Assembly (NCBI GenBank): GCA_963820825.1
Contig: CAWGBN010000006.1
Coordinates: forward strand, 1 to 64,000
Length of the DNA: 64,000 nucleotides
From: Vulcanimicrobiota bacterium
GTDB lineage: Bacteria; Vulcanimicrobiota; Vulcanimicrobiia; Vulcanimicrobiales; Vulcanimicrobiaceae
Reading direction: 5' to 3'
Part shown: in pieces, positions 1-64,000 of the stretch
Layout: every line of letters begins with the position of its first letter
Numbering within the stretch: position 1 is the stretch's first letter
Translations under genes and position numbers: made by a program
Notes under the pieces: generated by a model
Database searches by the model: none
What the model saw: the letters and a program-made list of their open reading frames with translations, nothing else
Told to the model about the DNA's origin: nothing

Positions 1-62
1 GAAGAGTACGTGGGCGTTTGAACGAGAGGATTGCGTAGCGCTCGTGCAATACTTGCGCTCGA

Positions 63-1436
63 TTACGAACGAGCGCGCGCCCTCAAGACCATGAACGCGA
101 TCAGGGCGGCGACGGCAACGATCGTTGCGACGAGCGAAACCCGCAGCGCCCAGACTCGTCCCTGAATACCGGCGCACTCGGGGAAGTTCGGTATCGGCAG
201 CACTTGTGCGCACCAGGCGACGCGCCATGAATCATTCCCCCACGTTCCGCGCGCTACCGAGTCCTCCGATGCCCAGCCGCTGCTTTGACGATCCCAAAGG
301 GCCCGAAGCCGAGGCTCGCTCTTCAGCCGTGCGTGCAGGCTCGCTACGGACGAGGCGTCGATCCGCTCGAGACCCCAGGTGCGGTCGAAATCTCGGGTGC
401 GCAGCCACACGCGCGCCGATGAGTCGAACGCGTATTCGTCGACGTCGCGCAACGAGCCGTTCGGCGCGATCTCGAGCGCGTAAAAGGCGGGGTTGTTGAA
501 AAAGATCGGTGAGAGCGAACCGAGGACTACGACCGGCACGTCGCCGGCAAGACGGACGTCGAAGCGGTGCGCGTGACCGGCAATCGCGTACGCAACGCGA
601 TGCCCGGGGGAGGAGAGCGCATCGACGAGCTGGTTGGTATACCGCGGTTTTAGAAACGGCCAAGCCAAGAAGCCGTGCACGTACTCGGTCGAGAAGGGAT
701 CGAAACCTGGTGGGATGTGTATCATCACGACGTTGCGCGTCCCGGCAGGGGTAGCGCGAAGCGTCGATTCCAGCCAGCGTAGCTCGTCGGCCGCGGCACT
801 GGACTCTGCCGCGTAACAATTACCTCGATACTGACTCGAAAAGAGCACTGTATTCAAAGCGATGAGTCGCAGACCGCGCACCGGAAGCCTTGCGGTATAG
901 GAGCCGGTCCGCGCGAATGACGCGGCAAACGACGGCGCCGCGCCGTCGCGGTTGACGAGCGGAGCCCAGATCGATGCGACGCTACGTAGGTATGCGCTTC
1001 CATCGGCGCTTCGATAGTCTCCGCAAGGGACGTCGTTATTGCCGATCGCAATCGCGTACTGCGCTTTGGGAAAGGTGCGCTCAAGCATCGCCGCGATCCA
1101 CCGCATCGATCGAATCCCGGCCTCGTTGGGGCTACCGTCGCGAAGGCCCAGATGCAGCGCGAAGTCGTGCATGAGAAAGTCGCCCGGCAACAGCACGACC
1201 GACGGATTCGGCTCGGCGCGCTTCATTCGCGCGAGCGCCGATTCAAAAAGCGATACGTTCGTATCGGTACCATAGGAACTGGGGGCCGGCGAGCGATCGA
1301 ATAAATCTAGGTGAATGTCGCTGAGCGCGAGCCAGATTTGTCCGCCTGCCGCGGGCTCCGCGCGAGCCGCCACCGGGAACGCAATCACGATCCACAGGAG
1401 CGCTGCCAGCGGCGTCGCGATTCTACTAAGCAACAA
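63..1436 (-). CDS. Secreted metallophosphoesterase (acid sphingomyelinase-like, calcineurin-like fold) with C-terminal membrane anchor
   Basis: Signal peptide; SDIH, GDFLMHD, GNND, HIPP and GHAH metal-binding motifs; hydrophobic C-terminal helix with basic tail. Confidence 0.8.
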   Translation of the reverse strand: MLLSRIATPLAALLWIVIAFPVAARAEPAAGGQIWLALSDIHLDLFDRSPAPSSYGTDTNVSLFESALARMKRAEPNPSVVLLPGDFLMHDFALHLGLRDGSPNEAGIRSMRWIAAMLERTFPKAQYAIAIGNNDVPCGDYRSADGSAYLRSVASIWAPLVNRDGAAPSFAASFARTGSYTARLPVRGLRLIALNTVLFSSQYRGNCYAAESSAAADELRWLESTLRATPAGTRNVVMIHIPPGFDPFSTEYVHGFLAWPFLKPRYTNQLVDALSSPGHRVAYAIAGHAHRFDVRLAGDVPVVVLGSLSPIFFNNPAFYALEIAPNGSLRDVDEYAFDSSARVWLRTRDFDRTWGLERIDASSVASLHARLKSEPRLRALWDRQSSGWASEDSVARGTWGNDSWRVAWCAQVLPIPNFPECAGIQGRVWALRVSLVATIVAVAALIAFMVLRARARS

Positions 1437-1516
1437 AGGCCGTCTAACTTAGTGCGCCGGCGGCCGGTCTCCTCGGTGAAAAGGAGTAAACGAACGCGCG
1501 CTTCGAAAGCGCGGGT

Positions 1517-2701
1517 ATGTCGACAGCCGGCGGCAGCCATCGCCCGATTCGCATTCTTGCCCTCCTCGACGATGAGGTTGTCTCGGGGAAGGTCAAGCCG
1601 GTCTTGACGCTTGCACGATACGCACGAGAAGATGCGCAGACTCTGCGACCGCTCGAAATATCGATGCTGACCTTTTCACGCAGCGAGGACGAGTCGGAGC
1701 TGGCCACGTCCCTCGCTCGAGAGGGCTTCGCGATCGACGTGGTGCGCGAGCGGCATCGATTCGATTTCCGCGTCTTTGCGCAGCTGCGCGCAATCGTCGA
1801 CCGAATCCAGCCCGACGTGCTCTGGACGCACGGCTCGAAGACGCATTTCCTCGCCCGTCTTGCAGGCTTGCACCGCGGGCGGACGTGGATCGCATTTCAC
1901 CACGGTTACACCGAGACGAGTCTCGTGTGGACGTTGTACGAGCAACTCGACCGCTGGTCTTTGCGCGGTGCCGATCGCGTTATGACGGCATGCGAGGCAT
2001 TCGCCGCCGATTTGAACGCGCGTCTCGGCATCGACGCAGAGCGGCTGCGAGTGCACCGGTCTCCCATCGCGGCGCGCTCGCAACCGCCGCTTCGCCGCGA
2101 GCAGGGAGGCTTGCGCGCCGAACTCGGCCTTTCGCCGGACGAACGGGTCGTCGTCTCGGTCGGCAGATTATCGAAGGAGAAGGGCTATGCCGACCTGATC
2201 GCCGCCATGGCGGAAGTGCGACAGAATTTCGGCCCACGAACGGCGCTGGTGATTGTCGGGGAGGGACCGGAACGCACCCATCTCGAGAGTATTAGGAACC
2301 GACTGGGGCTCACCGGGTCGGTCCATCTGGCAGGATATCAACCAGACGTATCGGCCTACTACGAGCTCGCCGACGTCTTTGCTTTGACGTCGTACAGCGA
2401 AGGTTCGCCCAACGTGCTGTTGGAGGCAATGGATGCCGGAGTGCCGATCGTTGCAACCGCGGTCGGGGGCGTCGTCGAGATGATCCGCGACCGGGAGCAC
2501 GGTTTGCTGGTGCCGGCCGGCGCTATCGGCGCGATCGCAGGCGGCATCGTAACACTCCTGCACGATGCCGACCTGCGGCTTGCGCTGGCGACCGCTGCCC
2601 GCGAGTCGCTGAGCGCGTACGCTCCCGAGCGATACTATGCCTCGATTCGCTCGGTCTTTGAAGAGAGCGTCACAGCTCTACCGGCGCGGCGGCGGGGCTA
2701 A
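1517..2701 (+). CDS. Glycosyltransferase family 4 (GT-B)
   Basis: VGRLSKEKG, IVGEGPER, S-Y-S-E-G-S-P-N-V-L-L-E-A-M and VATAVGG motifs. Confidence 0.9.
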   Translation: MSTAGGSHRPIRILALLDDEVVSGKVKPVLTLARYAREDAQTLRPLEISMLTFSRSEDESELATSLAREGFAIDVVRERHRFDFRVFAQLRAIVDRIQPDVLWTHGSKTHFLARLAGLHRGRTWIAFHHGYTETSLVWTLYEQLDRWSLRGADRVMTACEAFAADLNARLGIDAERLRVHRSPIAARSQPPLRREQGGLRAELGLSPDERVVVSVGRLSKEKGYADLIAAMAEVRQNFGPRTALVIVGEGPERTHLESIRNRLGLTGSVHLAGYQPDVSAYYELADVFALTSYSEGSPNVLLEAMDAGVPIVATAVGGVVEMIRDREHGLLVPAGAIGAIAGGIVTLLHDADLRLALATAARESLSAYAPERYYASIRSVFEESVTALPARRRG

Positions 2702-4509
2702 TCGCTCTCGAACAAAATTACGCCGCACTGGCCGCAAAGCGTGTCGGAGCCGTCGCCCTTGAACGGCGCGGCTTGAGACGACAACGAATTGGACCCCGTG
2801 CAATAGGTGGTATTCGTACACGTCGACAGCGGGATCGATCCGCCGGAAACCGCGTGATATGGAACCGACGTCAGCTCGCCGCCGTGCAGCGCCAGTGAGT
2901 ACTTATACGAAGAGATCGGATCGACGGCGAACCACGTACTCGCGATATTCTCCGTGGCCGTGCTGGTATTCAGGCACGCCGCCGTTCGGCCGTAGTCGAG
3001 CCCGTTGACGAATAAATGACGGTACTGCTGGCAGTAGATGCCCGCCGACCCTGCGCACTGCGCCAGGAGCGAGACCGCGCCGCCGCTGTCGCCGGCCGCC
3101 GAAGGACAGCCGCCGCCGACCGTTTCCGTCGTTCCGTTCCAGATAAACTTGCCGACGGGGTGCTCGGCGCCCGACGGAACGAGCGTCTCTTCGAAGTAGT
3201 ACGGCACTTCGGTCGTCGTGCCGCCGATCGAGTAAATGAAGGGCAGCACGCGGTCGGGCATTCCGGTTTTCGGATTGGCAACGAGCCAGCGGAATGCCAA
3301 CGCCGCGGTGCGGGCCAAGATGCCGCCGCTTACGTCACCGGGACCGCCTCTGCCCCAGCCCGGTTCGAAGTCGAGGATCTTCGTGTGCGCGCAGCCGCCG
3401 GAAGTCTTCGTATAGAGATGCGCGATCGTGTTGATTTCGGCCGTCATGGTCCGCGAATCTGAGAACTCATAACCGTTACGGCCGACGAAGATCGGGCGCT
3501 CGGCGATGAAATACTTCAGGTTATCGTGCCGGGCGACGCGGCAGATTGGACCGATCGCGATCTGGTCGTCGATTTCACCTGCAAAGTACGCACCGTGACA
3601 ATGACCGTCGCCGATGACGTTGCAGGCGTCGAGATCGCCGGCGCCGGGCGCCAAACCGTTGAGCATGACGTTGACGCAACGACCCACGCAAGCCTTGTTG
3701 ACGAACGAGCCGAGCGCCGCCTCATAGTCGAGCTGCTGTGCGTACGTTCCGCATCCGCGCTTGGTCGCAAAGCCGTCCTCCGGAGCCAGCCCGCAGGCAA
3801 ACTCGGTCGAGACGTTGCTGTAGCCGCCGACCCGGATGCTTCCCTCGATGCCGGAGTCGTCTTCCATCACCCCGTACGGCGCCGGGAAATCCTTTTGATC
3901 GTTTGAGCCGTTCCAAACGTTGGTCGATAGATACGAGGCAAACGCCTTGTCCGCTGGATTGAAATAGATGGAGCTACCGTTTTGACACGCTCCCGGACTT
4001 CCGCCGGGAAGCCGGTTCGACGAAGTTACGGTGCCGTCCCAAAGGTGGAGCATGGCGCTTTCATCTTGCGAGCTCGCCCACTGATACGCTTGCGTTTCGA
4101 TTTGCGTGTTGCAATAGTTGAGCAGCAGGTCGGTATATTTGTACGGATTGCAGCCGGACGGATTGGCAGGGCTGGGACGGCCGCCGGGGCAGCTCGCCTT
4201 TAAGTCGTCGCTGGTGTTCTCGTTGTTATCGAGGACGACCGCGAATAGGTGTTGATCCGCGAGTGCGCCGGGGTCGGTGTTACCGTCCGATGGATCTCCA
4301 CCGTATCCGCCGGCGGGAATGACGAGCACGTGCGACCGTTTCTTGCTTCGGTGCGCGGGCCGAGGCGAAGATTGATGGTCGGATCCTCGCTGCATTGCGT
4401 GATCCGGCAGTAACTGCAACGGCGGCGTCCCCGACGCTCCGCCGCACGCGCACAGCATCATGAACGAGCTTGTCGTAGCAATCAAGACTAACCCACGATA
4501 TGCACCCAT
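2698..4509 (-). CDS. Cys-rich secreted/lipoprotein of unknown function (possible TIM-barrel glycoside hydrolase); paralog of 5277..7187
   Basis: Lipobox-like LCAC; shares many blocks with 5277..7187 (CNPYKY, FPxPYGxxED, EVPYxFEETLVP, GDSGGAV). Confidence 0.75.
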   Translation of the reverse strand: MGAYRGLVLIATTSSFMMLCACGGASGTPPLQLLPDHAMQRGSDHQSSPRPAHRSKKRSHVLVIPAGGYGGDPSDGNTDPGALADQHLFAVVLDNNENTSDDLKASCPGGRPSPANPSGCNPYKYTDLLLNYCNTQIETQAYQWASSQDESAMLHLWDGTVTSSNRLPGGSPGACQNGSSIYFNPADKAFASYLSTNVWNGSNDQKDFPAPYGVMEDDSGIEGSIRVGGYSNVSTEFACGLAPEDGFATKRGCGTYAQQLDYEAALGSFVNKACVGRCVNVMLNGLAPGAGDLDACNVIGDGHCHGAYFAGEIDDQIAIGPICRVARHDNLKYFIAERPIFVGRNGYEFSDSRTMTAEINTIAHLYTKTSGGCAHTKILDFEPGWGRGGPGDVSGGILARTAALAFRWLVANPKTGMPDRVLPFIYSIGGTTTEVPYYFEETLVPSGAEHPVGKFIWNGTTETVGGGCPSAAGDSGGAVSLLAQCAGSAGIYCQQYRHLFVNGLDYGRTAACLNTSTATENIASTWFAVDPISSYKYSLALHGGELTSVPYHAVSGGSIPLSTCTNTTYCTGSNSLSSQAAPFKGDGSDTLCGQCGVILFESD

Positions 4510-4515
4510 AGCGGG

Positions 4516-4550
4516 ATTATGCCATGGAGAGTGCCCGTTAACGCGTAAAC
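4516..4550 (-). promoter_or_regulatory. Extended -10 promoter (TGG-CATAAT) 6 nt before the ATG at 4509, plus upstream palindrome GTTAACGCGTAAAC
   Basis: attatg at 4516-4521 (CATAAT on minus strand); no SD, spacing fits a leaderless mRNA; palindrome at 4537-4550. Confidence 0.5.
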
Positions 4551-4677
4551 GAAATCGCTACGTTGAGTTAGAATAATTTCGGCACGGGAGTTCGTATCTT
4601 AGCCACAGATATGGCGCGGCAAATTCGGCCTCGCGCCACGACGGGAGGAAACGCGTTACACCACGCTCGCGATCGAA

Positions 4678-5094
4678 TTGACCATGGTGCCGAACCTTTG
4701 GGAAGGCTCCGGAGCGCAGCGCAGTCGAGCCGCCAATCGGCGGCCTCGCGAACGAGCTTCAAAGATCGACCGGAAGCTGTACGCGTTGAGGCAACTCATC
4801 ACGAATTTTTCGGTTGAGCAGTTTGATCCGCGCATTTTGGGCCTTACCCGGATCGATGAAGTGAGCTGTACTCCGAGCCGTTGCCAAACCGGATCGTTTA
4901 GGATTTCCGCTTCCCGAATTGACAATAGCGATGTAGCCGATATCGAGACGATACAATCACAACGCGTAAAGCCCGCGCCGAATAAAAGCGTCCTCGCTGC
5001 GGCGCGGGCGTCGCTGCTGGTCGCGGCGACATTTGGTGGGTGCGCAGGCATGATGCATCAGATCGCAAGCCTAATCGGGCCGCTCATGTCGTAG
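4678..5094 (+). CDS. Hypothetical protein, possible C-terminal membrane helix
   Basis: Longest ORF in an 800-bp gap; hydrophobic C-terminus; no recognisable motif. Confidence 0.3.
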   Translation: MTMVPNLWEGSGAQRSRAANRRPRERASKIDRKLYALRQLITNFSVEQFDPRILGLTRIDEVSCTPSRCQTGSFRISASRIDNSDVADIETIQSQRVKPAPNKSVLAAARASLLVAATFGGCAGMMHQIASLIGPLMS

Positions 5095-5276
5095 CGCCGA
5101 ACTGCCGCAAGAGGACCCTGCGCGCCAAATTCCGACCCTCTGGGCGGGCGGACTGATGCCAGCGCCCTTAGGGACAACAACGCTAGCCGGATGGATTTGA
5201 CCCACGCGGCGAACGCTAGTAAGCTTGGATATGGCGCTAGGGTGGTCGCGTTTCCCCTTGGTGAGGAGGACTCAGC

Positions 5277-7187
5277 ATCGTCGAAAGATTTGCGTTCGCC
5301 TTAATCGCTCTGTTCGGTTCGATCGTCGCCATGGCGAAGGTCCCGGCCATTCCGAGTGTTGTTATCTCCCAGGCGAGCACTCCAACACCACCCGCGGTCA
5401 TACCAGCGTGGATTTTGGGCGGTGGCAACTTCTACGGCGGCCAACAATCGGGAGTCGCGCCCTGTCCGACGGGAGGCTGCTCATTTTACGATGTTGATCC
5501 CGGTTCGGATCCGGATAAGCACCTCTTTGCCGGGGTGATCGACGCAAGTGAGGCAACTCCATCGGCGTTGCCGAGCCACTGTCCGGGCATTGGCTCAGGC
5601 GGCAGCAATGTTTCGAACTGTAACCCCTATAAGTATGTTAACATCCTCTGGCCTCTTTGCGACACAAGCATCTCGCAGAGCGCGTTCGAATATCTTGACG
5701 GAAGCGATCCGGCAGGGTTTCTTCACGAATATGACAGCCACAGCGTGCGTTTCAACCTTGGCTTTAATAGTCTGTGCGGCTCGCCAATGCCCTCCCCGAC
5801 TCCGGCATATCCGGCTAACCCTGGGAACGCCAGTTATCTTAGTTGGCTGAGCACGAACGCATGGACGACCGCAAACTTCCCAACTCCGTACGGAATCCTT
5901 GAGGACAACTTTGGCGTTTCCGGCTACCCCTGTGGCGTTACCTACGAGTATGGTTCTACCAATAATGGCCCATGTAACATGGTGGGTGATGCTACGCCGT
6001 CTCCATCGCCGACGGATACCGACTGGGAATCGGCACTAGGATTATTCGCCGCCAACACCTGCGGTACGACGTGCTTCCAGTTTGCTGCAAACGGACTCAT
6101 GCCCGGTAACGGGTTAGACACGGGTTCCTGCAACAATATTGGAAGTGGGCAATGCTGGGTCACCGGAAGCGGCGGAGTCATAAGCGATGCTGACTCGATT
6201 GCGAACGTTTGTGCCAACGCTTCTTCTAGCGGAAACCTGCGGGCGATTGAGGCCGAGGAAGTGGTGTTTCTGAAAGGCAGTCCCGAACCATCGCCGGTTC
6301 CGTCCCCGACGCCGAGCATCACTCCAGTCTACGCCAAGACTCAGACCATCGTATACATGCTGAATACGATTAGCCAACTCGTCACGCATACGAGTGACGG
6401 TTGTAAGAACATGGTGGCCGTTGACATCGAAGCCGGTGGAGGTAGCTTCTATCCTCTCCTTGGCTACGGCCCAGGATCAGGTTCACCCAGCGCTGGGATC
6501 CCGGTTCGGTTGGAGGCCACGGCAATGCGCTTTCTTGTGCCGGATCCGGTAACGTTAGTCCCCGATCGCATCGTGCCGTTTTACTACACGATTGGCGGCA
6601 CGAACAATCACTGGGCGCCTAGCGATTCAGGGACTTCCTCTTGCAACTCAAGCCCATACTGCGAAGTGCCGTACTTCTTTGAGGAGACGTTGGTGCCCCA
6701 GGGCCCGGACGTATCGGTAGGGGCATTCTCATGGAACGGTTCAACCCAATCGGTAGGCGATGGCTGCCCATCAAATCCGGGCGACAGCGGCGGAGCAGTG
6801 GACCTGGTGGCGACCTGCGTTGGCATAGATGGATCAGCGGTCTTCCGGCAAGTGTATGATCACCTCTACATTGACGGCGAAGACTATGGTCCCGCGGCGG
6901 TCTTGCTGAATACGTCACCCGTAACGAGCGTTCCCATTGTCAGTTCGTGGTTTTCATGCACGGGATGCCACGGTATCTCGGCCTTCAACTACAAGTTAGC
7001 CCTTTCGGGAGGGGAACTACAGTCTGTAAATTATCCTGGCAGGCTTGTTCCGATTTCGCTACCGTGCACCCAAACGACGTACTGCAATGGTGACAATAGC
7101 GTCCCTGGGAACACATCCCCCTTCAGTTCAGGTAGCCCAGGCGGCATAGGTCCGCACAGCGGTATGATACTGCTTGCCTCGCATTAG
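5277..7187 (+). CDS. Cys-rich, Pro/Ser/Thr-linker secreted protein; paralog of 2698..4509 (ORF track start 5331, likely true start ATC 5277)
   Basis: GAGGAGGA SD at 5263-5270; in-frame ATC adds signal peptide VERFAFALIALFGSIVA; shared motifs with 2698..4509. Confidence 0.75.
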   Translation: MVERFAFALIALFGSIVAMAKVPAIPSVVISQASTPTPPAVIPAWILGGGNFYGGQQSGVAPCPTGGCSFYDVDPGSDPDKHLFAGVIDASEATPSALPSHCPGIGSGGSNVSNCNPYKYVNILWPLCDTSISQSAFEYLDGSDPAGFLHEYDSHSVRFNLGFNSLCGSPMPSPTPAYPANPGNASYLSWLSTNAWTTANFPTPYGILEDNFGVSGYPCGVTYEYGSTNNGPCNMVGDATPSPSPTDTDWESALGLFAANTCGTTCFQFAANGLMPGNGLDTGSCNNIGSGQCWVTGSGGVISDADSIANVCANASSSGNLRAIEAEEVVFLKGSPEPSPVPSPTPSITPVYAKTQTIVYMLNTISQLVTHTSDGCKNMVAVDIEAGGGSFYPLLGYGPGSGSPSAGIPVRLEATAMRFLVPDPVTLVPDRIVPFYYTIGGTNNHWAPSDSGTSSCNSSPYCEVPYFFEETLVPQGPDVSVGAFSWNGSTQSVGDGCPSNPGDSGGAVDLVATCVGIDGSAVFRQVYDHLYIDGEDYGPAAVLLNTSPVTSVPIVSSWFSCTGCHGISAFNYKLALSGGELQSVNYPGRLVPISLPCTQTTYCNGDNSVPGNTSPFSSGSPGGIGPHSGMILLASH

Positions 7188-7385
7188 GGAAGCGTGCGGT
7201 CAATAGAGTTGTCGCTTTTCTCTGAGCTTCAACGTCGCTGCGATGAAATGCGCCGCTCTCGTCGAACGCAACATTTTGGTGTTCTCGCTCGTTGCCCTCA
7301 CAGGCGCGGGCAATACAAGCTTTCGGTGCGCCATCGCTAATGCGTATGGCCCCGCGGCATTAGGCCGCGTGCATTCGGCTTTGGA

Positions 7386-8657
7386 GTGATGAAAATGACC
7401 AAATCGTTTTTCTGTGTTCCCTCGATCGCGGTGACGGCCCTAATTCTCGCAAGCTGTACCGGATCGCAGATTCCCACGGCGACGCCAGGCTCGGTCGCGC
7501 AGCAGCGGGAACCGTCACGGGCACCGCGAGCTCCCGCTACCACCGGATATCAGTCCCTCTACAGTTTCGGGGCGGGCTCTGACGGCCAGATGCCAAAGGC
7601 GGCCTTGGTCGACGTGCACGGTGCGCTCTATGGCACGACCTATGGCGGCGGGGAATACGGCGACGGAACCGTGTTCAGCATAAGCACCGCGGGGTCCGAG
7701 AAAGTTCGCCATAGCTTCAGTGGCGCCCAGCACGATGGCGCAAACCCCGCGGCGGCCTTGGTGGCGATGCAAGGCCAACTGTATGGAACGACGCAGTATG
7801 GGGGGCGAAACTCGTTTGGAACCGTCTTTCGAATGAGGACGAATGGCTCCGAGAAGGTCCTGTACAGCTTCCTCGGTGTTCCGTTCGCCGCGAACCCGGC
7901 AGCGAGCTTGATTAACGTGAACGGTACGTTGTACGGAACGACTCAGTATGGTGGGGTCAACTGCTCGCCGAACGGATGCGGCACGGTTTTTAGTATCACA
8001 AAGACCGGCTCGGAAAACGTGTTGTATAAGCTCCGCGGCTACGGCTATCCGCCGAACAGTGACGGTTCGAACCCCGTTGCGAGCCTGGTTTATGTAAGCG
8101 GGGCCTTATGGGGTACCGCGGAGTCTGGGGGAGGTTTTCCCCATGGCAGCCAGGGCGACGTCGGAGCCGTGTTTAGAGTCAATATCGCCGGTACCGAAAA
8201 AATGGTGTACTGGTTTGACGTTTACCCTTATAGCTCCAACGGATGCTATCCCCAGGCAGCCTTGACTAACGTGAACGGCACAATGTATGGCACAACGTCA
8301 TTCAGCGGCATGTATGGCGGAGGAACCGTTTTAAAATATCCCCGCAGCGGCCGTGCACATCCTGTACTCATGCATAGCTTCGGCTACGGGTCCGATGGAA
8401 GCTCGCCCATTGCCGCACTGCTCAACGTGAAGGGCATGCTTTACGGTACGACGTCCAAGGGCGGCGCGTACGGGGGCGGCACACTCTTCAGCATCAACCC
8501 AACTACAGGCGCCGAAACGGTACTGCATAGCTTTGGCTATGGCTCCGATGGCGCGAAGCCGCTTGCAGGCTTGGTCAACGTAAACGGCTCCCTGTACGGC
8601 ACGACATCAGCGGGCGGCACATACGGCAAGGGAACCGTGTTTGCGTTAACGCCATAG
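7386..8657 (+). CDS. GloVer-type tandem repeat (choice-of-anchor) lipoprotein, predicted beta-propeller
   Basis: Lipobox LASC; about 7 repeats of DGxxPxAxL...G.LYGTT..GG...GTVF. Confidence 0.85.
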   Translation: MMKMTKSFFCVPSIAVTALILASCTGSQIPTATPGSVAQQREPSRAPRAPATTGYQSLYSFGAGSDGQMPKAALVDVHGALYGTTYGGGEYGDGTVFSISTAGSEKVRHSFSGAQHDGANPAAALVAMQGQLYGTTQYGGRNSFGTVFRMRTNGSEKVLYSFLGVPFAANPAASLINVNGTLYGTTQYGGVNCSPNGCGTVFSITKTGSENVLYKLRGYGYPPNSDGSNPVASLVYVSGALWGTAESGGGFPHGSQGDVGAVFRVNIAGTEKMVYWFDVYPYSSNGCYPQAALTNVNGTMYGTTSFSGMYGGGTVLKYPRSGRAHPVLMHSFGYGSDGSSPIAALLNVKGMLYGTTSKGGAYGGGTLFSINPTTGAETVLHSFGYGSDGAKPLAGLVNVNGSLYGTTSAGGTYGKGTVFALTP

Positions 8658-8948
8658 GAGGCACTTCAGTATCACCCGCGCCGCGTCCGCAGTAGCCGAT
8701 CGTGTAGCGCCCTGAGAGCTTAGCTTCGAACGCAGGGCCAAACCGGAACTGCAAAGCCCATTGTTTAGTATCCCGCATGGCGAGCGCAAGCATCAAGCAC
8801 TGAACCCGTCCTTGAGATCGGCTGTCCGGCCGGCGTTTTTAACCCATCTCCGGGCGAGTCGGGAATTTGTAACATCTCGTCGAAATTCATCCCGAAAATG
8901 CCCCCGGGAGACTCCGTCGTCCGGCATCCCGCACCAGTCAGGCCATAA

Positions 8949-9965
8949 TTGAACGCAGTACGCAGACAGGTAAAAAGCGCTCTTCTCTCCGCGTTTGCCC
9001 GCGTCGGGGTCGATCGACTCGGGGTCTCGTTGCACGTGCGCGATTCCCTCGTCCTGGTCTACCACGGAATCGTCGGCTCGGAGAAGCGCGAGCCGTTCCG
9101 CTATCATCATACGGTCGACGAGTTCGCCGTTCATCTCGAATGGCTCGGTACCCACTGCGAGCCGGTCGGGCTCGCCGATTTCACGCGCTGGAAGCGCGGT
9201 GAGTGGCGCCCTTCCAAGCCGCCCGCGCTCATAACCTTCGACGACGGCTACCGCAACAACGAAACGATCGCCGCGCCGCTCCTGGCTGCCAAGGGCTTCC
9301 CGGCGCTATTCTTTATCAATACTGGCTACGTCGGCGGCAAGCACGTTCTTTGGCCGGACGAGGTCTTCGTACGTGTCCTAGCCTGGACGGGTACGTCGCT
9401 CGAAGATCCCAGCGGTTCGGTCCGCGTCGTCACCACCGAAGCTCAAGAGCGCGAGCGGTTGGCATTCGATATGGTCGAGGCGTGCAAGAACTGCAGCGAC
9501 GACCGCCGTCTCGAGTTTATGGCTTACTTGGCGCGCGAGACCGCGCATTGCGACCCAATGGTCGACCCTGAAGCGCAAGAGATGCTCTCGTGGAGCGAGG
9601 TTGACGCGCTCGCCGCAGCGGGATTCGATCTCGGCTCGCATACGGTAACGCATCCCATTCTCAGCCGGCTATCGCCCGAGGCCTTGCGTGCCGAACTACG
9701 CGATAGCCGCGCCACGCTGGAAGAGCGGGCGGGCCGGCGATGCAACGCGCTGGCGTATCCCGGTGGCCGCTTGCACGACGTTACGGATGAGGTGCTCTCC
9801 GCAACTGCGGACGCCGGCTACGACTTAGCCTTTACGGTATCGGATCGCTGGTGCGACCGCGAGGCTCATCCGCTGCGGGTCGATCGAATGTCGACGCCCG
9901 GTCACGGCACCCACGCTACCTTCGCCTTGCACGCTAGCGGTTCGCGGCGCTGGTTTCCACGCTAG
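8949..9965 (+). CDS. Polysaccharide deacetylase (CE4/NodB)
   Basis: LVYHG, ITFDDGY, GSHTVTHPIL and LAYPGG motifs. Confidence 0.9.
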   Translation: MNAVRRQVKSALLSAFARVGVDRLGVSLHVRDSLVLVYHGIVGSEKREPFRYHHTVDEFAVHLEWLGTHCEPVGLADFTRWKRGEWRPSKPPALITFDDGYRNNETIAAPLLAAKGFPALFFINTGYVGGKHVLWPDEVFVRVLAWTGTSLEDPSGSVRVVTTEAQERERLAFDMVEACKNCSDDRRLEFMAYLARETAHCDPMVDPEAQEMLSWSEVDALAAAGFDLGSHTVTHPILSRLSPEALRAELRDSRATLEERAGRRCNALAYPGGRLHDVTDEVLSATADAGYDLAFTVSDRWCDREAHPLRVDRMSTPGHGTHATFALHASGSRRWFPR

Positions 9966-11382
9966 GAGCGTTTGGCGCTCTCGCGGGCAACTGCGCGCAT
10001 AAGCGCGCTGCAAGAAGCATCTCCGTAAACAATAACCACGAAAACTTCGTCTCGAGAACGTCGACGAAGAGCGCCGCGACCAAGAGCCCGACGAACGCCG
10101 CCCGCAACGGCGTGCCCAGCCAGGAGTAAGGCTGTCCGGGCTTGATCGATCGCAGGCTCCGGTATTGGAGAACCAGCGCCGCGATCGTGACGACGATTCC
10201 CACGACGCCGAGCTCGGTGGACGTCGAGATGATCAGACTGTGAGGCGCTCGAGTCCAGCCTGCGAATTGCGGCTCGTAAGCCATCAAGAATGCGCGATCG
10301 TACGCCGTAGAAAAAGCTCCGACGCCGTTGCCGAGCAGCCAGTGCTCGCGGAAAGTCTCAACCGCAACTCTCCAGATATCAAAACGCCCCGCCGCATTCA
10401 CCCCGCTCCGCTCCTCGAGGAAGCGCGATGCAATCTCGTTGGGAATGGCGAAAAAGAGCATTACCGCGCCGAAGAGCATCGAACCCAATGCGAACCGATA
10501 GCGGCTGGCGAGGATTGCGACGATCGCCATCGCGGCAAGCGCGAGCGTCGTGCCGCGTGAAGCGCTCAGATAGATCGCAGCAATCGGAAAGAATAGGACC
10601 GCCACCATTGCGATCCGGCGCCATGCGTTCGTTTTCACGATCGTCGCGACGGTCAAAGCAACCGGCAGCAGTAATGAGGCTCCAAACCGGTTGGGGTCGA
10701 GCGTCGCGGTTCCGAAGGTCAGGTACAGGCGTCCAACCTGACCGGCGACATTGGAGAGCTCGCTGCGCGCCATTACGATAGCGACGATTCCCGCGATGAC
10801 GCCGCTTGCGATCGTCGCGCCGACGATCGTGTCGAACTCTGCTGCTTCGAGCGGCACCGCCGCCAGAATGGCCATTAAGCCGAAAGTCGAAACCACCGTC
10901 CCCAAGTCTTGCGCGGATAACGCCGGATCGATCGTCCAACTCGTGCTCAGCGCCATCAATCCGACGAGCGCCGCCCAGCCGAATACCGCATACGGCACTT
11001 GCAGCTTCGCGCGCCTCTGCACGAGGAGGGCTACGGCCGCGAGCACCGCCGCGACACCCAATATCTTCCCGACGGTCAGTGATTGACCGACCAGTAGCGC
11101 GTCATCGATTGGAACGAGGACCGCGTAGAGCGAGAAGAACGCCACGAGCGGTCGCCTGGCGACGAAGTACGCCACGAGCGGAAGCGCGGCGATTCCGATG
11201 CCGAGCGGAACGCCCACGGACGACCTGCAGATGCCCGGGATCGCGAGCGGGGCGCTGCAGTCGCTCGCGGTCAGCGCGACGATGAGGCCGAGGAGCGCGC
11301 AGGCTGCGACGATCGTCGCTGCAAGAACTCCGACAAGCTTTACATCGTTGGAAGCGATCGTCGGCCGCACGCTCGTCGCCAT
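9934..11382 (-). CDS. wzy: O-antigen ligase / Wzy-like polymerase
   Basis: Multi-TM; DPNRFG, SASRG, GR..IW, GNGVG and PHS motifs of the Wzy_C family; ATG 11382 follows the flippase stop. Confidence 0.8.
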   Translation of the reverse strand: MATSVRPTIASNDVKLVGVLAATIVAACALLGLIVALTASDCSAPLAIPGICRSSVGVPLGIGIAALPLVAYFVARRPLVAFFSLYAVLVPIDDALLVGQSLTVGKILGVAAVLAAVALLVQRRAKLQVPYAVFGWAALVGLMALSTSWTIDPALSAQDLGTVVSTFGLMAILAAVPLEAAEFDTIVGATIASGVIAGIVAIVMARSELSNVAGQVGRLYLTFGTATLDPNRFGASLLLPVALTVATIVKTNAWRRIAMVAVLFFPIAAIYLSASRGTTLALAAMAIVAILASRYRFALGSMLFGAVMLFFAIPNEIASRFLEERSGVNAAGRFDIWRVAVETFREHWLLGNGVGAFSTAYDRAFLMAYEPQFAGWTRAPHSLIISTSTELGVVGIVVTIAALVLQYRSLRSIKPGQPYSWLGTPLRAAFVGLLVAALFVDVLETKFSWLLFTEMLLAARLCAQLPARAPNAPSVETSAANR

Positions 11383-11384
11383 GG

Positions 11385-12681
11385 TTAGCGCCCTCGTACC
11401 ACGCTCAAGCAACTCGTGAGCAACGCGTGATACGGCCGCAGATCCGCCCACGAGACGAGGAAGAGCTGCCTGGCGCGGTAGCCGGTGCGGCGCACAAAGT
11501 AGATCGCTGCGGCGGTGAAGGCCGCACTATACGAGATCGAGGTCGCGACTGCGGCGGCGATAACGCCGAAGCGGTGAAGCGTCAGCGCTGTGACGATGGC
11601 GCAAAGCGTTGCGGAGAGCGCGCTAAAGAAAGACGGCATCCACGGCCGGCCGAGCTGCTGCAAAAAGAACGCAGACAATGCCGGCATCATGCTGTAGGCG
11701 ACGATGCCGGGAAGCAGGGCAATGGTGACCACGGCTCCGTAGGCGAAGGCGGGACCGTAGACCAGCGGTACGAGAGTTCGAACCGAGAGGGCAACGCAGC
11801 CGGCGGCGAGAGAAACGAGCAGGAACGAGTGCCGCATGCATTTCGCGGTAACCTCGGCCGCCCTGGCTTCGTCCTTGCCGCCGATCTCCTTGAGCGCCGG
11901 ATTGATCATCGCGCTGCTCAACTGCCAGATAAACTCGCCGAGCGCGATCCCGATCGAATAGATTCCGAGCGCCGCACTCCCGAGCATGGCGATGACGAGA
12001 AAGACGTCGATGCGAAAGTCTAAATACTGCATGAGGCTGCTGAGACACGCCTGGCTACCGAAGGTCAACTGCTCCTTTGCAAGCCCCGCGACGTCGCCGC
12101 CCGGCGTCCCGCGGTAGTAACGTCGCAACGCGAATGCCGTGTACGCTCCGCCCACGACGTAGGCCGCCGACCATACCGTTAAGGGGACCCAAAGTTTGCC
12201 GTGCGCGAAGACGATCAGCGGAACGTAGATGGTCGTGGCGATCGCTGTGGGAAACATCGCTTGAACGTTGATCGGCCGCACGTTGCCGTCGCCGAGGAAC
12301 ATGCCCGTGGACGACTGCGAAAAGATCGCGAACGGCAGCGCCAGCGCGACGAAGAGCAACATCTGCTGCGAAGGAACGAACGCCGCAATTCGAAATTAGG
12401 GCCAAGACGATGGGCGCGCTCACCGAAGCGACCACGAGAATCATCACGCGGATGATCGCTGCCGCTGGAAGACCACGTCGAGCGTACTGCCAAAGGACGG
12501 CTTTATTGTGTCCGACGGTGGCCATGAGCGCGAACCCCATGATCGTCCCCAGGTACGTCCAGTCGCCCTTACCTGCCGGGCTTAGCACGCGGGCAATCGC
12601 GATGCCGCCGGCGGCCGCGAAGAGTTGTAGCGCGACGCGTGTGGCGAGCGTCTCAACGCTCTTTTTTGCTATCTCGCTCAT
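11385..12681 (-). pseudogene. wzx: Wzx-like oligosaccharide flippase with +1 frameshift near 12390 (real or sequencing error)
   Basis: N-half IARVLSPAGKG and C-half FRIDVFLV..LG.AALGIYS are in different frames; removing one A at TCG-A-ATT joins them. Confidence 0.8.
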
Positions 12682-12711
12682 CGCCGGCGGCACCGCAAAT
12701 CGCGGGCCGAG

Positions 12712-14044
12712 CTACCTAGCTTCGGCGAGCGCCGAGGAAGCCGAGCTCCATTCGATGAGCGCCACGGTCGCCAACGTTACCAAGAGCGCGACGATCGCCA
12801 CCATGAAGAGCGCGAGCATTCGCGGCGGCTTGACGCTCGCCGAGCCGGGGTCGGCGTATTGGACGATGGAGAGGTCGCTAACGGCCATACTCTGGGCAAC
12901 GACCGCGTTGAAGTAGTTGCTTTGGATAGCATCGTAGATCGCTTCGGCCGATTTCGCTCGCCGCTGCAGCTCCGAGAGTGCCGAAATGTCGCCGGGGAAG
13001 ACGCGAAGCCGTACTAAGAGCGACGACTCCTGACTGCGTAACGCAGCGAGTTGCGCCGAGCTCCCGGCGATTTGTGCGCGCAGCGCCGCTTCCTGATTCG
13101 AAAGGCCCGCCTTGAGCGGATTCGGCTCGATCGTCGTCGACGTAACCCTCGTCTTCGGCAGAGCCTTCAAGGCCGATTCGAGGCTCTCGATTTGCTTCTC
13201 GGTTGCGACGACGTCGGGATACTTTTCGGTGAACTGCCGGCGCAGGAGGCTCAGCTCGAGCCTCTGTTGTGCCAGTTGCTGTTCGATTTGGTCGGCGGCC
13301 GGAGCAGTGCTGACGACCTTGCTTGAATCGATCGCCGCCGGAGCGGAGGCGACCTGCGAAGCGACGCTCGATAGCTGGGCTTGAGCCTGAGCGGCTTCGG
13401 CCTCGGCACTGCGTTCTTTCGACTGGATATCGCCGATCGCACTAAGAATGTTCGTCGTTTGGCTGGCGACGTCGGCGAGTTCGTGTTCCGATTCGAATCG
13501 CGTGAGCGCCGATTCCGCTCGTTGCAGGTCGCTACCCGCTTTCTTCAAGGCGATCGAGAGCGAGGCCGCGGCTTCCGAGGCTTGCGAGGCCGCGAGTATT
13601 CGCTGCTGCGCTATGAAGGCGCGAGCGAACTCGTTGGCAACCGTCGCGGAGTCTTCTGCGTCGTGCCAGTCGACGCTAATTTTTGACGAGATCGGAGTTC
13701 GTCACCGGCGTCACCACGACGTTCTTTGCGAGCATGTCTCGCGCCGTCGTTTTGAGGCCGAGGTTGCGAATGACTCGCTCGGCGACGGCCGGTTGGTGCG
13801 CGAGGGCGACGTAGGTCTCCATCGCGGTATCGCGGTTCCAAGTCAGGAGCGCGTCGATCTGCGGATAGGCCGTCGACGTAAGTGCGGTGTCGGGGCGTTT
13901 CACCAGCACCTCGCTGGCAGTCGAGTAGCTGCGAGGCAACACGAAGACGGCCGCGCTGCCGACGATCAGCAGCACGATGAAAAGCCCGATCGCTAAGCGG
14001 CGGCGGCGGCGAATCGAGGCGACGAGCGATGTAAGTTCGTACAC
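12712..14044 (-). pseudogene. Polysaccharide co-polymerase (Wzz/GumC-like, no kinase domain) with +1 frameshift in an A5 run at 13680-13684
   Basis: N-terminal TM then PRSYSTASEVLV; coiled coil with FTEKYPDVV; C-terminal P...P+TM; one extra A gives AAT-TAG instead of ATT-AGC-GTC. Confidence 0.8.
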
Positions 14045-14050
14045 GTGCGA

Positions 14051-14767
14051 TTATTTCGGTCCGCAGCAGATCCCGGCGGCCGGGTTGATGAGTAAGTAGA
14101 GATAGTAGAGCGCGAACGGAATGTTCGTTAGATTTGAGATATTGTACTGTCGCGCCTTCGGTACGTAGACCACGTCCCCCGGCTGCAAGACCGGATTCGA
14201 GGAATAATCGGCGTCGAGCAACGTTTTGTAGAGGTTGATGTTGTAGAGGTGCGGGGCGCCGTCGACGACGCGGTTGAGCGTGATGTGATTGAGATCGGCC
14301 GACGACGTGGGGCCAACGCCGGCCTTCGCGATGGCATCCGCGAGGCGGTCGCCTTGCCGCAGCTCGATCGAGCCGCCGTGATCGACGCTGCCGAGAACTT
14401 CGACCGTGGCCGGGGTTCCTTTTACGACGATGACGCTCACCGTCGGATGAATCACGTACGCGGCCAGCGCGGCGGCAATGCGCTGGCCGGCGGCGTCGGG
14501 CTGCAGGCCGCCCACGCTAATCGAACCGATGAGCGGATAGGTGATCGTTCCATCGCTGAGCACGGTCACCGTCTGCGAGAGCGCTTGGATCGCCGTCGTC
14601 GAGGGTTGCCCCTGCGACGGGACCTGGGGTACGCCTTGGGTACCGTATACGATGATCTGCAGTTGATCGTCGGCGCGAATGGCGTACGTGCTTGTCTGCG
14701 CTGCAGCGGCAGCCGGCGCGATTAGGCAAAACGCCAGCACGGCGGCTACGGCGGAACGAACCGACAT
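14051..14767 (-). CDS. wza: Polysaccharide export protein (Wza/OPX family)
   Basis: Signal peptide; Y.I...D.L.I.V, V.SDGTITYPLIG, SLBB domain, LQPGDVVYVP. Confidence 0.88.
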   Translation of the reverse strand: MSVRSAVAAVLAFCLIAPAAAAAQTSTYAIRADDQLQIIVYGTQGVPQVPSQGQPSTTAIQALSQTVTVLSDGTITYPLIGSISVGGLQPDAAGQRIAAALAAYVIHPTVSVIVVKGTPATVEVLGSVDHGGSIELRQGDRLADAIAKAGVGPTSSADLNHITLNRVVDGAPHLYNINLYKTLLDADYSSNPVLQPGDVVYVPKARQYNISNLTNIPFALYYLYLLINPAAGICCGPK

Positions 14768-14909
14768 CGCGTATCTAGCCACCGGTGCCCGCCACATGCG
14801 AAAAGAACAGGCTGTGCTTAAGCAAAGCATGTAATGATTCGAGCTTACGGCTTAGCATCCGCCTTCCCTGCTCGCCCACACGGGCGCGGGAAATAAATTT
14901 CCCCGGCAA

Positions 14910-15881
14910 CTAACGGCCTTCCCGCCCCGAGGGGCTCTCGGCGCCTCCCGGCGCGTATGGATCGCGCCCGAGCCGGCGGCGCACCTGATAGGCGGCCCAG
15001 CGCCACTCCAGCCGGCGATGCTGAGCCCGCGTAATCGTATACTCCCCCCGCTGCGCTTCGATACGACCGAGGACCGATTCCACGGGCGCGTACCATCCGT
15101 TACGCCCGGCGAGGTCTTCGAGCACCCGGATCACCCGCGGATCGACGCTTCCATCGCGAACGAAGCCGTCGGCGACGTGCGCGTAGACGATGCAGCAGCC
15201 GCCGGAGCGTTCGAGCTCGTCGACCCGCGCAGAGGAGAGCAGTCGTACGAATCGCTCCACGTCCGAACCATCGCTTGCCGAGAACCATCGCGCCGCGGCC
15301 GGACGACGTGGATCGTGGTAGGGCATCCACGGATCCTTGCGAGTCGTGATCGGGTCGTCGAAGTTAAAACCGCGGACGTAGCGCAACCTTTGAGCGCACA
15401 GATCGGCCCAATAGTACGGAGTCCCCGGCGTCGAGCCGAAGAAGCGACCGCGCCCCGAGAAACGCCGAAACATTTCACGCGCGATCGGATCGTCGAAGCG
15501 TTCCTCACCCCAGTAGAGCGACTCCGGATTGACGGCGTGGTTTGCGTAGGTTCGCGGATATGCGCCGAATATCTCGCGAAAACTCTCCAGCGCTTGCGCG
15601 TGCGCCGCCGTTTCGGTGCCTCCCGAGCGCGCGCCGTGCCAAGCGATTTCAAAGCCTTCTGCTTGGAGCTCGAGCGTCCACTGCCGATATGCCGAATCTT
15701 GCAGACTATCCGCTCGATAGGGATCGTCGGGCGGAGAATCGAGCACCCAGGCCGTCTTCGTGGTACGCAAGCCGTAGCGGATCAGGCCGTCGTAGAAGGG
15801 CTTAACGGCCTGCCAACGGGCGCGATCCGTATCGTCCATAATCGTGAAGGCGAATTTCTTGCCCTGCGGCCAGTGCGTCAT
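14910..15881 (-). CDS. Conserved hypothetical protein, NodB/deacetylase-like barrel
   Basis: FAFTIMDDTD, GFEIAWHG, ANH and YAH motifs resemble a CE4-like metal site; ATGA-coupled to the upstream gene. Confidence 0.6.
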   Translation of the reverse strand: MTHWPQGKKFAFTIMDDTDRARWQAVKPFYDGLIRYGLRTTKTAWVLDSPPDDPYRADSLQDSAYRQWTLELQAEGFEIAWHGARSGGTETAAHAQALESFREIFGAYPRTYANHAVNPESLYWGEERFDDPIAREMFRRFSGRGRFFGSTPGTPYYWADLCAQRLRYVRGFNFDDPITTRKDPWMPYHDPRRPAAARWFSASDGSDVERFVRLLSSARVDELERSGGCCIVYAHVADGFVRDGSVDPRVIRVLEDLAGRNGWYAPVESVLGRIEAQRGEYTITRAQHRRLEWRWAAYQVRRRLGRDPYAPGGAESPSGREGR

Positions 15882-16864
15882 GCTTCGCGGTTCGAAAGAA
15901 TTCCGAAAACCATGTGCATGTCGTACGGCTCGAGATCGATCTCGGCTAGCCGCTTCCGTGCCGAAATGTCGTATAAGGCGATGTGGCTCGGTTTTTCGGG
16001 GCCTTTAATCAAGTCCTTGACCCATTTGACGTTCTCTTTGAAGCGCGTCGTTCTCAGTCGCGTGAACCCTACCCAGACGTGCGATTCGTCCAGGACTAAG
16101 AGCCCGCGGCACCATCCGAGAATTGAGTGGTCCGCGTTGTCGATCTGGTTGAGCTCAACGACGCGCTCGGTCTCGAGCGTTTGCGCGTTCACCACCACGA
16201 TCGTTCCGTTCACCGTCGTGAAATAGATCTTTCCGCCATGGACTACCCCGTCGTGGCAGACCTCCTCTCCTACTGAAATCCGCGGCCCGGGCTCGGTCAG
16301 ACAGATCGCGTCGCTTTGATGACATCGCGTAACCCACAGGGCGCCGTTGCGAAAGAACGTGTAGTTCGGATGGGAGAGGTGCGGTTTCGTGGTCGGCACT
16401 TTGCGATAATCAACGTCGCGTGAGAACCGAACCCAGGGGCTTTCGCCGAGGACGCCCCACTCGCGCAGAGTCTTTCCCTCGGGGGTGACTTCCAAAACCA
16501 TGTCGAGTCCGGTATTCGTTACGATCAGATTTCCGCTGCCGGTCGGGCGCACGTGATGGACGTCGTTGAAACAGGGCAGCGAGAGGTGCCGCACGAGATC
16601 GAACCGGGGAAGCTCGTAGACGAGCGCCTCAGTCCGCGTGCACGTGTAGAGCCGATTTCCTTCCAGCGTGCCGCCCTCGAAACTGATCGAAGGCTCGACG
16701 TCCGGACACAAGGCGGGCGGCGTGATATATTCGGCGCACAGTTCGACCGAAGCGCGCTCGGGATCGACGCGCAGAATGATGGCCTTCTCGTAGGCCTCCC
16801 ACTCTCGCCGCGCCTTTAAACCGACGCGTTTTTGTGTAGCGCCGGTTACGTACAACATCGTCAC
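15878..16864 (-). CDS. Conserved hypothetical His-motif beta-propeller (DUF4915/TIGR03032-like)
   Basis: Short beta-strand repeats; NDVHH, HPN, HDG and GWCRGL motifs. Confidence 0.55.
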   Translation of the reverse strand: MTMLYVTGATQKRVGLKARREWEAYEKAIILRVDPERASVELCAEYITPPALCPDVEPSISFEGGTLEGNRLYTCTRTEALVYELPRFDLVRHLSLPCFNDVHHVRPTGSGNLIVTNTGLDMVLEVTPEGKTLREWGVLGESPWVRFSRDVDYRKVPTTKPHLSHPNYTFFRNGALWVTRCHQSDAICLTEPGPRISVGEEVCHDGVVHGGKIYFTTVNGTIVVVNAQTLETERVVELNQIDNADHSILGWCRGLLVLDESHVWVGFTRLRTTRFKENVKWVKDLIKGPEKPSHIALYDISARKRLAEIDLEPYDMHMVFGILSNREA

Positions 16865-16896
16865 TGAAAACGCTCGCTAACGGCTGAAGGTTGCGC

Positions 16897-17892
16897 TCAC
16901 CCGGTAAGAGCGGGTCGAGGTTTTCGCAGTCTCGCGAAGCCCCAGAGCCAACCGAATCCGAACGAAAGGTGCATGATGGCAATGGCGACCGGCTCCAAAA
17001 GCGCGATTCCGAGTCGCTTCGATCTGCGCAGACCGTCAATGAAGCCGATGGAAAGAAATCCGGCATAGAGCGCCGGCACGATGGCCGCCCAAATTCCGTA
17101 TCCGAGCAGGCCGAGAATTGCCGAAGCCGTCAAGCCGAGCAGCAGCGCCGGCGGGGCGTAAACCCGCCACGGGACCGAGCCCGGATGCTGTACTTCGGTC
17201 CAACGCCGATAGAAGCCGTAGCGAACGTATTGCCTCGCTAGTCCCAAGAACGATGGGCGCACGTAGTACGTTGCCTCGATTCCAGGGGAGACGAAGACCC
17301 GGTACCCGGCCTTGCGAAGGCGGTAGTTGAGCTCGCAATCTTCGTTCACGGCATTCGTCTCGTTGTAAAGACCGATCTCGTCGAAAATACGGCGCTCCAT
17401 GAACGTGCCCATAACGGAGTCGCACCATTGTTCCTGCTTCGTGTGGCGGTACTTCGAGTCGCCGACGCCGAGGGGGGAGGACATTGCAAGAGCGATCGCT
17501 TCGCCGGCCGGCCCTTCACCTCGATGAGAGACGACGCCTCCTACGTTCGCAGCGCCCGTGCGGGCTTTGACATCGAGGCAGCGTGCGAGGTAGGTCTTCG
17601 CAAATCGGGCGTGCGCGTGAATGACGCAGATGATCGAGCCCCGCGCCTCTTTGATCGCGAGATTATATCCGTAGACTTGATGGCGCCGGGGGTTCTCGAT
17701 CAGGCGTACGTTATGCTCGACGCCATACGATCGCACGATCTCCCGCGTCTTGTCGGTGCTGCCGCCGTCGGCAACCAAAACCTCGACGTCGGCATCGAGT
17801 CCCTCTTGGCCGAACATGTCGTCGAGCACCCCGCCAATGTAGCGCTCCTCGTTGAGGGTCGGGACGACGACGGAGATCGTAAGACCGGCCAT
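16897..17892 (-). CDS. Glycosyltransferase family 2 (ExoA-like)
   Basis: ISVVVPTLNEE, DGGSTD, NEDCELNYRL and RQY..YG motifs; C-terminal TMs; ATG overlaps the PPTase stop (TGATG). Confidence 0.9.
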   Translation of the reverse strand: MAGLTISVVVPTLNEERYIGGVLDDMFGQEGLDADVEVLVADGGSTDKTREIVRSYGVEHNVRLIENPRRHQVYGYNLAIKEARGSIICVIHAHARFAKTYLARCLDVKARTGAANVGGVVSHRGEGPAGEAIALAMSSPLGVGDSKYRHTKQEQWCDSVMGTFMERRIFDEIGLYNETNAVNEDCELNYRLRKAGYRVFVSPGIEATYYVRPSFLGLARQYVRYGFYRRWTEVQHPGSVPWRVYAPPALLLGLTASAILGLLGYGIWAAIVPALYAGFLSIGFIDGLRRSKRLGIALLEPVAIAIMHLSFGFGWLWGFARLRKPRPALTG

Positions 17893-18662
17893 CAAACTGC
17901 CTCCGAGATCGGTCTCGACGACGCGGCGCCGATGTCGGCGACGGCTCGCCATTGAAACGAGAGCGGTCTCTTGCAATCTTGCGCGAGCACCGCGACGGCA
18001 GCGACCTGGTGCGGACTCGGGCGGTGGAGAGAGAACGCGCAGCCCGCAGTCGAAATGGGCCGGCCGTCTTTGCGCTGCGCGACCGTGAGCCGTTCGCCGG
18101 CATGGGCCAACCCAGCTCCCGTCGCTTTGACGAACGCCTCTTTGAGCACCCATTGCTCGAAGAATCGATCGATCTGCACGTTCGACGGGAGCCCGGCGAG
18201 CCGCGCGCGCTCGCCGCGAGAAAAGAAGTGCCGCGCCACCAGCGCCACGTCGACGGGCTGCGAAGTATCCTCGGCATCGACGCCGGCCATCCCGGCGCGC
18301 GTGACGACGCAGATCGCCAAACCCTTGGTATGCGTGAGATTGAACTGCAGCGAAGCGAAACGCTCCGGTGCCGCTACCACCGGCTTGCCGTTGCGGCTCG
18401 TATCGAAGCGCCAGGTCCCCGGATCGACTCCGGTGTATCGCGAGAGCGTCGCGCGGCAGAGCACGCGCGCCGCGAGATACTCTTCGCGCATCTCATCGCT
18501 GAGAAACGATTCGTATTGCGCGCGCTCCTCGGCGGGCAGGCGCGCGAGCCACCGGTCTCGCACGGCGGGCGCGCGCAGCTGCTCGGTCCGCAGCTGCCAA
18601 GCATGCGCGGCCGTTGCGAGCTCCTCCCACTCGAGGCGGCTACTCGATGCTGGCATCGCCAT
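17892..18662 (-). CDS. 4'-phosphopantetheinyl transferase (Sfp-type)
   Basis: GKP, FNLTH, GVDAE and WVLKEAFVKATG motifs. Confidence 0.92.
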   Translation of the reverse strand: MAMPASSSRLEWEELATAAHAWQLRTEQLRAPAVRDRWLARLPAEERAQYESFLSDEMREEYLAARVLCRATLSRYTGVDPGTWRFDTSRNGKPVVAAPERFASLQFNLTHTKGLAICVVTRAGMAGVDAEDTSQPVDVALVARHFFSRGERARLAGLPSNVQIDRFFEQWVLKEAFVKATGAGLAHAGERLTVAQRKDGRPISTAGCAFSLHRPSPHQVAAVAVLAQDCKRPLSFQWRAVADIGAASSRPISEAV

Positions 18663-19785
18663 CGTATTCGCCGGGATCCCAAAACTTTTTTCGGCGCAAC
18701 TCGACTGCAAGCGTGGGGTCGACGGCGCGGTAAAAGTACGACCAGTTCTGCTTTCGGCGGTATGGAGCGAGCGCGTCGAAAGCGGCCGTTCGAGCTACCC
18801 CGGCTCCGGGTTTGTCGAGAACGCACACGTCTTCCGCGACGCATTTTCGCTGCGCCGCCGCGAGCAAGTCCGGAAGGAGATCGACGTCCCGCTCGATGCT
18901 CTGAAAATCGACCAGGCGCATGCGGCGAACCTCTCCGGTGGCGCCTTGACGCTTGAAGATGCCGTACGCCCGAAGCTGGCGATTCTGCGACGCGGTTAAG
19001 ATCCACAGACGTCCCCGGCGCATCGGTACCGAAAAGTGCCACGAGAGCGTCGCACTATCTCGTGCCGCCATCAGCGTGTTGGGGTTTTGACGCAGCAGCT
19101 CGTCCCAGAACGTATCGAAGCGCGAATCGAACCGGTCGGTCGATTCGACGTCGAATGCGGAGCGCGTCTTGGGGAAGTCCCGGCTCAAGACGAGGTCCTT
19201 TAGCCGCAGCGCGGCGCCGGCGGGGGGCGCGAGAACCCGTACGAGCGGCACGTTGAGCTTCTGCAACGCCCTGGTCGCGAAGGCGCGATAGCCCGTGACG
19301 AAATAGGAGATCGTCTCCCAATCGCCGGCCGGAATGCGGTTCGAAAATTCGTTGAATGCCGCTAACGCTGCCGGTCCGATGGTCGTATCGACGAAGACGT
19401 CCACGCACGGTTGATTGAACCGCTCGTCGAGGAGCCAGAGCGCGTAACCGCGATACTCGGGTGCGACCACCCACCCCCGTCCGCTCGCCGCCATAAGGTG
19501 CTCGCCGCGAAAGTGATAGAGCAGCGGAATGTTACCGATGCAGCCGACGATCTGCCGGTCGGCGGTCTCCAGCACCCACCCGATCGGCCATCGCTTACCG
19601 AGATGCGGCCAAAGCGGACTCCCATGCCAGAGCATGCGCCAGTCGTCCGGAGACGAGGCTTCCGGAGTGAGTGCCGCCTCTAAGCGTACGATCTGTTCGT
19701 AGTCGTCGAAACGCGCGGGCCGCAGGTGCGGACGCGCGCGTCCCGGCATCTGCGGCAACTCGGCCCTCGCGAGATTCGCGCTCAT
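18640..19785 (-). CDS. GNAT-fold acyl/aminoacyl transferase-like protein (tandem GNAT)
   Basis: LRPA..DDYEQI, IVGCIG, WVVAPEYRG (GNAT motif A), second half RD...L.W; C-terminal DGD; ATGA-coupled to the P450. Confidence 0.6.
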   Translation of the reverse strand: MSANLARAELPQMPGRARPHLRPARFDDYEQIVRLEAALTPEASSPDDWRMLWHGSPLWPHLGKRWPIGWVLETADRQIVGCIGNIPLLYHFRGEHLMAASGRGWVVAPEYRGYALWLLDERFNQPCVDVFVDTTIGPAALAAFNEFSNRIPAGDWETISYFVTGYRAFATRALQKLNVPLVRVLAPPAGAALRLKDLVLSRDFPKTRSAFDVESTDRFDSRFDTFWDELLRQNPNTLMAARDSATLSWHFSVPMRRGRLWILTASQNRQLRAYGIFKRQGATGEVRRMRLVDFQSIERDVDLLPDLLAAAQRKCVAEDVCVLDKPGAGVARTAAFDALAPYRRKQNWSYFYRAVDPTLAVELRRKKFWDPGEYDGDASIE

Positions 19786-21020
19786 GACGCCGCTTCGTAT
19801 CGAAGCGGAAGCGCCACCAAACCGCGCAGACCGAGATTTTCGCGCCAGACGAGCTCCTCGCTCGCCAGCTCGAGCGCCGAGAACCGGCGCAGAAGCGCCT
19901 CGAAAGCAACCTGCGCTTCGATGCGCGCCAACGGCGCTCCGAAGCAAAAATGCGCGGCCCATCCGAACGCGAGATGACGGTTATCCTCACGGTCGAAGTT
20001 GAGGCGATCCGGATCGGGAAAACGCTCCGGATCGCGGTTCCCCGCAGCCATCACCGCGATAACCGCCTGCCGCTTGCGAATTCGCTTCCCACCCAGAACG
20101 ACGTCGTCGGGGGCTAAGCGCGCCGTATGCTGGCTGGGGCTTTCGTACCGCAGCAGCTCCTCGACCGCGGCGGGCATGATCTCCGCGTCATCGCGCAGCC
20201 GCGCGAGCGCGGCGGGATTGCGCAAGAGCGTCAGCATGCCGTTCCCGATCAGATTCGTCGTCGTCTCCTGGCCGCCGACCATCGTGACGATGCAATTGGC
20301 GATGATCTCTTCATCGGTCAGGCGGTCTCCGTCGACTTCGCTGGACAGCAGCGATTGAATCAAACCTTCGCGCGGACGTTTGCGTTGTTCGCGAAGCGCC
20401 GCTTCGAAGTACCCGGTCAGCTTTTCGACGGCGTCCAGCACCGAGTCCAACTGATCGGGATTGTGCTGAAAGTTTCCCAGCATTCCCGCGAAGGTCGCCG
20501 ACCAGTCTTTGAGCGTGCGATGATCCTCCACCGGCACGCCGAGCATCTCCGCCGTAACGATTGCCGGAAGCGGCTCGGCAAAGTCTGCCAGTAGATCCAT
20601 GCGTCCGGTGCCGCGCGCGATCGCCTCGTCGATGAGCCCCTCGGCGATCTTTTCGATGTGACCGCGAAGCGCGCGCACGCGCGCCGGCATGAAGGCCGGA
20701 GCCGCGAGCTTGCGCAAGCGCGTATGTGCCGGTGGATCGAGAAAGAGCATCTGCTTGACCATGACCTTCGCGACCGGCCCGACGTGTGGTGCTCCCAACG
20801 CTTCGAAAAACTGCGGCGAGGGAGCCCGGTCGGCCGAATAGCGCGTCAAAACGGTCACGACGTCTTCGTATCGAGTGACGACCCAAGCGTGCAGATAGGG
20901 ATCCCAGTGCACCGGCGCCTCTTCGCGTAATCGGCGATAGAGCGGATAAGGGTCGGCGAGTACGTCCGGATCGAGCAGGTGATAGAGACTCAGCGGCGTT
21001 TCGGCCGCATTTTCGGTCAT
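19782..21020 (-). CDS. Cytochrome P450
   Basis: DPPAHTRLR, GGQETT, EELLR, NRDP..F..PD and FGWAAHFCFG heme motif; ATGA-coupled to the NRPS stop. Confidence 0.95.
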   Translation of the reverse strand: MTENAAETPLSLYHLLDPDVLADPYPLYRRLREEAPVHWDPYLHAWVVTRYEDVVTVLTRYSADRAPSPQFFEALGAPHVGPVAKVMVKQMLFLDPPAHTRLRKLAAPAFMPARVRALRGHIEKIAEGLIDEAIARGTGRMDLLADFAEPLPAIVTAEMLGVPVEDHRTLKDWSATFAGMLGNFQHNPDQLDSVLDAVEKLTGYFEAALREQRKRPREGLIQSLLSSEVDGDRLTDEEIIANCIVTMVGGQETTTNLIGNGMLTLLRNPAALARLRDDAEIMPAAVEELLRYESPSQHTARLAPDDVVLGGKRIRKRQAVIAVMAAGNRDPERFPDPDRLNFDREDNRHLAFGWAAHFCFGAPLARIEAQVAFEALLRRFSALELASEELVWRENLGLRGLVALPLRYEAAS

Positions 21021-22861
21021 CGAGGCACGCATTCTCGGGCATCCGCGCGCATCAAACGCGCAACTTCCTTGGCGAGTTCGCGCACCGTCGGCGCGTCGAA
21101 AACCTGCCGAAGCGGCAGTTTCACGTCGAATGCTTCGCGGATGCGCGCCACGAGCTGCACGCCGAACATCGAATGCCCGCCGATCATGAATAGGTTCTCG
21201 TCGACGTCGATGGCCGGCCGGCCCATCAGCACCGCCACGAGCCCGGCGATTTGCTCCTCGAGGTCGGTCATTTTGCCGTTGGCCGCGGACTTCGGCATCA
21301 GATTATCGGCGCGCGGCACCGGCAGGGCCGCTTTGTCGAGCTTGCCGTTCGACATGACCGGCAAAGCCGGAATCGAGACGAAGAATGCGGGGATCATGTA
21401 GCTCGGGAGTTTCGCAGCGAGATAATCGCGCAGCTCGGATTCCGTCGGCTGCGCGTCGGCGACCGGAACGACGTAAGCCGCCAGCGCGGGTCCGCCGGCC
21501 GGATCGTCGACCAGCGAAACGGTGGCGGCAGCGATCGCAGGATGCCGGCTTAGGCACGCATCGATCTCGCCCGGCTCGATACGGTAACCGCGGATCTTGA
21601 CCTGATCGTCGAAGCGTCCGAGAAATTCGAGCTCGCCGTTCTCCCGCGAACGTACGCGATCGCCCGTGCGATACAGGCGCAGCGATTCACCCGATGCGGT
21701 GATGTACGTAACGAAACGTCTCGCGGTGAGCTCGGGCATGTTGCGATATCCCCGCGCTAGGAGCGGACCGCCGATGCAGAGCTCGCCCCACTCGCCCGCA
21801 GCGACCGGACGCAACGCCTCGTCGAGAACCATCGCCGTTGCGTTGTCTATCGGCCGGCCGATTGTGGGCGCGACCGCATCTCCTTCGCCCGGCGCAACTG
21901 CGCCCGACGTCGCAACCACCGTGCATTCCGTGGGGCCGTAGTTGTTGACAACCGCAAACGGCAATCCAGCCGGCGGCCGGCGCAAGAGCGCGTCGCCGCC
22001 GGTCAACAGCACGCGCAGCGCGGCATCTGCGGGCCACTGCACGCGGAACAATTGCTCGGCCATCACCGTGGGTATGAAGCCGATCGTAATCTTCTGCTCC
22101 ACGATCCAGTCGCGAAGCAGTTCGGGCGCACGCCGCGTCGCTTCGTCGGCGATGTGCAGGCTCGCGCCTGCGGTAAGGTAGGGCCAAATCTCCCAAGCCG
22201 CGGCATCGAACCCAAGGCCGGCGACCTGACTCGCGCGATCGAACGCGGAGACCGCAAAGGCCGATTGGTGCCAATCGATCAAGTTGCAGAGGCCGGCATG
22301 CGATACCTCGACGCCCTTGGGCTGCCCCGTCGTGCCCGAGGTATAGATGACGTACGCGAGCGTTTTCGAATCGATATCCGCCGCCGCGAAGGCCGGGCCG
22401 CTCGCGCTCGGGCGGTCGACCGCGAAGACCGGCCACGGCGCCTGCGCGAACTGCGTCGCAAAGCGCGCGCCGGTGACGAGCGCAACGATGCCGGCATCGG
22501 CAAGAATCGCCGCGATCCGGTCGTCGGGCGTAGAGGGATCGAGGGGTACGTACGCCGCGCCGGCCTTCAGCGCCGCCAGTGCCCCGACGACGAAGTGCGT
22601 CGAACGCTCCAGTAGCAGCCCGACGCAGCGTTCCGGCCCGGCACCGGCCGCCCGCAGGCCCGCCGCAAGCCGGTTCGCTTCGCGTTCGAGCTCGGCATAC
22701 GTCAGACGCCGCAGCTCGTCGCTCACGGCGATCTTACTGGGCGTCGCGCCGGCATGGGACGCGATGCGACTGGGAATCGAACGCGTCGCAGCCGCATGAG
22801 CGGATCGCATGCTGCCGGCTTCTTCCGAGCGCGGTCCCGTGCGCGAGCGGATTATCTCCAT
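21017..22861 (-). CDS. Stand-alone NRPS adenylation-PCP didomain (Leu-type code DAWFLGNVVK)
   Basis: LTYAEL, AYVPLDP, YTSGTTGQPKG, YGPTE, GELCIGG, YRTGD and NGKLD cores; PCP GGHS; no C or TE domain; AGGAG SD before ATG 22861. Confidence 0.93.
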   Translation of the reverse strand: MEIIRSRTGPRSEEAGSMRSAHAAATRSIPSRIASHAGATPSKIAVSDELRRLTYAELEREANRLAAGLRAAGAGPERCVGLLLERSTHFVVGALAALKAGAAYVPLDPSTPDDRIAAILADAGIVALVTGARFATQFAQAPWPVFAVDRPSASGPAFAAADIDSKTLAYVIYTSGTTGQPKGVEVSHAGLCNLIDWHQSAFAVSAFDRASQVAGLGFDAAAWEIWPYLTAGASLHIADEATRRAPELLRDWIVEQKITIGFIPTVMAEQLFRVQWPADAALRVLLTGGDALLRRPPAGLPFAVVNNYGPTECTVVATSGAVAPGEGDAVAPTIGRPIDNATAMVLDEALRPVAAGEWGELCIGGPLLARGYRNMPELTARRFVTYITASGESLRLYRTGDRVRSRENGELEFLGRFDDQVKIRGYRIEPGEIDACLSRHPAIAAATVSLVDDPAGGPALAAYVVPVADAQPTESELRDYLAAKLPSYMIPAFFVSIPALPVMSNGKLDKAALPVPRADNLMPKSAANGKMTDLEEQIAGLVAVLMGRPAIDVDENLFMIGGHSMFGVQLVARIREAFDVKLPLRQVFDAPTVRELAKEVARLMRADARECVPR

Positions 22862-22915
22862 TCTTCTCCTACTACCTTCGAATAGCAATCAGTGAACGAG
22901 TAAAGGAACTGCTCT

Positions 22916-24346
22916 TTAGTACCAGCGCTGGAACAGCACTTCAACCCCGGTCTTAAACGTAATGAAGATGTCGAGGATCGGCGAGTAGTTTTCGATGTAG
23001 AATAGATCGAGATCGAGCCGCTCTCCGATCATCTCGAGTCCGGGGCTACGACGCATGTGGACGTGAGCCCAGCCGGTAATGCCGGGGCGCACCAAGTGGC
23101 GCTCGTCGTATCGCGCGTGCTCGTCACGGAAGCGCTCGACGAAGACGGGCCGCTCGGGACGCGGCCCGACGATCGACATCTCGCCGCGGAGAACGTTGAT
23201 GAACTGCGGAAGCTCGTCGATGCTGGTCTTGCGAATGAACGCTCCGACCTTCGTCGTGCGGTTGTCCTTGACCGGATCGCCGATTGCCCAGACGGGACCG
23301 CACTTCACTTCGGCGTCCTGCACCATCGAACGCAGCTTGAGTATCTCGAAGGGCTTTCCGGCTCGCCCCACACGCGTTTGACGGTAGACGACCGGACCAC
23401 CCGACTCTAGATAGATCGCGAGCATCGCCGCCAACATGATCGGGCCGGTCAGCACCAGGGCTATGGAAGAAACGACGATATCGAAGATTCGCTTCAATGC
23501 GAGGTTGACCGGCTTGCACGCGGCGACGCGCCCGGCGATGAGCACCGGTTGGCGTTGCGACCCCAGCACGCCTAACGGCCCGGCCTGCGGCGAGAATCCG
23601 GGCGGAGCGAAGCCGATCGTGATGTTATCGCGCGCCGCGCGCTCGACGAGGAGTGCGGTGCTCACGCTCGGCATGCCGGCAAATATGATCTCGTCGCACC
23701 CCTGCGCTTTGACCCGATCGTACCAGGACGCCGCAGAGACGTCGGCCGCGGCCTTGATGGCCCTTTCCGTCTTCTGCATCGGGACGAGGCGCAGCGAGAT
23801 CGAGCTCGCATCGAAGGCTCGGGCCATCGGACTGAGATATTCGGGAGGCGCGACCAGCGCGATGCGGCGTTTGTGCCGTTCGCGGTTCATCTTGAAACGC
23901 CCGTGGATGAGCGAACGGCCCGTCCCGACGAGAACGACCGAGATCGCGAAGGAAGCCAGCAGTACGAGCCGCGAGCTCGACAACGACGGGACGATGCTGA
24001 ACAGTATCAACAGCGGCGCGACACCCGTCGTCAATCCAAGGATGACATTGTACCATTCGTCTTTGCCATCGAGCGCGTACGAGATGCGATAGAGTCCAAG
24101 CACCTTGAACGTTACGATCGAACCAGCGGCCCAGATCACGGCCGATTGGACGACGCGTTCGTAATCGAGCTGATCGTTGAGAGAGACGACGCACCACACG
24201 GCGAGAAACGACGCAATGGCGAGCATGAGGAGGTCGCTGAAAAATAACGCGGAGGCCCTACCGAATTCGAAGGTCTGGATGGCGCGGCTGCGCTCGGATG
24301 CTCGCGGCGGCGAGTGGGCTGCGACGGCCAGGTCGGGCAACGCCAT
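22916..24346 (-). CDS. Priming glycosyltransferase (polyprenyl-phosphate glycosylphosphotransferase, WcaJ/GumD-like)
   Basis: 4-5 TMs; KRIFD, KLRSM, RKTSIDELPQFINVLRGEMSIVGPRPE and RPGITGWA motifs. Confidence 0.93.
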   Translation of the reverse strand: MALPDLAVAAHSPPRASERSRAIQTFEFGRASALFFSDLLMLAIASFLAVWCVVSLNDQLDYERVVQSAVIWAAGSIVTFKVLGLYRISYALDGKDEWYNVILGLTTGVAPLLILFSIVPSLSSSRLVLLASFAISVVLVGTGRSLIHGRFKMNRERHKRRIALVAPPEYLSPMARAFDASSISLRLVPMQKTERAIKAAADVSAASWYDRVKAQGCDEIIFAGMPSVSTALLVERAARDNITIGFAPPGFSPQAGPLGVLGSQRQPVLIAGRVAACKPVNLALKRIFDIVVSSIALVLTGPIMLAAMLAIYLESGGPVVYRQTRVGRAGKPFEILKLRSMVQDAEVKCGPVWAIGDPVKDNRTTKVGAFIRKTSIDELPQFINVLRGEMSIVGPRPERPVFVERFRDEHARYDERHLVRPGITGWAHVHMRRSPGLEMIGERLDLDLFYIENYSPILDIFITFKTGVEVLFQRWY

Positions 24347-24539
24347 ACTCAGCCTCTCACCCTCAAGGTGCGGCCCTTCGATGACCTCGGCAACGACCGT
24401 TGCCTGCCCCGCCGAAGATGTTTGATGGTCCCCCCTAGAACGTCAAAAGCGCGAAAGCGTAAGAAGCAGAAGCGACGTAAAGCCCCCGGCTTGAAAAAAA
24501 CCGAAACAACCGAAGAGCAGTAAGGCCCCCGGACGAGCT

Positions 24540-24573
24540 ATTATGCACCAGTTTTGTTAACGCGTCAACAAAA
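24540..24573 (-). promoter_or_regulatory. Sigma70-type promoter of the polysaccharide operon, overlapped by a 22-bp palindrome
   Basis: TTGACG-N17-CATAAT on the minus strand; TTTTGTTAACGCGTCAACAAAA (24552-24573) has one mismatched pair. Confidence 0.7.
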
Positions 24574-24753
24574 TTTAACGGCGCTTAATCGGCTTCTCGC
24601 TCCAGGGCCCTCCTTTCTGAACTGAGCCGAGTCGCACAATTCTTGCCGAGTCGTACGGAGAAGGCCCCAAAACGCCGTAAAATTGGGGCGGACCGTAAAG
24701 GAATCTTGACCTTTTTTAAAGCCCGGGAAGGGTGCTATGAATAGAGGGCGATT

Positions 24754-25326
24754 ATGAACGAGCGCGGCTCAATGGGCAGCGATTCCTACGTGCGGATGGG
24801 CTCCCGCGAGCTCTACCGCAATCCATGGGTCGCCGTCGAGGCTCACGAGATCATACATCCGACCGGTGTCCCGGGCGAGCACGTACTGATCGTTACGCCC
24901 CAGCCCTGCGGAGTGGTCGTCGAAGACGGCGACGACCTATTATTCACTCGCCAGCCGCGTTTTGGGGCGCAAGGCGACGTCACCGAGATCGTCAAAGGCG
25001 GCCGGCAGCCCGGCGAGTCCGTCCTCGAATCGGCGCAGCGGGAGCTGCGGGAGGAGCTTGGTGTAACGGCACGCGACTGGTCCGACCTGGGGATCCTGCA
25101 CGAGATTCCGTCGATCGTGGCCCCCCCGGTGGTCATTTTCTTGGCTCGCGACCTCCAACTCGGAGCGGCGGAGCCCGAGGGCGTAGAGCGCATCCGCCTC
25201 GTCCGGCTCACGGCGAGCGCCGCGATCGATGCGGCTCTTAGCGGGGAAATCGATGACGCCGTGACCGTCGCGGCACTCTTTCGCTACGCCGTCGGGACCG
25301 GAAAGCTCGCGCGGCCGGCGTTCTAA
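24754..25326 (+). CDS. NUDIX hydrolase (ADP-ribose pyrophosphatase-like)
   Basis: G..QPGES....AQRELREELG Nudix box; I.DA.T motif. Confidence 0.85.
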   Translation: MNERGSMGSDSYVRMGSRELYRNPWVAVEAHEIIHPTGVPGEHVLIVTPQPCGVVVEDGDDLLFTRQPRFGAQGDVTEIVKGGRQPGESVLESAQRELREELGVTARDWSDLGILHEIPSIVAPPVVIFLARDLQLGAAEPEGVERIRLVRLTASAAIDAALSGEIDDAVTVAALFRYAVGTGKLARPAF

Positions 25327-25332
25327 GCCGTT

Positions 25333-26676
25333 CTACTTCTTGGGCAGCGGGCGTGCCGGATTTCCCGCGACGCGTTCCCCTTGCGCCACGTCCTTCGTCA
25401 CCACCGAGCCTGCACCGGTGAGCGCTCCATCACCGATCGTAACCGGAGCGACCAGCGAGGTATTCGAACCGATCGATACGCCGCGTCCGACGACCGTTGG
25501 GTTCTTCTTCGAACCGTCGAAGTTACAGGTGATCGTCCCCGCGCCGACGTTGGTATCTTCGCCGATCGTCGCATCGCCGAGATACGAAAGGTGGCTCACT
25601 TTCACCCCGCGCGCCAGCTTCGACTTTTTAATTTCGACGAAGTTGCCGACGTGCACGCAATCGTCGAGTCGCGTCTCGCCGCGCAAGTGCGCGAAGGGCC
25701 CGACCGTAACGTCGCTGCCCAGCGTCGAGTTCAGGATCACGCTCTCCCGAACGGTCACGCGCGCGCCCAGCGTCGCGTGCGTGAGCCGTGCATTCGGCCC
25801 GATTACGCATCCTTGCCCGAGCGTGGAGAGCCGGGAGATCGCCGTGTTTGGATAGATCACCGTATCGGCCCCGATCTCGAGCTCGGGCTCGAGGTAGGTC
25901 GTCTCGGGATCGACGATGGTCACGCCGTCGCGCATATGCTTGGTGCAGAGCCGCGCGTTCATCTCTTTACGCGCCTGCGCCAGCTCGACCCGATCGTTGA
26001 TGCCGAGGACGTGCAGGTGGTCGCCGGCGACGACCGGCTTGACCGATCGGCCGCTCTCGACAAAATAGGCCACGGCGTCGGTCAGATAGTACTCGGATTG
26101 CGCGTTGTCATCGCGCAGCTGCGCGATCGCTTCGCGCAGCGCGGCTTCGTCGAATGCGTAGATCCCGGCATTCATCTCGTCGATTGCGATCTCACTCGGC
26201 GTCGCGTCGCGCACCTCGACGATACGCTCGACCGCCGAACCGCGGCGGACGATGCGCCCGAAGCTCGACGGGAGCGGCATTTTGACGGTCACGAGCGACA
26301 TCGCCGCACCGTCGCGCGGCTCCGAATCGAGCGCTTCGACGACGCCGCGGAAGATTTCGTGCGTCACCAGCGGCATATCGCCGCAGGCGACGACGACGCG
26401 GCCGCCGGCGCGCGGCTCTAAGCGCTCGAGCGCGACGCGCACGGCGTGGCCGGTCCCGAGCTGCTCGGCTTGGAGCACGCTCTCGACGCCGAAGCCGCCG
26501 ATCTCTTCTTGCAGCTCGTCGTTCACCACGACGAGGATCTCGGCGATGCCCGCCTCGCGAAGCGCGCTGATGACGTACCAGAGCATCGGACGGCCGCAGA
26601 TTTCGTGCAGCACTTTCGAGCGCGCGCTCTTCATGCGCGTGCCCTTCCCCGCGGCGAGAACGATGGCGCGAATCAT
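25333..26676 (-). CDS. glmU: Bifunctional UDP-GlcNAc pyrophosphorylase / glucosamine-1-P acetyltransferase
   Basis: LAAGKGTRMKS, QLGTGHA, EYYLTD, GNFVEIK and HLSYLGD motifs; ATGA-coupled to gltX. Confidence 0.97.
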   Translation of the reverse strand: MIRAIVLAAGKGTRMKSARSKVLHEICGRPMLWYVISALREAGIAEILVVVNDELQEEIGGFGVESVLQAEQLGTGHAVRVALERLEPRAGGRVVVACGDMPLVTHEIFRGVVEALDSEPRDGAAMSLVTVKMPLPSSFGRIVRRGSAVERIVEVRDATPSEIAIDEMNAGIYAFDEAALREAIAQLRDDNAQSEYYLTDAVAYFVESGRSVKPVVAGDHLHVLGINDRVELAQARKEMNARLCTKHMRDGVTIVDPETTYLEPELEIGADTVIYPNTAISRLSTLGQGCVIGPNARLTHATLGARVTVRESVILNSTLGSDVTVGPFAHLRGETRLDDCVHVGNFVEIKKSKLARGVKVSHLSYLGDATIGEDTNVGAGTITCNFDGSKKNPTVVGRGVSIGSNTSLVAPVTIGDGALTGAGSVVTKDVAQGERVAGNPARPLPKK

Positions 26677-28121
26677 GCCGGAACGGATTCGCGCGTCAAC
26701 AGGTCGAGCGCGTTGCGCAGACGCTCGCGCACGACGTCCCGACCGAGCAGCTCCATCGAATCGTAGAGCGGAATCGAGGTCGCGCTTCCGGTAATCGCAA
26801 CGTAGAACGGGCGCGCCACGTCGCGGGGCTTCTTCTCCAGCTCCTCGGCGATGCGCTTGACCGCCGTCTCGATCGCGAAGGCGTTCCATGCCGGGAGCGC
26901 GTCGAACTCCGTCAACGCGAGCGCGAGCGCGCGGCGCGTCTCCTCGGGGTCGAGTCGCTTGCTCTGCAGATCTTCGGCTCGCAAGCGCAGACGTCCCGAG
27001 AAGAGAAAGGCCAGCAGCGGGCCGAGATCGCTGAGACGCTCGACGCGCGGCGCCGCGAGCTGCGCGATCCGAGTGAGACGCGCGGGTGAGACCGCCCAAT
27101 CGCGGACGCGTTCGACGAACGATTCGGCGTCGAGGCGTTCGCGAATGTACCGCGCATTGAGCCAATCGAGCTTGGGAACGTCGAAGACCGGGCCGCCGAC
27201 GGGAACGTGCGCGACGTCGAAGCGGCGGACGATCGCAGCGAGATCCATCAACTCGTCTTCGCCCTCGCGCGCCGCGTTGGCGAGCAGCGCCAAGAAGTTG
27301 ATCAGCGCCTCGGGCAGATAGCCCATCGCGCGATAGAAGAGAATCCCGGTGGGATTCTTGCGTTTGCTCAGCTTGCTCTTATCGGGATTGCGCAGGAGCG
27401 GAAGATGCATCAGCTTCGGCGGCTGCCAGCCGAAGTATCGGTAGAGCAAGAGATGCTTCGGCGCGCTCGAGACCCACTCTTCGCCGCGAAAGACGTGAGT
27501 AATCCGCATCAGATGATCGTCGACGACGTTGGCGAGGTGGTAGGTCGGCAGACCGTCGGACTTTACGAGCACCTGCATGTCGACGCTCTTATAGTCGAAC
27601 TCGATCGGTCCGCGCCGTAGATCCTCGACGACGCACGTGCCCTCGTCCGGAACGACCATTCGCACGACGTACGGCTCGCCGGCGGCTTCGCGGCGCGCGA
27701 CCTCTTGCGGCGAATAGGAGCGGCAGAGGCCGTCGTAGCGCGAAGGCTGGCCCGCCGCGCGTTGCGCGACGCGCATCTCTTCGAGCCGCTGCGGCGTGCA
27801 GAAGCACTTGAAGGCATGGCCGGCGTCGAGCAGCTTCTGCGCGTACTCGCGGTAGATCTCCGAGCGCTCGCTCTGCCGATACGGACCGTGCGGACCGCCC
27901 ACATCGGGACCCTCGTCCCAGTCGAGCCCGCACCAGCGCAACGCCTGTAAGATCGTACGCTCGCTCTCGGCCGTGCTGCGCGCTTGGTCCGTGTCCTCGA
28001 TTCGCAGGACAAACTCGCCGCCGTGCTGACGTGCGAAGCAGTAGTTCACCAGCGCGACGTACGCGGTCCCAACGTGCGGATCGCCGGTCGGCGACGGCGC
28101 CACGCGCGTTCGAACGCTCAA
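26673..28121 (-). CDS. gltX: Glutamate--tRNA ligase
   Basis: RVAPSPTG.PHVG, RIEDTD, GPYRQSER and KLSKR motifs; TTG start at 28121. Confidence 0.96.
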   Translation of the reverse strand: MSVRTRVAPSPTGDPHVGTAYVALVNYCFARQHGGEFVLRIEDTDQARSTAESERTILQALRWCGLDWDEGPDVGGPHGPYRQSERSEIYREYAQKLLDAGHAFKCFCTPQRLEEMRVAQRAAGQPSRYDGLCRSYSPQEVARREAAGEPYVVRMVVPDEGTCVVEDLRRGPIEFDYKSVDMQVLVKSDGLPTYHLANVVDDHLMRITHVFRGEEWVSSAPKHLLLYRYFGWQPPKLMHLPLLRNPDKSKLSKRKNPTGILFYRAMGYLPEALINFLALLANAAREGEDELMDLAAIVRRFDVAHVPVGGPVFDVPKLDWLNARYIRERLDAESFVERVRDWAVSPARLTRIAQLAAPRVERLSDLGPLLAFLFSGRLRLRAEDLQSKRLDPEETRRALALALTEFDALPAWNAFAIETAVKRIAEELEKKPRDVARPFYVAITGSATSIPLYDSMELLGRDVVRERLRNALDLLTRESVPA

Positions 28122-28263
28122 TCTAGGAGCCCGCCGGGCGATGGTCGCGCGCACTGTTGGGTGCGCCGCTGTTTGCCGACAAGGAGAGACGAGCGCCGAA
28201 TGGCAGCGCCATTTTAGCGAGGAGAGACGCCGGCGGCGAACAGCGCCGCACCCAACCCAAGAG

Positions 28264-28364
28264 GCTGAGGTTGATTTCGGCGAGTTCGTTGTCGCTCAGT
28301 CGGTCACGTAGCGCTGCTACGCTCCCTCGTTCGCTCCTAAAACTCATCCGAAATCAACCTCAGC
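28264..28364. repeat. 101-bp palindromic element (ERIC/RPE/MITE-like) with perfect 17-bp terminal inverted repeats
   Basis: GCTGAGGTTGATTTCGG (28264-28280) and CCGAAATCAACCTCAGC (28348-28364); inner GTCACGTAGC..GCTACGCTCC hairpin. Confidence 0.8.
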
Positions 28365-28394
28365 AGTGCACGCGAGCATCGCCCGTCGGGCTCC

Positions 28395-28811
28395 TTACCC
28401 TACCAGCGCTCGCCGCTTACCGCATTCGCGTTCGACGAAGTCGATGATCTCCTGAAGCGGCGCACCCGGCGTGAAAATCTCGCGCACGCCGAGTTCCTTG
28501 AGACGTTTGGCATCTTCGGCCGGAATCGTTCCGCCTCCGAAAAAGACGATGTCGCCCGCGTCGTGCGCGCGCAACTGCTCGACGACGAGCGGAAAGAGCG
28601 TCATATGGGCGCCTGAGAGAATCGAGAGGCCGATTCCGTCGGCGTCCTCCTGAATCGCCGTCTGGACGATCTGCTCGGGGGCTTGAAAGAGTCCCGTGTA
28701 GATGACCTCCATGCCGGCGTCGCGCAAGGCCCGCGCGATGACCTTCGCGCCGCGGTCGTGGCCGTCGAGACCGGCCTTAGCGATGACGATGCGAAGCGGT
28801 CGTTCGCTCAT
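28395..28811 (-). CDS. Cobalamin-binding small subunit of acyl-CoA mutase
   Basis: AKAGLDGHDRGAK and GLSILSGAH motifs. Confidence 0.95.
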   Translation of the reverse strand: MSERPLRIVIAKAGLDGHDRGAKVIARALRDAGMEVIYTGLFQAPEQIVQTAIQEDADGIGLSILSGAHMTLFPLVVEQLRAHDAGDIVFFGGGTIPAEDAKRLKELGVREIFTPGAPLQEIIDFVERECGKRRALVG

Positions 28812-28946
28812 CGGCAATCCCCATTGCGGTGCGGTGGCGGCTCAAATGCAGCGCCTCCTCGAGTTTTCGCACCACTCGCATGAGCGTGCGACGCATGCGA
28901 TAGAGCTCGAGATCGCTTCGGCAACGCATGCCGTGCCGGTGGCGCA

Positions 28947-28947
<1 letters not shown>
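28777..28947 (-). CDS. Unlisted 56-aa basic small protein between the mutase subunits
   Basis: ATG overlaps the large-subunit stop (TGATG); MRHRHGMRCRSDLELYRMRRTLMRVVRKLEEALHLSRHRTAMGIADERTTASHRHR. Confidence 0.45.
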
Positions 28948-30578
<1,631 letters not shown>

Positions 30579-30648
30579 CCTGAGCCTGTCGGAGGGCATA
30601 GGGGCCGTGCTTTTCGACGCGGGCCGGGGAAACTCCCCAAAGATGCTC

Positions 30649-31560
30649 CTAGGAGCTCTTTGAAAGACCTAAGTCTGAGAGAACGCGATCGGCGGCTTCG
30701 TAGGGGTCGAGGCCGTCGCGCGGCTGCGCTTGCAGCGCGCGATCGAGTCGCGCGGCGAGCCGGCCGAGCGCAAGTTGGCGCACTTGATGCGTGAACGCGC
30801 CGCTGCGGCGGCGTTCGATCTCGCCGGTTTCGTTCAAGTAGGCCGCGTGCCGTTCGATCGCAGCGACGAGATCGTCGACGCCCTTGCCCTCGAGCGCCTG
30901 CGTCGTCACCAACTCGGGCACCCAGCCCGGCCAGTGCAGCATTCCCATCATCGAACGGATCTCGCGGCGAAGCTGGTCGGCCATCGGGTGATCGGCCTTG
31001 TTGACGACGAAGATGTCGGCAATCTCCATGATCCCGGCTTTGAGCACCTGAATCGAATCGCCGCTTCCCGGCTGCAATGCCACGATCGTGGTCTGCGCGA
31101 GCTCGGCAATTGCGACTTCGCTCTGGCCGACCCCGACCGTTTCGATCAGCACGAGATCGAAACCGAACGCATCCATCAGCAACACCGCATCGGCGGTCGC
31201 GCCGGCAAGGCCGCCGAGATGTCCGCGGCTCGCCATCGATCGAATGAAGACCGATTCGTCGGTGAAGTGTTCGGCGAGACGAATCCGGTCGCCAAGGAGC
31301 GCGCCATGCGAGAACGGCGAGCTGGGATCGACCGAGACGACGCCGACGCTCTTCCCGCGCGCGCGCGCGGTGCGAACCAGCCCCGATGCCAGCGTCGACT
31401 TTCCGACGCCGGGCGGTCCGGTAAGACCGACGGTCGTCGCACGTCCGGTCTGCGCGTAGAGCGCGCGCACGAGTTCGCCGCCGCGACCCGATTCCGCGAG
31501 CGAGATCGCACGTGCGAGCGCACGCGGATTGCGTCGCTCGAACTCGTGCAAAAGGTCCAT
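30649..31560 (-). CDS. meaB: Mutase-associated GTPase chaperone
   Basis: [29 protein letters not shown] and NKAD motifs. Confidence 0.95.
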
Positions 31561-31599
31561 ACCGCTAACTGCGGCCCGCGGCGAGAGGCCACCTTCCCC

Positions 31600-33039
31600 A
31601 TCTCGAACTGCGCGCGCGTCGCGCTCGCGTTGATTCTCGCGCTGCTCTGCGCGGCACCGGCCGCGGGGGCGACGCTCGTCGTTCCGCTAACCGGCAAGCG
31701 CGTGCGCGACATTCAGACCGACGCGCTCTTTCACACGCTCTTCCGCGATTTCTTTCTCGAAGACGACGCGACGACGTACGTCCAAAGCGGCGACATCCCG
31801 GCGATGTGGTTGCGCGACTCGTCGGCACAGACGATTCCGTATATTCGGTTTCAGAGGATCTATCCAATTCTGCGAGCGCGCTTTGCCGGCGTCGTCGAGC
31901 GCAACGCTCGCAACATTCTCGCCGACCCGTACGCGAACGCGCTCGAACCCGATTACCGGGTCTGGGAGCGCAAATGGGAAGTCGACTCGCTGGCCTGGCC
32001 GGTCGTCCTCGCCTCGGTCTACTGGCGTTCGACTCAAGATCGCACGCTCTTCACGCGAACCTTGCATCGCGCGCTGCAGACGATCGTCCGCACCTATCGC
32101 TGCGAGGAGCAGCACCACCGCTGCAGCCGCTACTCGTTTCCGCGCTACGTCTACACCAACGACGCGTACAACTCCGGCACCGGCATGATTTGGGGAGCGT
32201 TCCGTCCGTCGGACGATGCGCTACAGTATCGCTTCAACATTCCGCAGAACGCGTTCGCGGTCGTCGCCCTGCGCGACATCGAGCAGCTCGCCGTCGACGG
32301 ATACGGCGATCGCCGGCTGGCACGCGAGGCGCAGGCGCTCGGCGCGCGCGTTCAGGTGGGAATCGAACGGTACGGCCGGATCTACAATCCGGCGCTTCAC
32401 CGCTGGATGTACGCCTACGAAACCGACGGATTCGGCCGATACAATCTCATGGACGATGCGAACATTCCGAATCTGACGACGCTGCCGTATATCGACTGGT
32501 GCTCGTCGTTCGACCCGACCTATCTCGCGACGCGCTCGTTTGCCCTAAGCATGGATAATCCGTTCTTCTTCTCGGGCCGGTACGCGCAGGGCCTCGGGAG
32601 CCCGCACACCCCCTACGGGTACGTCTGGCCTCTCGGCATCATCGGGCGCGCGCTGACCGCCACTTCCTCGCTCGAAGTCGCAACGGCGATCACGACGCTC
32701 GCCGAGACGGACGGCGAGAGCGGACTGATTCACGAGAGTTTCTATCCCGACGGATACTGGCGTTACACGCGCGACGAGTTCGGATGGGCGAACGCGCTCG
32801 GCGCCGAGCTCTTCTTTCGCAGCTTGGCGGGGATGCCGGCGACGCAGTTTGCATGGAGGGGGCCGATCGTGCCCTTCGAGCAACGATCTCGAACGCCGAC
32901 GCTGGTACCATCCTTTACACAAATCGAGAACGAGGCGGAGATCGCCGGTACGCTCGGACGGCTGCTGCACGTTACCGGCGGGGCGATACCGCCGGCAATT
33001 CACGTCTATGACGCGGGGACCGCGCAATCGGGGAGCTAA
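31600..33039 (+). CDS. Secreted glycoside hydrolase family 125 (exo-alpha-1,6-mannosidase-like); start uncertain (31600 ATC or 31630 TTG)
   Basis: GDIPAMWLRDS, ERKWEVDS, FRPSDD, MDDANIP, GSPHTP and F.WAN motifs; signal peptide. Confidence 0.85.
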   Translation: MSNCARVALALILALLCAAPAAGATLVVPLTGKRVRDIQTDALFHTLFRDFFLEDDATTYVQSGDIPAMWLRDSSAQTIPYIRFQRIYPILRARFAGVVERNARNILADPYANALEPDYRVWERKWEVDSLAWPVVLASVYWRSTQDRTLFTRTLHRALQTIVRTYRCEEQHHRCSRYSFPRYVYTNDAYNSGTGMIWGAFRPSDDALQYRFNIPQNAFAVVALRDIEQLAVDGYGDRRLAREAQALGARVQVGIERYGRIYNPALHRWMYAYETDGFGRYNLMDDANIPNLTTLPYIDWCSSFDPTYLATRSFALSMDNPFFFSGRYAQGLGSPHTPYGYVWPLGIIGRALTATSSLEVATAITTLAETDGESGLIHESFYPDGYWRYTRDEFGWANALGAELFFRSLAGMPATQFAWRGPIVPFEQRSRTPTLVPSFTQIENEAEIAGTLGRLLHVTGGAIPPAIHVYDAGTAQSGS

Positions 33040-33052
33040 AGCTTTGAACGAC

Positions 33053-36000
33053 ATGAACGATGGATATTACCGCTATCCGGCGATAGCAGGCGACCGCATT
33101 CTCTTCGTCTGTGAAGACGATCTCTTCAGCGCACCGGCCGCCGGCGGTGATGCGACGCGGCTGACGGTCAGCTTCGGGACCTGTTCGTACCCGCGTCTCT
33201 CGCCGGACGGCGCCTGGATCGCGTTCGTCTCGACCGACGAGGGGAATCCGGAGCTCTACGTTATGCCGGCGCGCGGCGGAGAGCCGCGGCGTCTGACCTT
33301 TCTCGGAGCCTCGCTTGCTTCCACGATCGGCTGGAGCGAGGACGGGCGGGAGATCTATTTCGTCGCAAACCCGACGACCTGGTACGAGGGCGAGACGCGC
33401 CCCTTCGCGATCGCGCGTGAGGGCGGAACTCCCCGCGAACTCAACCTCGGGCACGCGCGCTCGTTTTCGTTCGGGCCGCATGGGCGGCTCGTGATCGGAC
33501 GAAACGCCGCCGATCCGGCGCGTTGGAAGCGATATCGCGGCGGCACGTCGGGCGAAATTTGGATCGACGCGCAAGGCGAAGGGACGTTTACGAAGCTGCC
33601 GCTCCCCGACGGCAATCCGTGCTGGCCGATGTGGGTAGGCGACCGGATCTACTTCTTGGCCGATCACGAAGGTATCGGCAATCTCTACTCGTGTGCGCTC
33701 GACGGCAGCGACGTCACCCGCCACACGCACGAGAGCGAGTATTACGTTCGCTTTCCGTCGACCGACGGCAAGCGGATCGTCTACAGCGCCGGCGCCGAGA
33801 TCGGTTGTTACGACGTAGCGAGCGATAGCGTGCGGCGGATCCCGATCGAAGCGCACTCGCCGATGCCGCAGACCGTGCGCCGCTTCGAGCGGGCGTCGGA
33901 ATCGCTCGAGCACTTCGTTCCGAATCCCGACGGAACGCAAATTGCCTTCGTTTCGCGCGGGCAGGAGTTCACGATGCCGCTCTTCGAGGGAGCGGCTATT
34001 CGTCACGGCACCGGCGGCCGTGCGCGTACGCGGTTGACGCAATGGCTCCACGACGGTGCCAATCTCGTCTCCGTAACCGATGCGGGCGGCTACGAGCAGA
34101 TCGCGGTTCGCCCCGCCGACGCATCGAGCGACGCGAGACTCGTGACGAGCGGCGATATCGGCCGCGTTACCGATCTCGTCGCCTCGCCCTGCAGCGACGT
34201 CGTCGCCTTTGCGAATCACCGTCACGATCTCTGCCTGCTCGATCTCGACGACGGCAAGGTACGAGTCATCGATACGTGCCCATCGCATCGCATCCACGAT
34301 TTGTCCTTCTCATCCGACGGGCGTTACCTCGCCTACGTCTGGTATCCGGCCCACGGCACCTCGATCATCCGCGTCGCGAAGGTTCGATCGGGCAAGACGC
34401 ACGACGTGACGACGCCCGTCCGTACCGACAAATCGCCGGTCTGGGATCCCGAGGGCAGGTATCTCTATTTCATCTCGACGCGGGATTTCAATCCGGTTTA
34501 CGACGCGCTGCAGTTCGACCTGAGTTTTCCGCAGGCAAGCCGCCCGTTCGTGGTAACGCTGCGCAACGACGTGCCCTCGCCCTTCGTCCCGAAGCCCAAA
34601 CCGATCCATCAGGATCATCACGAACGCGAGCACTACCAAAACGGTAAGCCGCCCAAGGTGGCCGACGTCGAGATCGACTTCGACGGGATCACCGGACGGG
34701 TGCTCGGCTTTCCGGTCGACGAAGGCGAGTACGGTCAGATCGTCGCGGTACGCGAGCGGGTGCTCTTTACGCGCATCCCGGTAAAGGGAATCAAACCGAC
34801 GCGGCGCGAGGACCTCGATCGCGACGACCGCGGTACGCTGCTCGCATACGATTTCGAGCAGCAGCGATTGGCGACGATCGCGCCGGAGTGCGATGAGATC
34901 GAGCTCGGCCACGATGGCCGAACGCTCATCTATCGCTCGCAAGACCGGCTGCGCGCGATCGACGCGCTCAACGAGCTTCCCGAAGAGGGCGACGAGCAGA
35001 AACCTTCGACCGACCCGGGACGCAAGAGCGGATGGATCGATCTCGATCGTGCGAGCGTCGAGATCGTGCCGCGCGACGAGTGGGCGCAGATGTATCGCGA
35101 AGCGTGGCGACTGCAGGCCGAGCATTTCTGGGTCGAGGACATGAGCGATATCGACTGGGATCGCGTCTACGACCGGTACCAAGTGCTCTTGCCGCGCGTG
35201 CGAACGCGCAGCGAGCTCTCCGACCTCATTTGGGAGATGCAAGGCGAGCTCGGCACTTCGCATGCGTACGAATGGGGCGGCGATTACCGCGAGCCGCCGC
35301 AGTATCAGCGCGGATTCCTCGGCGCCGATCTGCGTTGGGACGAGGAGCGCGGCGGATATCGCATCGAGCGCATCTACCGCGGCGACTCCTGGAACCGCGA
35401 CCACGACTCGCCGCTCGCCGAGCCCGGCCTCAACGTGCACGAGGGCGACTGCATCGTCGCGATCGGCGGAAAGCGGCTATCGCACGAGGTTCCCCCCGAT
35501 CAACTCCTCGTCAACGCCTCGGACAAGAACGTCTCGGTGACGCTGCGGGAGAAGCGCGGCGACGAACGCACCGTGCTGGTGAAGGCGCTCGCGAACGAGG
35601 CGGCGCTGCGCTATCGCGCGTGGGTTGAGGAGAACCGCCGCATCGTGCACGAGCGAACCGGCGAGCGCGTCGGATATCTGCACATTCCGGACATGGGACC
35701 GTGGGGATTCTCCGAGTTTCACCGCGGCTATTTGAGCGAGTTCGATCGCAAGGGCTTGATCGTCGACGTTCGGTACAATCGCGGCGGTCACGTCTCGCCG
35801 CTCTTGCTCGAGAAGCTCGCTCGCAAGCGCATCGGCTACGACGCGCCGCGCTATGGGGCACCCGTTCCCTATCCGCCCGAATCGGTCGGCGGCCCGATGG
35901 TCGCGTTGACGAATCAGTTCGCCGGCTCCGACGGCGACATCTTCAGCCATTCCTTCAAGCTCTACAAGCTCGGACCGCTCGTCGGTAAGCGCACGTGGGG

Positions 36001-36280
36001 CGGCGTGATCGGAATCGAACCCTACCATTATCTCGTCGACGGAACGCTGACGACTCAGCCCGAGTTCTCGTTCTGGTTCGTCGACGTGGGCTGGGGTGTC
36101 GAGAACTACGGCACCAAGCCGGATTACGACGTCGACATCGCACCGCACGATTATCGCGACGGTAAGGATCCGCAGCTCGAGCTCGCGCTCGAGCTCATGG
36201 ACCGCGCGCTCGAGGGATACGTCGAGCTGCGCGCCGATCTCACGACACGTCCGTCATTGCCGTTGCCGACCCTGGCGTGA
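33053..36280 (+). CDS. Tricorn protease homolog (S41)
   Basis: WKRYRGG, propeller repeats, GELGTSH, PDZ, GYLHIPDM, DVRYNRGG, GSDGD and RTWGG motifs. Confidence 0.95.
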   Translation: MNDGYYRYPAIAGDRILFVCEDDLFSAPAAGGDATRLTVSFGTCSYPRLSPDGAWIAFVSTDEGNPELYVMPARGGEPRRLTFLGASLASTIGWSEDGREIYFVANPTTWYEGETRPFAIAREGGTPRELNLGHARSFSFGPHGRLVIGRNAADPARWKRYRGGTSGEIWIDAQGEGTFTKLPLPDGNPCWPMWVGDRIYFLADHEGIGNLYSCALDGSDVTRHTHESEYYVRFPSTDGKRIVYSAGAEIGCYDVASDSVRRIPIEAHSPMPQTVRRFERASESLEHFVPNPDGTQIAFVSRGQEFTMPLFEGAAIRHGTGGRARTRLTQWLHDGANLVSVTDAGGYEQIAVRPADASSDARLVTSGDIGRVTDLVASPCSDVVAFANHRHDLCLLDLDDGKVRVIDTCPSHRIHDLSFSSDGRYLAYVWYPAHGTSIIRVAKVRSGKTHDVTTPVRTDKSPVWDPEGRYLYFISTRDFNPVYDALQFDLSFPQASRPFVVTLRNDVPSPFVPKPKPIHQDHHEREHYQNGKPPKVADVEIDFDGITGRVLGFPVDEGEYGQIVAVRERVLFTRIPVKGIKPTRREDLDRDDRGTLLAYDFEQQRLATIAPECDEIELGHDGRTLIYRSQDRLRAIDALNELPEEGDEQKPSTDPGRKSGWIDLDRASVEIVPRDEWAQMYREAWRLQAEHFWVEDMSDIDWDRVYDRYQVLLPRVRTRSELSDLIWEMQGELGTSHAYEWGGDYREPPQYQRGFLGADLRWDEERGGYRIERIYRGDSWNRDHDSPLAEPGLNVHEGDCIVAIGGKRLSHEVPPDQLLVNASDKNVSVTLREKRGDERTVLVKALANEAALRYRAWVEENRRIVHERTGERVGYLHIPDMGPWGFSEFHRGYLSEFDRKGLIVDVRYNRGGHVSPLLLEKLARKRIGYDAPRYGAPVPYPPESVGGPMVALTNQFAGSDGDIFSHSFKLYKLGPLVGKRTWGGVIGIEPYHYLVDGTLTTQPEFSFWFVDVGWGVENYGTKPDYDVDIAPHDYRDGKDPQLELALELMDRALEGYVELRADLTTRPSLPLPTLA

Positions 36281-37740
36281 AGGCGGCGCGACTCGTCGCT
36301 GCGCTGGCGGCCTTTGCCGTCCCGGCGACGGTCTACATTGCCAGCGCGTCGGTCGAGCCGGGTGCGTGGGACACCGCCGAGCTGCAAGGCGTTCCGTATC
36401 TTCTGGGCATCTCGCATCCCACCGGTTTCCCGTTCTACGTTCTGCTCGGATACGCGTGGTCGCATCTCGTACCGGTCGGGACGATCGCTTGGAGAATGAA
36501 TGCGATGAGCGGCGTCGCGATGGGGCTCGTCTGCGTCGCCGCCTATCTCGCCGCACTCGAGTTCGGGGCGAGCCTTTTCGTTGCGCTCTCCGCGACGTTG
36601 GCCTTTGCGTTCGCGCCGAACGTGTGGCAACACGCCGCGCGCGCGGAAGCGCAGGATCTCGCGGTCGCGTGCGCCGCGTTCGCAATCGTCGCGTTCCTGC
36701 GATGGATGCGTGGCGGCGGCGCCGGCTGGTTCGCCGCGGCCTTCGCGCTCTGCGGTCTCGCGATGGCCGCGCATCCCAACGCGCTCTGGACGCTTCCGGC
36801 GCTGATCGCGGGAGCGTTGATCCCGCGGCGGCGACCGCCGCTGCGCCTGGTCGCGGCATCGGCGGCGCTCACCCTCGCCGCGCTCGCGCTCTATCTCTAC
36901 CTTCCGCTGCGTTCGCAGTACGTCGCGCGCCACGGGCTCGATCCGGCCGCGGTGCTTCCCGGAGCGAACGGGGGGATCTTCTGGAACTATAACGATCCGC
37001 GCACCGCGCACGGGCTCGCGCTCGAGCTGACCGGCAGCGAGTTCGGAACGCCGAAGTATCTGCTCGCATCATTCAATCCGCTCCACGTCGAAGGCGCGGT
37101 CTGGGCCTTCGTCCAGGGTCTCAACGAACAGTACGGTATTCTCGCGACGCTGCTGATCGCCGCAGGATTCGTTGCCGCGTGCCGGCGCGATTGGCGCGCG
37201 GCGCTCGTGGTGCTCGTCGCATGCACCGCGGGATTGGTATTCTCGGTCATCTACCCGAACGAGAGCGACGTCGGGCGCTACCGGATACTGGACTCTTGGG
37301 TCGCGGTGCCGATGCTCGGCGCGTTGACGCCGCGCGCGAAACCTCTCTCGGCAAACGTCTTGCACGTCGCGCTCGTTCTCGTGCTCGTCTTCGTTGCCGT
37401 TTCGAGCCTCCACCGCCACGGGAACTTCTTCCATCGCGTGCCGGGCGAGGGCGGGCGCTGGGTGATCCGCGCGGTGCGGCCGTACGTTCCGCCGGGCAGC
37501 GTGATCGTCACGAGTTGGCTCGACGCGACCTCGCTTGCGTACGGCGCGTACGTCGACGGATCGCTGCCCGGCCGGATCGTCGTCTCCGACGACCGGTTCG
37601 ACGTTCCACTCTACCAACGGTGGACGAACGGCCGGCGCATCTTCGTGCTCGTGAACCCCAAGGACGGCGGCGCGCTCGCGGGCACGACCGATTATGCGAA
37701 GCTCGACGACTATCACGAACTCTACGAAGTAACGCGTTAG
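36277..37740 (+). CDS. DUF2723 / TMEM260-like membrane glycosyltransferase
   Basis: WDTAELQ, GISHPTGFP.Y, W.HA..AE and YLYLPLR motifs; multi-TM. Confidence 0.8.
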   Translation: MKAARLVAALAAFAVPATVYIASASVEPGAWDTAELQGVPYLLGISHPTGFPFYVLLGYAWSHLVPVGTIAWRMNAMSGVAMGLVCVAAYLAALEFGASLFVALSATLAFAFAPNVWQHAARAEAQDLAVACAAFAIVAFLRWMRGGGAGWFAAAFALCGLAMAAHPNALWTLPALIAGALIPRRRPPLRLVAASAALTLAALALYLYLPLRSQYVARHGLDPAAVLPGANGGIFWNYNDPRTAHGLALELTGSEFGTPKYLLASFNPLHVEGAVWAFVQGLNEQYGILATLLIAAGFVAACRRDWRAALVVLVACTAGLVFSVIYPNESDVGRYRILDSWVAVPMLGALTPRAKPLSANVLHVALVLVLVFVAVSSLHRHGNFFHRVPGEGGRWVIRAVRPYVPPGSVIVTSWLDATSLAYGAYVDGSLPGRIVVSDDRFDVPLYQRWTNGRRIFVLVNPKDGGALAGTTDYAKLDDYHELYEVTR

Positions 37741-37762
37741 CGCTCGCGCGAAGCGTCGCTCG

Positions 37763-39046
37763 ATGCGCGCTCTTCGGCTCTCTTCAATCGTCATGGCCGC
37801 GCTCCTAACCGCCGGATGCGTCGCGCCGGTTCGTTTCGCACCCGAATCGTCTCAATCGCGCCCGCTGCGTCGCGCGGTAGGCGCCGGATCGCTCGACCGG
37901 TCATTCGGCCGCGGCGGTAGAGTCGTTCTCTCAATCGACGTCGAGCCGGTCGCCGCGCTCACAACCTCGAACGCGCGAGTCGTCGTCCTTGGAGATCCGG
38001 AGTCGCCCGGTTCGGCCGAGGTGATTCGTCTGCTGCGCGATGGGAGGCTCGACCGCAGCTTCGGTACGAACGGGAGCGTGGCGCTGCGCCTCTTCGCCGC
38101 CTACAGTATCGTCGCGGCTCCGGACGGCAAGCTAATCGTCGGCGGAGTCGCGTCCGACGGATCTCACGCCGAGCTCATTCGCCTCACCTCCGGCGGAGGT
38201 CTCGATTCGACGTTCGGCAGCGGCGGATCGGTGCAGTTCACCTTCCTCGGCGGCTCGTCGAACGGCGTGCTCGTCGCGCTCGTTCAACCCGACGGAAAGA
38301 TCCTCGCGGGCGGTTTCGCAGAGAGCCCGACGAGGGACGACGAGCTGACCTCCCTCGCGCGCTTCGATTCGAGCGGAAACGCCGACACGAGCTTTGGAAC
38401 CAACGGCATCGTCTCGATGCAGCTCATCGGCGGGGTAACGGCGCTGGGACTGCAGCCCAATGGCGCGATCCTGGTCTGCGGCGGACGTTTCGATCCATCG
38501 TCGTCGCTCTTGGCACGCTTCTCGCCCGATGGAAGGCTCGACCGCAGCGACAAGGGCGGCACGCTCGCGACTCTGGCGCACACCGGCAGCCTTACGTTTG
38601 AAGGCGCGAACGAATTCGACGCGCGCGGACGATTGCTCCAATGGAGCGCCGTACCAAAGGCTTCGAAGCAATACGTGCGCGTCGCTCGGCTGCTGCGAAG
38701 TCAAATGCGCGACCGGCATTTTCGCAGCCGTTCCTTTGCCTTCGATTCACCAGCGGCAAACGTTCCCGCCGACGTAGAGATCGGCAGCGATGGTGCGCTG
38801 CTCGTCGCCGGTCGCGGCGCGAAAGGCGATCTCGCGAAGAGCGTCTTCGGCGTCGCGCGACTCCTCGCCGGCGGCGAACTCGACCCGTCCTTCGGCACCA
38901 ACGGCCGCGTCGTCACCGCGTTCGGCGCGAGCGCGCAAGCGACGGCCCTCACGATCGAAGCCGACGGTAAGATCGTCGTTGCCGGAGCGACGCTCGGAAG
39001 CGGAAGCTCCTCGGCCGTGGCCGTGGCGCGATATCTCGCTCGCTAA
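37763..39046 (+). CDS. Delta-60 repeat lipoprotein
   Basis: Lipobox TAGC; repeats G.LD.SFG.NG.V and QPDGKILAGG; C-terminal ARY. Confidence 0.85.
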   Translation: MRALRLSSIVMAALLTAGCVAPVRFAPESSQSRPLRRAVGAGSLDRSFGRGGRVVLSIDVEPVAALTTSNARVVVLGDPESPGSAEVIRLLRDGRLDRSFGTNGSVALRLFAAYSIVAAPDGKLIVGGVASDGSHAELIRLTSGGGLDSTFGSGGSVQFTFLGGSSNGVLVALVQPDGKILAGGFAESPTRDDELTSLARFDSSGNADTSFGTNGIVSMQLIGGVTALGLQPNGAILVCGGRFDPSSSLLARFSPDGRLDRSDKGGTLATLAHTGSLTFEGANEFDARGRLLQWSAVPKASKQYVRVARLLRSQMRDRHFRSRSFAFDSPAANVPADVEIGSDGALLVAGRGAKGDLAKSVFGVARLLAGGELDPSFGTNGRVVTAFGASAQATALTIEADGKIVVAGATLGSGSSSAVAVARYLAR

Positions 39047-39052
39047 GAGGCC

Positions 39053-39163
39053 TTGACTTTCGTTTCACCGATGTCGTATATCGGGTAGATAACTTATCGG
39101 TCCAAAATTAAATACTTAACCATCCAATATCCGCCAAGCATCAATCCAGACCGATCCAAAATT
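39053..39163 (+). promoter_or_regulatory. aceA promoter region with candidate operators
   Basis: TTGACT-N18-TATATC; palindrome GATAACTTATC (39088-39098); direct repeat CG(G/A)TCCAAAATT at 39098 and 39152. Confidence 0.5.
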
Positions 39164-39189
39164 CCACTCGACGAATGCGGAGGAGTGAA

Positions 39190-40494
39190 GTGTTGAGCAG
39201 CATTGGGCATCCCCGGGGTCTTGAAGAGCGTTGGCAGCACGAGAGCCGCTGGGCCGGTATCGAACGGCGCTACCCCGCGGAGGCCGTCTATCGCCTGCGC
39301 GGGAGCTTCGTCGCCGAACAGAGTCTGGCGCGCATGGGCGCCGAGCGGCTCTGGCACGATCTACAGAGCGAATCGCCGGTGGCGGCGCTCGGCACGCTGA
39401 CCGGAAATCAGGCCGTGCAGGCCGCGCGCGCGGGTCTGCGCGCGCTCTACTGCAGCGGCTGGCAGGTCGCCGCCGACGCCAACGTCGCCGGCGAGATGTA
39501 CCCCGACCAGAGCCTCTATCCGGTCAACAGCGTTCCCGCCCTCGTCGAGCGTCTCAACAGCGCGCTGGCGCGGCTCGATCAGATCGAATCGCTCGAGGGA
39601 CGCGGAGGAACGCACTGGTATCTGCCGATCGTCGCCGACGCCGAAGCGGGTTTCGGCGGCGCGCTCAACGTCTTCGAACTGATGAAGGCAATGATCCGCG
39701 CCGGTGCCGCGGGCGTCCACTTCGAAGATCAGCTCAGCTCGGAGAAGAAGTGCGGCCATCTCGGCGGCAAGGTGCTGATTCCGACCCAACAGGCGGTACG
39801 CCATCTGCTCGCCGCGCGACTCGCCGCCGACGTGCTCGACGTCCCGACGGTTCTGATCGCACGCACCGACGCAAACGCCGCAAAGCTCGTTACCAGCGAC
39901 GTCGATCCGGCCGATCGCGCCTTCCTAACCGGCGAACGGACTACCGAAGGTTTTTTCGTCACGAAGCCCGGCATCGAAGCCTGCATCGCGCGCGGGTTGT
40001 CCTACGCCCCGTACGCGGATCTGATTTGGATGGAGACCTCCGAGCCCAACCTCGAGGAAGCGCAGCGTTTCGCCGATGCGATTCACGCGCGCTATCCCGG
40101 AAAGATCCTCGCGTACAACTGTTCGCCGTCGTTCAACTGGAAGAAGAAGCTCGACGCCGCGACGATCGCCGCATTTCAAGAACGGCTCGGTGCGATGGGC
40201 TATCGGTTTCAGTTCGTCACCCTCGCGGGCTTTCACGCACTCAACCACAGCTTCTTCACGCTCGCGCACGACTTCAAAGCGCGCGGCATGACCGCATATG
40301 CAGAATTCCAAGCGCAAGAGTTTGCCAGCGAGCCGCTCGGCTATACCGCGACGCGCCATCAGCGCGAAGTCGGTACCGGCTACTTCGACGAGGTCGCGAG
40401 CGTCATCGGCGAGGGGAACGTCTCGACCACGGCGCTTGCCGGTTCGACCGAGGCCGAACAGTTCTACGATACCGCCTCACGGGTTCCGGCCTAA
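39190..40494 (+). CDS. aceA: Isocitrate lyase
   Basis: [25 protein letters not shown] and YNCSPSFNW motifs; GGAGGAG SD. Confidence 0.97.
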
Positions 40495-40501
40495 GAACTC
40501 G

Positions 40502-42007
40502 ATGAACGTCGCTCCGGCCGGCTTCTCCATCGAACGCGATCTGCCGGACGGATTCGCAGCTTTCTACCTTCCGCTGCACCGGCGATTCACGCCGGTGCAG
40601 CAATCGCTTGCGCACGCACGCAAGGAACGGCTCGCGCGCGCGCACGCCGGCGATCTGCCCGCCTATCCGGCGTCGTCGGAGGCGACGGCGTCGCCGTGGC
40701 GGATCGAGCTTCCCGCATGGTGCGCCGACCAGCGCAATCAGATGACCGGCCCGGCCGACGACGCCGAGCTCTGCGTGAAGATGCTCAACTCGGGTGCGCC
40801 CGGCGTCATGCTCGATCTCGAAGATTCGATGGCCAACACGTGGGAGCACCTGATGCTCGGCCACCGCAACATCGTCGCGGCGCTCTACGGGGAGCTGACC
40901 TACGACGATGCCAAACGCGGCGGAAGCATCGCAATCCAGCAAAGCACGACCGTCGTCTGGAACCGGGTCCGCGGCCTGCATCTCGCGCAAGCCGGCGCGA
41001 TCACACAGACGTTGACGAGCGCGTCGCTCTTCGATCTCGCCTTGCTCGTTTACGCCCTCGACTACGACCGGTTGCGCCATCCGCTCTGCATCTACATCCC
41101 GAAATCGGAGTCTGCCGCCGAAGCGCGCTGGTGGAAGGACGTCTTCGATGCGCTGATCGAGGCCAAGGGCTGGACGCGCGATTCGATTCGCGCGATGGCG
41201 CTGGTCGAATCCCATCCGCTGGCATACGAGATGGAAGAGTTTCTCTATCACTTGCGCGAGTATATCGTCGGCCTCAACTTGGGCCGCTGGGATTATATGG
41301 CGAGCCTCATCCACTACAACTTCGAAGACCCGCAGTGGCTCTTGCCGGATCGCAACACGATTCCGCTCGACGTGCCGTTCTTTCAGGCGCTGCGAACGCT
41401 CTTGCCCGAGCTTACCCACAAGCACGGAGCGCTCGCAATCGGCGGAATGACCGCGCTCTACCCCAGCCGCGACGATCCCGAGCTCAACGCGCGCGCACTC
41501 GCCGTGCTCGAACGCGACAAAGCCAACGAGGCGGCCTGCCTGATGGACGGGGCGTGGACCGGCCATCCCGATCAGAACGCGATCGCGGTCTCGCAGTTTC
41601 CCTACCCGAATCAGCTCGAGCGGCGCCCCGCGCCGGCAACGACCCATCCCGATCTGCGCCCCGCACCGGCCGGCGCCGGCGCGACGACGCTCGACGGAAC
41701 CCGCGCCGCGGTTCGAACCGTCATTCGTTACCGCAACGGCGTGCTTGAAGGGCGCGGAGCGAGCCTGCTCGACGGCTACATGGAAGATCTCGCCACCGAC
41801 CGAATCTACCGGCTGATGATCGCGCAGCGCCTTCGCCATCCGGGACCATACACGCCGGCCTCGCTCGGTGCGATGTTCGACGAAGAGCTCGAGCGGATAA
41901 TCGCCGAGCTTCCCTCCGGAGCGGACGACGCCGCGCGCAACCGCTTTCGCCGCGCACGTGAGATCTCGGAAAGCATGATTCGCAGCGGCGCATTCGACCC
42001 CACGTAG
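40502..42007 (+). CDS. aceB: Malate synthase (short, divergent form)
   Basis: TGP, DLEDS, YIPK.E, GLNLGRWDY, AIGGM, DG.W..HP and MED.AT motifs; follows aceA. Confidence 0.85.
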   Translation: MNVAPAGFSIERDLPDGFAAFYLPLHRRFTPVQQSLAHARKERLARAHAGDLPAYPASSEATASPWRIELPAWCADQRNQMTGPADDAELCVKMLNSGAPGVMLDLEDSMANTWEHLMLGHRNIVAALYGELTYDDAKRGGSIAIQQSTTVVWNRVRGLHLAQAGAITQTLTSASLFDLALLVYALDYDRLRHPLCIYIPKSESAAEARWWKDVFDALIEAKGWTRDSIRAMALVESHPLAYEMEEFLYHLREYIVGLNLGRWDYMASLIHYNFEDPQWLLPDRNTIPLDVPFFQALRTLLPELTHKHGALAIGGMTALYPSRDDPELNARALAVLERDKANEAACLMDGAWTGHPDQNAIAVSQFPYPNQLERRPAPATTHPDLRPAPAGAGATTLDGTRAAVRTVIRYRNGVLEGRGASLLDGYMEDLATDRIYRLMIAQRLRHPGPYTPASLGAMFDEELERIIAELPSGADDAARNRFRRAREISESMIRSGAFDPT

Positions 42008-43521
42008 TGCGCACTCGAGTGGCGGCCGTCGCCGCGCTCGTTACGCTCACGATTCACCTAGCCGCGAACCCGCATTACGGCTTCTTCCGCGACGAACTCT
42101 ACTTCATCATCTGCGGATTTCACCCGGCGTGGGGATACGTCGATCAACCTCCGGTCGTTCCGTTGCTCGCCGCCGGCTCGCAGGTCTTCGGCCACTCGCT
42201 CTTTGCGCTACGCGCGTTGCCCGCGCTCTTCGCCGCGGCAGGAGCGTACGTCACGTGCCTGCTCGCCTTCGAACTGGGGGGTGGGATATTCGCGGCGGCG
42301 CTCGCGACCCTCGCCTATCTCGCGGCGGGCGTGCTCGAGAGTTTCGGTGCGAAGGTCGGCCCCGACATGGTCGGCCTCTGGCTCTGGCCGCTCGCCGCGC
42401 TCTACCTGCTGCGCATCGTCAAAGGCGCCGACCCGCGCTGGTGGATCGCCGCCGGTGCGGCCGTCGGCGTTGCGCTCGAGAGCAAGTACAGCGTCCTCTT
42501 CTTCGCCGTCGCGCTCGTTCTCGGATTGCTCGCGACGCCGCAGCGCCGCGTGCTCGCTTCGCGCTGGTTCGCAGCCGGAATCGGCATCGCCGCGCTCATC
42601 GCGTTGCCGAACTTTCTCTGGCAGGCGATTCACGGGTTCCCAATGTGGGAGCTGCTGCGCAACGGCGCAAGCGGAAAGAACGTCGTCGCGACTCCGGTGC
42701 TCTTCCTCTTCCAACAGTTGCTGCTGACGAATCTCTTCGCCTCGCCGATCTGGATCCTCGGCTTTGCCTGGCTGCTAGCGAACTCGACCGCGCGTTTTCT
42801 CGGATACGCGTACGTGGTTCTCATAGCGATGATGATCGCGTTGCACGCCAAACACTACTATCCGGCCGACGTCTATCCGATCCTCATGGCGGCGGGCGGG
42901 GTCGCGATCGAAGCCTGGACGAGTCGGTTATTCGTCGTACGCGGTGCGATCGTCGTCGCCACGATCGCGGCGGGCATCTTCTTCGCGCCGTTCTCACTGC
43001 CCGTGCTCTCCGAACCCGCCATGGTGGACTACTCGCGCTTCGTGAGCCGCGCGCTTCACGTCAACCGCTCGGCGATGGCGACCGAGCGCATGCGCACGTC
43101 GGTGCTGCCCGAGGATTGGGCCGATATGCACGGATGGCCGGAGCTGGTCTCCGAAGTCGCGACGATCTACTACTCGCTCCCGGCGGCGCAACGCGACCAG
43201 GCCGCGATCGTTGCCAGCAACTACGGCGAAGCGGCGGCGATTGATTTCTTCGGTCCGCGCTACGGACTGCCGCCGGCACTCTCCGGCCACAACAACTATT
43301 GGCTCTGGGGAACGCACGGATACAGCGGCAACGTCGTCATCGACGTCAACGGCGATTGCGGCCGCCACGACTATCCGAGCCTCTTTCGCAGCGCGCGGCT
43401 CGTTACTCGATTCAACGCGCAATGGGTCATCTCGTACGAGCAAGAGATCCCGATCTCGCTCTGCGTCGGGATTACCAAGCCGCTCGCCGAGCTATGGCCG
43501 AAGCTACGGGTTTACATCTGA
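42007..43521 (+). CDS. GT39/ArnT-like (PMT_2) membrane glycosyltransferase
   Basis: FFRDELY, WGYVDQPP, SKY and PN.LWQ motifs; multi-TM. Confidence 0.85.
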   Translation: MRTRVAAVAALVTLTIHLAANPHYGFFRDELYFIICGFHPAWGYVDQPPVVPLLAAGSQVFGHSLFALRALPALFAAAGAYVTCLLAFELGGGIFAAALATLAYLAAGVLESFGAKVGPDMVGLWLWPLAALYLLRIVKGADPRWWIAAGAAVGVALESKYSVLFFAVALVLGLLATPQRRVLASRWFAAGIGIAALIALPNFLWQAIHGFPMWELLRNGASGKNVVATPVLFLFQQLLLTNLFASPIWILGFAWLLANSTARFLGYAYVVLIAMMIALHAKHYYPADVYPILMAAGGVAIEAWTSRLFVVRGAIVVATIAAGIFFAPFSLPVLSEPAMVDYSRFVSRALHVNRSAMATERMRTSVLPEDWADMHGWPELVSEVATIYYSLPAAQRDQAAIVASNYGEAAAIDFFGPRYGLPPALSGHNNYWLWGTHGYSGNVVIDVNGDCGRHDYPSLFRSARLVTRFNAQWVISYEQEIPISLCVGITKPLAELWPKLRVYI

Positions 43522-44393
43522 TCGCCGATGCCCAGCGCTTGCAGAAGCTTCGGGTAGACGAGTTCCGTTCGTGCCCATGGCTGCGCGGGATCGACGATGT
43601 CGTGACGGCGCGGGAGACCGGCGAGCTCGACGTACTCGACGCCGCCGGGATTCCAAGCCGACCACAGATCGGAGACGCGCTCGGTCACTCCGTTGTTGAC
43701 GATCGGATCGAGAGGATTGACGACGGTAACGATACGTTGCGCGAGCGGCGCGCGGCGACGCGCTTCGGCATAGACGGCATCCCCGATTCGAAGGCTCTGC
43801 ATCAAGGCGTGCGTAGAGAAGCGCGGATAGGCCGTAACCGGCAGTTCCCTCGCGCGCACGTGCGGATCCCACCACAAGAATCGATTCGGCAGCGCCAGAA
43901 CGACGCGCGCAAATAACCGGCTGACCGCGTAGGGTAGGCGCAGCAGCGCGAAGCTCGGCACGACCGGCACCGCCCGCGCGATCGCCCGGAACTGCGCGAA
44001 GTAGGAGGCGAGAAGGCCGCCCATCGAGACCCCCAAGACGGCGAGGCGTTCGCCGAGGCCCTGCGCGACTTCGACGCTCTCACCGGCGGCGCGCAGAAGC
44101 GTCTCGGCGGTAACCGCCGCAATGCTCGACGTTAGACGGTCGCGGTCGCCGTGGGCCGGAAGGCGCGGCACGAAGACGTTGACCCCGCGCGCGTGCAGCA
44201 GCGGAGCGAACTGCACGAACTGCGCCGGATTGTTCGTGAGGCCGTGAAAGAGCACGACGGCGAGCGGCGTGCGTTTGCCGTGCGTGAGCAGCACCGAGCG
44301 CGCTTGCGGCAGCACGTTCGCGCCATCTCGCCCGAGATATCCGCGCGCCAGCTCCAGCGCATCGGCGTACGACTGCGGCGGTGCGTTAACGAT
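43512..44393 (-). CDS. Alpha/beta hydrolase (carboxylesterase-like); ORF track start 44315, likely extends to ATC 44393
   Basis: HGLTN, PRLP.HG, GVSMGG nucleophile, D..V and HD motifs; paralog of 45124..45996. Confidence 0.85.
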   Translation of the reverse strand: MVNAPPQSYADALELARGYLGRDGANVLPQARSVLLTHGKRTPLAVVLFHGLTNNPAQFVQFAPLLHARGVNVFVPRLPAHGDRDRLTSSIAAVTAETLLRAAGESVEVAQGLGERLAVLGVSMGGLLASYFAQFRAIARAVPVVPSFALLRLPYAVSRLFARVVLALPNRFLWWDPHVRARELPVTAYPRFSTHALMQSLRIGDAVYAEARRRAPLAQRIVTVVNPLDPIVNNGVTERVSDLWSAWNPGGVEYVELAGLPRRHDIVDPAQPWARTELVYPKLLQALGIGDQM

Positions 44394-44991
44394 CCGCCCT
44401 CCGCCATGCGCAACTCAGGAGATGGTCGTTGACCAACCCGGCGGCCTGCATGAATGCATAACAGATCGTCGGACCGACGAAGCGGAAGCCTCTTTCGTAC
44501 AGGTCGCGGCTCATCGCCTCGGACTCTTTGGTCGACGCGGGAATCTCGCCCGGGCGGCGGCGCCGGTTCACGATCGGCTCGCCGCCGACGAATCGCCACA
44601 GGTACCCGTCGAAGCTCGCGAACTCGTCGCGGACCCGCAGTAAAGCCCGCGCGTTGCCGATCGCCGATTCGATCTTGGCGCGATTGCGGATGATGCCCGG
44701 ATCTCGCGCCAGCCGCTCGACGGTCGCCGGCCGCATACGCGCGACGACGTGCGGGTCGAAGCCGCGAAAGACGTCGCGGTAGCGCGCACGTTTCCGAAGA
44801 ACCGTCTCCCAGCTCAACCCGGCTTGCGCTCCTTCGAGCACCAGGAGCTCGAAAAGGGAGGTATCGTCGTGGAGCGGCACGCCCCATTCCGCGTCGTGGT
44901 ACTCGATCAAGATCGGCGTACTCGCCCAGGAGCAGCGGAGCGCAACCGCACGATCGCCGTTGCCGCCGAGCTCGCGACGCTTATCGTCCAT
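44386..44991 (-). CDS. tag: DNA-3-methyladenine glycosylase I
   Basis: RC.W, YHD.EWG, LEGAQAGLSW, IIRNRAKI, GFRFVGPT and NDH...C motifs. Confidence 0.93.
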   Translation of the reverse strand: MDDKRRELGGNGDRAVALRCSWASTPILIEYHDAEWGVPLHDDTSLFELLVLEGAQAGLSWETVLRKRARYRDVFRGFDPHVVARMRPATVERLARDPGIIRNRAKIESAIGNARALLRVRDEFASFDGYLWRFVGGEPIVNRRRRPGEIPASTKESEAMSRDLYERGFRFVGPTICYAFMQAAGLVNDHLLSCAWRRADR

Positions 44992-45118
44992 CTCGTCTCC
45001 AATTCGCATTACCGCTTCTTTCGTGACGAACTCTTGGCGGCCGGCTCGCAACTCTTCGGCCAACGGAATTACAACGCCGCTCGCGCCGGTTTGGCCGAAG
45101 CTGCGCAGCTACGACTAG
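44947..45118 (+). pseudogene. Collapsed remnant of a GT39-like gene (paralog of 42007..43521)
   Basis: Encodes TLIVHLVSNSHYRFFRDEL|LAAGSQLFG then NGITTPLAPVWPKLRSYD*, matching the N-terminus, an internal piece and the C-terminus of 42007..43521. Confidence 0.85.
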
Positions 45119-45123
45119 CGCAG

Positions 45124-45996
45124 CTAGGCGGTCTGCAGCGGGGCGACTTCCGGATCGATAGCGCCGAGCAGATGCGGGTGCGCGCGATCGGCGAGACGCC
45201 AGCGGCGCAACGGCGAGACGATGTCGTGCGAGAGCGGCAACCCGGTGATCACCGCAAGCTCGACCGATTCGGGATGCAGCCGGTGCCAATGCTCGTAGAG
45301 CCGGCGAATCGCATAGTTGTTGACGGCGATCTCGGTCGCGTTGGCGACGATCGTGACGTGGCTCGCAGCCGGCCGGCTCGACTCTGCTTCGTCGAGCAGT
45401 GCGCGCGCGATGCGATACGAATGCGCGATCGCGTGCGTGGCGTAGCGCGGATATCCGTTGGTCGCGAGGAACTGGCGCTCGCGGAGAATCGGATTCCACC
45501 AGTGAAACCGGTTGGGCATACGCAAGAGCCGGTCGGTGACCGGGCCCATCAAACGGTTCGGTATCCAAGAGATTCCGAAGAAGGGCGCAATCGGAACGGC
45601 ACGGTCAACCGCATAATGCTGTGCGGCCCAGGCTGTCAAGAGTCCCCCGAGCGAGAAGCCTGCAACCGTCACGCGCTCGCCGAGCTCACGCGCAACTTCG
45701 ACGTACTCGCCGACCGCTTCGTAGAGATCCTCGGGACGCAGCCGCTCCAGCGCGTTCGAGAGCGGGTCGGCGTGGCCGTGTCGCGGAAGCCGCGGCGCGA
45801 GGACGTTGTAACCGCGTTCGTAGAGATCTCGCGCGACGCGTTGGAACTGCGTCGGGCTCGCGCTCATCCCGTGAATCAACACGGCAGCGCGTTCCCGCCG
45901 CTGCCCGTGCACGTAGGCGATCGTGCGTCCCGCGGGGGCGACGCCAGTATGGTCGCGAGCGATAAGCCGCTCGAGACGGCCGAAAAAGGTACCCAA
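45124..45996 (-). CDS. Alpha/beta hydrolase (carboxylesterase-like)
   Basis: HGMS, PRLPRHG, GFSLGG and HDIV motifs; AAGGA SD then TTG at 45996. Confidence 0.85.
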   Translation of the reverse strand: MGTFFGRLERLIARDHTGVAPAGRTIAYVHGQRRERAAVLIHGMSASPTQFQRVARDLYERGYNVLAPRLPRHGHADPLSNALERLRPEDLYEAVGEYVEVARELGERVTVAGFSLGGLLTAWAAQHYAVDRAVPIAPFFGISWIPNRLMGPVTDRLLRMPNRFHWWNPILRERQFLATNGYPRYATHAIAHSYRIARALLDEAESSRPAASHVTIVANATEIAVNNYAIRRLYEHWHRLHPESVELAVITGLPLSHDIVSPLRRWRLADRAHPHLLGAIDPEVAPLQTA

Positions 45997-46020
45997 GGAA
46001 AAGTCCTTAAAAGCGACGGC

Positions 46021-47241
46021 GTGTATCTCCTCTCGGACCGGGCCCGCGACCTCATCGCGCAAGAAGAGCGGTACGGTGCGCGTAACTATGCGCCGCTCGA
46101 CCTCGTCGTCGAGCGCGCCAAGGGCGTCTGGCTCTGGGACGTCTCGGGCAAGCGCTACCTCGACTGTATCAGCGCCTACTCCGCGGTCAACGTCGGCCAC
46201 TGCCACCCGCGCGTCTACGCCGCGCTGGTCGAGCAGGGTGAGCGCGTTACGTTGACCTCTCGCGCGCTGCGCAACGACCGGATGCCGGGCTTTCTCGAAA
46301 AGCTCACACGGATCTGCGGTTACGAGAAGGCGGTTCCGATGAACACCGGCGTCGAGGCGGTCGAGAGTGCGATCAAGCTCGCGCGCCGCTGGGGTTACGC
46401 GGTCAAGGGCATCCCCGAAGATACCGCCGAGATCGTCGTCTTCGAGAACAACTTTCACGGACGCACGATGTCGGCGATAAGCGCGAGCACCACGCCCGAG
46501 TATCGCGCCGGTTTCGGACCATTCCTACCCGGCTTCGTCGCCGTTCCGTTCGGCGATGCAGTTGCGCTCGAGCGAGCGATCACGCCGAAGACCTGCGCGG
46601 TGCTCCTCGAGCCGATTCAAGGCGAAGGCGGCGTGAACGTGCCGCCGGATGGTTATCTCGCGCGCGTGCGGCGGCTCTGCGACGAGCGCAACGTGCTCAT
46701 GGTCGCCGACGAAGTGCAGACCGGCTTCGGCCGTACCGGCGACATGTTCGCCTGCGACCACGAGCGCGTCAAACCCGACGTACTGATCGTCGGAAAGGCA
46801 CTCGGCGGCGGTTACTATCCCGTGTCGGCGGCGCTGGCCGACGACGAGATCATGCGCCTCTTCGGTCCGGGCGCCCACGGGAGCACCTTCGGCGGGAATC
46901 CGCTCGCTTCGGCGGTCGCCGAGGCGGCGCTCGAAGTCATCGTCTCCGAGGACCTCGCCGCACGCGCACGACGTGCCGGCGCCGCGATCGTGCAAGGGAT
47001 TCGGTCGATCGGATCCGCCTCGATCAAAGAGGTCCGCGGGCGCGGTCTGCTGATCGGCATCGAGCTGAAATATCCGGCCCACGACCTAGCCGAGGCGCTG
47101 CTCGAGCGCGGCGTGGCGGCGAAGGATACGCGACCGGAGGTTCTGCGCATTGCGCCACCGCTCGTCATCGACGACGATGCCGTCGCTTACTTGCTAGAGC
47201 GCTTCGAGGAGGCCATCGCGGCCACCGACGCGCGCTCTTGA
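46021..47241 (+). CDS. rocD: Ornithine--oxo-acid aminotransferase
   Basis: NYAPL, SAYSAVN.GHCHP, NTGVEAVE, NFHGRT, EPIQGEGG, DEVQTG.GRTG and GKALGGG motifs. Confidence 0.92.
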   Translation: MYLLSDRARDLIAQEERYGARNYAPLDLVVERAKGVWLWDVSGKRYLDCISAYSAVNVGHCHPRVYAALVEQGERVTLTSRALRNDRMPGFLEKLTRICGYEKAVPMNTGVEAVESAIKLARRWGYAVKGIPEDTAEIVVFENNFHGRTMSAISASTTPEYRAGFGPFLPGFVAVPFGDAVALERAITPKTCAVLLEPIQGEGGVNVPPDGYLARVRRLCDERNVLMVADEVQTGFGRTGDMFACDHERVKPDVLIVGKALGGGYYPVSAALADDEIMRLFGPGAHGSTFGGNPLASAVAEAALEVIVSEDLAARARRAGAAIVQGIRSIGSASIKEVRGRGLLIGIELKYPAHDLAEALLERGVAAKDTRPEVLRIAPPLVIDDDAVAYLLERFEEAIAATDARS

Positions 47242-47268
47242 CACTCCCCCGCCCCGGCGTGATAACGT
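47238..47268 (+). promoter_or_regulatory. Promoter of infC-rpmI-rplT
   Basis: TTGACA at 47238, then GATAAC at 17-nt spacing or TG-n-TAACGT. Confidence 0.6.
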
Positions 47269-47274
47269 TGGTGA

Positions 47275-47388
47275 GCCGAAGCAGCGGCTCGCGCCGCTCA
47301 CCGGATGCCTACGGGCGATCCGGTCTTCACTTAACGGGACTCTCGGCGGGTTCCAGGGGTGGGGCGCTCCGGCAGCGCCTTTTTTGAT
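47275..47388 (+). ncRNA. L20-leader-like attenuator RNA with intrinsic terminator
   Basis: GAAGCA...CTCACC...GGT stem and GGCGCT-loop-AGCGCC-T6 terminator directly upstream of the infC SD, as in Firmicutes infC-rpmI-rplT leaders. Confidence 0.55.
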
Positions 47389-47402
47389 TTGGAGGTCAGC
47401 CC

Positions 47403-48044
47403 ATAGCAAAATCTCTGCGCGTCAACGATCAGATTCGCATCCGAACGGTGCGAGTCATCGACGAAAACGGGCATCAACTCGGGATTCTGCAAACCGAAGA
47501 CGCGCTGATGCGCGCGCGAACCGCGGGGCTCGATTTGGTCGAAGTTTCGCCCAACGCTCAGCCGCCGGTCTGCAAGATCGCGGATTACGGACGGCTGAAA
47601 TACGAACAGTCGAAGAAAGATAAGGACGCTCGCAAGAAGCAGCGCCACTTCGAACTCAAGGAAGTCAAGCTGCGCCCAAAAATCGAGACGCACGACTACG
47701 AGACGAAGGCGCGAATGGCCGAACGGCTTCTGCTCGACGGAAGCAAGATCAAGGTCACGATCATGTTCCGCGGCCGCGAGATCACCTACACGTCCTTCGG
47801 CCGCAAGCTGCTCGACCGCATGGCGGAGGATATGGCGCCGCTGGCGATGGTGGAACGCGAAGCGCGGCTCGAGGGAAAGAACATGTTCATGATTTTGGCG
47901 CCGCGAGCGGTGCCGGCGGGGCCACCGAAGTTTACCGTACCAACGAAGGAGCGAACCAGTGCCGAAGATTCGAACGCATCGAGGGACAGCGAAGCGAGTG
48001 AAGGTCACCGCGACGGGCAAAGTGATGCATCGCCATCAGTTTGA
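47403..48044 (+). CDS. infC: Translation initiation factor IF-3 (ATA start)
   Basis: GGAGG SD then ATA 47403 in frame (IAKSLRVNDQIR); LDLVEVSP, PPVCKI and FRGRE motifs. Confidence 0.95.
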   Translation: MAKSLRVNDQIRIRTVRVIDENGHQLGILQTEDALMRARTAGLDLVEVSPNAQPPVCKIADYGRLKYEQSKKDKDARKKQRHFELKEVKLRPKIETHDYETKARMAERLLLDGSKIKVTIMFRGREITYTSFGRKLLDRMAEDMAPLAMVEREARLEGKNMFMILAPRAVPAGPPKFTVPTKERTSAEDSNASRDSEASEGHRDGQSDASPSV

Positions 48045-48165
48045 CGGATGCGGCCACATCCTGAGCAAGAAGTCGCGCAAACGCAAGCGCAACTTCCGCA
48101 AGGATCAGCCGACGTTTAAAGGCGACCTGAAGCGTCTCGCACCGACGATTCCCTACCTGGTGTAA
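47959..48165 (+). CDS. rpmI: 50S ribosomal protein L35
   Basis: MPKIRTHRGTAKR...GK; H.L..KS.KRKR. Confidence 0.95.
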   Translation: MPKIRTHRGTAKRVKVTATGKVMHRHQFDGCGHILSKKSRKRKRNFRKDQPTFKGDLKRLAPTIPYLV

Positions 48166-48179
48166 GGGAGGCGTAAGCA

Positions 48180-48539
48180 ATGGCACGGATCAAACGAGGC
48201 GTCCACGGTCTCAAGCACCGGCGCAAGGTAATGAAGCTCGTCAAGGGCTTCCGCGCGGCGCGTCGCCGCAACTACCGGGTTGCAAACGAAGCGCTCCTCA
48301 AGTCGCTGGCCTACGCGTTCCGCGACCGGCGCGTCCGCAAACGCGACTTCCGCTCGCTCTGGATCAGCCGGATCAACGCCGCGGTACGCCGCGAGGGTCT
48401 CTCCTACTCGGTCTTCATGCACGGCCTCAAGAAATCGGGCGTGACGCTCAACCGTAAGGCCCTCGCCGATCTGGCGATCTCCGATCAAAAGGCCTTCGGC
48501 GCGCTCTTAAGTCTAGCCAAGCAAGCGTCCCAGAAGTAG
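48180..48539 (+). CDS. rplT: 50S ribosomal protein L20
   Basis: MARIKRG, YAFRDRR.RKR.FR.LWI.RINAA and NRK.LADLA motifs. Confidence 0.97.
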   Translation: MARIKRGVHGLKHRRKVMKLVKGFRAARRRNYRVANEALLKSLAYAFRDRRVRKRDFRSLWISRINAAVRREGLSYSVFMHGLKKSGVTLNRKALADLAISDQKAFGALLSLAKQASQK

Positions 48540-48681
48540 CCGTCTACGGCAGACGCTCTCGAACAATTCGTCCCCGATCGGTGATGAAGGCAGTAGCTTA
48601 GTGAGCTTTCCAGGCCCGATCCTCGAACAAAATTCGGCAAAAGGCGTAGCTGCGACAAACACCTAGCGGCCGGAGCCGGAT

Positions 48682-48701
48682 AATGGTATATAATTACCAT
48701 T
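48682..48701 (+). promoter_or_regulatory. -10 box TATAAT flanked by a perfect 7-bp inverted repeat
   Basis: AATGGTA-TATAAT-TACCATT, ending 3 nt before the ATG at 48705. Confidence 0.55.
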
Positions 48702-48704
48702 GTC

Positions 48705-50120
48705 ATGAGACGTTTGGGCGCCGTCCTTCGGACGGCTCTTATCGTCGGTATCGTGGCACAGGCGCAACCTTTGGCGGCCCCCGGCCAGACGATGCCTGCG
48801 TTGCCCCCGGCGGTTTCTAATCGCGTCGACCATATCGCCCTCGACGAGCTTCATGCCGGGCGAACTCCCGGCATTGCCATCGGGATCGTCCAGGACGGTC
48901 GCTTGGTCTATGCACGAGGCTTTGGATTCGCGAGCCTCTCGCCGCACCAACCGATGACCCCCGATACGGAATTCTACGCCGGCGGCCTCACCATGCAGTT
49001 CACCGCCGCGGCGATTCTGCTGCTCGAGCAAGACGGCAAACTCAAACTCGACGACCCGGTCTCGAAGTACGTTCCGGAGCTCAAGGTTGCCGCCAACGTG
49101 ACCATCGCGCAGCTTCTGACCCAGACCTCGGGCCTGCCGAACTATACCGGGGCACCCGGCCTACCCGCCGACGTTACGCAATCGGTCAAGCTCGCCGATC
49201 TCTTCGCCGTCGTCGACAAGATGAAGCCGGTCGCCGATCCGGGGGCGGTCTACGCGAGCAATCCGCTCAACTATCTCCTTGCCGGGCTTATCGTGCAACG
49301 TGCGAGCGGCGTCACGCTCTCGGATTTCCTCGAGCAACGAATCTTCATTCCGCTCGTCATGAATCACACGTTCCTTGCCGGCGACAACGGCATCTCGCCG
49401 AGTCATGCGACGGGCTACACCCGCACACCGGGCGGCTTCGTCAGCGCGCAGATGTGGGACCCGGCGTGGCTCGGGGGCAACGCGGGTTTGGTGACGACGA
49501 TCGACGATCTCGCAAAGTGGGATATCGAGATGCCCGTATTGCTGCGCGTCGACGCGGTCCGGACGATGTACACGCCGGCCGGTAGCAGCGCGGGTCCGAC
49601 GCATTACGGCATGGGATGGGTTATCGACAGCCGCGGCGGTAAGGAGTTCGTTTGGTCGAACGGCCAAATCTCCGGCTATCGCGCGGTGAACGAGCAGCTT
49701 CCGGGCGAGCACATCGGCGTCATCGTCTTTTCAAACTCGGATTCGCTTCACGGAAGCGTCACGGTTCCCGAAGCGGTCGGCGCGCGCGTGCTGGACGCGC
49801 TCAAGCCGCCTTCCTATACAAGGCTGGACAATGCGGTCGTCACCCGCGCGAAGGAATGGTTGAACCGGCTCGCTTCGAAGCAGCTCGATCGCTCGGAGCT
49901 CACCCCGACCTTCAGTGCCTACCTTACCGACGATCTCGTTGCGCGCGAGAACTTTGCGGCGCTGGGACGATTACAGACGATGGTGCCGATCTCGAGCACG
50001 ACCGAATCGAACGGCGATACGCTCTACGAGTTCTTGGTGCGATTCCCGCGCGCGCAGTATCACTACGACTTCGAAGTCGCGCCCAACGGAAAGATCGACG
50101 GAATCGCGCTGGTCTCTTAG
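48705..50120 (+). CDS. Secreted beta-lactamase-family (serine hydrolase) homolog lacking catalytic SxxK
   Basis: PG.AIG, LEQDGKLKLDDPVSKY, TIAQLLTQTSG and YGMGW motifs; SxxK position reads GLTM. Confidence 0.85.
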   Translation: MRRLGAVLRTALIVGIVAQAQPLAAPGQTMPALPPAVSNRVDHIALDELHAGRTPGIAIGIVQDGRLVYARGFGFASLSPHQPMTPDTEFYAGGLTMQFTAAAILLLEQDGKLKLDDPVSKYVPELKVAANVTIAQLLTQTSGLPNYTGAPGLPADVTQSVKLADLFAVVDKMKPVADPGAVYASNPLNYLLAGLIVQRASGVTLSDFLEQRIFIPLVMNHTFLAGDNGISPSHATGYTRTPGGFVSAQMWDPAWLGGNAGLVTTIDDLAKWDIEMPVLLRVDAVRTMYTPAGSSAGPTHYGMGWVIDSRGGKEFVWSNGQISGYRAVNEQLPGEHIGVIVFSNSDSLHGSVTVPEAVGARVLDALKPPSYTRLDNAVVTRAKEWLNRLASKQLDRSELTPTFSAYLTDDLVARENFAALGRLQTMVPISSTTESNGDTLYEFLVRFPRAQYHYDFEVAPNGKIDGIALVS

Positions 50121-50392
50121 TCGTCGCCGTCGGCGAGGCGACGGCCCGTCGCTTCGACGACTTTCCCCAACATCGTTACTGCCTCGGCCCGGGTTGCGTT
50201 ACTGAACATGTAGCGCAAATGTTCGTCGGCATCTTCCACGATCAAGACGGCGCGGCGTCCTCCCCGAACCGAAGCGATGAGCGTATTCAGGTAGGTTTCG
50301 TCTTCGGGCGCGAGCACCGAATGTTCTCCGCCGTCGCGGCTGCGCTCCAGCATTCGTTTCAGCACGGCATCAATGTCGCTCGGTATTTCCAC
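50117..50392 (-). CDS. Hypothetical protein (91 aa)
   Basis: GGAGG SD before GTG 50392; typical codon usage; convergent overlap with the preceding stop. Confidence 0.6.
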   Translation of the reverse strand: MEIPSDIDAVLKRMLERSRDGGEHSVLAPEDETYLNTLIASVRGGRRAVLIVEDADEHLRYMFSNATRAEAVTMLGKVVEATGRRLADGDD

Positions 50393-50457
50393 CTTAACCT
50401 CCAAGACCACTGTCCGCCACGTCGGTAGCAACGGCGATGGCGAGTTACCTACAGTAA

Positions 50458-51012
50458 CTATCGACTAAATTCACTTCCAATTTTATCTTCTCCGCCCTGC
50501 AGCCAAAACAGGGCAAGCACGGTTTTTGCATCGGCCGCGCCGGCAGCGACCAACCGCCATGCCGCCGCAATTGAGAAGACTCCGACCTCGATGCGTTCGT
50601 CGTCGTCGAAGGCGGTCTCGCCGGCGCGCAGTTCTTCGGCATGGAAGAAATGCATCAACTCCGAGCAGAAGCCCGGCGAGGTCCAGACCGAGCCGATCTG
50701 CCGAATTCGTCCGGCAGAGTAACCGGTCTCCTCGCGCAGTTCGCGCAGCGCGCCGTCGATTGGGTCCTCGTCGCGCTCGGCGCTGCCCGCCGGAACCTCC
50801 CAGAGCATCGACCCGGCCGGGTGACGATACTGGCGGACGAGGACGAGCTCGCGCGGCGACGGCGTGGCGACGATTGCGAGCGACGCGCCGTGCTCGACGA
50901 CGTCGAGCCGATGTTCGGATCCGTCGGCGTACGCAACCTCGTCGACGCGCACGTTGAAGACGCGTCCCTCGAAGCAGCAGCGCGAGCTGCGGATGCGCGG
51001 GAGATCGTCCAT
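50458..51012 (-). CDS. NUDIX hydrolase (ADP-ribose pyrophosphatase NudF-like)
   Basis: LVRQYRHP, EVPAG, ALRELREETGY, SPGF and DAKT motifs. Confidence 0.9.
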   Translation of the reverse strand: MDDLPRIRSSRCCFEGRVFNVRVDEVAYADGSEHRLDVVEHGASLAIVATPSPRELVLVRQYRHPAGSMLWEVPAGSAERDEDPIDGALRELREETGYSAGRIRQIGSVWTSPGFCSELMHFFHAEELRAGETAFDDDERIEVGVFSIAAAWRLVAAGAADAKTVLALFWLQGGEDKIGSEFSR

Positions 51013-51063
51013 CGAGCGCCAGAGTTGGCGGAACGGCTCTCTCCCGCCTCGTAAGCAACTGCG

Positions 51064-51279
51064 ATGCCGCAACCTAGGCCCCGGTCTTCGGTCGGTACCG
51101 AGCTCGCCTGGCTCGGGTACTTTCTGGTCGTCTTCGTCTGCGCGGTCTATCTGCTCGTGCGATTGCTGGTGCCGCATCATTTCAACGACAAAATTGCGAT
51201 CGTGCTCGCGGCGATCTTCGCCGGGCTGATCTTGATCGCAACCCGCGCGTGGGTAACCCGGCGATGGCGACGCGGTTAG
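51064..51279 (+). CDS. Small two-TM membrane protein
   Basis: Two hydrophobic helices, basic C-tail; overlaps the trmH-family start. Confidence 0.6.
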   Translation: MPQPRPRSSVGTELAWLGYFLVVFVCAVYLLVRLLVPHHFNDKIAIVLAAIFAGLILIATRAWVTRRWRRG

Positions 51280-52097
51280 GCAACCGGGCCGAACGGCTCG
51301 GCGCGGTGCGCGCACTGCGAACGGTGAAGGGCCGGCGCGAGCATCAGCGCTTCGCCTTCGAAGGGTCGACGATGCTCGGCGAGGCCCTTGCCGCGAACTT
51401 CCCGATCCTCGAGCTCTACGTAACGCAGCCCGCGTACGATACGATCGCGCCGGTGCGCGATCTCGACGCCTCCGGGGTCCCAACCTTTCTCCTCGACCCG
51501 GCCGCCGCCGCGACTCTCTCCGACGTCGTTACGCCCAGCGGGATCGTCGCGGTCGCACCGACCCGCCGGCTCGACGCCCGCAGGCTCCTCGAGACCGGGA
51601 GTCCGCTGCTGGTCCTGGCCGACCTGAGCGACCCCGGAAATGCCGGCACGCTCCTGCGCTCGGGCGATGCCTTCGGCTGCGCGGGCCTCCTCTTCGGCTC
51701 GCTCGGTATCGACCCGTATCACCCCAAGGTCGTCCGAGGATCGATGGGGGGCATTTTCCGCCTTCCCGTGGCAGTCGCCGACCCGGCCCAAACCGCCGCG
51801 GCGGCCGCCGCCGCCGGCGTCCGGCTCCTCGGCCTCGCGACCGGCGGAAGGAGCCTGCAGGACGAGGAGTGGCCTTCTCCGCTGGCCATCGTCGTCGGGA
51901 ATGAGCGGCGGGGTTTGGGTGCCTGGCAGAGCATCTGCGAGCGCATCATTGAGATCCCGATGACCGGCGGCGCGGAGAGTCTTAGTGCAGGTGTCGCCGG
52001 CTCCGTTGCGCTGTATGAATCAAGCAAAAAAGCCCGTGAAAGCAAGCGTTGTCAAGAGAGTGTTTTGACCGAAAAAAGTCAAGACTACCGATGTTAA
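51264..52097 (+). CDS. TrmH/SpoU family RNA methyltransferase
   Basis: DPGNAGTLLRS, KVVRGSMG, GNE..G and IPM...AESL motifs. Confidence 0.9.
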   Translation: MATRLGNRAERLGAVRALRTVKGRREHQRFAFEGSTMLGEALAANFPILELYVTQPAYDTIAPVRDLDASGVPTFLLDPAAAATLSDVVTPSGIVAVAPTRRLDARRLLETGSPLLVLADLSDPGNAGTLLRSGDAFGCAGLLFGSLGIDPYHPKVVRGSMGGIFRLPVAVADPAQTAAAAAAAGVRLLGLATGGRSLQDEEWPSPLAIVVGNERRGLGAWQSICERIIEIPMTGGAESLSAGVAGSVALYESSKKARESKRCQESVLTEKSQDYRC

Positions 52098-52114
52098 AAG
52101 ACGCGTGGTATACT
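52065..52114 (+). promoter_or_regulatory. Promoter for yqzL-pheST
   Basis: Extended -10 TG-G-TATACT (52106-52114); inverted repeat TTGAC-N8-GTCAA (52065-52082). Confidence 0.55.
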
Positions 52115-52172
52115 CAGCCAACGTCAAGTGGGCCGCGCCGGAGCCGACGGCTCAAAAGGAGACAGCAAGCGC

Positions 52173-52274
52173 ATGGCAACGTCCAATCTCTTCTGGAGGC
52201 TTTTCGCCCAAACGGGATCGATCGACGCCTACCTAGCGTATCGAAGGCTGCACGCGGCACCCTCACCTTCCTGA
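52173..52274 (+). CDS. yqzL: YqzL-like small protein (33 aa, missed by the ORF track)
   Basis: AAAGGAG SD; MATSNLFWRLFAQTGSIDAYLAYRRLHAAPSPS matches the FW..F..TG.I.AYL.Y pattern. Confidence 0.75.
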   Translation: MATSNLFWRLFAQTGSIDAYLAYRRLHAAPSPS

Positions 52275-52317
52275 CTATTTTAGCCGCACAACAACAGACC
52301 AAAAGTCGGTTTTGGAG

Positions 52318-52355
52318 GCGCCCGGTAACGTAGAACGAACCGGGCGCTTTGCTTT
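52318..52355 (+). terminator. Intrinsic terminator/attenuator hairpin just before pheS
   Basis: GCGCCCGGT-N12-ACCGGGCGC followed by TTTGCTTT. Confidence 0.6.
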
Positions 52356-52364
52356 GGAAGAGCG

Positions 52365-53399
52365 ATGACGGATTTAACGGACGAGCTTCGCCGTCTGCGA
52401 GAACGCTTCGACGCCGCGGCCGCCGCTGCAAACGACGAAGCGGCACTCGAAAACGTGCGCGTTACCTATCTGGGACGCAGCGGCGAGGTCACGAAGGTTC
52501 GCCGGACGATCGGCACGCTCGCACCGCAGGAACGCCCGGGCGCGGGAAAGGCGATCAACGACGCGGTCGCCGCGATGGAGGCACGGCTAGCGGAGCTCCA
52601 GGCGCGCATCGAGGCACGCGCCTTCGAGGAGGAGCTCGCGGCCTCGATCGACGTGACGTTTCCCGCGACTCCGGCGAAACTCGGCTCGATTCATCCGGTC
52701 CGGCGGATCGTCGCCGAGAGCTGCGCCTACTTCACGCGGCACGGCTTTGCCGTCGTCGTCGGCCCTGAAGCGGAACCCGACTACTATAACTTCGACGCGC
52801 TCAACATTCCGAGCGAGCATCCGGCGCGCGAGAGCTTCGATTCGTTCTGGCTGACCGGCACGACCCTGCTGCGTCCGCATACCTCGCCGATGCAAGTTCG
52901 CACGATGCAGCAGCACGCGCCGCCGATTGCGATCGTCGCCCCGGGAAAGTGCTACCGGCGCGACGCCGTCGACGCACGCCACCTCTTTCAATTTCATCAG
53001 GTCGAAGGGCTGCTCGTCGCCGAGGGCATTCACTTCGGTCACCTCAAGGGGATGTTGACCGGGCTCTGTCGCGAGCTCTTCGGCGCGAGCCAGAGCGTCC
53101 GTTTTCGCCCCTCGTACTTTCCCTTTACCGAACCGAGCGCCGAGGTCGACACGACCTGCCCGAAATGCCGCGGCAAGACCTCGAGCTGCAACATGTGCGG
53201 CGGCTCGGGGTGGATCGAACTCGGCGGATCGGGAATGGTGCATCCCAATGTCCTGCGAGAAGTCGGCTACGATCCCGAACGCTACTCGGGTTGGGCCTTT
53301 GGTTTCGGCGTCGAGCGGCTGGGTTTGGCGCGTTACGAAGTCGACGACATTCGGCGATTCGTCAACGGCGATCCCGATTTTCTCCGGCAGCTAAGCTGA
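52365..53399 (+). CDS. pheS: Phenylalanine--tRNA ligase alpha subunit
   Basis: NFDALN...HPAR, HTSP.Q.R, FHQVEG, FRPSYFPFTEPS and GWAFG.G.ERL motifs. Confidence 0.98.
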   Translation: MTDLTDELRRLRERFDAAAAAANDEAALENVRVTYLGRSGEVTKVRRTIGTLAPQERPGAGKAINDAVAAMEARLAELQARIEARAFEEELAASIDVTFPATPAKLGSIHPVRRIVAESCAYFTRHGFAVVVGPEAEPDYYNFDALNIPSEHPARESFDSFWLTGTTLLRPHTSPMQVRTMQQHAPPIAIVAPGKCYRRDAVDARHLFQFHQVEGLLVAEGIHFGHLKGMLTGLCRELFGASQSVRFRPSYFPFTEPSAEVDTTCPKCRGKTSSCNMCGGSGWIELGGSGMVHPNVLREVGYDPERYSGWAFGFGVERLGLARYEVDDIRRFVNGDPDFLRQLS

Positions 53400-53409
53400 G
53401 CGCCGAACG

Positions 53410-55740
53410 GTGCGCGTCCCAATAAGCTGGCTGCGCGAGTACGTCGCGCTACCGAACGAAACCGAGGCGATCGCGGAACGGCTTGCGATGCTCGGCTTCC
53501 CCGTCGCGGCGATCGAACGCCGGCCGCGCATCTCCGGCGTCGTCACAGGCCGCATCGCAAGCGTCGAAAAGCATCCGAATGCCGACCGGCTGCTCGTCGC
53601 GCGAGTCGACGTTGCGCGCGAGAGCCCGCTGACGATCGCCACCGCCGCCACGAACGTCGCGGCGGGCCAGACCATCTCGGTCGCAACGATCGGTGCAAAG
53701 CTGCCCCAACTGACGATCGAGGCCCGAACGATGCGCGGCGTCGCGTCGCAGGGCATGATGATCTCGGCCGACGAGCTGGCACTGCCGGCCGACTGGTTCG
53801 AAGACGGGATCATGCAGCTCGACGGCACGATTGAACCCGGACTCGACGCGGTCGAGCTCTTCGGCCTCGACACCGACGTCCTCGACGTCGAGATTACCGC
53901 GAACCGCCCCGACTCGATGTCGATCCTCGGCCTGGCCCGCGAGCTCGCGGCTTCGTACGGCGTCGCGTTGCGGTTGCCGTCGTTTGAGAATCCGGGGGAT
54001 CGCGAGGAACCGCCGGGTAAGGCTCCGGCGGTCTCGATCGATTCGTCCGACTGCTACCGGTTCGTCGCACAACGATTCGACGGCGTCACCGTCGAGCCGG
54101 CGCCGGCATGGATGCGCGTCCGGCTCGCGCTCGCCGGCCAGCGCCCGATCAACAATCTCGTCGACGTCTCCAACTATGTCATGCTCGAGACCGGGCAGCC
54201 GCTGCACTTTTACGATGCCGCAATGGTTGCGGGCAACCGGCTCGCGGTGCGAAGCGCACGCGAAGGAGAGCGGATCGTCACGCTCGACGGCGTCGAACGA
54301 ACGCTCGAGCCGCAAGCGCTCGTCATCGCCGACGACGAGCGGGCGCTCGGCCTTGCCGGGCTGATGGGCGGCGCGACGAGCGAAGTCACCGCCATGACGA
54401 CCGCGATCGTGCTCGAAGCGGCCAACTTCAACGGGACGCGCGTTCGCCGCATGAGTGCGGCACTCGCGCTTCGCAGCGAGGCCTCGTCGCGTCACGAGAA
54501 GTCGCTGGCGCCGGCGTTGACCGATATCGGAGCGGCACGCGCGGCGCAACTGCTCCGCGACCTGGGCGCGACCGCCTACCGGCCGCGCGCGTTCGGCGGC
54601 GAGATTCTCACGCCGGCCGCGATTGCGTTGCCGGTTGCCGACGTCGAACGATTGCTCGGGATGCGAATCGACGCGGGCCGGATTGCGGCGCACCTTACCG
54701 CGCTCGGCTGCGAGGTGCGCTCGGAGAGCGATGCGACGCTCGCCGTGACGCCGCCCCTCTGGCGGCTTGATTTGACGATTCCCGCCGACTTGGTCGAGGA
54801 GGTCGCGCGCGTCGAAGGCTACGACCGGATTCCGGCGGTCGTGCCGTCGGTTCCCGCTCACGAGATCTCGAGCGCCGCCTTCGAGTTGGAGAATGCGATC
54901 GCGCAGGTTCTCGCCGGCCTCGGATATCGTGAAATCGTTACGCATTCGCTGCGCGCGACGGGCGACGCCGATTCGATCGAAGTGCGCAACCCGCTCTCCG
55001 AGGAACACCGCTTTCTTCGCGATTCGCTCGCTCCCGGAATGATCGAGTATCTCGCGGGCGTCGCGGTGCCCGCGCGCGTCTTCGAGCTCGGTCAGATCTT
55101 TCGTCGCGACGGCGATCGCATCGACGAGCGCACGGCGATCGGTTTCGGATTCTCCACGCAGCGCAGCGGCGAGCCGCCGTGGCGCGATTCGGATTTTCTG
55201 CGATTGAAGGGCGATTGCGAAGCGTTGCTGCGCGCCGTAACCGGTCGCGCGGCGGAGGTCTTGCCCGGAACGCGGCCCGCGTTCCATCCCGGTAAGACCG
55301 GAATCGTTCTCATCGACGGAGGCGAGCTGGGCACAATTGGCTGCGTCGATCCGCGGCTGACCAAAGCGCGCGATCTCAACGGGAACGCCTACCTCTGTCT
55401 GCTCGAGACGGGTGCGATTCCGGCCTACCGGACTCCGCACTACCGGCCGCCGTCGCGCTTTCCGTCGACATATCGCGATCTCGCGCTCGTCGTCGAGACT
55501 TCAGTCGCCGCGCGCGAGATCGAGCAGAGCGTCTCCGAGCTCCTCGGCGCGCTCTGCACCGGCGTCGCCGTCTTCGACGAATACCGCGGACCACAAATCG
55601 GAGACGGCCGCAAGAGCCTCGCGGTGCGCATCACGTTGCAGCGGTTCGATACAACGATTACCGACGAGGAGGCCGACGCGGCGGTCGGTCGCGTACTCGA
55701 TGCGATGCGCGAGCGATTCGGAGCGACGATTCGAGCGTGA
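53410..55740 (+). CDS. pheT: Phenylalanine--tRNA ligase beta subunit
   Basis: SWLREY, HPNADRL, TANRPD, NNLVDVSNYVMLE.GQPLH, DLVEEVAR and FDX-ACB C-terminus. Confidence 0.97.
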   Translation: MRVPISWLREYVALPNETEAIAERLAMLGFPVAAIERRPRISGVVTGRIASVEKHPNADRLLVARVDVARESPLTIATAATNVAAGQTISVATIGAKLPQLTIEARTMRGVASQGMMISADELALPADWFEDGIMQLDGTIEPGLDAVELFGLDTDVLDVEITANRPDSMSILGLARELAASYGVALRLPSFENPGDREEPPGKAPAVSIDSSDCYRFVAQRFDGVTVEPAPAWMRVRLALAGQRPINNLVDVSNYVMLETGQPLHFYDAAMVAGNRLAVRSAREGERIVTLDGVERTLEPQALVIADDERALGLAGLMGGATSEVTAMTTAIVLEAANFNGTRVRRMSAALALRSEASSRHEKSLAPALTDIGAARAAQLLRDLGATAYRPRAFGGEILTPAAIALPVADVERLLGMRIDAGRIAAHLTALGCEVRSESDATLAVTPPLWRLDLTIPADLVEEVARVEGYDRIPAVVPSVPAHEISSAAFELENAIAQVLAGLGYREIVTHSLRATGDADSIEVRNPLSEEHRFLRDSLAPGMIEYLAGVAVPARVFELGQIFRRDGDRIDERTAIGFGFSTQRSGEPPWRDSDFLRLKGDCEALLRAVTGRAAEVLPGTRPAFHPGKTGIVLIDGGELGTIGCVDPRLTKARDLNGNAYLCLLETGAIPAYRTPHYRPPSRFPSTYRDLALVVETSVAAREIEQSVSELLGALCTGVAVFDEYRGPQIGDGRKSLAVRITLQRFDTTITDEEADAAVGRVLDAMRERFGATIRA

Positions 55741-56282
55741 TCTTTGGGGCCGCCCCGTGGGTGGACGTCATCGTCGTCATCGTGCTGGTCATCGCAACGT
55801 ATAAGGGTTTTTCGCGAGGCTTCGTATCGGAACTGGGCGGCGCGGTCGCCGCAACCGCCGCGTTGGTAACGCCCTGGTTCTACAACGGCGCATTCGATCC
55901 GCAGATCGCACGGCTGCTCAACCTCGGGCCGGGCTCCGCGCACGTCATCGGCATGTTTGCCACGGGCCTCGCCACCTACCTCGCGATCTTAGTGATCGCG
56001 CGCATGCTCGGGACGATCGCAAAGCTTCCGCTGCTCGGATTCGGCAACTCGATCGGCGGAGCGATCGTCGGGTTTACGAAGGGAGCGTTTCTCCTGTGGC
56101 TCGTGCTCTTCGTCGCGCTCTACTTTCCACTCTCACGCGACATTCGCGACGGTCTCCATCAGTCGCGGCTCGCGCCGTACCTCGTGACCTACGACGCGCC
56201 GATCGACGAAGCGATTCTCTCGACCATTCCCTGGTTCGCGCGGCCCTTCGTTATGCCGTACTTTCGGCGACACCACTTGTAA
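55737..56282 (+). CDS. cvpA: CvpA family membrane protein
   Basis: VD...L....KG..RGF..E, GGA..G..KG and S.L motifs. Confidence 0.8.
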   Translation: MIFGAAPWVDVIVVIVLVIATYKGFSRGFVSELGGAVAATAALVTPWFYNGAFDPQIARLLNLGPGSAHVIGMFATGLATYLAILVIARMLGTIAKLPLLGFGNSIGGAIVGFTKGAFLLWLVLFVALYFPLSRDIRDGLHQSRLAPYLVTYDAPIDEAILSTIPWFARPFVMPYFRRHHL

Positions 56283-57363
56283 CGGGCAACTCGAATTCGA
56301 TCGCCGCGAGCGCACCGAGTACGTCGGCCTCGCTCACGTCGCCCATCGTGCCGAAGCGCACGATCTTCCCCGCGAGCTCACCCTGACCGCCCGCGAGCAC
56401 GACGCCGTGCTTTTCACGTAAGCTGCGCAGCAACGCCTTCGCCTCGACGCCCGCCGGCGGATAGGCGGCGACGACCGTCGGCGAGTGCGCACCGGGGTGC
56501 GAGACGAGCGTAAAGCCCATCTCGACGAGCGCCGAGCGGACGATCTCCGCAAAGCGCGCGTGGCGCGAAAAGACCGCTTCCATTCCCTCGGCGTGATAGC
56601 GCTGCAAGGCGAGGTCGAGTGCGTAGAGCATCGAAATCGGCGGTGTCCAGGGCGTCTCGCCGGCGTGCGCAAAATCGCGAGCGCGCCGCAGATCGAAATA
56701 ATAGCGTGGCGTTCCCGCCCGCGCGGTGCGCGCCCAGGCGCGTTCGCTCAAGGCGGCCATGGCGACGCCGGGAGGCGCGGCAAAACCCTTCTGCGATGCG
56801 GTGACCACGCCGTCGTATCCCCATTCGTCCATACGAAACTCGGAGGCTCCGATTCCGCTGACCGAGTCGACGAGCGAGACGGCGTGGTGCGCGCGCAAAA
56901 CCTTTGCGATCGCCGCCATGTCGCAGGCAACGCCGGTGGAGGTTTCGTTGTGCGTCAGCAGGACGCCGTCGATATGCCGCTCCGCGCCGCGCGCGAGCCG
57001 CGCGGCAAGCGCCGCCGGATCGAGCGCGGCGCCGAGCGGCGTCTCGAGCGGTTCGACGATGCAGCCGTATGCGGTCGCGATCTCGGCAAAGCGCTTGCCG
57101 AACGCGCCGACGGCACACGAGAGCAGCCGCTCTCCCGGTGAGAAGACGTTCGTAACGACCGCTTCGAGCGCACCCGTTCCGGAACTCCCGAGCAGCACGA
57201 CCTCTTGACTCGTGCCAAACGCCGCCGGCAGCGCAGCGGTAATGCGAGCGAGCAGCGCGGCAAACTCTTCGCCGCGGTGGTTGACGAGCGGTCGCGCGGC
57301 GGCCTGCAGCACCGGCTCCGCGACCGTGACCGGTCCGGGAAGGAATAAGAGTTGCCTTGGCAT
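56251..57363 (-). CDS. Class V PLP aminotransferase (alanine/serine-glyoxylate type)
   Basis: PGP, HRG..F, SSGTGALE, HNETSTG, D.VS, SQK...PPG and TP.TP motifs. Confidence 0.9.
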   Translation of the reverse strand: MPRQLLFLPGPVTVAEPVLQAAARPLVNHRGEEFAALLARITAALPAAFGTSQEVVLLGSSGTGALEAVVTNVFSPGERLLSCAVGAFGKRFAEIATAYGCIVEPLETPLGAALDPAALAARLARGAERHIDGVLLTHNETSTGVACDMAAIAKVLRAHHAVSLVDSVSGIGASEFRMDEWGYDGVVTASQKGFAAPPGVAMAALSERAWARTARAGTPRYYFDLRRARDFAHAGETPWTPPISMLYALDLALQRYHAEGMEAVFSRHARFAEIVRSALVEMGFTLVSHPGAHSPTVVAAYPPAGVEAKALLRSLREKHGVVLAGGQGELAGKIVRFGTMGDVSEADVLGALAAIEFELPVTSGVAESTA

Positions 57364-57378
57364 CGAAACCCACTTTCG

Positions 57379-58413
57379 ATGGACGTTGCAGGCATCCGCC
57401 TAACCGAGCTTTCGAGCTGCGCCGGCTGCGCGGCGAAGCTGGGCGCAGCCGAGTTGCGCCGAGTTATGGAGCGCGTTTCGCCCGCGACCGACGACCGCGT
57501 TCTCGTCGGCTACGGAAGCAGCGACGACGCCGGCGTCTACCAGCTTCGAGAGGATCTCGCGCTCGTCGCGACCGTCGATTTCTTCACGCCGATCGTCGAC
57601 GACCCGTTCGACTTCGGCCGCATCGCCGCAACGAACGCGCTCTCCGACGTCTACGCGATGGGCGGCCGGCCGTTGACCGCGCTGAACATCGTCGCCTTTC
57701 CCGAGGATCTCGATCTCGAAATTCTCGCGCGCATTCTCGAAGGCGGCGCGAGCGTCGCCCGCTCTGCAAAGGTGGCCGTGATCGGCGGCCACACGATTAA
57801 AGATTCCGAGCCGAAGTACGGTATGGCCGTCACCGGGGTCGTCGATCCCAAGCGCATCGTCACCAATGCGGCGGCGCGGCCCGGCGATCTGCTGGTGCTG
57901 ACCAAGCCGCTCGGCACGGGCGTGCTTACGACCGCGCTCAAGCGCGCCGCGATCGCGGCGCCCGAGCTCGAGGAAGCGGTGCGCGCGATGACGACGCTCA
58001 ACGACGTCGCCGCGAACGCGATGCTCGCCGCCGGCGCGCTCGCGGCAACGGACGTCACCGGCTTCGGATTGCTCGGCCACGCCGCCAATATGGCACGCGC
58101 TTCCAAGGTGCGGCTCGTCATCGAGGCCGCGGCGGTGCCGTTCATGAACCGCGTGCTCGAGCTCGTCGAGGCCGGCTTCGTGCCGGGCGGAACGCGACGC
58201 AACGCCGAGACGCATGCGGAGTTTACCGAGTTTGCAGGCTCGGTACCGCAGGCCGTCCGCATCGGACTCTCCGACGCGCAGACCTCGGGCGGTCTATTGA
58301 TCGCCATCGGCTCCGCGCGCGCCGGCGAGCTGATCCGCGCACTCGAAGGCAGCGGCACGCTCGCCGCCGTCATCGGCGCGGTGCGCGAGGGCGCGGATAT
58401 CGAAGTGCGGTAA
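57379..58413 (+). CDS. selD: Selenide, water dikinase (Cys form)
   Basis: LT....CAGCAAK, DDAGVY, TVDFFTPIVDDP, DVTGFGLLGH and DAQTSGGLL motifs. Confidence 0.96.
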   Translation: MDVAGIRLTELSSCAGCAAKLGAAELRRVMERVSPATDDRVLVGYGSSDDAGVYQLREDLALVATVDFFTPIVDDPFDFGRIAATNALSDVYAMGGRPLTALNIVAFPEDLDLEILARILEGGASVARSAKVAVIGGHTIKDSEPKYGMAVTGVVDPKRIVTNAAARPGDLLVLTKPLGTGVLTTALKRAAIAAPELEEAVRAMTTLNDVAANAMLAAGALAATDVTGFGLLGHAANMARASKVRLVIEAAAVPFMNRVLELVEAGFVPGGTRRNAETHAEFTEFAGSVPQAVRIGLSDAQTSGGLLIAIGSARAGELIRALEGSGTLAAVIGAVREGADIEVR

Positions 58414-58416
58414 CCG

Positions 58417-60894
58417 CTAGCGCTTGACGGGCTTGCGGAGCGACCGGCGCTTGAGGACGCCGTTGCGGCGCTTTGCCTGACCCGGACGCAAGCGCAGCGG
58501 CACGACGTTGCTCACCTTCGATTGATCGCCGAGCGGCACCGGCGAGATGACGCGTTTGCCGAGCGCGTGATGGAAGACCTCGGAGAGCTCGTCGACCGGA
58601 ACGAAGCTCATGCTCTCGCGGATCTCCTTGGGAATGTCCTCGAGGTCGATCTCGTTGCGCCGCGGGTAGAGGATCTTGCTGATGCCCGCGCGCTTTGCGC
58701 CGAGCACCTTCTCCTTGAGACCGCCGATCGGCAAGACTTGGCCGGTCAAGGTGATCTCGCCGGTCATCGCCAGACTCGGATCGACCTTGATGCCGGTCAG
58801 CATCGAGGCGAGCGAGGTTGCCAGTGCGATGCCGGCCGAGGGTCCGTCCTTCGGCGTCGCGCCGGTGGGAACGTGAATGTGTATGTCGTGTTTGGAGAAG
58901 TACTCTTCTGGTAAGCCGAGCTCGTTCGAGCGCGATCGCAGAAACGAGACGGCGGCCTGCGCGCTCTCCTTCATGACGTCGCCGAGCTGTCCGGTGAGCA
59001 CGAGTTTTCCGGTGCCCGGCATCCCCTGCGTTTCGATGAAGAGAATGTCGCCGCCGACCGGCGTGTAGGCCATGCCGGTCGCGACGCCGACCGATGCAAC
59101 TCGTTTGCGCACTTCGTTGAAGAAGCGCGGTTTGCTGAGATAGTCGGCGAGATTCTCCGGCTTGACCCGCGCCTTGAAGCGCGAACTCTCGGCGATCTTG
59201 CGCGCGGTTTTGCGGAAGACGCTTCCGATCTCGCGTTCCAGGTTGCGAACGCCCGCCTCGCGCGTGTAGTCGTTGATGATCGCGCGAAGGGCGGCGTCGC
59301 TGATCTGCGCCTGCGACTCGCGCAAGCCGTTGTTCTCGCGCTGCTTCTTGACCAGGTAGCGTCGTGCGATCTGCAGCTTCTCGAGCTCGGTGTATCCCGA
59401 GAGCGTGATGATCTCCATGCGGTCGCGCAGCGGCGGCGAGATCGTATCGAGCGTGTTGGCGGTGCAGATGAAGAGCACTTGCGAGAGATCGAACGGCAGA
59501 TCGAGATAGTGATCGCGAAAGTGAACGTTCTGTTCGGGATCGAGCACCTCGAGCAGCGCGGATTGCGGGTCGCCGCGAAAATCCGAGCCGACCTTGTCGA
59601 TCTCGTCGATCATCATGACTGGGTTGCGCGTTCCGGCGTCGCGGATCGCTCGCACGATCGAGCCCGGCATCGCGCCGATATAGGTGCGGCGATGACCGCG
59701 GATCTCGGCTTCGTCGTGCACGCCGCCGACCGAGAGACGGACGAACTTGCGGCCCATCGCGCGCGCGATCGATTGGCCGAGCGAGGTCTTGCCGACGCCC
59801 GGCGGCCCGACGAAACAGAGGATCGGTCCGGTCAATCGCTTCTTGAGTTTGCCGACCGCTAAATACTCGATGATCCGTTCCTTGATCTTGTCGAGGTCGT
59901 AGTGATCCTCATCGAGGATCGTGCGCGCGGCCTTGATATCGATGTGATCGGCAGTCTCGGTATTCCACGGCAGCGTGACGAGCCAGTCGAGATAGGTGCG
60001 AATGACCCCATACTCGGGGCTCGCTTGCGGCACGCGCGAGAGGCGCTCGAGCTCGCGATCGGCGGCCTTTTTGACCTCTTCGGGCATCGCGGCTGCGTCG
60101 ATCTTCGTGCGCAGCTCGTTGGTCTCGGCTTGCTGCGGATCGACCTCGCCCAACTCTTCCTGAATCGCGCGCAGCTGCTGGCGGAGATAGAACTCGCGCT
60201 GATTCTTCTCCATCTCGCGCTGGATGTCGCTTTGAATCTTGTGACCGAGCTCGACGACTTCCAGCTCTTTGGTGAGCAGAAGCGTCAGCTTGCGCATCCG
60301 CTTGGCCGTATCGCGCTCTTCGAGCAGGGCTTGGCGATCAGCCGTCTCCAACCGCATCGTCGATGCGACGAAGTAGGTCAGAACGACCGGATCGGTGATA
60401 TTCGCAACCTCCATCTCCATCTCGCGCGGAGCCTGCGGCAGATAGGAGAGGAGCTTCTGGAATAGGCCGGCGAGATTGCGCTGCATTGCGACGAGCTCTT
60501 CGTTTTCGACCGTCGAATCGGGGAGCTCGGTATAGGCCGCAACCATATAGGGCGCCGTCTGCGTGAACTGCTCGATCTTGAAGACTTGCTGCCCGGCGAC
60601 GATGCAGCGCAGCGTTCCGTCGGGAACCTTGAGCATCTTCTGAATGACGCCGATCGTTCCGATCCGTTGCACGTCGTCGGGACCGGGATCTTCGATTTCG
60701 CGATCGCGCAGCACGACCAGTCCGATCGGCTTGCCTTCGCGAAGTGCCTCTTCGACGAGCTGGATGCCGGGCTTCTTGACGACCGCGAGCGGGATGACGG
60801 TGTGCGGGAAGAGCACCGCTTCCTGCAGGGGCAGAATGCCGATCAGGTTCGCGGGCACGATGGCGCTTTCGTTTTTCTCGGGTTTCTCGGGCAT
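58417..60894 (-). CDS. lon: ATP-dependent Lon protease
   Basis: [38 protein letters not shown] and IGGLKEK motifs. Confidence 0.98.
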
Positions 60895-60897
60895 CGT

Positions 60898-61287
60898 TTA
60901 GGAGTGAGTCCTCTTTACCATCACGTGAAGTTCGGTACGCGCCGTGGGCATGTATGCGGTCGCCGCAAGCGGCGCGACGACGACGAGCATGCCGTCTTCA
61001 TAGCTTGCCGCGACGCCTTCGTACTCGACGGCGACCGGCAATGGAACTCGCTTCACGAACTCGCCGGTAACGATCTCCTTTTGAACGAAGGATCCGCGCC
61101 GCCGGCGAGCCGAGCCGAACCGGCGGCCGGCGACGACGAGATAACGCTCGTCGATCCCGACCCGTAAGCTCTCGGGGTCGGCTCCGGCGACCTCGACGAC
61201 GACGACGACGCGACGCCCTTCCTCATCGACGAAGACGTCGGCGTTCGGCTGGAACGTCCCGAGGCGGGCCCGCAGTACGAACTCCAT
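60898..61287 (-). CDS. Hsp20/alpha-crystallin family protein
   Basis: P.ADV, VEVAG.D, EI..G.F...V.LP and A.YEDGML motifs; AAGGAG SD. Confidence 0.85.
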   Translation of the reverse strand: MEFVLRARLGTFQPNADVFVDEEGRRVVVVVEVAGADPESLRVGIDERYLVVAGRRFGSARRRRGSFVQKEIVTGEFVKRVPLPVAVEYEGVAASYEDGMLVVVAPLAATAYMPTARTELHVMVKRTHS

Positions 61288-61332
61288 TGCTCCTTACAAA
61301 CCCCCTGAATTAGCAGTCGGATGCGGCGTCTG

Positions 61333-61881
61333 CTACATCGAGGGGTCGGGAAGCGTGCGGCCGGACGGCCAGACGACGCAGGGGGCCGTCTGGATGCGCA
61401 ACGGGGTCAGGGCGTTGGGCGGGATCTGCACCCGGAAGAGCTGCGGGTGCTTAGTTGGGACGCCGTAGACGGTCGTCGGCGGGAATCCGGTCACGTTGTA
61501 GCCCGGGACGTGGGTCGCCGAGAGTACCCGGTTGATCGCCGTCGCGTCGGCCGCCGACTGATAATCCTTCGTTCGCTGGCCCAACCAGGTCGAGCCGTCT
61601 TCCAATGTGTAGAGAAATCCGATGATCTCGTTCGGAGTCATCGTCGCGGTCGAAAGAACCAGATCGATACGCACGATCTGCATTCCGCGCGAGACCGGCG
61701 ACTGTAGGACCTTCGGCACCGGGCGCAACGAGTCGAGACACGAACCATTTTGGAGCGGCTCTTGCTGCATCGGCGCAGCCGCGGGCATGCTCTGCGGCGG
61801 CGGTTGCGCCGGTCCCGGAGGCGGCTGCTGCGCGACGGCAGAGCTTAAAGCGGCGAGAACGAACGTAGCTATTGCAACCAT
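61333..61881 (-). CDS. Secreted hypothetical protein (start 61881 or 61959)
   Basis: Signal peptide, Pro/Gln-rich linker, Cys pair. Confidence 0.6.
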   Translation of the reverse strand: MVAIATFVLAALSSAVAQQPPPGPAQPPPQSMPAAAPMQQEPLQNGSCLDSLRPVPKVLQSPVSRGMQIVRIDLVLSTATMTPNEIIGFLYTLEDGSTWLGQRTKDYQSAADATAINRVLSATHVPGYNVTGFPPTTVYGVPTKHPQLFRVQIPPNALTPLRIQTAPCVVWPSGRTLPDPSM

Positions 61882-61958
61882 GCTCGCACTCTTCGCACCG
61901 TGGGTCCCTTCATCATTTGCAGTCGTCCGCGGCGCGACGAACTCGTCGCGGTTTTTCA

Positions 61959-63284
61959 TTGACGCCTAAACTTTTACGCCGTCTGGGCATGCGCGACGCC
62001 GCCCTGATCGTGATGGGCGGCATCATCGGTTCGGGTATCTTCATGAATCCGTCGGTCGTCGCGCGCTTCGTCCGCAGCGGTCTGCTGGTAATGGGCGTAT
62101 GGACGGCGGGCGGTGTCGTGGCGCTCCTGGGCGCGGGGATCTTCGCCGAGCTCGCCGCGCGCCGGCCCCACGACGGCGGGCTCTATGCCTATCTCCGCGA
62201 CGCCTTTCATCCGGCGCTCGCGTTCATCTTCGGATGGACGCTCTTACTCGTTTCGCAGAGCGGCGGAATGGCGGCGGCGGCGGTAACCTTCGCAAACTAC
62301 TTCGGACAGTTCACCGGCCTTACGTTGCCGCTCCGAGCCGTCGCCGCGGCCGCGATCGCGGTCTTCACCGCGATTAACGCGCTCGGGGTTCGCACCGGAA
62401 CGACCACGCAGAACGCGTTCATGGTCTTAAAGATCGCGGCGATCGCCGCCTTTGCCGCGATCGGTCTCTTCGCCGTCCACGCCGTCGCCAACGCGCCGGA
62501 AGCTGTTCCGCCCAGCGGAACGATCGCAACGCTCGGACTCGCGATGGTGCCGGTGCTCTTCGCCTACAGCGGTTGGCAGACGTCGAGCTTCATGACCGCC
62601 GAACTGCGCGATCCGCACGCAACGCTGCCGCGCGGGCTGCTCGCCGGTGTCGTGCTCGTCGTTGCGCTCTATCTCGGGGTCAACGCGACGTGCCTGCACG
62701 TGCTTGGGATTCACGCCCTCGCGCTCACCAATACGCCGGCGTCGGACGTTGCGGAGATCGCCTTCGGTTCGGCCGGCAGAGTCGCAATTGCGATCGTGAT
62801 CGCGATTTCGACCCTCGGATTCTTGAGCAACCAGATCCTGACGTCGCCGCGCGTCTACTTTCAAATGGCGGCCGACGGTACGTTCTTCAAACCGCTCGCT
62901 GCGGTCAACGCACAGACGCACGCGCCGGTCTTGGCGATCGTGGTACAGGGCGCGGTCGCGGTCGTCATTACGCTCTTTCTCAACTACGGGCAGATCCTCA
63001 ACTACGTCACGTCGAACGACTACATCTTCTTCGGGCTCTCGGCGATCGCGCTGATCGTCTTTCGCAGACGCGACGCGCGCGATCCGCAAGCGCCGCGTCC
63101 GTTCTTTACCATGCCGGGGCACCCATTCACGACGGTGATCTTCCTGGCCGCTGCGTGGTACATCGTCGGCAACACGATCGTAAACTCGCCGCACGACACG
63201 CTCATCGGCGTTGCGATACTGCTCTCCGGCCTCCCGGTCTATTGGCTATTTACGCGCCGGCAGCGCCGCGAGAATCCTCGGTAG
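61959..63284 (+). CDS. APC-family amino acid permease
   Basis: GGIIGSGIF, AEL....P..GG.Y.YL, FAYSGW and E...P..TLPR motifs; about 12 TMs. Confidence 0.92.
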   Translation: MTPKLLRRLGMRDAALIVMGGIIGSGIFMNPSVVARFVRSGLLVMGVWTAGGVVALLGAGIFAELAARRPHDGGLYAYLRDAFHPALAFIFGWTLLLVSQSGGMAAAAVTFANYFGQFTGLTLPLRAVAAAAIAVFTAINALGVRTGTTTQNAFMVLKIAAIAAFAAIGLFAVHAVANAPEAVPPSGTIATLGLAMVPVLFAYSGWQTSSFMTAELRDPHATLPRGLLAGVVLVVALYLGVNATCLHVLGIHALALTNTPASDVAEIAFGSAGRVAIAIVIAISTLGFLSNQILTSPRVYFQMAADGTFFKPLAAVNAQTHAPVLAIVVQGAVAVVITLFLNYGQILNYVTSNDYIFFGLSAIALIVFRRRDARDPQAPRPFFTMPGHPFTTVIFLAAAWYIVGNTIVNSPHDTLIGVAILLSGLPVYWLFTRRQRRENPR

Positions 63285-63970
63285 AACCTCGGCGGCGGTG
63301 CCGCGCAGCACGCAATCGACCCGATCGCTGAGCGCAGTCGCCTCCGGATTGATCTCCGCAACGAAAGCGCGACCGTTGTAATGCGTCGCGAGCGCCGCGG
63401 CGGGATAGACGACCGCGCTCGTGCCGACGACCAGGATCACGTCGGCCCGCGACGCCGCGCGCTCCGCCTCGCGCCAGACGGCCGCCGGAGCGGCTCGCCG
63501 AACCAAACGATATCGGGGCGAAATCGCCCGCCGCACTCGTGATCGATTTTGTCGAGCGGCATTCCCGGAGCATCGAACGGGCGGCGCGCACCGCAGTTCG
63601 AGCAGCGCGCTTCGCGCAGGTTGCCGTGAAGCTCGAGCACGTTGCGCGAACCCGCGCGCAGGTGCAACGAATCGACGTTCTGCGTCGCCAGCGTGAAGTC
63701 GGGAACCAGCTCTTCGAGCCGGACGAGCGCACCGTGTCCGGCGTTCGGCTCGGCGCGGGCGTGCGCCGCTCTGCGTTCGTTGTACCAAGTCCAGACGAGT
63801 TGCGGATCGCGCGCGAACCCTTCGGGGGAGGCGAGATCCTCGACGCGATGCGTCCGCCAGAGACCGCCGACGCCGCGAAACGTCGGCAGGCCGCTCTCCG
63901 CCGAGATACCCGAACCGGTCAGAACGAAGACCGAGTTCGCGCGCTGAAGCGCGGTTACGAGCGCTTCCAT
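63246..63970 (-). pseudogene. cobB: NAD-dependent deacylase (sirtuin) with -1 frameshift near 63487 (real or sequencing error)
   Basis: GSGISAESG.PTFRG, TQNVD.LH, HG and RPDIVWFGE in one frame; VGTS.VVYPAA and EINP in another; one added C restores L-P-A-A-V-W. Confidence 0.88.
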
Positions 63971-64000
63971 CGCTAGGCCTTGACCGCCGCGCGATGGTGG

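Follow-up and report, generated by a model that had tools for sequence, protein, structure and literature searches.

Gene organisation of the locus

The window, meaning the whole stretch of 64,000 nucleotides that was analysed, holds a run of twelve minus-strand genes in the order priming glycosyltransferase (PGT), A-PCP, P450, GNAT, PPTase, GT2, beta-propeller, deacetylase-like ORF, wza, wzz, wzx and wzy/O-antigen-ligase family. A preliminary description had placed a cassette of four genes at 17892..22861, linked by ATGA or short overlaps, and all four are found there on the minus strand, with ATGA at the A-PCP/P450 and P450/GNAT junctions and an overlap of 17-23 nt between GNAT and PPTase. 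The slot that it had assigned to the cassette, between the priming glycosyltransferase and a TGATG-coupled GT2 of a 12-gene run, is confirmed, as is its claim that the run includes wza, a co-polymerase, wzx and wzy: priming GT, Wzx, Wzy-family protein, co-polymerase and Wza, together the feature set of a Wzx/Wzy-dependent pathway, were all matched by Pfam/NCBIfam models.

The first gene encodes a priming polyprenyl glycosylphosphotransferase (PGT, 22916..24346, minus strand; PF02397, 209 bits; TIGR03025, 347 against a cut-off of 296). Upstream of the operon lies a candidate sigma-70-like promoter (24540..24568, minus strand; TTGACG-17-CATAAT, 10/12 positions), proposed from its position, the two sites found against 2.6 in shuffles being at chance level; terminator counts at the operon are likewise at chance level. 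After a spacing of 54 nt, and with AGGAG preceding its ATG, follows the A-PCP (21017..22861), and then the P450 (19782..21020, alternative start 21032), the GNAT (18640..19785) and the PPTase (17892..18662), all on the minus strand. The GC content of the cassette (0.64-0.65) is the same as the window mean of 0.638; there is thus no sign of a recent foreign origin, and a recent foreign insertion could be ruled out on this ground.

The PPTase/GT2 junction, TGATG, leads into a GT2 glycosyltransferase with C-terminal membrane segments (16897..17892, minus strand; PF00535, 77 bits) and a predicted beta-propeller (15878..16864, minus strand) that is a look-alike of TIGR03032/DUF4915 proteins, with recognition below the mark and no Pfam match at cut-off. 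The next ORF (14910..15881, minus strand) bears a weak NodB/CE4 resemblance only: a profile search gave a chitin deacetylase match at E 0.082, DUF2334 is matched in 18 of 69 homologues, and a single-sequence structure model (pLDDT 37.7) was unusable. The run then continues on the same strand with the export protein Wza (14051..14767; PF02563, 69 bits), a Wzz-type co-polymerase (12712..14044; TIGR03007, 79 bits, below cut-off), a Wzx flippase (11385..12681; PF01943, PF13440) and a membrane protein of the Wzy/O-antigen-ligase family (9934..11382; PF04932, 58 bits). With the closest relative (L040) as reference, this assembly has a one-base frameshift in wzz, near 13680, and another in wzx, near 12381.

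Convergent to the operon stands a CE4 polysaccharide deacetylase (8949..9965, plus strand; PF01522, 78 bits; TFDDG and HTVTH motifs), which has no signal peptide and is a candidate source of an acceptor amine; no amino-sugar aminotransferase was found at the locus, which counts against tailoring of the polysaccharide. Two further genes of the window are neighbours of the cassette in congeners, namely a GT4 glycosyltransferase (1517..2701, plus strand), which directly adjoins it there, and a metallophosphoesterase (63..1436, minus strand).

Enzymes of the cassette

The A-PCP (AMP-binding, 261 bits; PP-binding, 53 bits; TIGR01733, 406 against a cut-off of 317) is a stand-alone didomain in which the carrier serine is present (motif GGHS). 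Its specificity code, DAWFLGNVVK, has been assigned to Leu (PMC7524897, PMC12283262). Of the 77 homologues whose code could be read, a set spanning several phyla, 68 have exactly this sequence. Judged by this code, the A domain is predicted to select leucine and presumably activates it. The PPTase is of the Sfp type (PF01648, ACPS; PF22624, AASDHPPT_N) and is the sole PF01648 match in this genome, which is 85% complete; enzymes of this family prime carrier proteins. The P450 (PF00067, 108 bits) has an intact heme cysteine (FGWAAHFC) and I-helix ET pair (GGQETT). Its best PDB matches are CYP107-type enzymes, BioI and PksS, and neither OxyD nor P450sky is among the best 60 of 105 matches. The A-PCP adjoins the P450 in 78 of 80 homologous loci of the wider family, a set that includes 12 loci added by hand and 20 shorter than 18 kb, and in which kin are not independent. 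P450 identity across phyla is 58-88%, and a search for this P450 on plasmids gave no match at 1e-100.

The assignment of the third gene as a GNAT, made in the preliminary description, needs a qualification. The 381-aa ORF itself matches nothing in Pfam (E 0.01), NCBIfam or a PDB profile search, PF13480 (Acetyltransf_6, HfsK/Fem-like) included, and the label is given because of the predicted structure, two GNAT lobes at pLDDT 92.7 with no signal peptide, and because relatives match Acetyltransf_9. The family is unnamed and unannotated, and counts 554 representatives at E < 1e-30; Acetyltransf_6 genes stand separately in related islands, and pairwise alignment to L216, which represents a second GNAT type, gave a match of 44 residues only. 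The best structural match of the model is NMT (Z 21.1, rmsd 4.4, 316 aligned), followed by the tandem GNAT 7q3a (Z 19.4) and Eis (Z 17-18). NMT acylates the amine of an amino acid and not of a sugar, an observation that goes against a role in polysaccharide tailoring. GNATs carry the acyl-CoA P-loop consensus Q/RxxGxG/A (PMC4964394). In the N-terminal lobe of this protein the loop is shortened to R-G-Y-A (R-G-x-A) and departs from the consensus, and of 269 homologues examined, R-x-x-G occurs in only 22 of the 224 that could be matched in this lobe.

The fusions in which the family occurs suggest that it is carrier-dependent: nine of ten long homologues are fused to carrier domains (seven C-A-PCP-TE-GNAT, two KS-ACP-GNAT), the tenth being Acetyltransf_6-GNAT, and further fusions comprise one FAAL-like-ACP-GNAT and one CE4 deacetylase-GNAT. 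Complex prediction for GNAT and PCP gave 0.58 against 0.05 for the best control, with at least 92% of contacts shared between runs and a partner pLDDT of at least 79. The mark used is reached by 116 of 157 solved pairs and 2 of 215 mismatched pairs, but only 18 of the 157 solved pairs, and both mismatches, reach it with a value of 0.60 or under. The model lends weak support to a GNAT-PCP complex.

One could also read these data as pointing to a small molecule, for instance a short peptide or N-acyl-hydroxyleucine, or to an aminolipid. The GNAT would then acylate the amine of carrier-bound leucine, much as NMT acylates glycine, and the product would function alongside the polysaccharide on the cell surface but have no covalent link to it. 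The NMT match favours this, as do the FAAL-like-ACP and KS-ACP fusions, which represent lipid-type donors within the GNAT family. The deacetylase-GNAT fusion is left unexplained by it, and the absence of a thioesterase above cut-off in this genome speaks against release of such a product; we regard this reading as unlikely, though it is the strongest of the alternatives. Transfer from carrier to amine could instead have an acceptor other than the polymer repeat (a protein, a glycolipid anchor, or a glycoprotein glycan that an O-antigen-ligase-like enzyme attaches); alternatively, the P450 could alter leucine beyond one hydroxylation. Besides PF04932, the product labelled wzy matches TIGR03097 and TfpM ligase models below cut-off; genomes of the phylum hold one to four GNAT matches alongside a single A-PCP; and the best 60 of 105 P450 matches lack OxyD and P450sky, all of which would fit. 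The presence of Wza and Wzz in the operon, however, points to an exported polymer, and no conserved acceptor-protein gene was found beside the cassette, which makes this second alternative rather improbable.

Distribution and genomic partners

Of the phylum's 301 genomes, 20 have the P450, 22 the GNAT and 19 both. In 12 of the 20 P450 genomes, a priming glycosyltransferase gene (PF02397) is no more than 30 kb from the P450, where 0.92 would be expected. Of the 80 loci of the wider family, 27 have a core Wzx/Wzy-type gene at a distance of 10 kb or less, compared with 1.6% of the 21-kb windows in this genome. Within this phylum the association is seen with two different polysaccharide systems, and it is seen again in Acidobacteriota, Planctomycetota and Actinomycetota; in different phyla the cassette stands repeatedly directly behind a priming glycosyltransferase, a position for which a free small molecule offers no explanation. 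Glycan genes are wholly absent, under generous labels, at 33 of the 80 loci, and their absence near many loci favours a small-molecule product.

Twelve genomes carry this operon. The cassette is placed between PGT and GT2 in only two of them, elsewhere in the island in five and on another contig in two, and A-PCP and P450 are missing in three. These three congeners retain the operon together with an intact GNAT, and have a single carrier domain, so that the cassette cannot be essential for the operon; it is accessory to it, and in one genome (G141) it is present while this operon is absent. Retention of the GNAT in genomes that showed no carrier other than a fatty-acid-type ACP is a further point for the small-molecule reading. 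The rarity of the in-operon slot, and the frameshifts of wzz and wzx in this assembly, are observations that weigh against tailoring of this polysaccharide.

The preliminary description had reported no condensation (C) or thioesterase (TE) domain, and this extends beyond the window: even genome-wide there is no C match, and the only thioesterase match is below cut-off and on another contig (genome 85% complete). A canonical NRPS assembly line in this genome was consequently rejected, there being no condensation domain at this completeness, and since 18 of the phylum's 20 cassette genomes gave no C-domain match, no peptide partner is evident. The same description had stated that homologues lying mostly away from polysaccharide genes, or with C-domain partners, would refute its reading. 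This is partly what we find family-wide, a core Wzx/Wzy gene being absent within 10 kb in 53 of 80 loci and C-domain partners present at 38 of 80; it is not the case for C partners in the P450 clade of this locus, which in a quick tree comprises 36 rows, 35 with the GNAT and none with a C domain. The C-type relatives fall outside this clade. Many of their loci also carry a second A domain and a TE, which suggests a dipeptide product there, and the release of a dipeptide that such C-A-PCP-TE partners imply again favours a small molecule. One cultured bacterium, Rhodococcus yunnanensis NBRC 103083 (L101), has the C-domain form, and none of the GNAT-type loci among the 80 comes from a cultured strain.

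The patchy presence (20/301), the variable position, the loss of A-PCP and P450 in three congeners and the separate placement of the C-type relatives would also fit a truncated NRPS remnant or passenger, gathering in variable surface-glycan islands and functionally unconnected to the polysaccharide. Against this stand the near-invariant specificity code, the P450 identity across phyla, the translational coupling of the cassette into the operon and the retention of the GNAT, without a C domain, in the 36-row clade. We consider it the least probable of the readings, and an improbable one.

Proposed route and relation to known systems

The cassette appears to be built for loading leucine on a carrier, oxidising it and passing it to an acyltransferase, probably for polymer decoration. 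Polysaccharide tailoring had been proposed in the preliminary description; it is supported by the conserved Leu-code A-PCP/P450 unit, by the carrier and CE4 fusions of the GNAT and by the strong enrichment beside polysaccharide genes, while the attachment itself is a step that we infer. We put the probability at about 0.5 that the oxidised leucyl-PCP acyl group goes to a deacetylase-exposed amine of a polysaccharide precursor, the cassette being an accessory tailoring module of a Wzx/Wzy system. In such a route the PCP would be primed by the PPTase, and L-leucine would be activated by the A domain and loaded as a thioester. The P450 would then oxidise the tethered leucine, with the beta carbon as the default site and a ferredoxin whose gene lies elsewhere as electron donor. 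The cytoplasmic CE4 deacetylase may act on an N-acetylhexosamine, in either the lipid-linked repeat unit or a nucleotide sugar; to the amine exposed there the tandem GNAT would move the acyl group from the PCP, forming an amide ahead of Wzx flipping. The product would be a polysaccharide with hydroxyleucyl amides, in each of which the alpha-amine would be free and the side chain hydrophobic. Proteins with condensation domains may replace the GNAT in other phyla, or attach a second residue there.

NovH/NovI, NikP1/NikQ and BpsD/OxyD are likewise stand-alone A-PCP and P450 pairs; translational coupling of the didomain to the P450 and, probably, oxidation of the amino acid while it is on the carrier are common features. 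The present cassette differs in its Leu code, its tandem GNAT partner and its polysaccharide setting, and among the best 60 matches the closest solved relatives of its P450 are CYP107-type enzymes, BioI and PksS. Neither a peptide assembly line nor a type II thioesterase was found, nor any thioesterase above cut-off or NRPS partner for hand-on (genome 85% complete). In Dlt D-alanylation (DltA/DltC/DltB/DltD) an adenylation domain and a carrier aminoacylate a surface polymer, as proposed here; here the carrier is fused, the code is for Leu, a P450 is present and a cytoplasmic amide is predicted, whereas Dlt forms an extracytoplasmic ester. Membership of Dlt was rejected, DltA models scoring 220-228 against cut-offs of 476-560 with a Leu rather than a D-Ala code, and neither MBOAT (DltB) nor DltD was found among the locus genes scanned with Pfam/NCBIfam.

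Streptothricin-type enzymes and butirosin BtrI/J/O/H transfer an amino acid to the amino-sugar amine of antibiotics, and the transfer in streptothricins can be made by a C domain or a GNAT-fold enzyme, which resembles the C/GNAT exchange seen here; those systems yield small molecules. Sbb17 uses aminoacyl-tRNA. Its structure with streptothrisamine (PDB 9wqx) matches the GNAT model with a Z of only 12.2 (rmsd 5.7, 255 aligned). In Nod-factor N-acylation, NodB is the deacetylase, NodA the acyltransferase and NodF the carrier. Exposure of an amino-sugar amine and, as the fusions suggest for our locus, GNAT-like transfer from a dedicated carrier would be shared; the present system would use a PCP-bound oxidised amino acid as donor, the tandem GNAT has no NodA match and the acceptor pathway is Wzx/Wzy. 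The C. difficile type B flagellin glycan is a surface glycan in which an amino sugar carries an amino acid in amide linkage, as proposed here, and its glycosylation locus has a putative acyltransferase and a D-alanine ligase; that glycan is protein-linked, and in the parts of the report consulted no P450 appears and no NRPS is named (PMC5207245).

In the literature we found no paper joining hydroxyleucine, exopolysaccharide, adenylation and cytochrome P450, none linking NRPS-type aminoacyl carrier loading with Wzy polysaccharide biosynthesis, and none on NRPS and exopolysaccharide in Eremiobacterota. If the proposed route is correct, oxidised leucine would be a new polysaccharide substituent and an NRPS carrier with a P450 a new way to it, and a function would be assigned to a large unannotated GNAT family. 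More tentatively, and with odds somewhat against it, a cross-phylum NRPS-derived route may put P450-oxidised leucine amides on Wzx/Wzy polysaccharides, by means of carrier-dependent, NMT-like tandem GNATs. Besides taking the place of condensation domains, these enzymes would transfer the loads of acyl, polyketide and peptidyl carriers to deacetylated sugars, and tailoring of exopolysaccharide with peptidyl and acyl groups would then be common among uncultured soil bacteria. Genome-mining tools would label such loci orphan NRPS clusters and seek the wrong product.

The nearest parallel in a Wzx/Wzy-type system is the Caulobacter holdfast, where a cytosolic deacetylase, HfsH, and a tandem GNAT, HfsK, are proposed to act together, the latter acylating deacetylase-exposed amines; HfsK is FemX-like, and its acyl donor is given there as unknown (PMC5362036). 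Deacetylase, tandem GNAT and pathway type are common to both, while the GNAT studied here has no Acetyltransf_6 match and is accompanied by donor-making enzymes. Because these enzymes adjoin the transferase, the acyl-donor question for tandem GNATs of polysaccharide loci would become testable at this locus, and since the four cassette enzymes are soluble, they could be reconstituted without culture of the host.

Gene order and genome context

The four genes of the cassette lie on the minus strand where the preliminary description had placed them, in the order A-PCP (21017-22861), P450 (19782-21020), tandem-GNAT ORF (18640-19785) and PPTase (17892-18662), flanked by the priming glycosylphosphotransferase gene PGT (22916-24346, minus strand) and a GT2 gene (16897-17892, minus strand) in a 12-gene run; the couplings (ATGA, ATGA, a 17-23 nt overlap, then TGATG) were verified at the junctions. 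Pfam and NCBIfam recognise the A-PCP, P450, Sfp-type PPTase, PGT, GT2, Wza, Wzx and the Wzy/O-antigen-ligase protein, the co-polymerase Wzz scoring below cut-off. Across the whole genome (2.98 Mb, 85% complete; closest relatives labelled Candidatus Cybelea or Eremiobacterota) we found no condensation (C) match, no thioesterase (TE) over cut-off, one PPTase match and two carrier domains, the PCP of the cassette and one ACP.

Compared with the closest related locus, L040, wzz (near 13680, inside an A run) and wzx (near 12381) each carry a one-base frameshift. Since split genes are also seen in many long-contig relatives, an assembly error is plausible; alternatively, the frameshifts may reflect a real loss of the polymer. 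The window also holds a paralogous pair of Cys/Gly-rich proteins of ~600 aa each without a Pfam match (2698-4509 and 5331-7187), of which most congeners have 2-3 copies in the same glycan island. The beta-propeller gene of the operon has a second, stand-alone copy on contig C2 (17530-18543, 65% identical), as likewise in genome G183, and contig C8 (~314000-371000) has ~27 phosphoesterase-family matches (PF04185-like) in tandem, with many further copies genome-wide.

Putative donor enzymes and the tandem-GNAT protein

Read by motif, the ten-position pocket code of the A domain is DAWFLGNVVK. Applied to LgrA module 1, this pocket numbering gives its valine code. In the P450 search of GTDB genomes, which returned at least 564 relatives among at least 600 pattern matches, the best 80 were used as loci and span Eremiobacterota, Planctomycetota, Acidobacteriota, Actinomycetota, Rokuibacteriota, Pseudomonadota, Verrucomicrobiota and Chloroflexota. 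An A-PCP lies upstream of the P450 in 78 of these 80, the remaining two starting at a contig end, and the code is exact in 68 of the 77 readable A domains, changed at one position in 3 and partial or split in 6 (one further A domain was left out of this count). Four laxaphycin modules have DAWFLGNVVK as their Leu pocket (PMC7524897), and it heads a list of the commonest Leu/Ile/Val codes (PMC12283262). The P450 retains the heme cysteine and the ET pair, its best solved relatives being CYP107-type enzymes, BioI and PksS.

The 381-aa GNAT ORF has no match among Pfam, NCBIfam or PDB sequences. Folded with 114 homologues, it is predicted to be a tandem GNAT (pLDDT 92.7), matching NMT (Z 21.1, rmsd 4.4, 316 aligned), Eis (17-18) and FemX (~13); 554 representatives make up the family at E < 1e-30. 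The protein has no signal peptide, and the CoA loop of its N-terminal lobe is shortened. The ten homologues longer than 667 aa are fusions of the types C-A-PCP-TE-GNAT (7), KS-ACP-GNAT (2) and Acetyltransf_6-GNAT (1), and FAAL-like-ACP-GNAT and CE4 deacetylase-GNAT forms were also found. Co-folding with the PCP gave 0.58 vs 0.05 for the best control, with contacts agreeing at least 92% between runs and a partner pLDDT of at least 79, which is weak support: at values of 0.60 or less, no more than 18 of 157 solved pairs passed the mark, and so did both of the mismatches that passed, of 215. Together, the shortened loop, the fusions and the GNAT-PCP folding point to a carrier-bound donor. In congeners with the cassette 20-30 kb off (loci L121, L123, L125 and L152), additional tandem-GNAT paralogues, divergently oriented, stand just upstream of PGT.

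We count as observed the identities and coupling of the genes, the leucine code, the fold, the fusions and the enrichment, and the cassette is a real, conserved, uncharacterised module. In the reading we favour, with a probability of about one half, the A-PCP would be loaded with leucine, which would be oxidised while on the carrier and joined in an amide to an amine that the CE4 deacetylase would expose on a cytoplasmic precursor. This deacetylase (8949-9965) has intact motifs and no signal peptide, and because the cassette enzymes are all predicted to be cytoplasmic, transfer must come before flipping. A different acceptor or a deeper oxidation seems unlikely. The donor side would work like NovH/NovI, and the acceptor side like NodB/NodA. 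The cassette resembles Caulobacter HfsH/HfsK, where the role proposed for a tandem GNAT is the acylation of amines exposed by a deacetylase, from an unknown donor (PMC5362036). The cassette does not qualify as Dlt, Acetyltransf_6 or canonical NRPS, and nothing with this combination of features was found in the open literature.

Condensation-domain partners

The preliminary description would count its reading as refuted if homologous cassettes were mostly found away from polysaccharide genes or with C-domain NRPS partners. Across the 80 best loci this is partly the case, as the A-PCP/P450 pair is accompanied by the GNAT alone in 38, by C-domain proteins alone in 34, by both in 4 and by neither in 4. 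It is not so for the subtype of the window, because the starred clade of its P450 in a quick tree has a GNAT in 35 of 36 rows and a C domain in none. The C-type partners include C-A-PCP-TE, truncated C-A and stand-alone C forms, with HQxxxDG in 7 of 46 C domains; stand-alone domains with HQxxxDG, without the catalytic histidine, adjoin the P450 in L077, L078, L083, L089, L091, L096 and L107, and are possibly P450-docking domains.

In Actinomycetota (L092, L100, L103, L104, L106 and others) a second carrier system, comprising a seryl-tRNA-synthetase-like amino acid-ACP ligase (NF005479 over cut-off), ACP, AcpS and an alpha/beta hydrolase, adjoins the C-type cassette and wzx/wzy. The sole cultured type strain among the 80 best loci, Rhodococcus yunnanensis NBRC 103083 (L101), has A-PCP, P450 and C-A-PCP-TE, followed by GH6, GT4 and a weakly MatE-like gene. 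At L158 a second, FAAL-P450-PKS-like unit adjoins the cassette; this metagenome contig may be chimeric, since its first ORFs (317-2760) seem to resemble F-plasmid vector genes.

Association with polysaccharide genes

The 301 genomes covered for the phylum include 20 with the P450, 22 with the GNAT, 19 with both and 12 with the operon beta-propeller. In 12 of the 20 genomes with the P450, a PF02397 gene stands no more than 30 kb from it, vs 0.92 expected (distances taken by hand), and two more have wza/wzx/wzy genes within 30 kb; the polysaccharide systems beside the cassette are two, that of the window and another with GT4s, Wzc and a GINT1-like protein. Of the 80 best loci, 27 have a core gene (PGT, wza, wzz, wzc, wzx, wzy or wecG) at a distance of 10 kb or less, with one of these calls weak, and 47 have a glycan gene of any kind under generous labels (68 loci tallied from a labelled listing, 12 unlabelled ones by hand), the background being 92 of 5581 windows of our genome (1.6%), a value too low for richer genomes. 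Such enrichment ratios are overstated because kin are not independent. Metagenome loci picked by GNAT have carrier-type genes in 56 of 80 and glycan genes in 37, or 19 and 18 of the 23 loci of at least 10 kb. Four acidobacterial loci came from 301 genomes sampled without selection; one of them lies within a polysaccharide operon, immediately behind PGT, and no core gene was found in the other three (20 kb each). A non-glycan small molecule or an aminolipid is a possible, if rather doubtful, product.

A cassette inside the operon is rare, being found in our genome and G183 among the 12 genomes with the operon of the window, and also at L044; it lies elsewhere in the same island in 5 of the 12 and on a different contig in 2. 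Genomes G125, G132 and G154 (93-96% complete) keep the operon and an intact GNAT, with no A-PCP, P450 or second carrier found, so that the GNAT there either uses a different donor or is left over; in G141 the cassette is present and this operon absent. That the cassette is a mere passenger we regard as very unlikely. At L233 (8032-13575, genome G463) one 1847-codon frame comprises P450, C, A, PCP and TE, and stands behind PGT and A-PCP in an acidobacterial wza/wzz/wzc/wzx operon. Directly upstream of a Pseudonocardia cassette (L063) are WbqC-like, PIG-L and CE4 deacetylase genes and a GT4.

Follow-up and report, generated by a model that had tools for sequence, protein, structure and literature searches.

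Among the routes by which bacteria modify surface polymers and amino sugars, an adenylation (A) domain and a carrier aminoacylate the polymer in the D-alanylation of teichoic acids (DltA/DltC) and the glycylation of lipid A (AlmEFG), and an acyl group held on a carrier is altered or passed on to a deacetylated amino sugar in the butirosin (BtrI/J/O/H) and Nod-factor (NodB/NodA) systems. In the Caulobacter holdfast, the tandem GNAT HfsK would acylate amines bared by the polysaccharide deacetylase HfsH, a deacetylate-then-acylate logic put forward as a proposal (PMC5362036). A PCP-tethered amino acid stands beside a P450 in the OxyD, NikQ, P450sky, Tem23 and proposed PlyR systems, and beta-hydroxylation of leucine on a PCP has precedent (PMC9321520, PMC3943440). 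The C. difficile type B flagellin locus was also considered as an NRPS precedent and rejected, since it has a FemAB-like and an ATP-grasp enzyme instead. Here, a 64,000-nucleotide stretch of DNA from a Vulcanimicrobiota bacterium (the window) was analyzed. It carries a cassette for which no description was found in the literature searched (titles and abstract openings, with subscription journals largely absent). We read the whole as a cytoplasmic load-oxidise-transfer module that would put a leucine-derived acyl group on a polysaccharide amine, and judge this reading, which was built from sequence, to have about an even chance of being right.

The operon lies on the minus strand in the order priming transferase, A-PCP, P450, GNAT, PPTase, GT2, two conserved unknowns, wza, wzc, wzx and wzy. 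Its first gene (22916..24346) encodes a priming polyprenyl glycosylphosphotransferase (PF02397; TIGR03025 above cut-off). This is followed by a stand-alone A-PCP didomain (21017..22861; Pfam AMP-binding, AMP-binding_C and PP-binding), a BioI/PksS-like cytochrome P450 (19782..21020), a 381-aa tandem GNAT recognized by its predicted fold and belonging to a family without a name (18640..19785), an Sfp/HetI-type 4'-phosphopantetheinyl transferase (PPTase) assigned by family profiles (17892..18662) and a GT2 glycosyltransferase (16897..17895). The A-PCP/P450, P450/GNAT and PPTase/GT2 pairs overlap by 4 nt each and GNAT/PPTase by 23 nt, so that the P450 is encoded with its PCP-bearing partner in overlapping genes. 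The first conserved unknown (15878..16858), possibly a beta-propeller on the basis of a sub-threshold Pfam match only, is kept in relatives and shows no signal peptide by sequence and hydropathy; a paralogue with 65% identity lies on contig C2 of the same genome. The second (14910..15881) has deacetylase-like motifs and no Pfam match, and its nearest named Atlas clusters were DUF2334/PF01522 at 0.85-0.86, which serves as a lead only. The minus-strand genes that follow encode a Wza-type polysaccharide export protein (14051..14830; Pfam), a Wzz/Wzc-type chain-length protein (12712..14044), a Wzx flippase (11385..12693) and a Wzy-type polymerase/ligase (9934..11382; PF04932). A NodB-type polysaccharide deacetylase gene (8949..9965, plus strand; PF01522, with TFDDG and HTVTH motifs intact) converges on the operon, and a GT4 glycosyltransferase gene, whose orthologue directly adjoins the cassette in relatives, lies 8 kb further (1517..2701, plus strand). 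The deacetylase, with no evident signal peptide by sequence and hydropathy, is probably the maker of the acceptor amine. The locus has all the parts by which a Wzx/Wzy-dependent system is recognized: priming transferase, glycosyltransferases, flippase, polymerase, and chain-length and export proteins. No ferredoxin partner was seen within the operon, and a promoter/terminator scan remained at chance level (2 found, 3.4 expected). Three large proteins are encoded between the GT4 and deacetylase genes (2701-8654), two of them without a Pfam match and the third with six GloVer choice-of-anchor repeats (TIGR03803). A glmU gene (25333-26676), probably housekeeping, precedes the operon by 1 kb on the same strand and is syntenic in the closest named relative, Candidatus Cybelea (L039).

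Two operon genes are interrupted by one-base insertions, wzc near 13680 and wzx near 12381, which might mean that the cluster is decaying in this genome and that the cassette is no longer used there. Each gene has one extra base relative to L039, where both are whole, and one of the insertions falls within a T run. Since the four cassette genes are all intact and comparable splits are frequent in other loci, as expected of assembly errors, decay is considered extremely unlikely.

The A-PCP scored 406.5 bits against the amino-acid adenylation profile TIGR01733 (cut-off 317.4) and contains the A-domain core motifs. Its open reading frame extends over 21017..22888 on the minus strand, with the likely start at the ATG at 22861, which is preceded by AGGAG; the L039 protein aligns with it from 22864. 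The serine of the GGHS motif (21170..21172, minus strand), the phosphopantetheine site by motif, belongs to a signature that was invariant in 47 of 47 aligned PCPs. With the queries used, this was the only NRPS module in the genome (one match), and neither a second NRPS module nor a further PCP or close PPTase was found. The match to DltA was weak (228 bits, cut-off 476). Membership of the Dlt system was rejected, as the score against TIGR01734 was 220 bits (cut-off 559.85) and no dltB, dltC or dltD partners occur among the operon genes. A search of plasmids returned no match to the GNAT and, for the A-PCP, identities of only about 42-44% to ordinary NRPS modules.

The initial annotation had read the adenylation pocket as DAWFLGNVVK and assigned it to leucine. 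The motifs named for this reading were located in the sequence as FDAAAWE (22210-22190), ITIGFIP (22090-22070), VLLTGGD (22012-21992) and VNNYGPTECTVVAT (21949-21908). Nine pocket residues (D, A, W, F, L, G, N, V and V, with codons at 21914..22207, minus strand) fall inside the interval of 21910-22215 given for the code, whereas the tenth, the A10 lysine of NGKLD (21341..21343, minus strand), lies outside it. Among solved structures, PDB 8HLK, the C1-A1 portion of McyB, matched the 183-residue pocket region best (199 bits), followed by LgrA (109 bits), GrsA 1AMU (77.8 bits) and SrfA-C (68 bits). An alignment to 8HLK ran gap-free through the code positions and gave identical residues, McyB1 and the window both reading D, A, W, F, L, G, N, V and V, the window's Asp corresponding to D668 and its second Asn to N756 in the chain numbering of McyB1. 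The GrsA numbering of the code positions was taken from known motifs and the McyB anchor.

The initial annotation attributed DAWFLGNVVK to Leu-activating Bacillus modules of the gramicidin S, tyrocidine and surfactin synthetases. In McyB1, L-Leu is activated best in vitro and is seen in the crystal bound by D668, N756 and K953 (bioRxiv 10.1101/2023.11.13.566838). The same code is reported for four Leu modules of the scytocyclamide NRPS (PMC7524897), and ranks with the most frequent Leu/Ile/Val-group codes in the text of PMC12283262, being absent from the machine-read supplement of that paper. The leucine assignment thus held, with the same ten residues as McyB1 and the scytocyclamide modules, and the A domain very probably activates L-leucine. 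A substrate other than plain leucine (Ile, Val, Met, Phe or ready-made hydroxy-leucine), or action of the P450 on a free substrate or on the glycan, would be conceivable because codes are imperfect predictors and the closest characterized domain is about 55-60% identical over the core, as estimated by eye. Equal codes can yield different products, and Table 2 of PMC2174460 has McyB1 with Asn at 330. Such a substrate is nonetheless very unlikely, given a match of ten residues in ten to a Leu-bound crystal structure, and given that feeding of 3-hydroxyleucine is reported to give no rise in hydroxylated variants for modules with the same code (PMC7524897).

The code was also conserved beyond the window. 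In 51 non-identical cassette A domains with a full core, DAWFLGNVV was found in 50 and DAWYLGNVV in one; pairwise core identity within this set went down to 50%, and rows below 55% identity or without the full core were left out, among them the internally deleted domain of locus L089. That copy (L089:448-2580) is degenerate, its A-domain deletion running into P450 sequence. The conservation exceeds chance, and 57 of the 195 core positions are conserved to the degree of the code positions. A leucine code by itself is common and ordinary, and it is the genomic context that constitutes the finding. McyB1 and the LxaI/LxaJ Leu modules share the ten-residue code with the window, the McyB1 pocket aligning without gaps, yet these belong inside multimodular peptide synthetases and come with a C domain, whereas the window has a stand-alone A-PCP in a polysaccharide operon. 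The window domain keeps the RGxR motif typical of elongation modules, also found in McyB1, which was counted against the load-oxidise-transfer reading, and the McyB1 A-PCP is described as much weaker without its C domain (bioRxiv 10.1101/2023.11.13.566838).

The P450 was the most conserved part of the cassette, with identities of 65-89% across phyla. Among the matches listed, its profile ranked BioI first (332 bits) and PksS second (321 bits) in the PDB, and a fold search with the predicted model (pLDDT 82) placed BioI and PksS amid CYP107/109 entries; OxyD and P450sky were not among the PDB matches listed. The I-helix of the 54 aligned P450s reads GGQETT in one half (27) and GGLETT in the other (27), while that of OxyD is given as G-x-N-E-T (PMC10465960). 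By this Asn, absent in 54 of 54 rows, the P450 does not fit the OxyD/P450sky type, one position being compared. The window also differs from the OxyD-type systems in having no TE and no downstream NRPS. The structure of BioI has been solved on an acyl-ACP. In addition, a C-like domain is joined to the P450 in a single protein in L111 and adjoins it in L108. In the C-like domains of L107, L108 and L111 the HHxxxDG motif lacks its second His, and a docking role is suggested in place of a catalytic one. On this sequence evidence, the P450 likely oxidises a tethered substrate. The hydroxyleucyl group anticipated in the initial annotation stands as far as oxidation is concerned, but beta-hydroxylation is unsupported, since the enzyme departs from the OxyD/P450sky type in the single feature compared. 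The beta position is a guess, and desaturation, gamma or delta oxidation, or BioI-like cleavage may occur instead. The deep branches of a P450 tree of 34 rows were poorly resolved, and the distances of the A domain, P450 and GNAT correlated at 0.76-0.79, a value that kinship alone can give; neither was taken as evidence.

The GNAT had no Pfam match at E 0.01, none of 104 members of its family matched NCBIfam, and an Atlas search gave just weak clusters or clusters without a name. Its model (pLDDT 92.6) matched an N-myristoyltransferase best (Z 20.9, rmsd 4.4 over 316 residues). The N-myristoyltransferases were followed by other tandem GNATs and Eis proteins (NMT and Eis together at Z 18-21), and FemX reached Z 12.6, all with identities of 9-15%. 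Model and fold search showed two GNAT folds in one chain, and PF13527 was found on two homologues. Assignment to a named N-myristoyltransferase, Eis, FemABX or HfsK/PF13480 family was rejected, their profiles being unmatched. The window GNAT resembles the tandem GNAT of the holdfast, yet HfsK is FemX-like, whereas the window enzyme ranks closer to the NMT/Eis folds and has its own A-PCP and P450. At E cut-offs of 0.001 and 1e-10 the family comprises 2,933 and 1,228 representatives, respectively. Among 8,000 candidates, six longer forms were found (three C-A-PCP-TE-like-GNAT, two KS-ACP-GNAT and one PF13480-GNAT); the GNAT was the last domain in all six, domains having been scanned in five of them. 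It directly follows the ACP in the KS-ACP-GNAT fusions P0125, P0126, P0194 and L104. The C-A-PCP-TE-like-GNAT fusions (P0122-4, P0138 and L112) have a TE with Cys at the usual Ser place, and the GNAT follows a PF01522 deacetylase in P0158 and a PF13480 GNAT in P0121. As it is terminal and right behind the carrier in these assembly lines, the GNAT is read as an off-loading acyltransferase, and the window enzyme is proposed to be a carrier-protein-dependent N-acyltransferase. Co-folding of the PCP with the GNAT gave 0.38 against 0.01 for the best control, with a contact agreement of 92% and partner pLDDT of at least 82. The mark was passed by 116 of 157 solved complexes as against 2 of 215 mismatches; passes at 0.60 or under comprised 18 of the 157 solved complexes and both passing mismatches, so that the modelling offers weak support for the pairing. 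Two to three tandem GNAT paralogues, 41-53% identical to the window copy, occur at L059, L098, L101 and L077, which suggests several acceptors or steps.

From the families and the code, a five-step route can be proposed. The PPTase would arm the PCP, and the A domain, whose code is that of leucine, would activate L-leucine and load its own PCP. The P450 would then oxidise the tethered leucyl group, at whatever position. The tandem GNAT would move the acyl group from the PCP thioester to a free amine through an amide link, the acceptor being a nucleotide sugar or a lipid-linked repeat unit with its amine probably unmasked by the NodB-type deacetylase. The decorated polymer would finally be exported by Wzx/Wzy/Wza. 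A different order is decidedly unlikely, in which the product reaches the glycan but the role of the GNAT is to N-acylate the tethered leucine or to join units, attachment to the sugar being left to another enzyme or an O-ester. The one to three GNAT paralogues per locus, the PF13480 GNATs near some cassettes and the two conserved unknown proteins after the GT2 would fit such an order, but the GNAT stands last behind the carrier in KS-ACP-GNAT, the position of an off-loading enzyme, and by Pfam no other release domain (TE, C or reductase) occurs in the window's operon.

Compared with the known routes, the proposed transfer to a glycan amine works like those (Dlt, Alm, butirosin and NodAB) in which a carrier is used to aminoacylate a surface polymer, yet the cassette is a member of none that was tested. 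It differs from Dlt and Alm by its fused A-PCP, leucine pocket, P450 step and a GNAT instead of an MBOAT or lipid A acyltransferase, and from the butirosin and NodBA systems in enzyme families and products.

The distribution of the cassette was examined by scanning genome contigs with a GNAT alignment, and the best 80 of 118 confirmed stretches gave 75 loci. The A-PCP (or its PCP) and the P450 lay beside the GNAT in 52 of these; the rest comprised three with a P450 near a contig end, one A-PCP without P450 and 19 with the GNAT alone, six of which are paralogues ahead of the same polysaccharide operon. By record titles, cassettes occur in Eremiobacterota/Vulcanimicrobiota, Planctomycetota, Actinomycetota, Acidobacteriota and Pseudomonadota. 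The GNAT was found in 12 of 61 relatives, and an A-PCP orthologue in 10 of the 12 as against none of 24 GNAT-less genomes tested, one of which has an unrelated multimodular NRPS. In two genomes of 95-96% completeness, G003 and G006, the GNAT adjoins the GT4 but no A-PCP was found. The P450 was present in 19 of 301 genomes of the phylum and in 1 of 201 of the Roseomonas order. The cassette is an accessory element of patchy distribution.

The link to glycans was assessed with PF02397 in 53 de-duplicated P450 genomes (65 searched, four without a match at threshold and eight duplicates). PF02397 lay within 10 kb of the P450 in at least 11 genomes (0.79 expected), within 25 kb in at least 22 (1.98 expected) and within 35 kb in at least 26 (2.77 expected), and outside the window's phylum within 25 kb in at least 9 of 26 (0.85 expected). 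The expected values were derived from gene number and genome size, and kin inflate the observed counts, which are not independent; the counts are also lower bounds, given 47 unlisted matches and many short contigs. Among the matches listed, 27 of the 53 genomes had no PF02397 within 35 kb, and in G328, G335, G349 and G352 the nearest lay more than 500 kb away. A deacetylase profile matched 22 of 102 loci (redundant, five being training rows), compared with four matches in 2.98 Mb of the window's genome (G000). Pfam scans of 202 predicted cassette neighbours and 43 further sequences showed GT4, Wzx, Wzz, Wzy, Wza, UDP-sugar dehydrogenases and deacetylases adjoining cassettes in each of the four other phyla, L092, L103, L091, L111, L107 and L075 being examples. 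No glycan genes were found among the scanned neighbours of L063, L069, L079, L094 and L100, or among the three scanned at L104. Several relatives have the cassette some 27-30 kb away from the priming transferase, adjoining the deacetylase and GT4, so that it moves within the cluster. The glycan association is not obligate, and accessory genes gather in variable islands anyway, which was counted against the glycan reading.

These exceptions bear on the possibility that the cassette merely travels with polysaccharide islands and makes a non-glycan product, such as an N-acyl small molecule, a lipid head group or an acylated protein N-terminus. The best fold match of the GNAT is an N-myristoyltransferase, which acylates peptide amines; some cassettes are far from any listed priming transferase, L104 looks lipid-related, and the spread in the phylum and the Roseomonas order is patchy. 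On the other hand, the PPTase gene overlaps the GT2 gene inside the operon, the cassette shifts place in relatives yet remains at most about 30 kb from the same cluster, and both the deacetylase-GNAT fusion P0158 and the glycan neighbours in four other phyla argue for a glycan, so that a non-glycan product is considered rather unlikely. A substituent on a polysaccharide, as anticipated from the window alone, is plausible, with indirect backing from the context statistics and the fusions and with exceptions among loci. The earlier observation is confirmed and its interpretation partly supported. At L104 (3211-11077), a fatty acyl-AMP ligase and two desaturases accompany KS-ACP-GNAT, the GNAT ending a lipid-type assembly line.

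Extended across phyla, the proposal is more tentative, and we would hold it with some doubt: a carrier-built oxidised leucine unit, made with a P450 not of the beta-hydroxylase type, would be amide-linked to a deacetylated sugar by an NMT-fold GNAT, the family serving widely in chain release to join NRPS/PKS acyl groups to glycans. If the load-oxidise-transfer reading is true, the cassette would be an undescribed way of decorating a bacterial glycan and would tie assembly-line chemistry to exopolysaccharide tailoring. The predicted hydrophobic amino-acyl substituent on a polysaccharide has no counterpart found in the literature searched. It would also give a function to a large GNAT family without a name (the 1,228 representatives), sometimes in the place of a thioesterase, and many lone 'NRPS-like' genes in soil-type phyla would be reinterpreted. 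Since the cassette consists of four small soluble proteins and a cultured host is on record (Roseomonas sp. KE2513, L075), the idea is directly testable.

Moreover, two acidobacterial loci carry extended cassettes with a second module. In L111 (5204-15297) this module is C-A-PCP-TE with the code DILQLGMIW and adjoins sulfotransferase, Wzy and GT4 genes, and in L112 (1482-11146) it is C-A-PCP-TE-like-GNAT and adjoins a sulfotransferase gene. These cassettes possibly place a dipeptide on a sulfated glycan.
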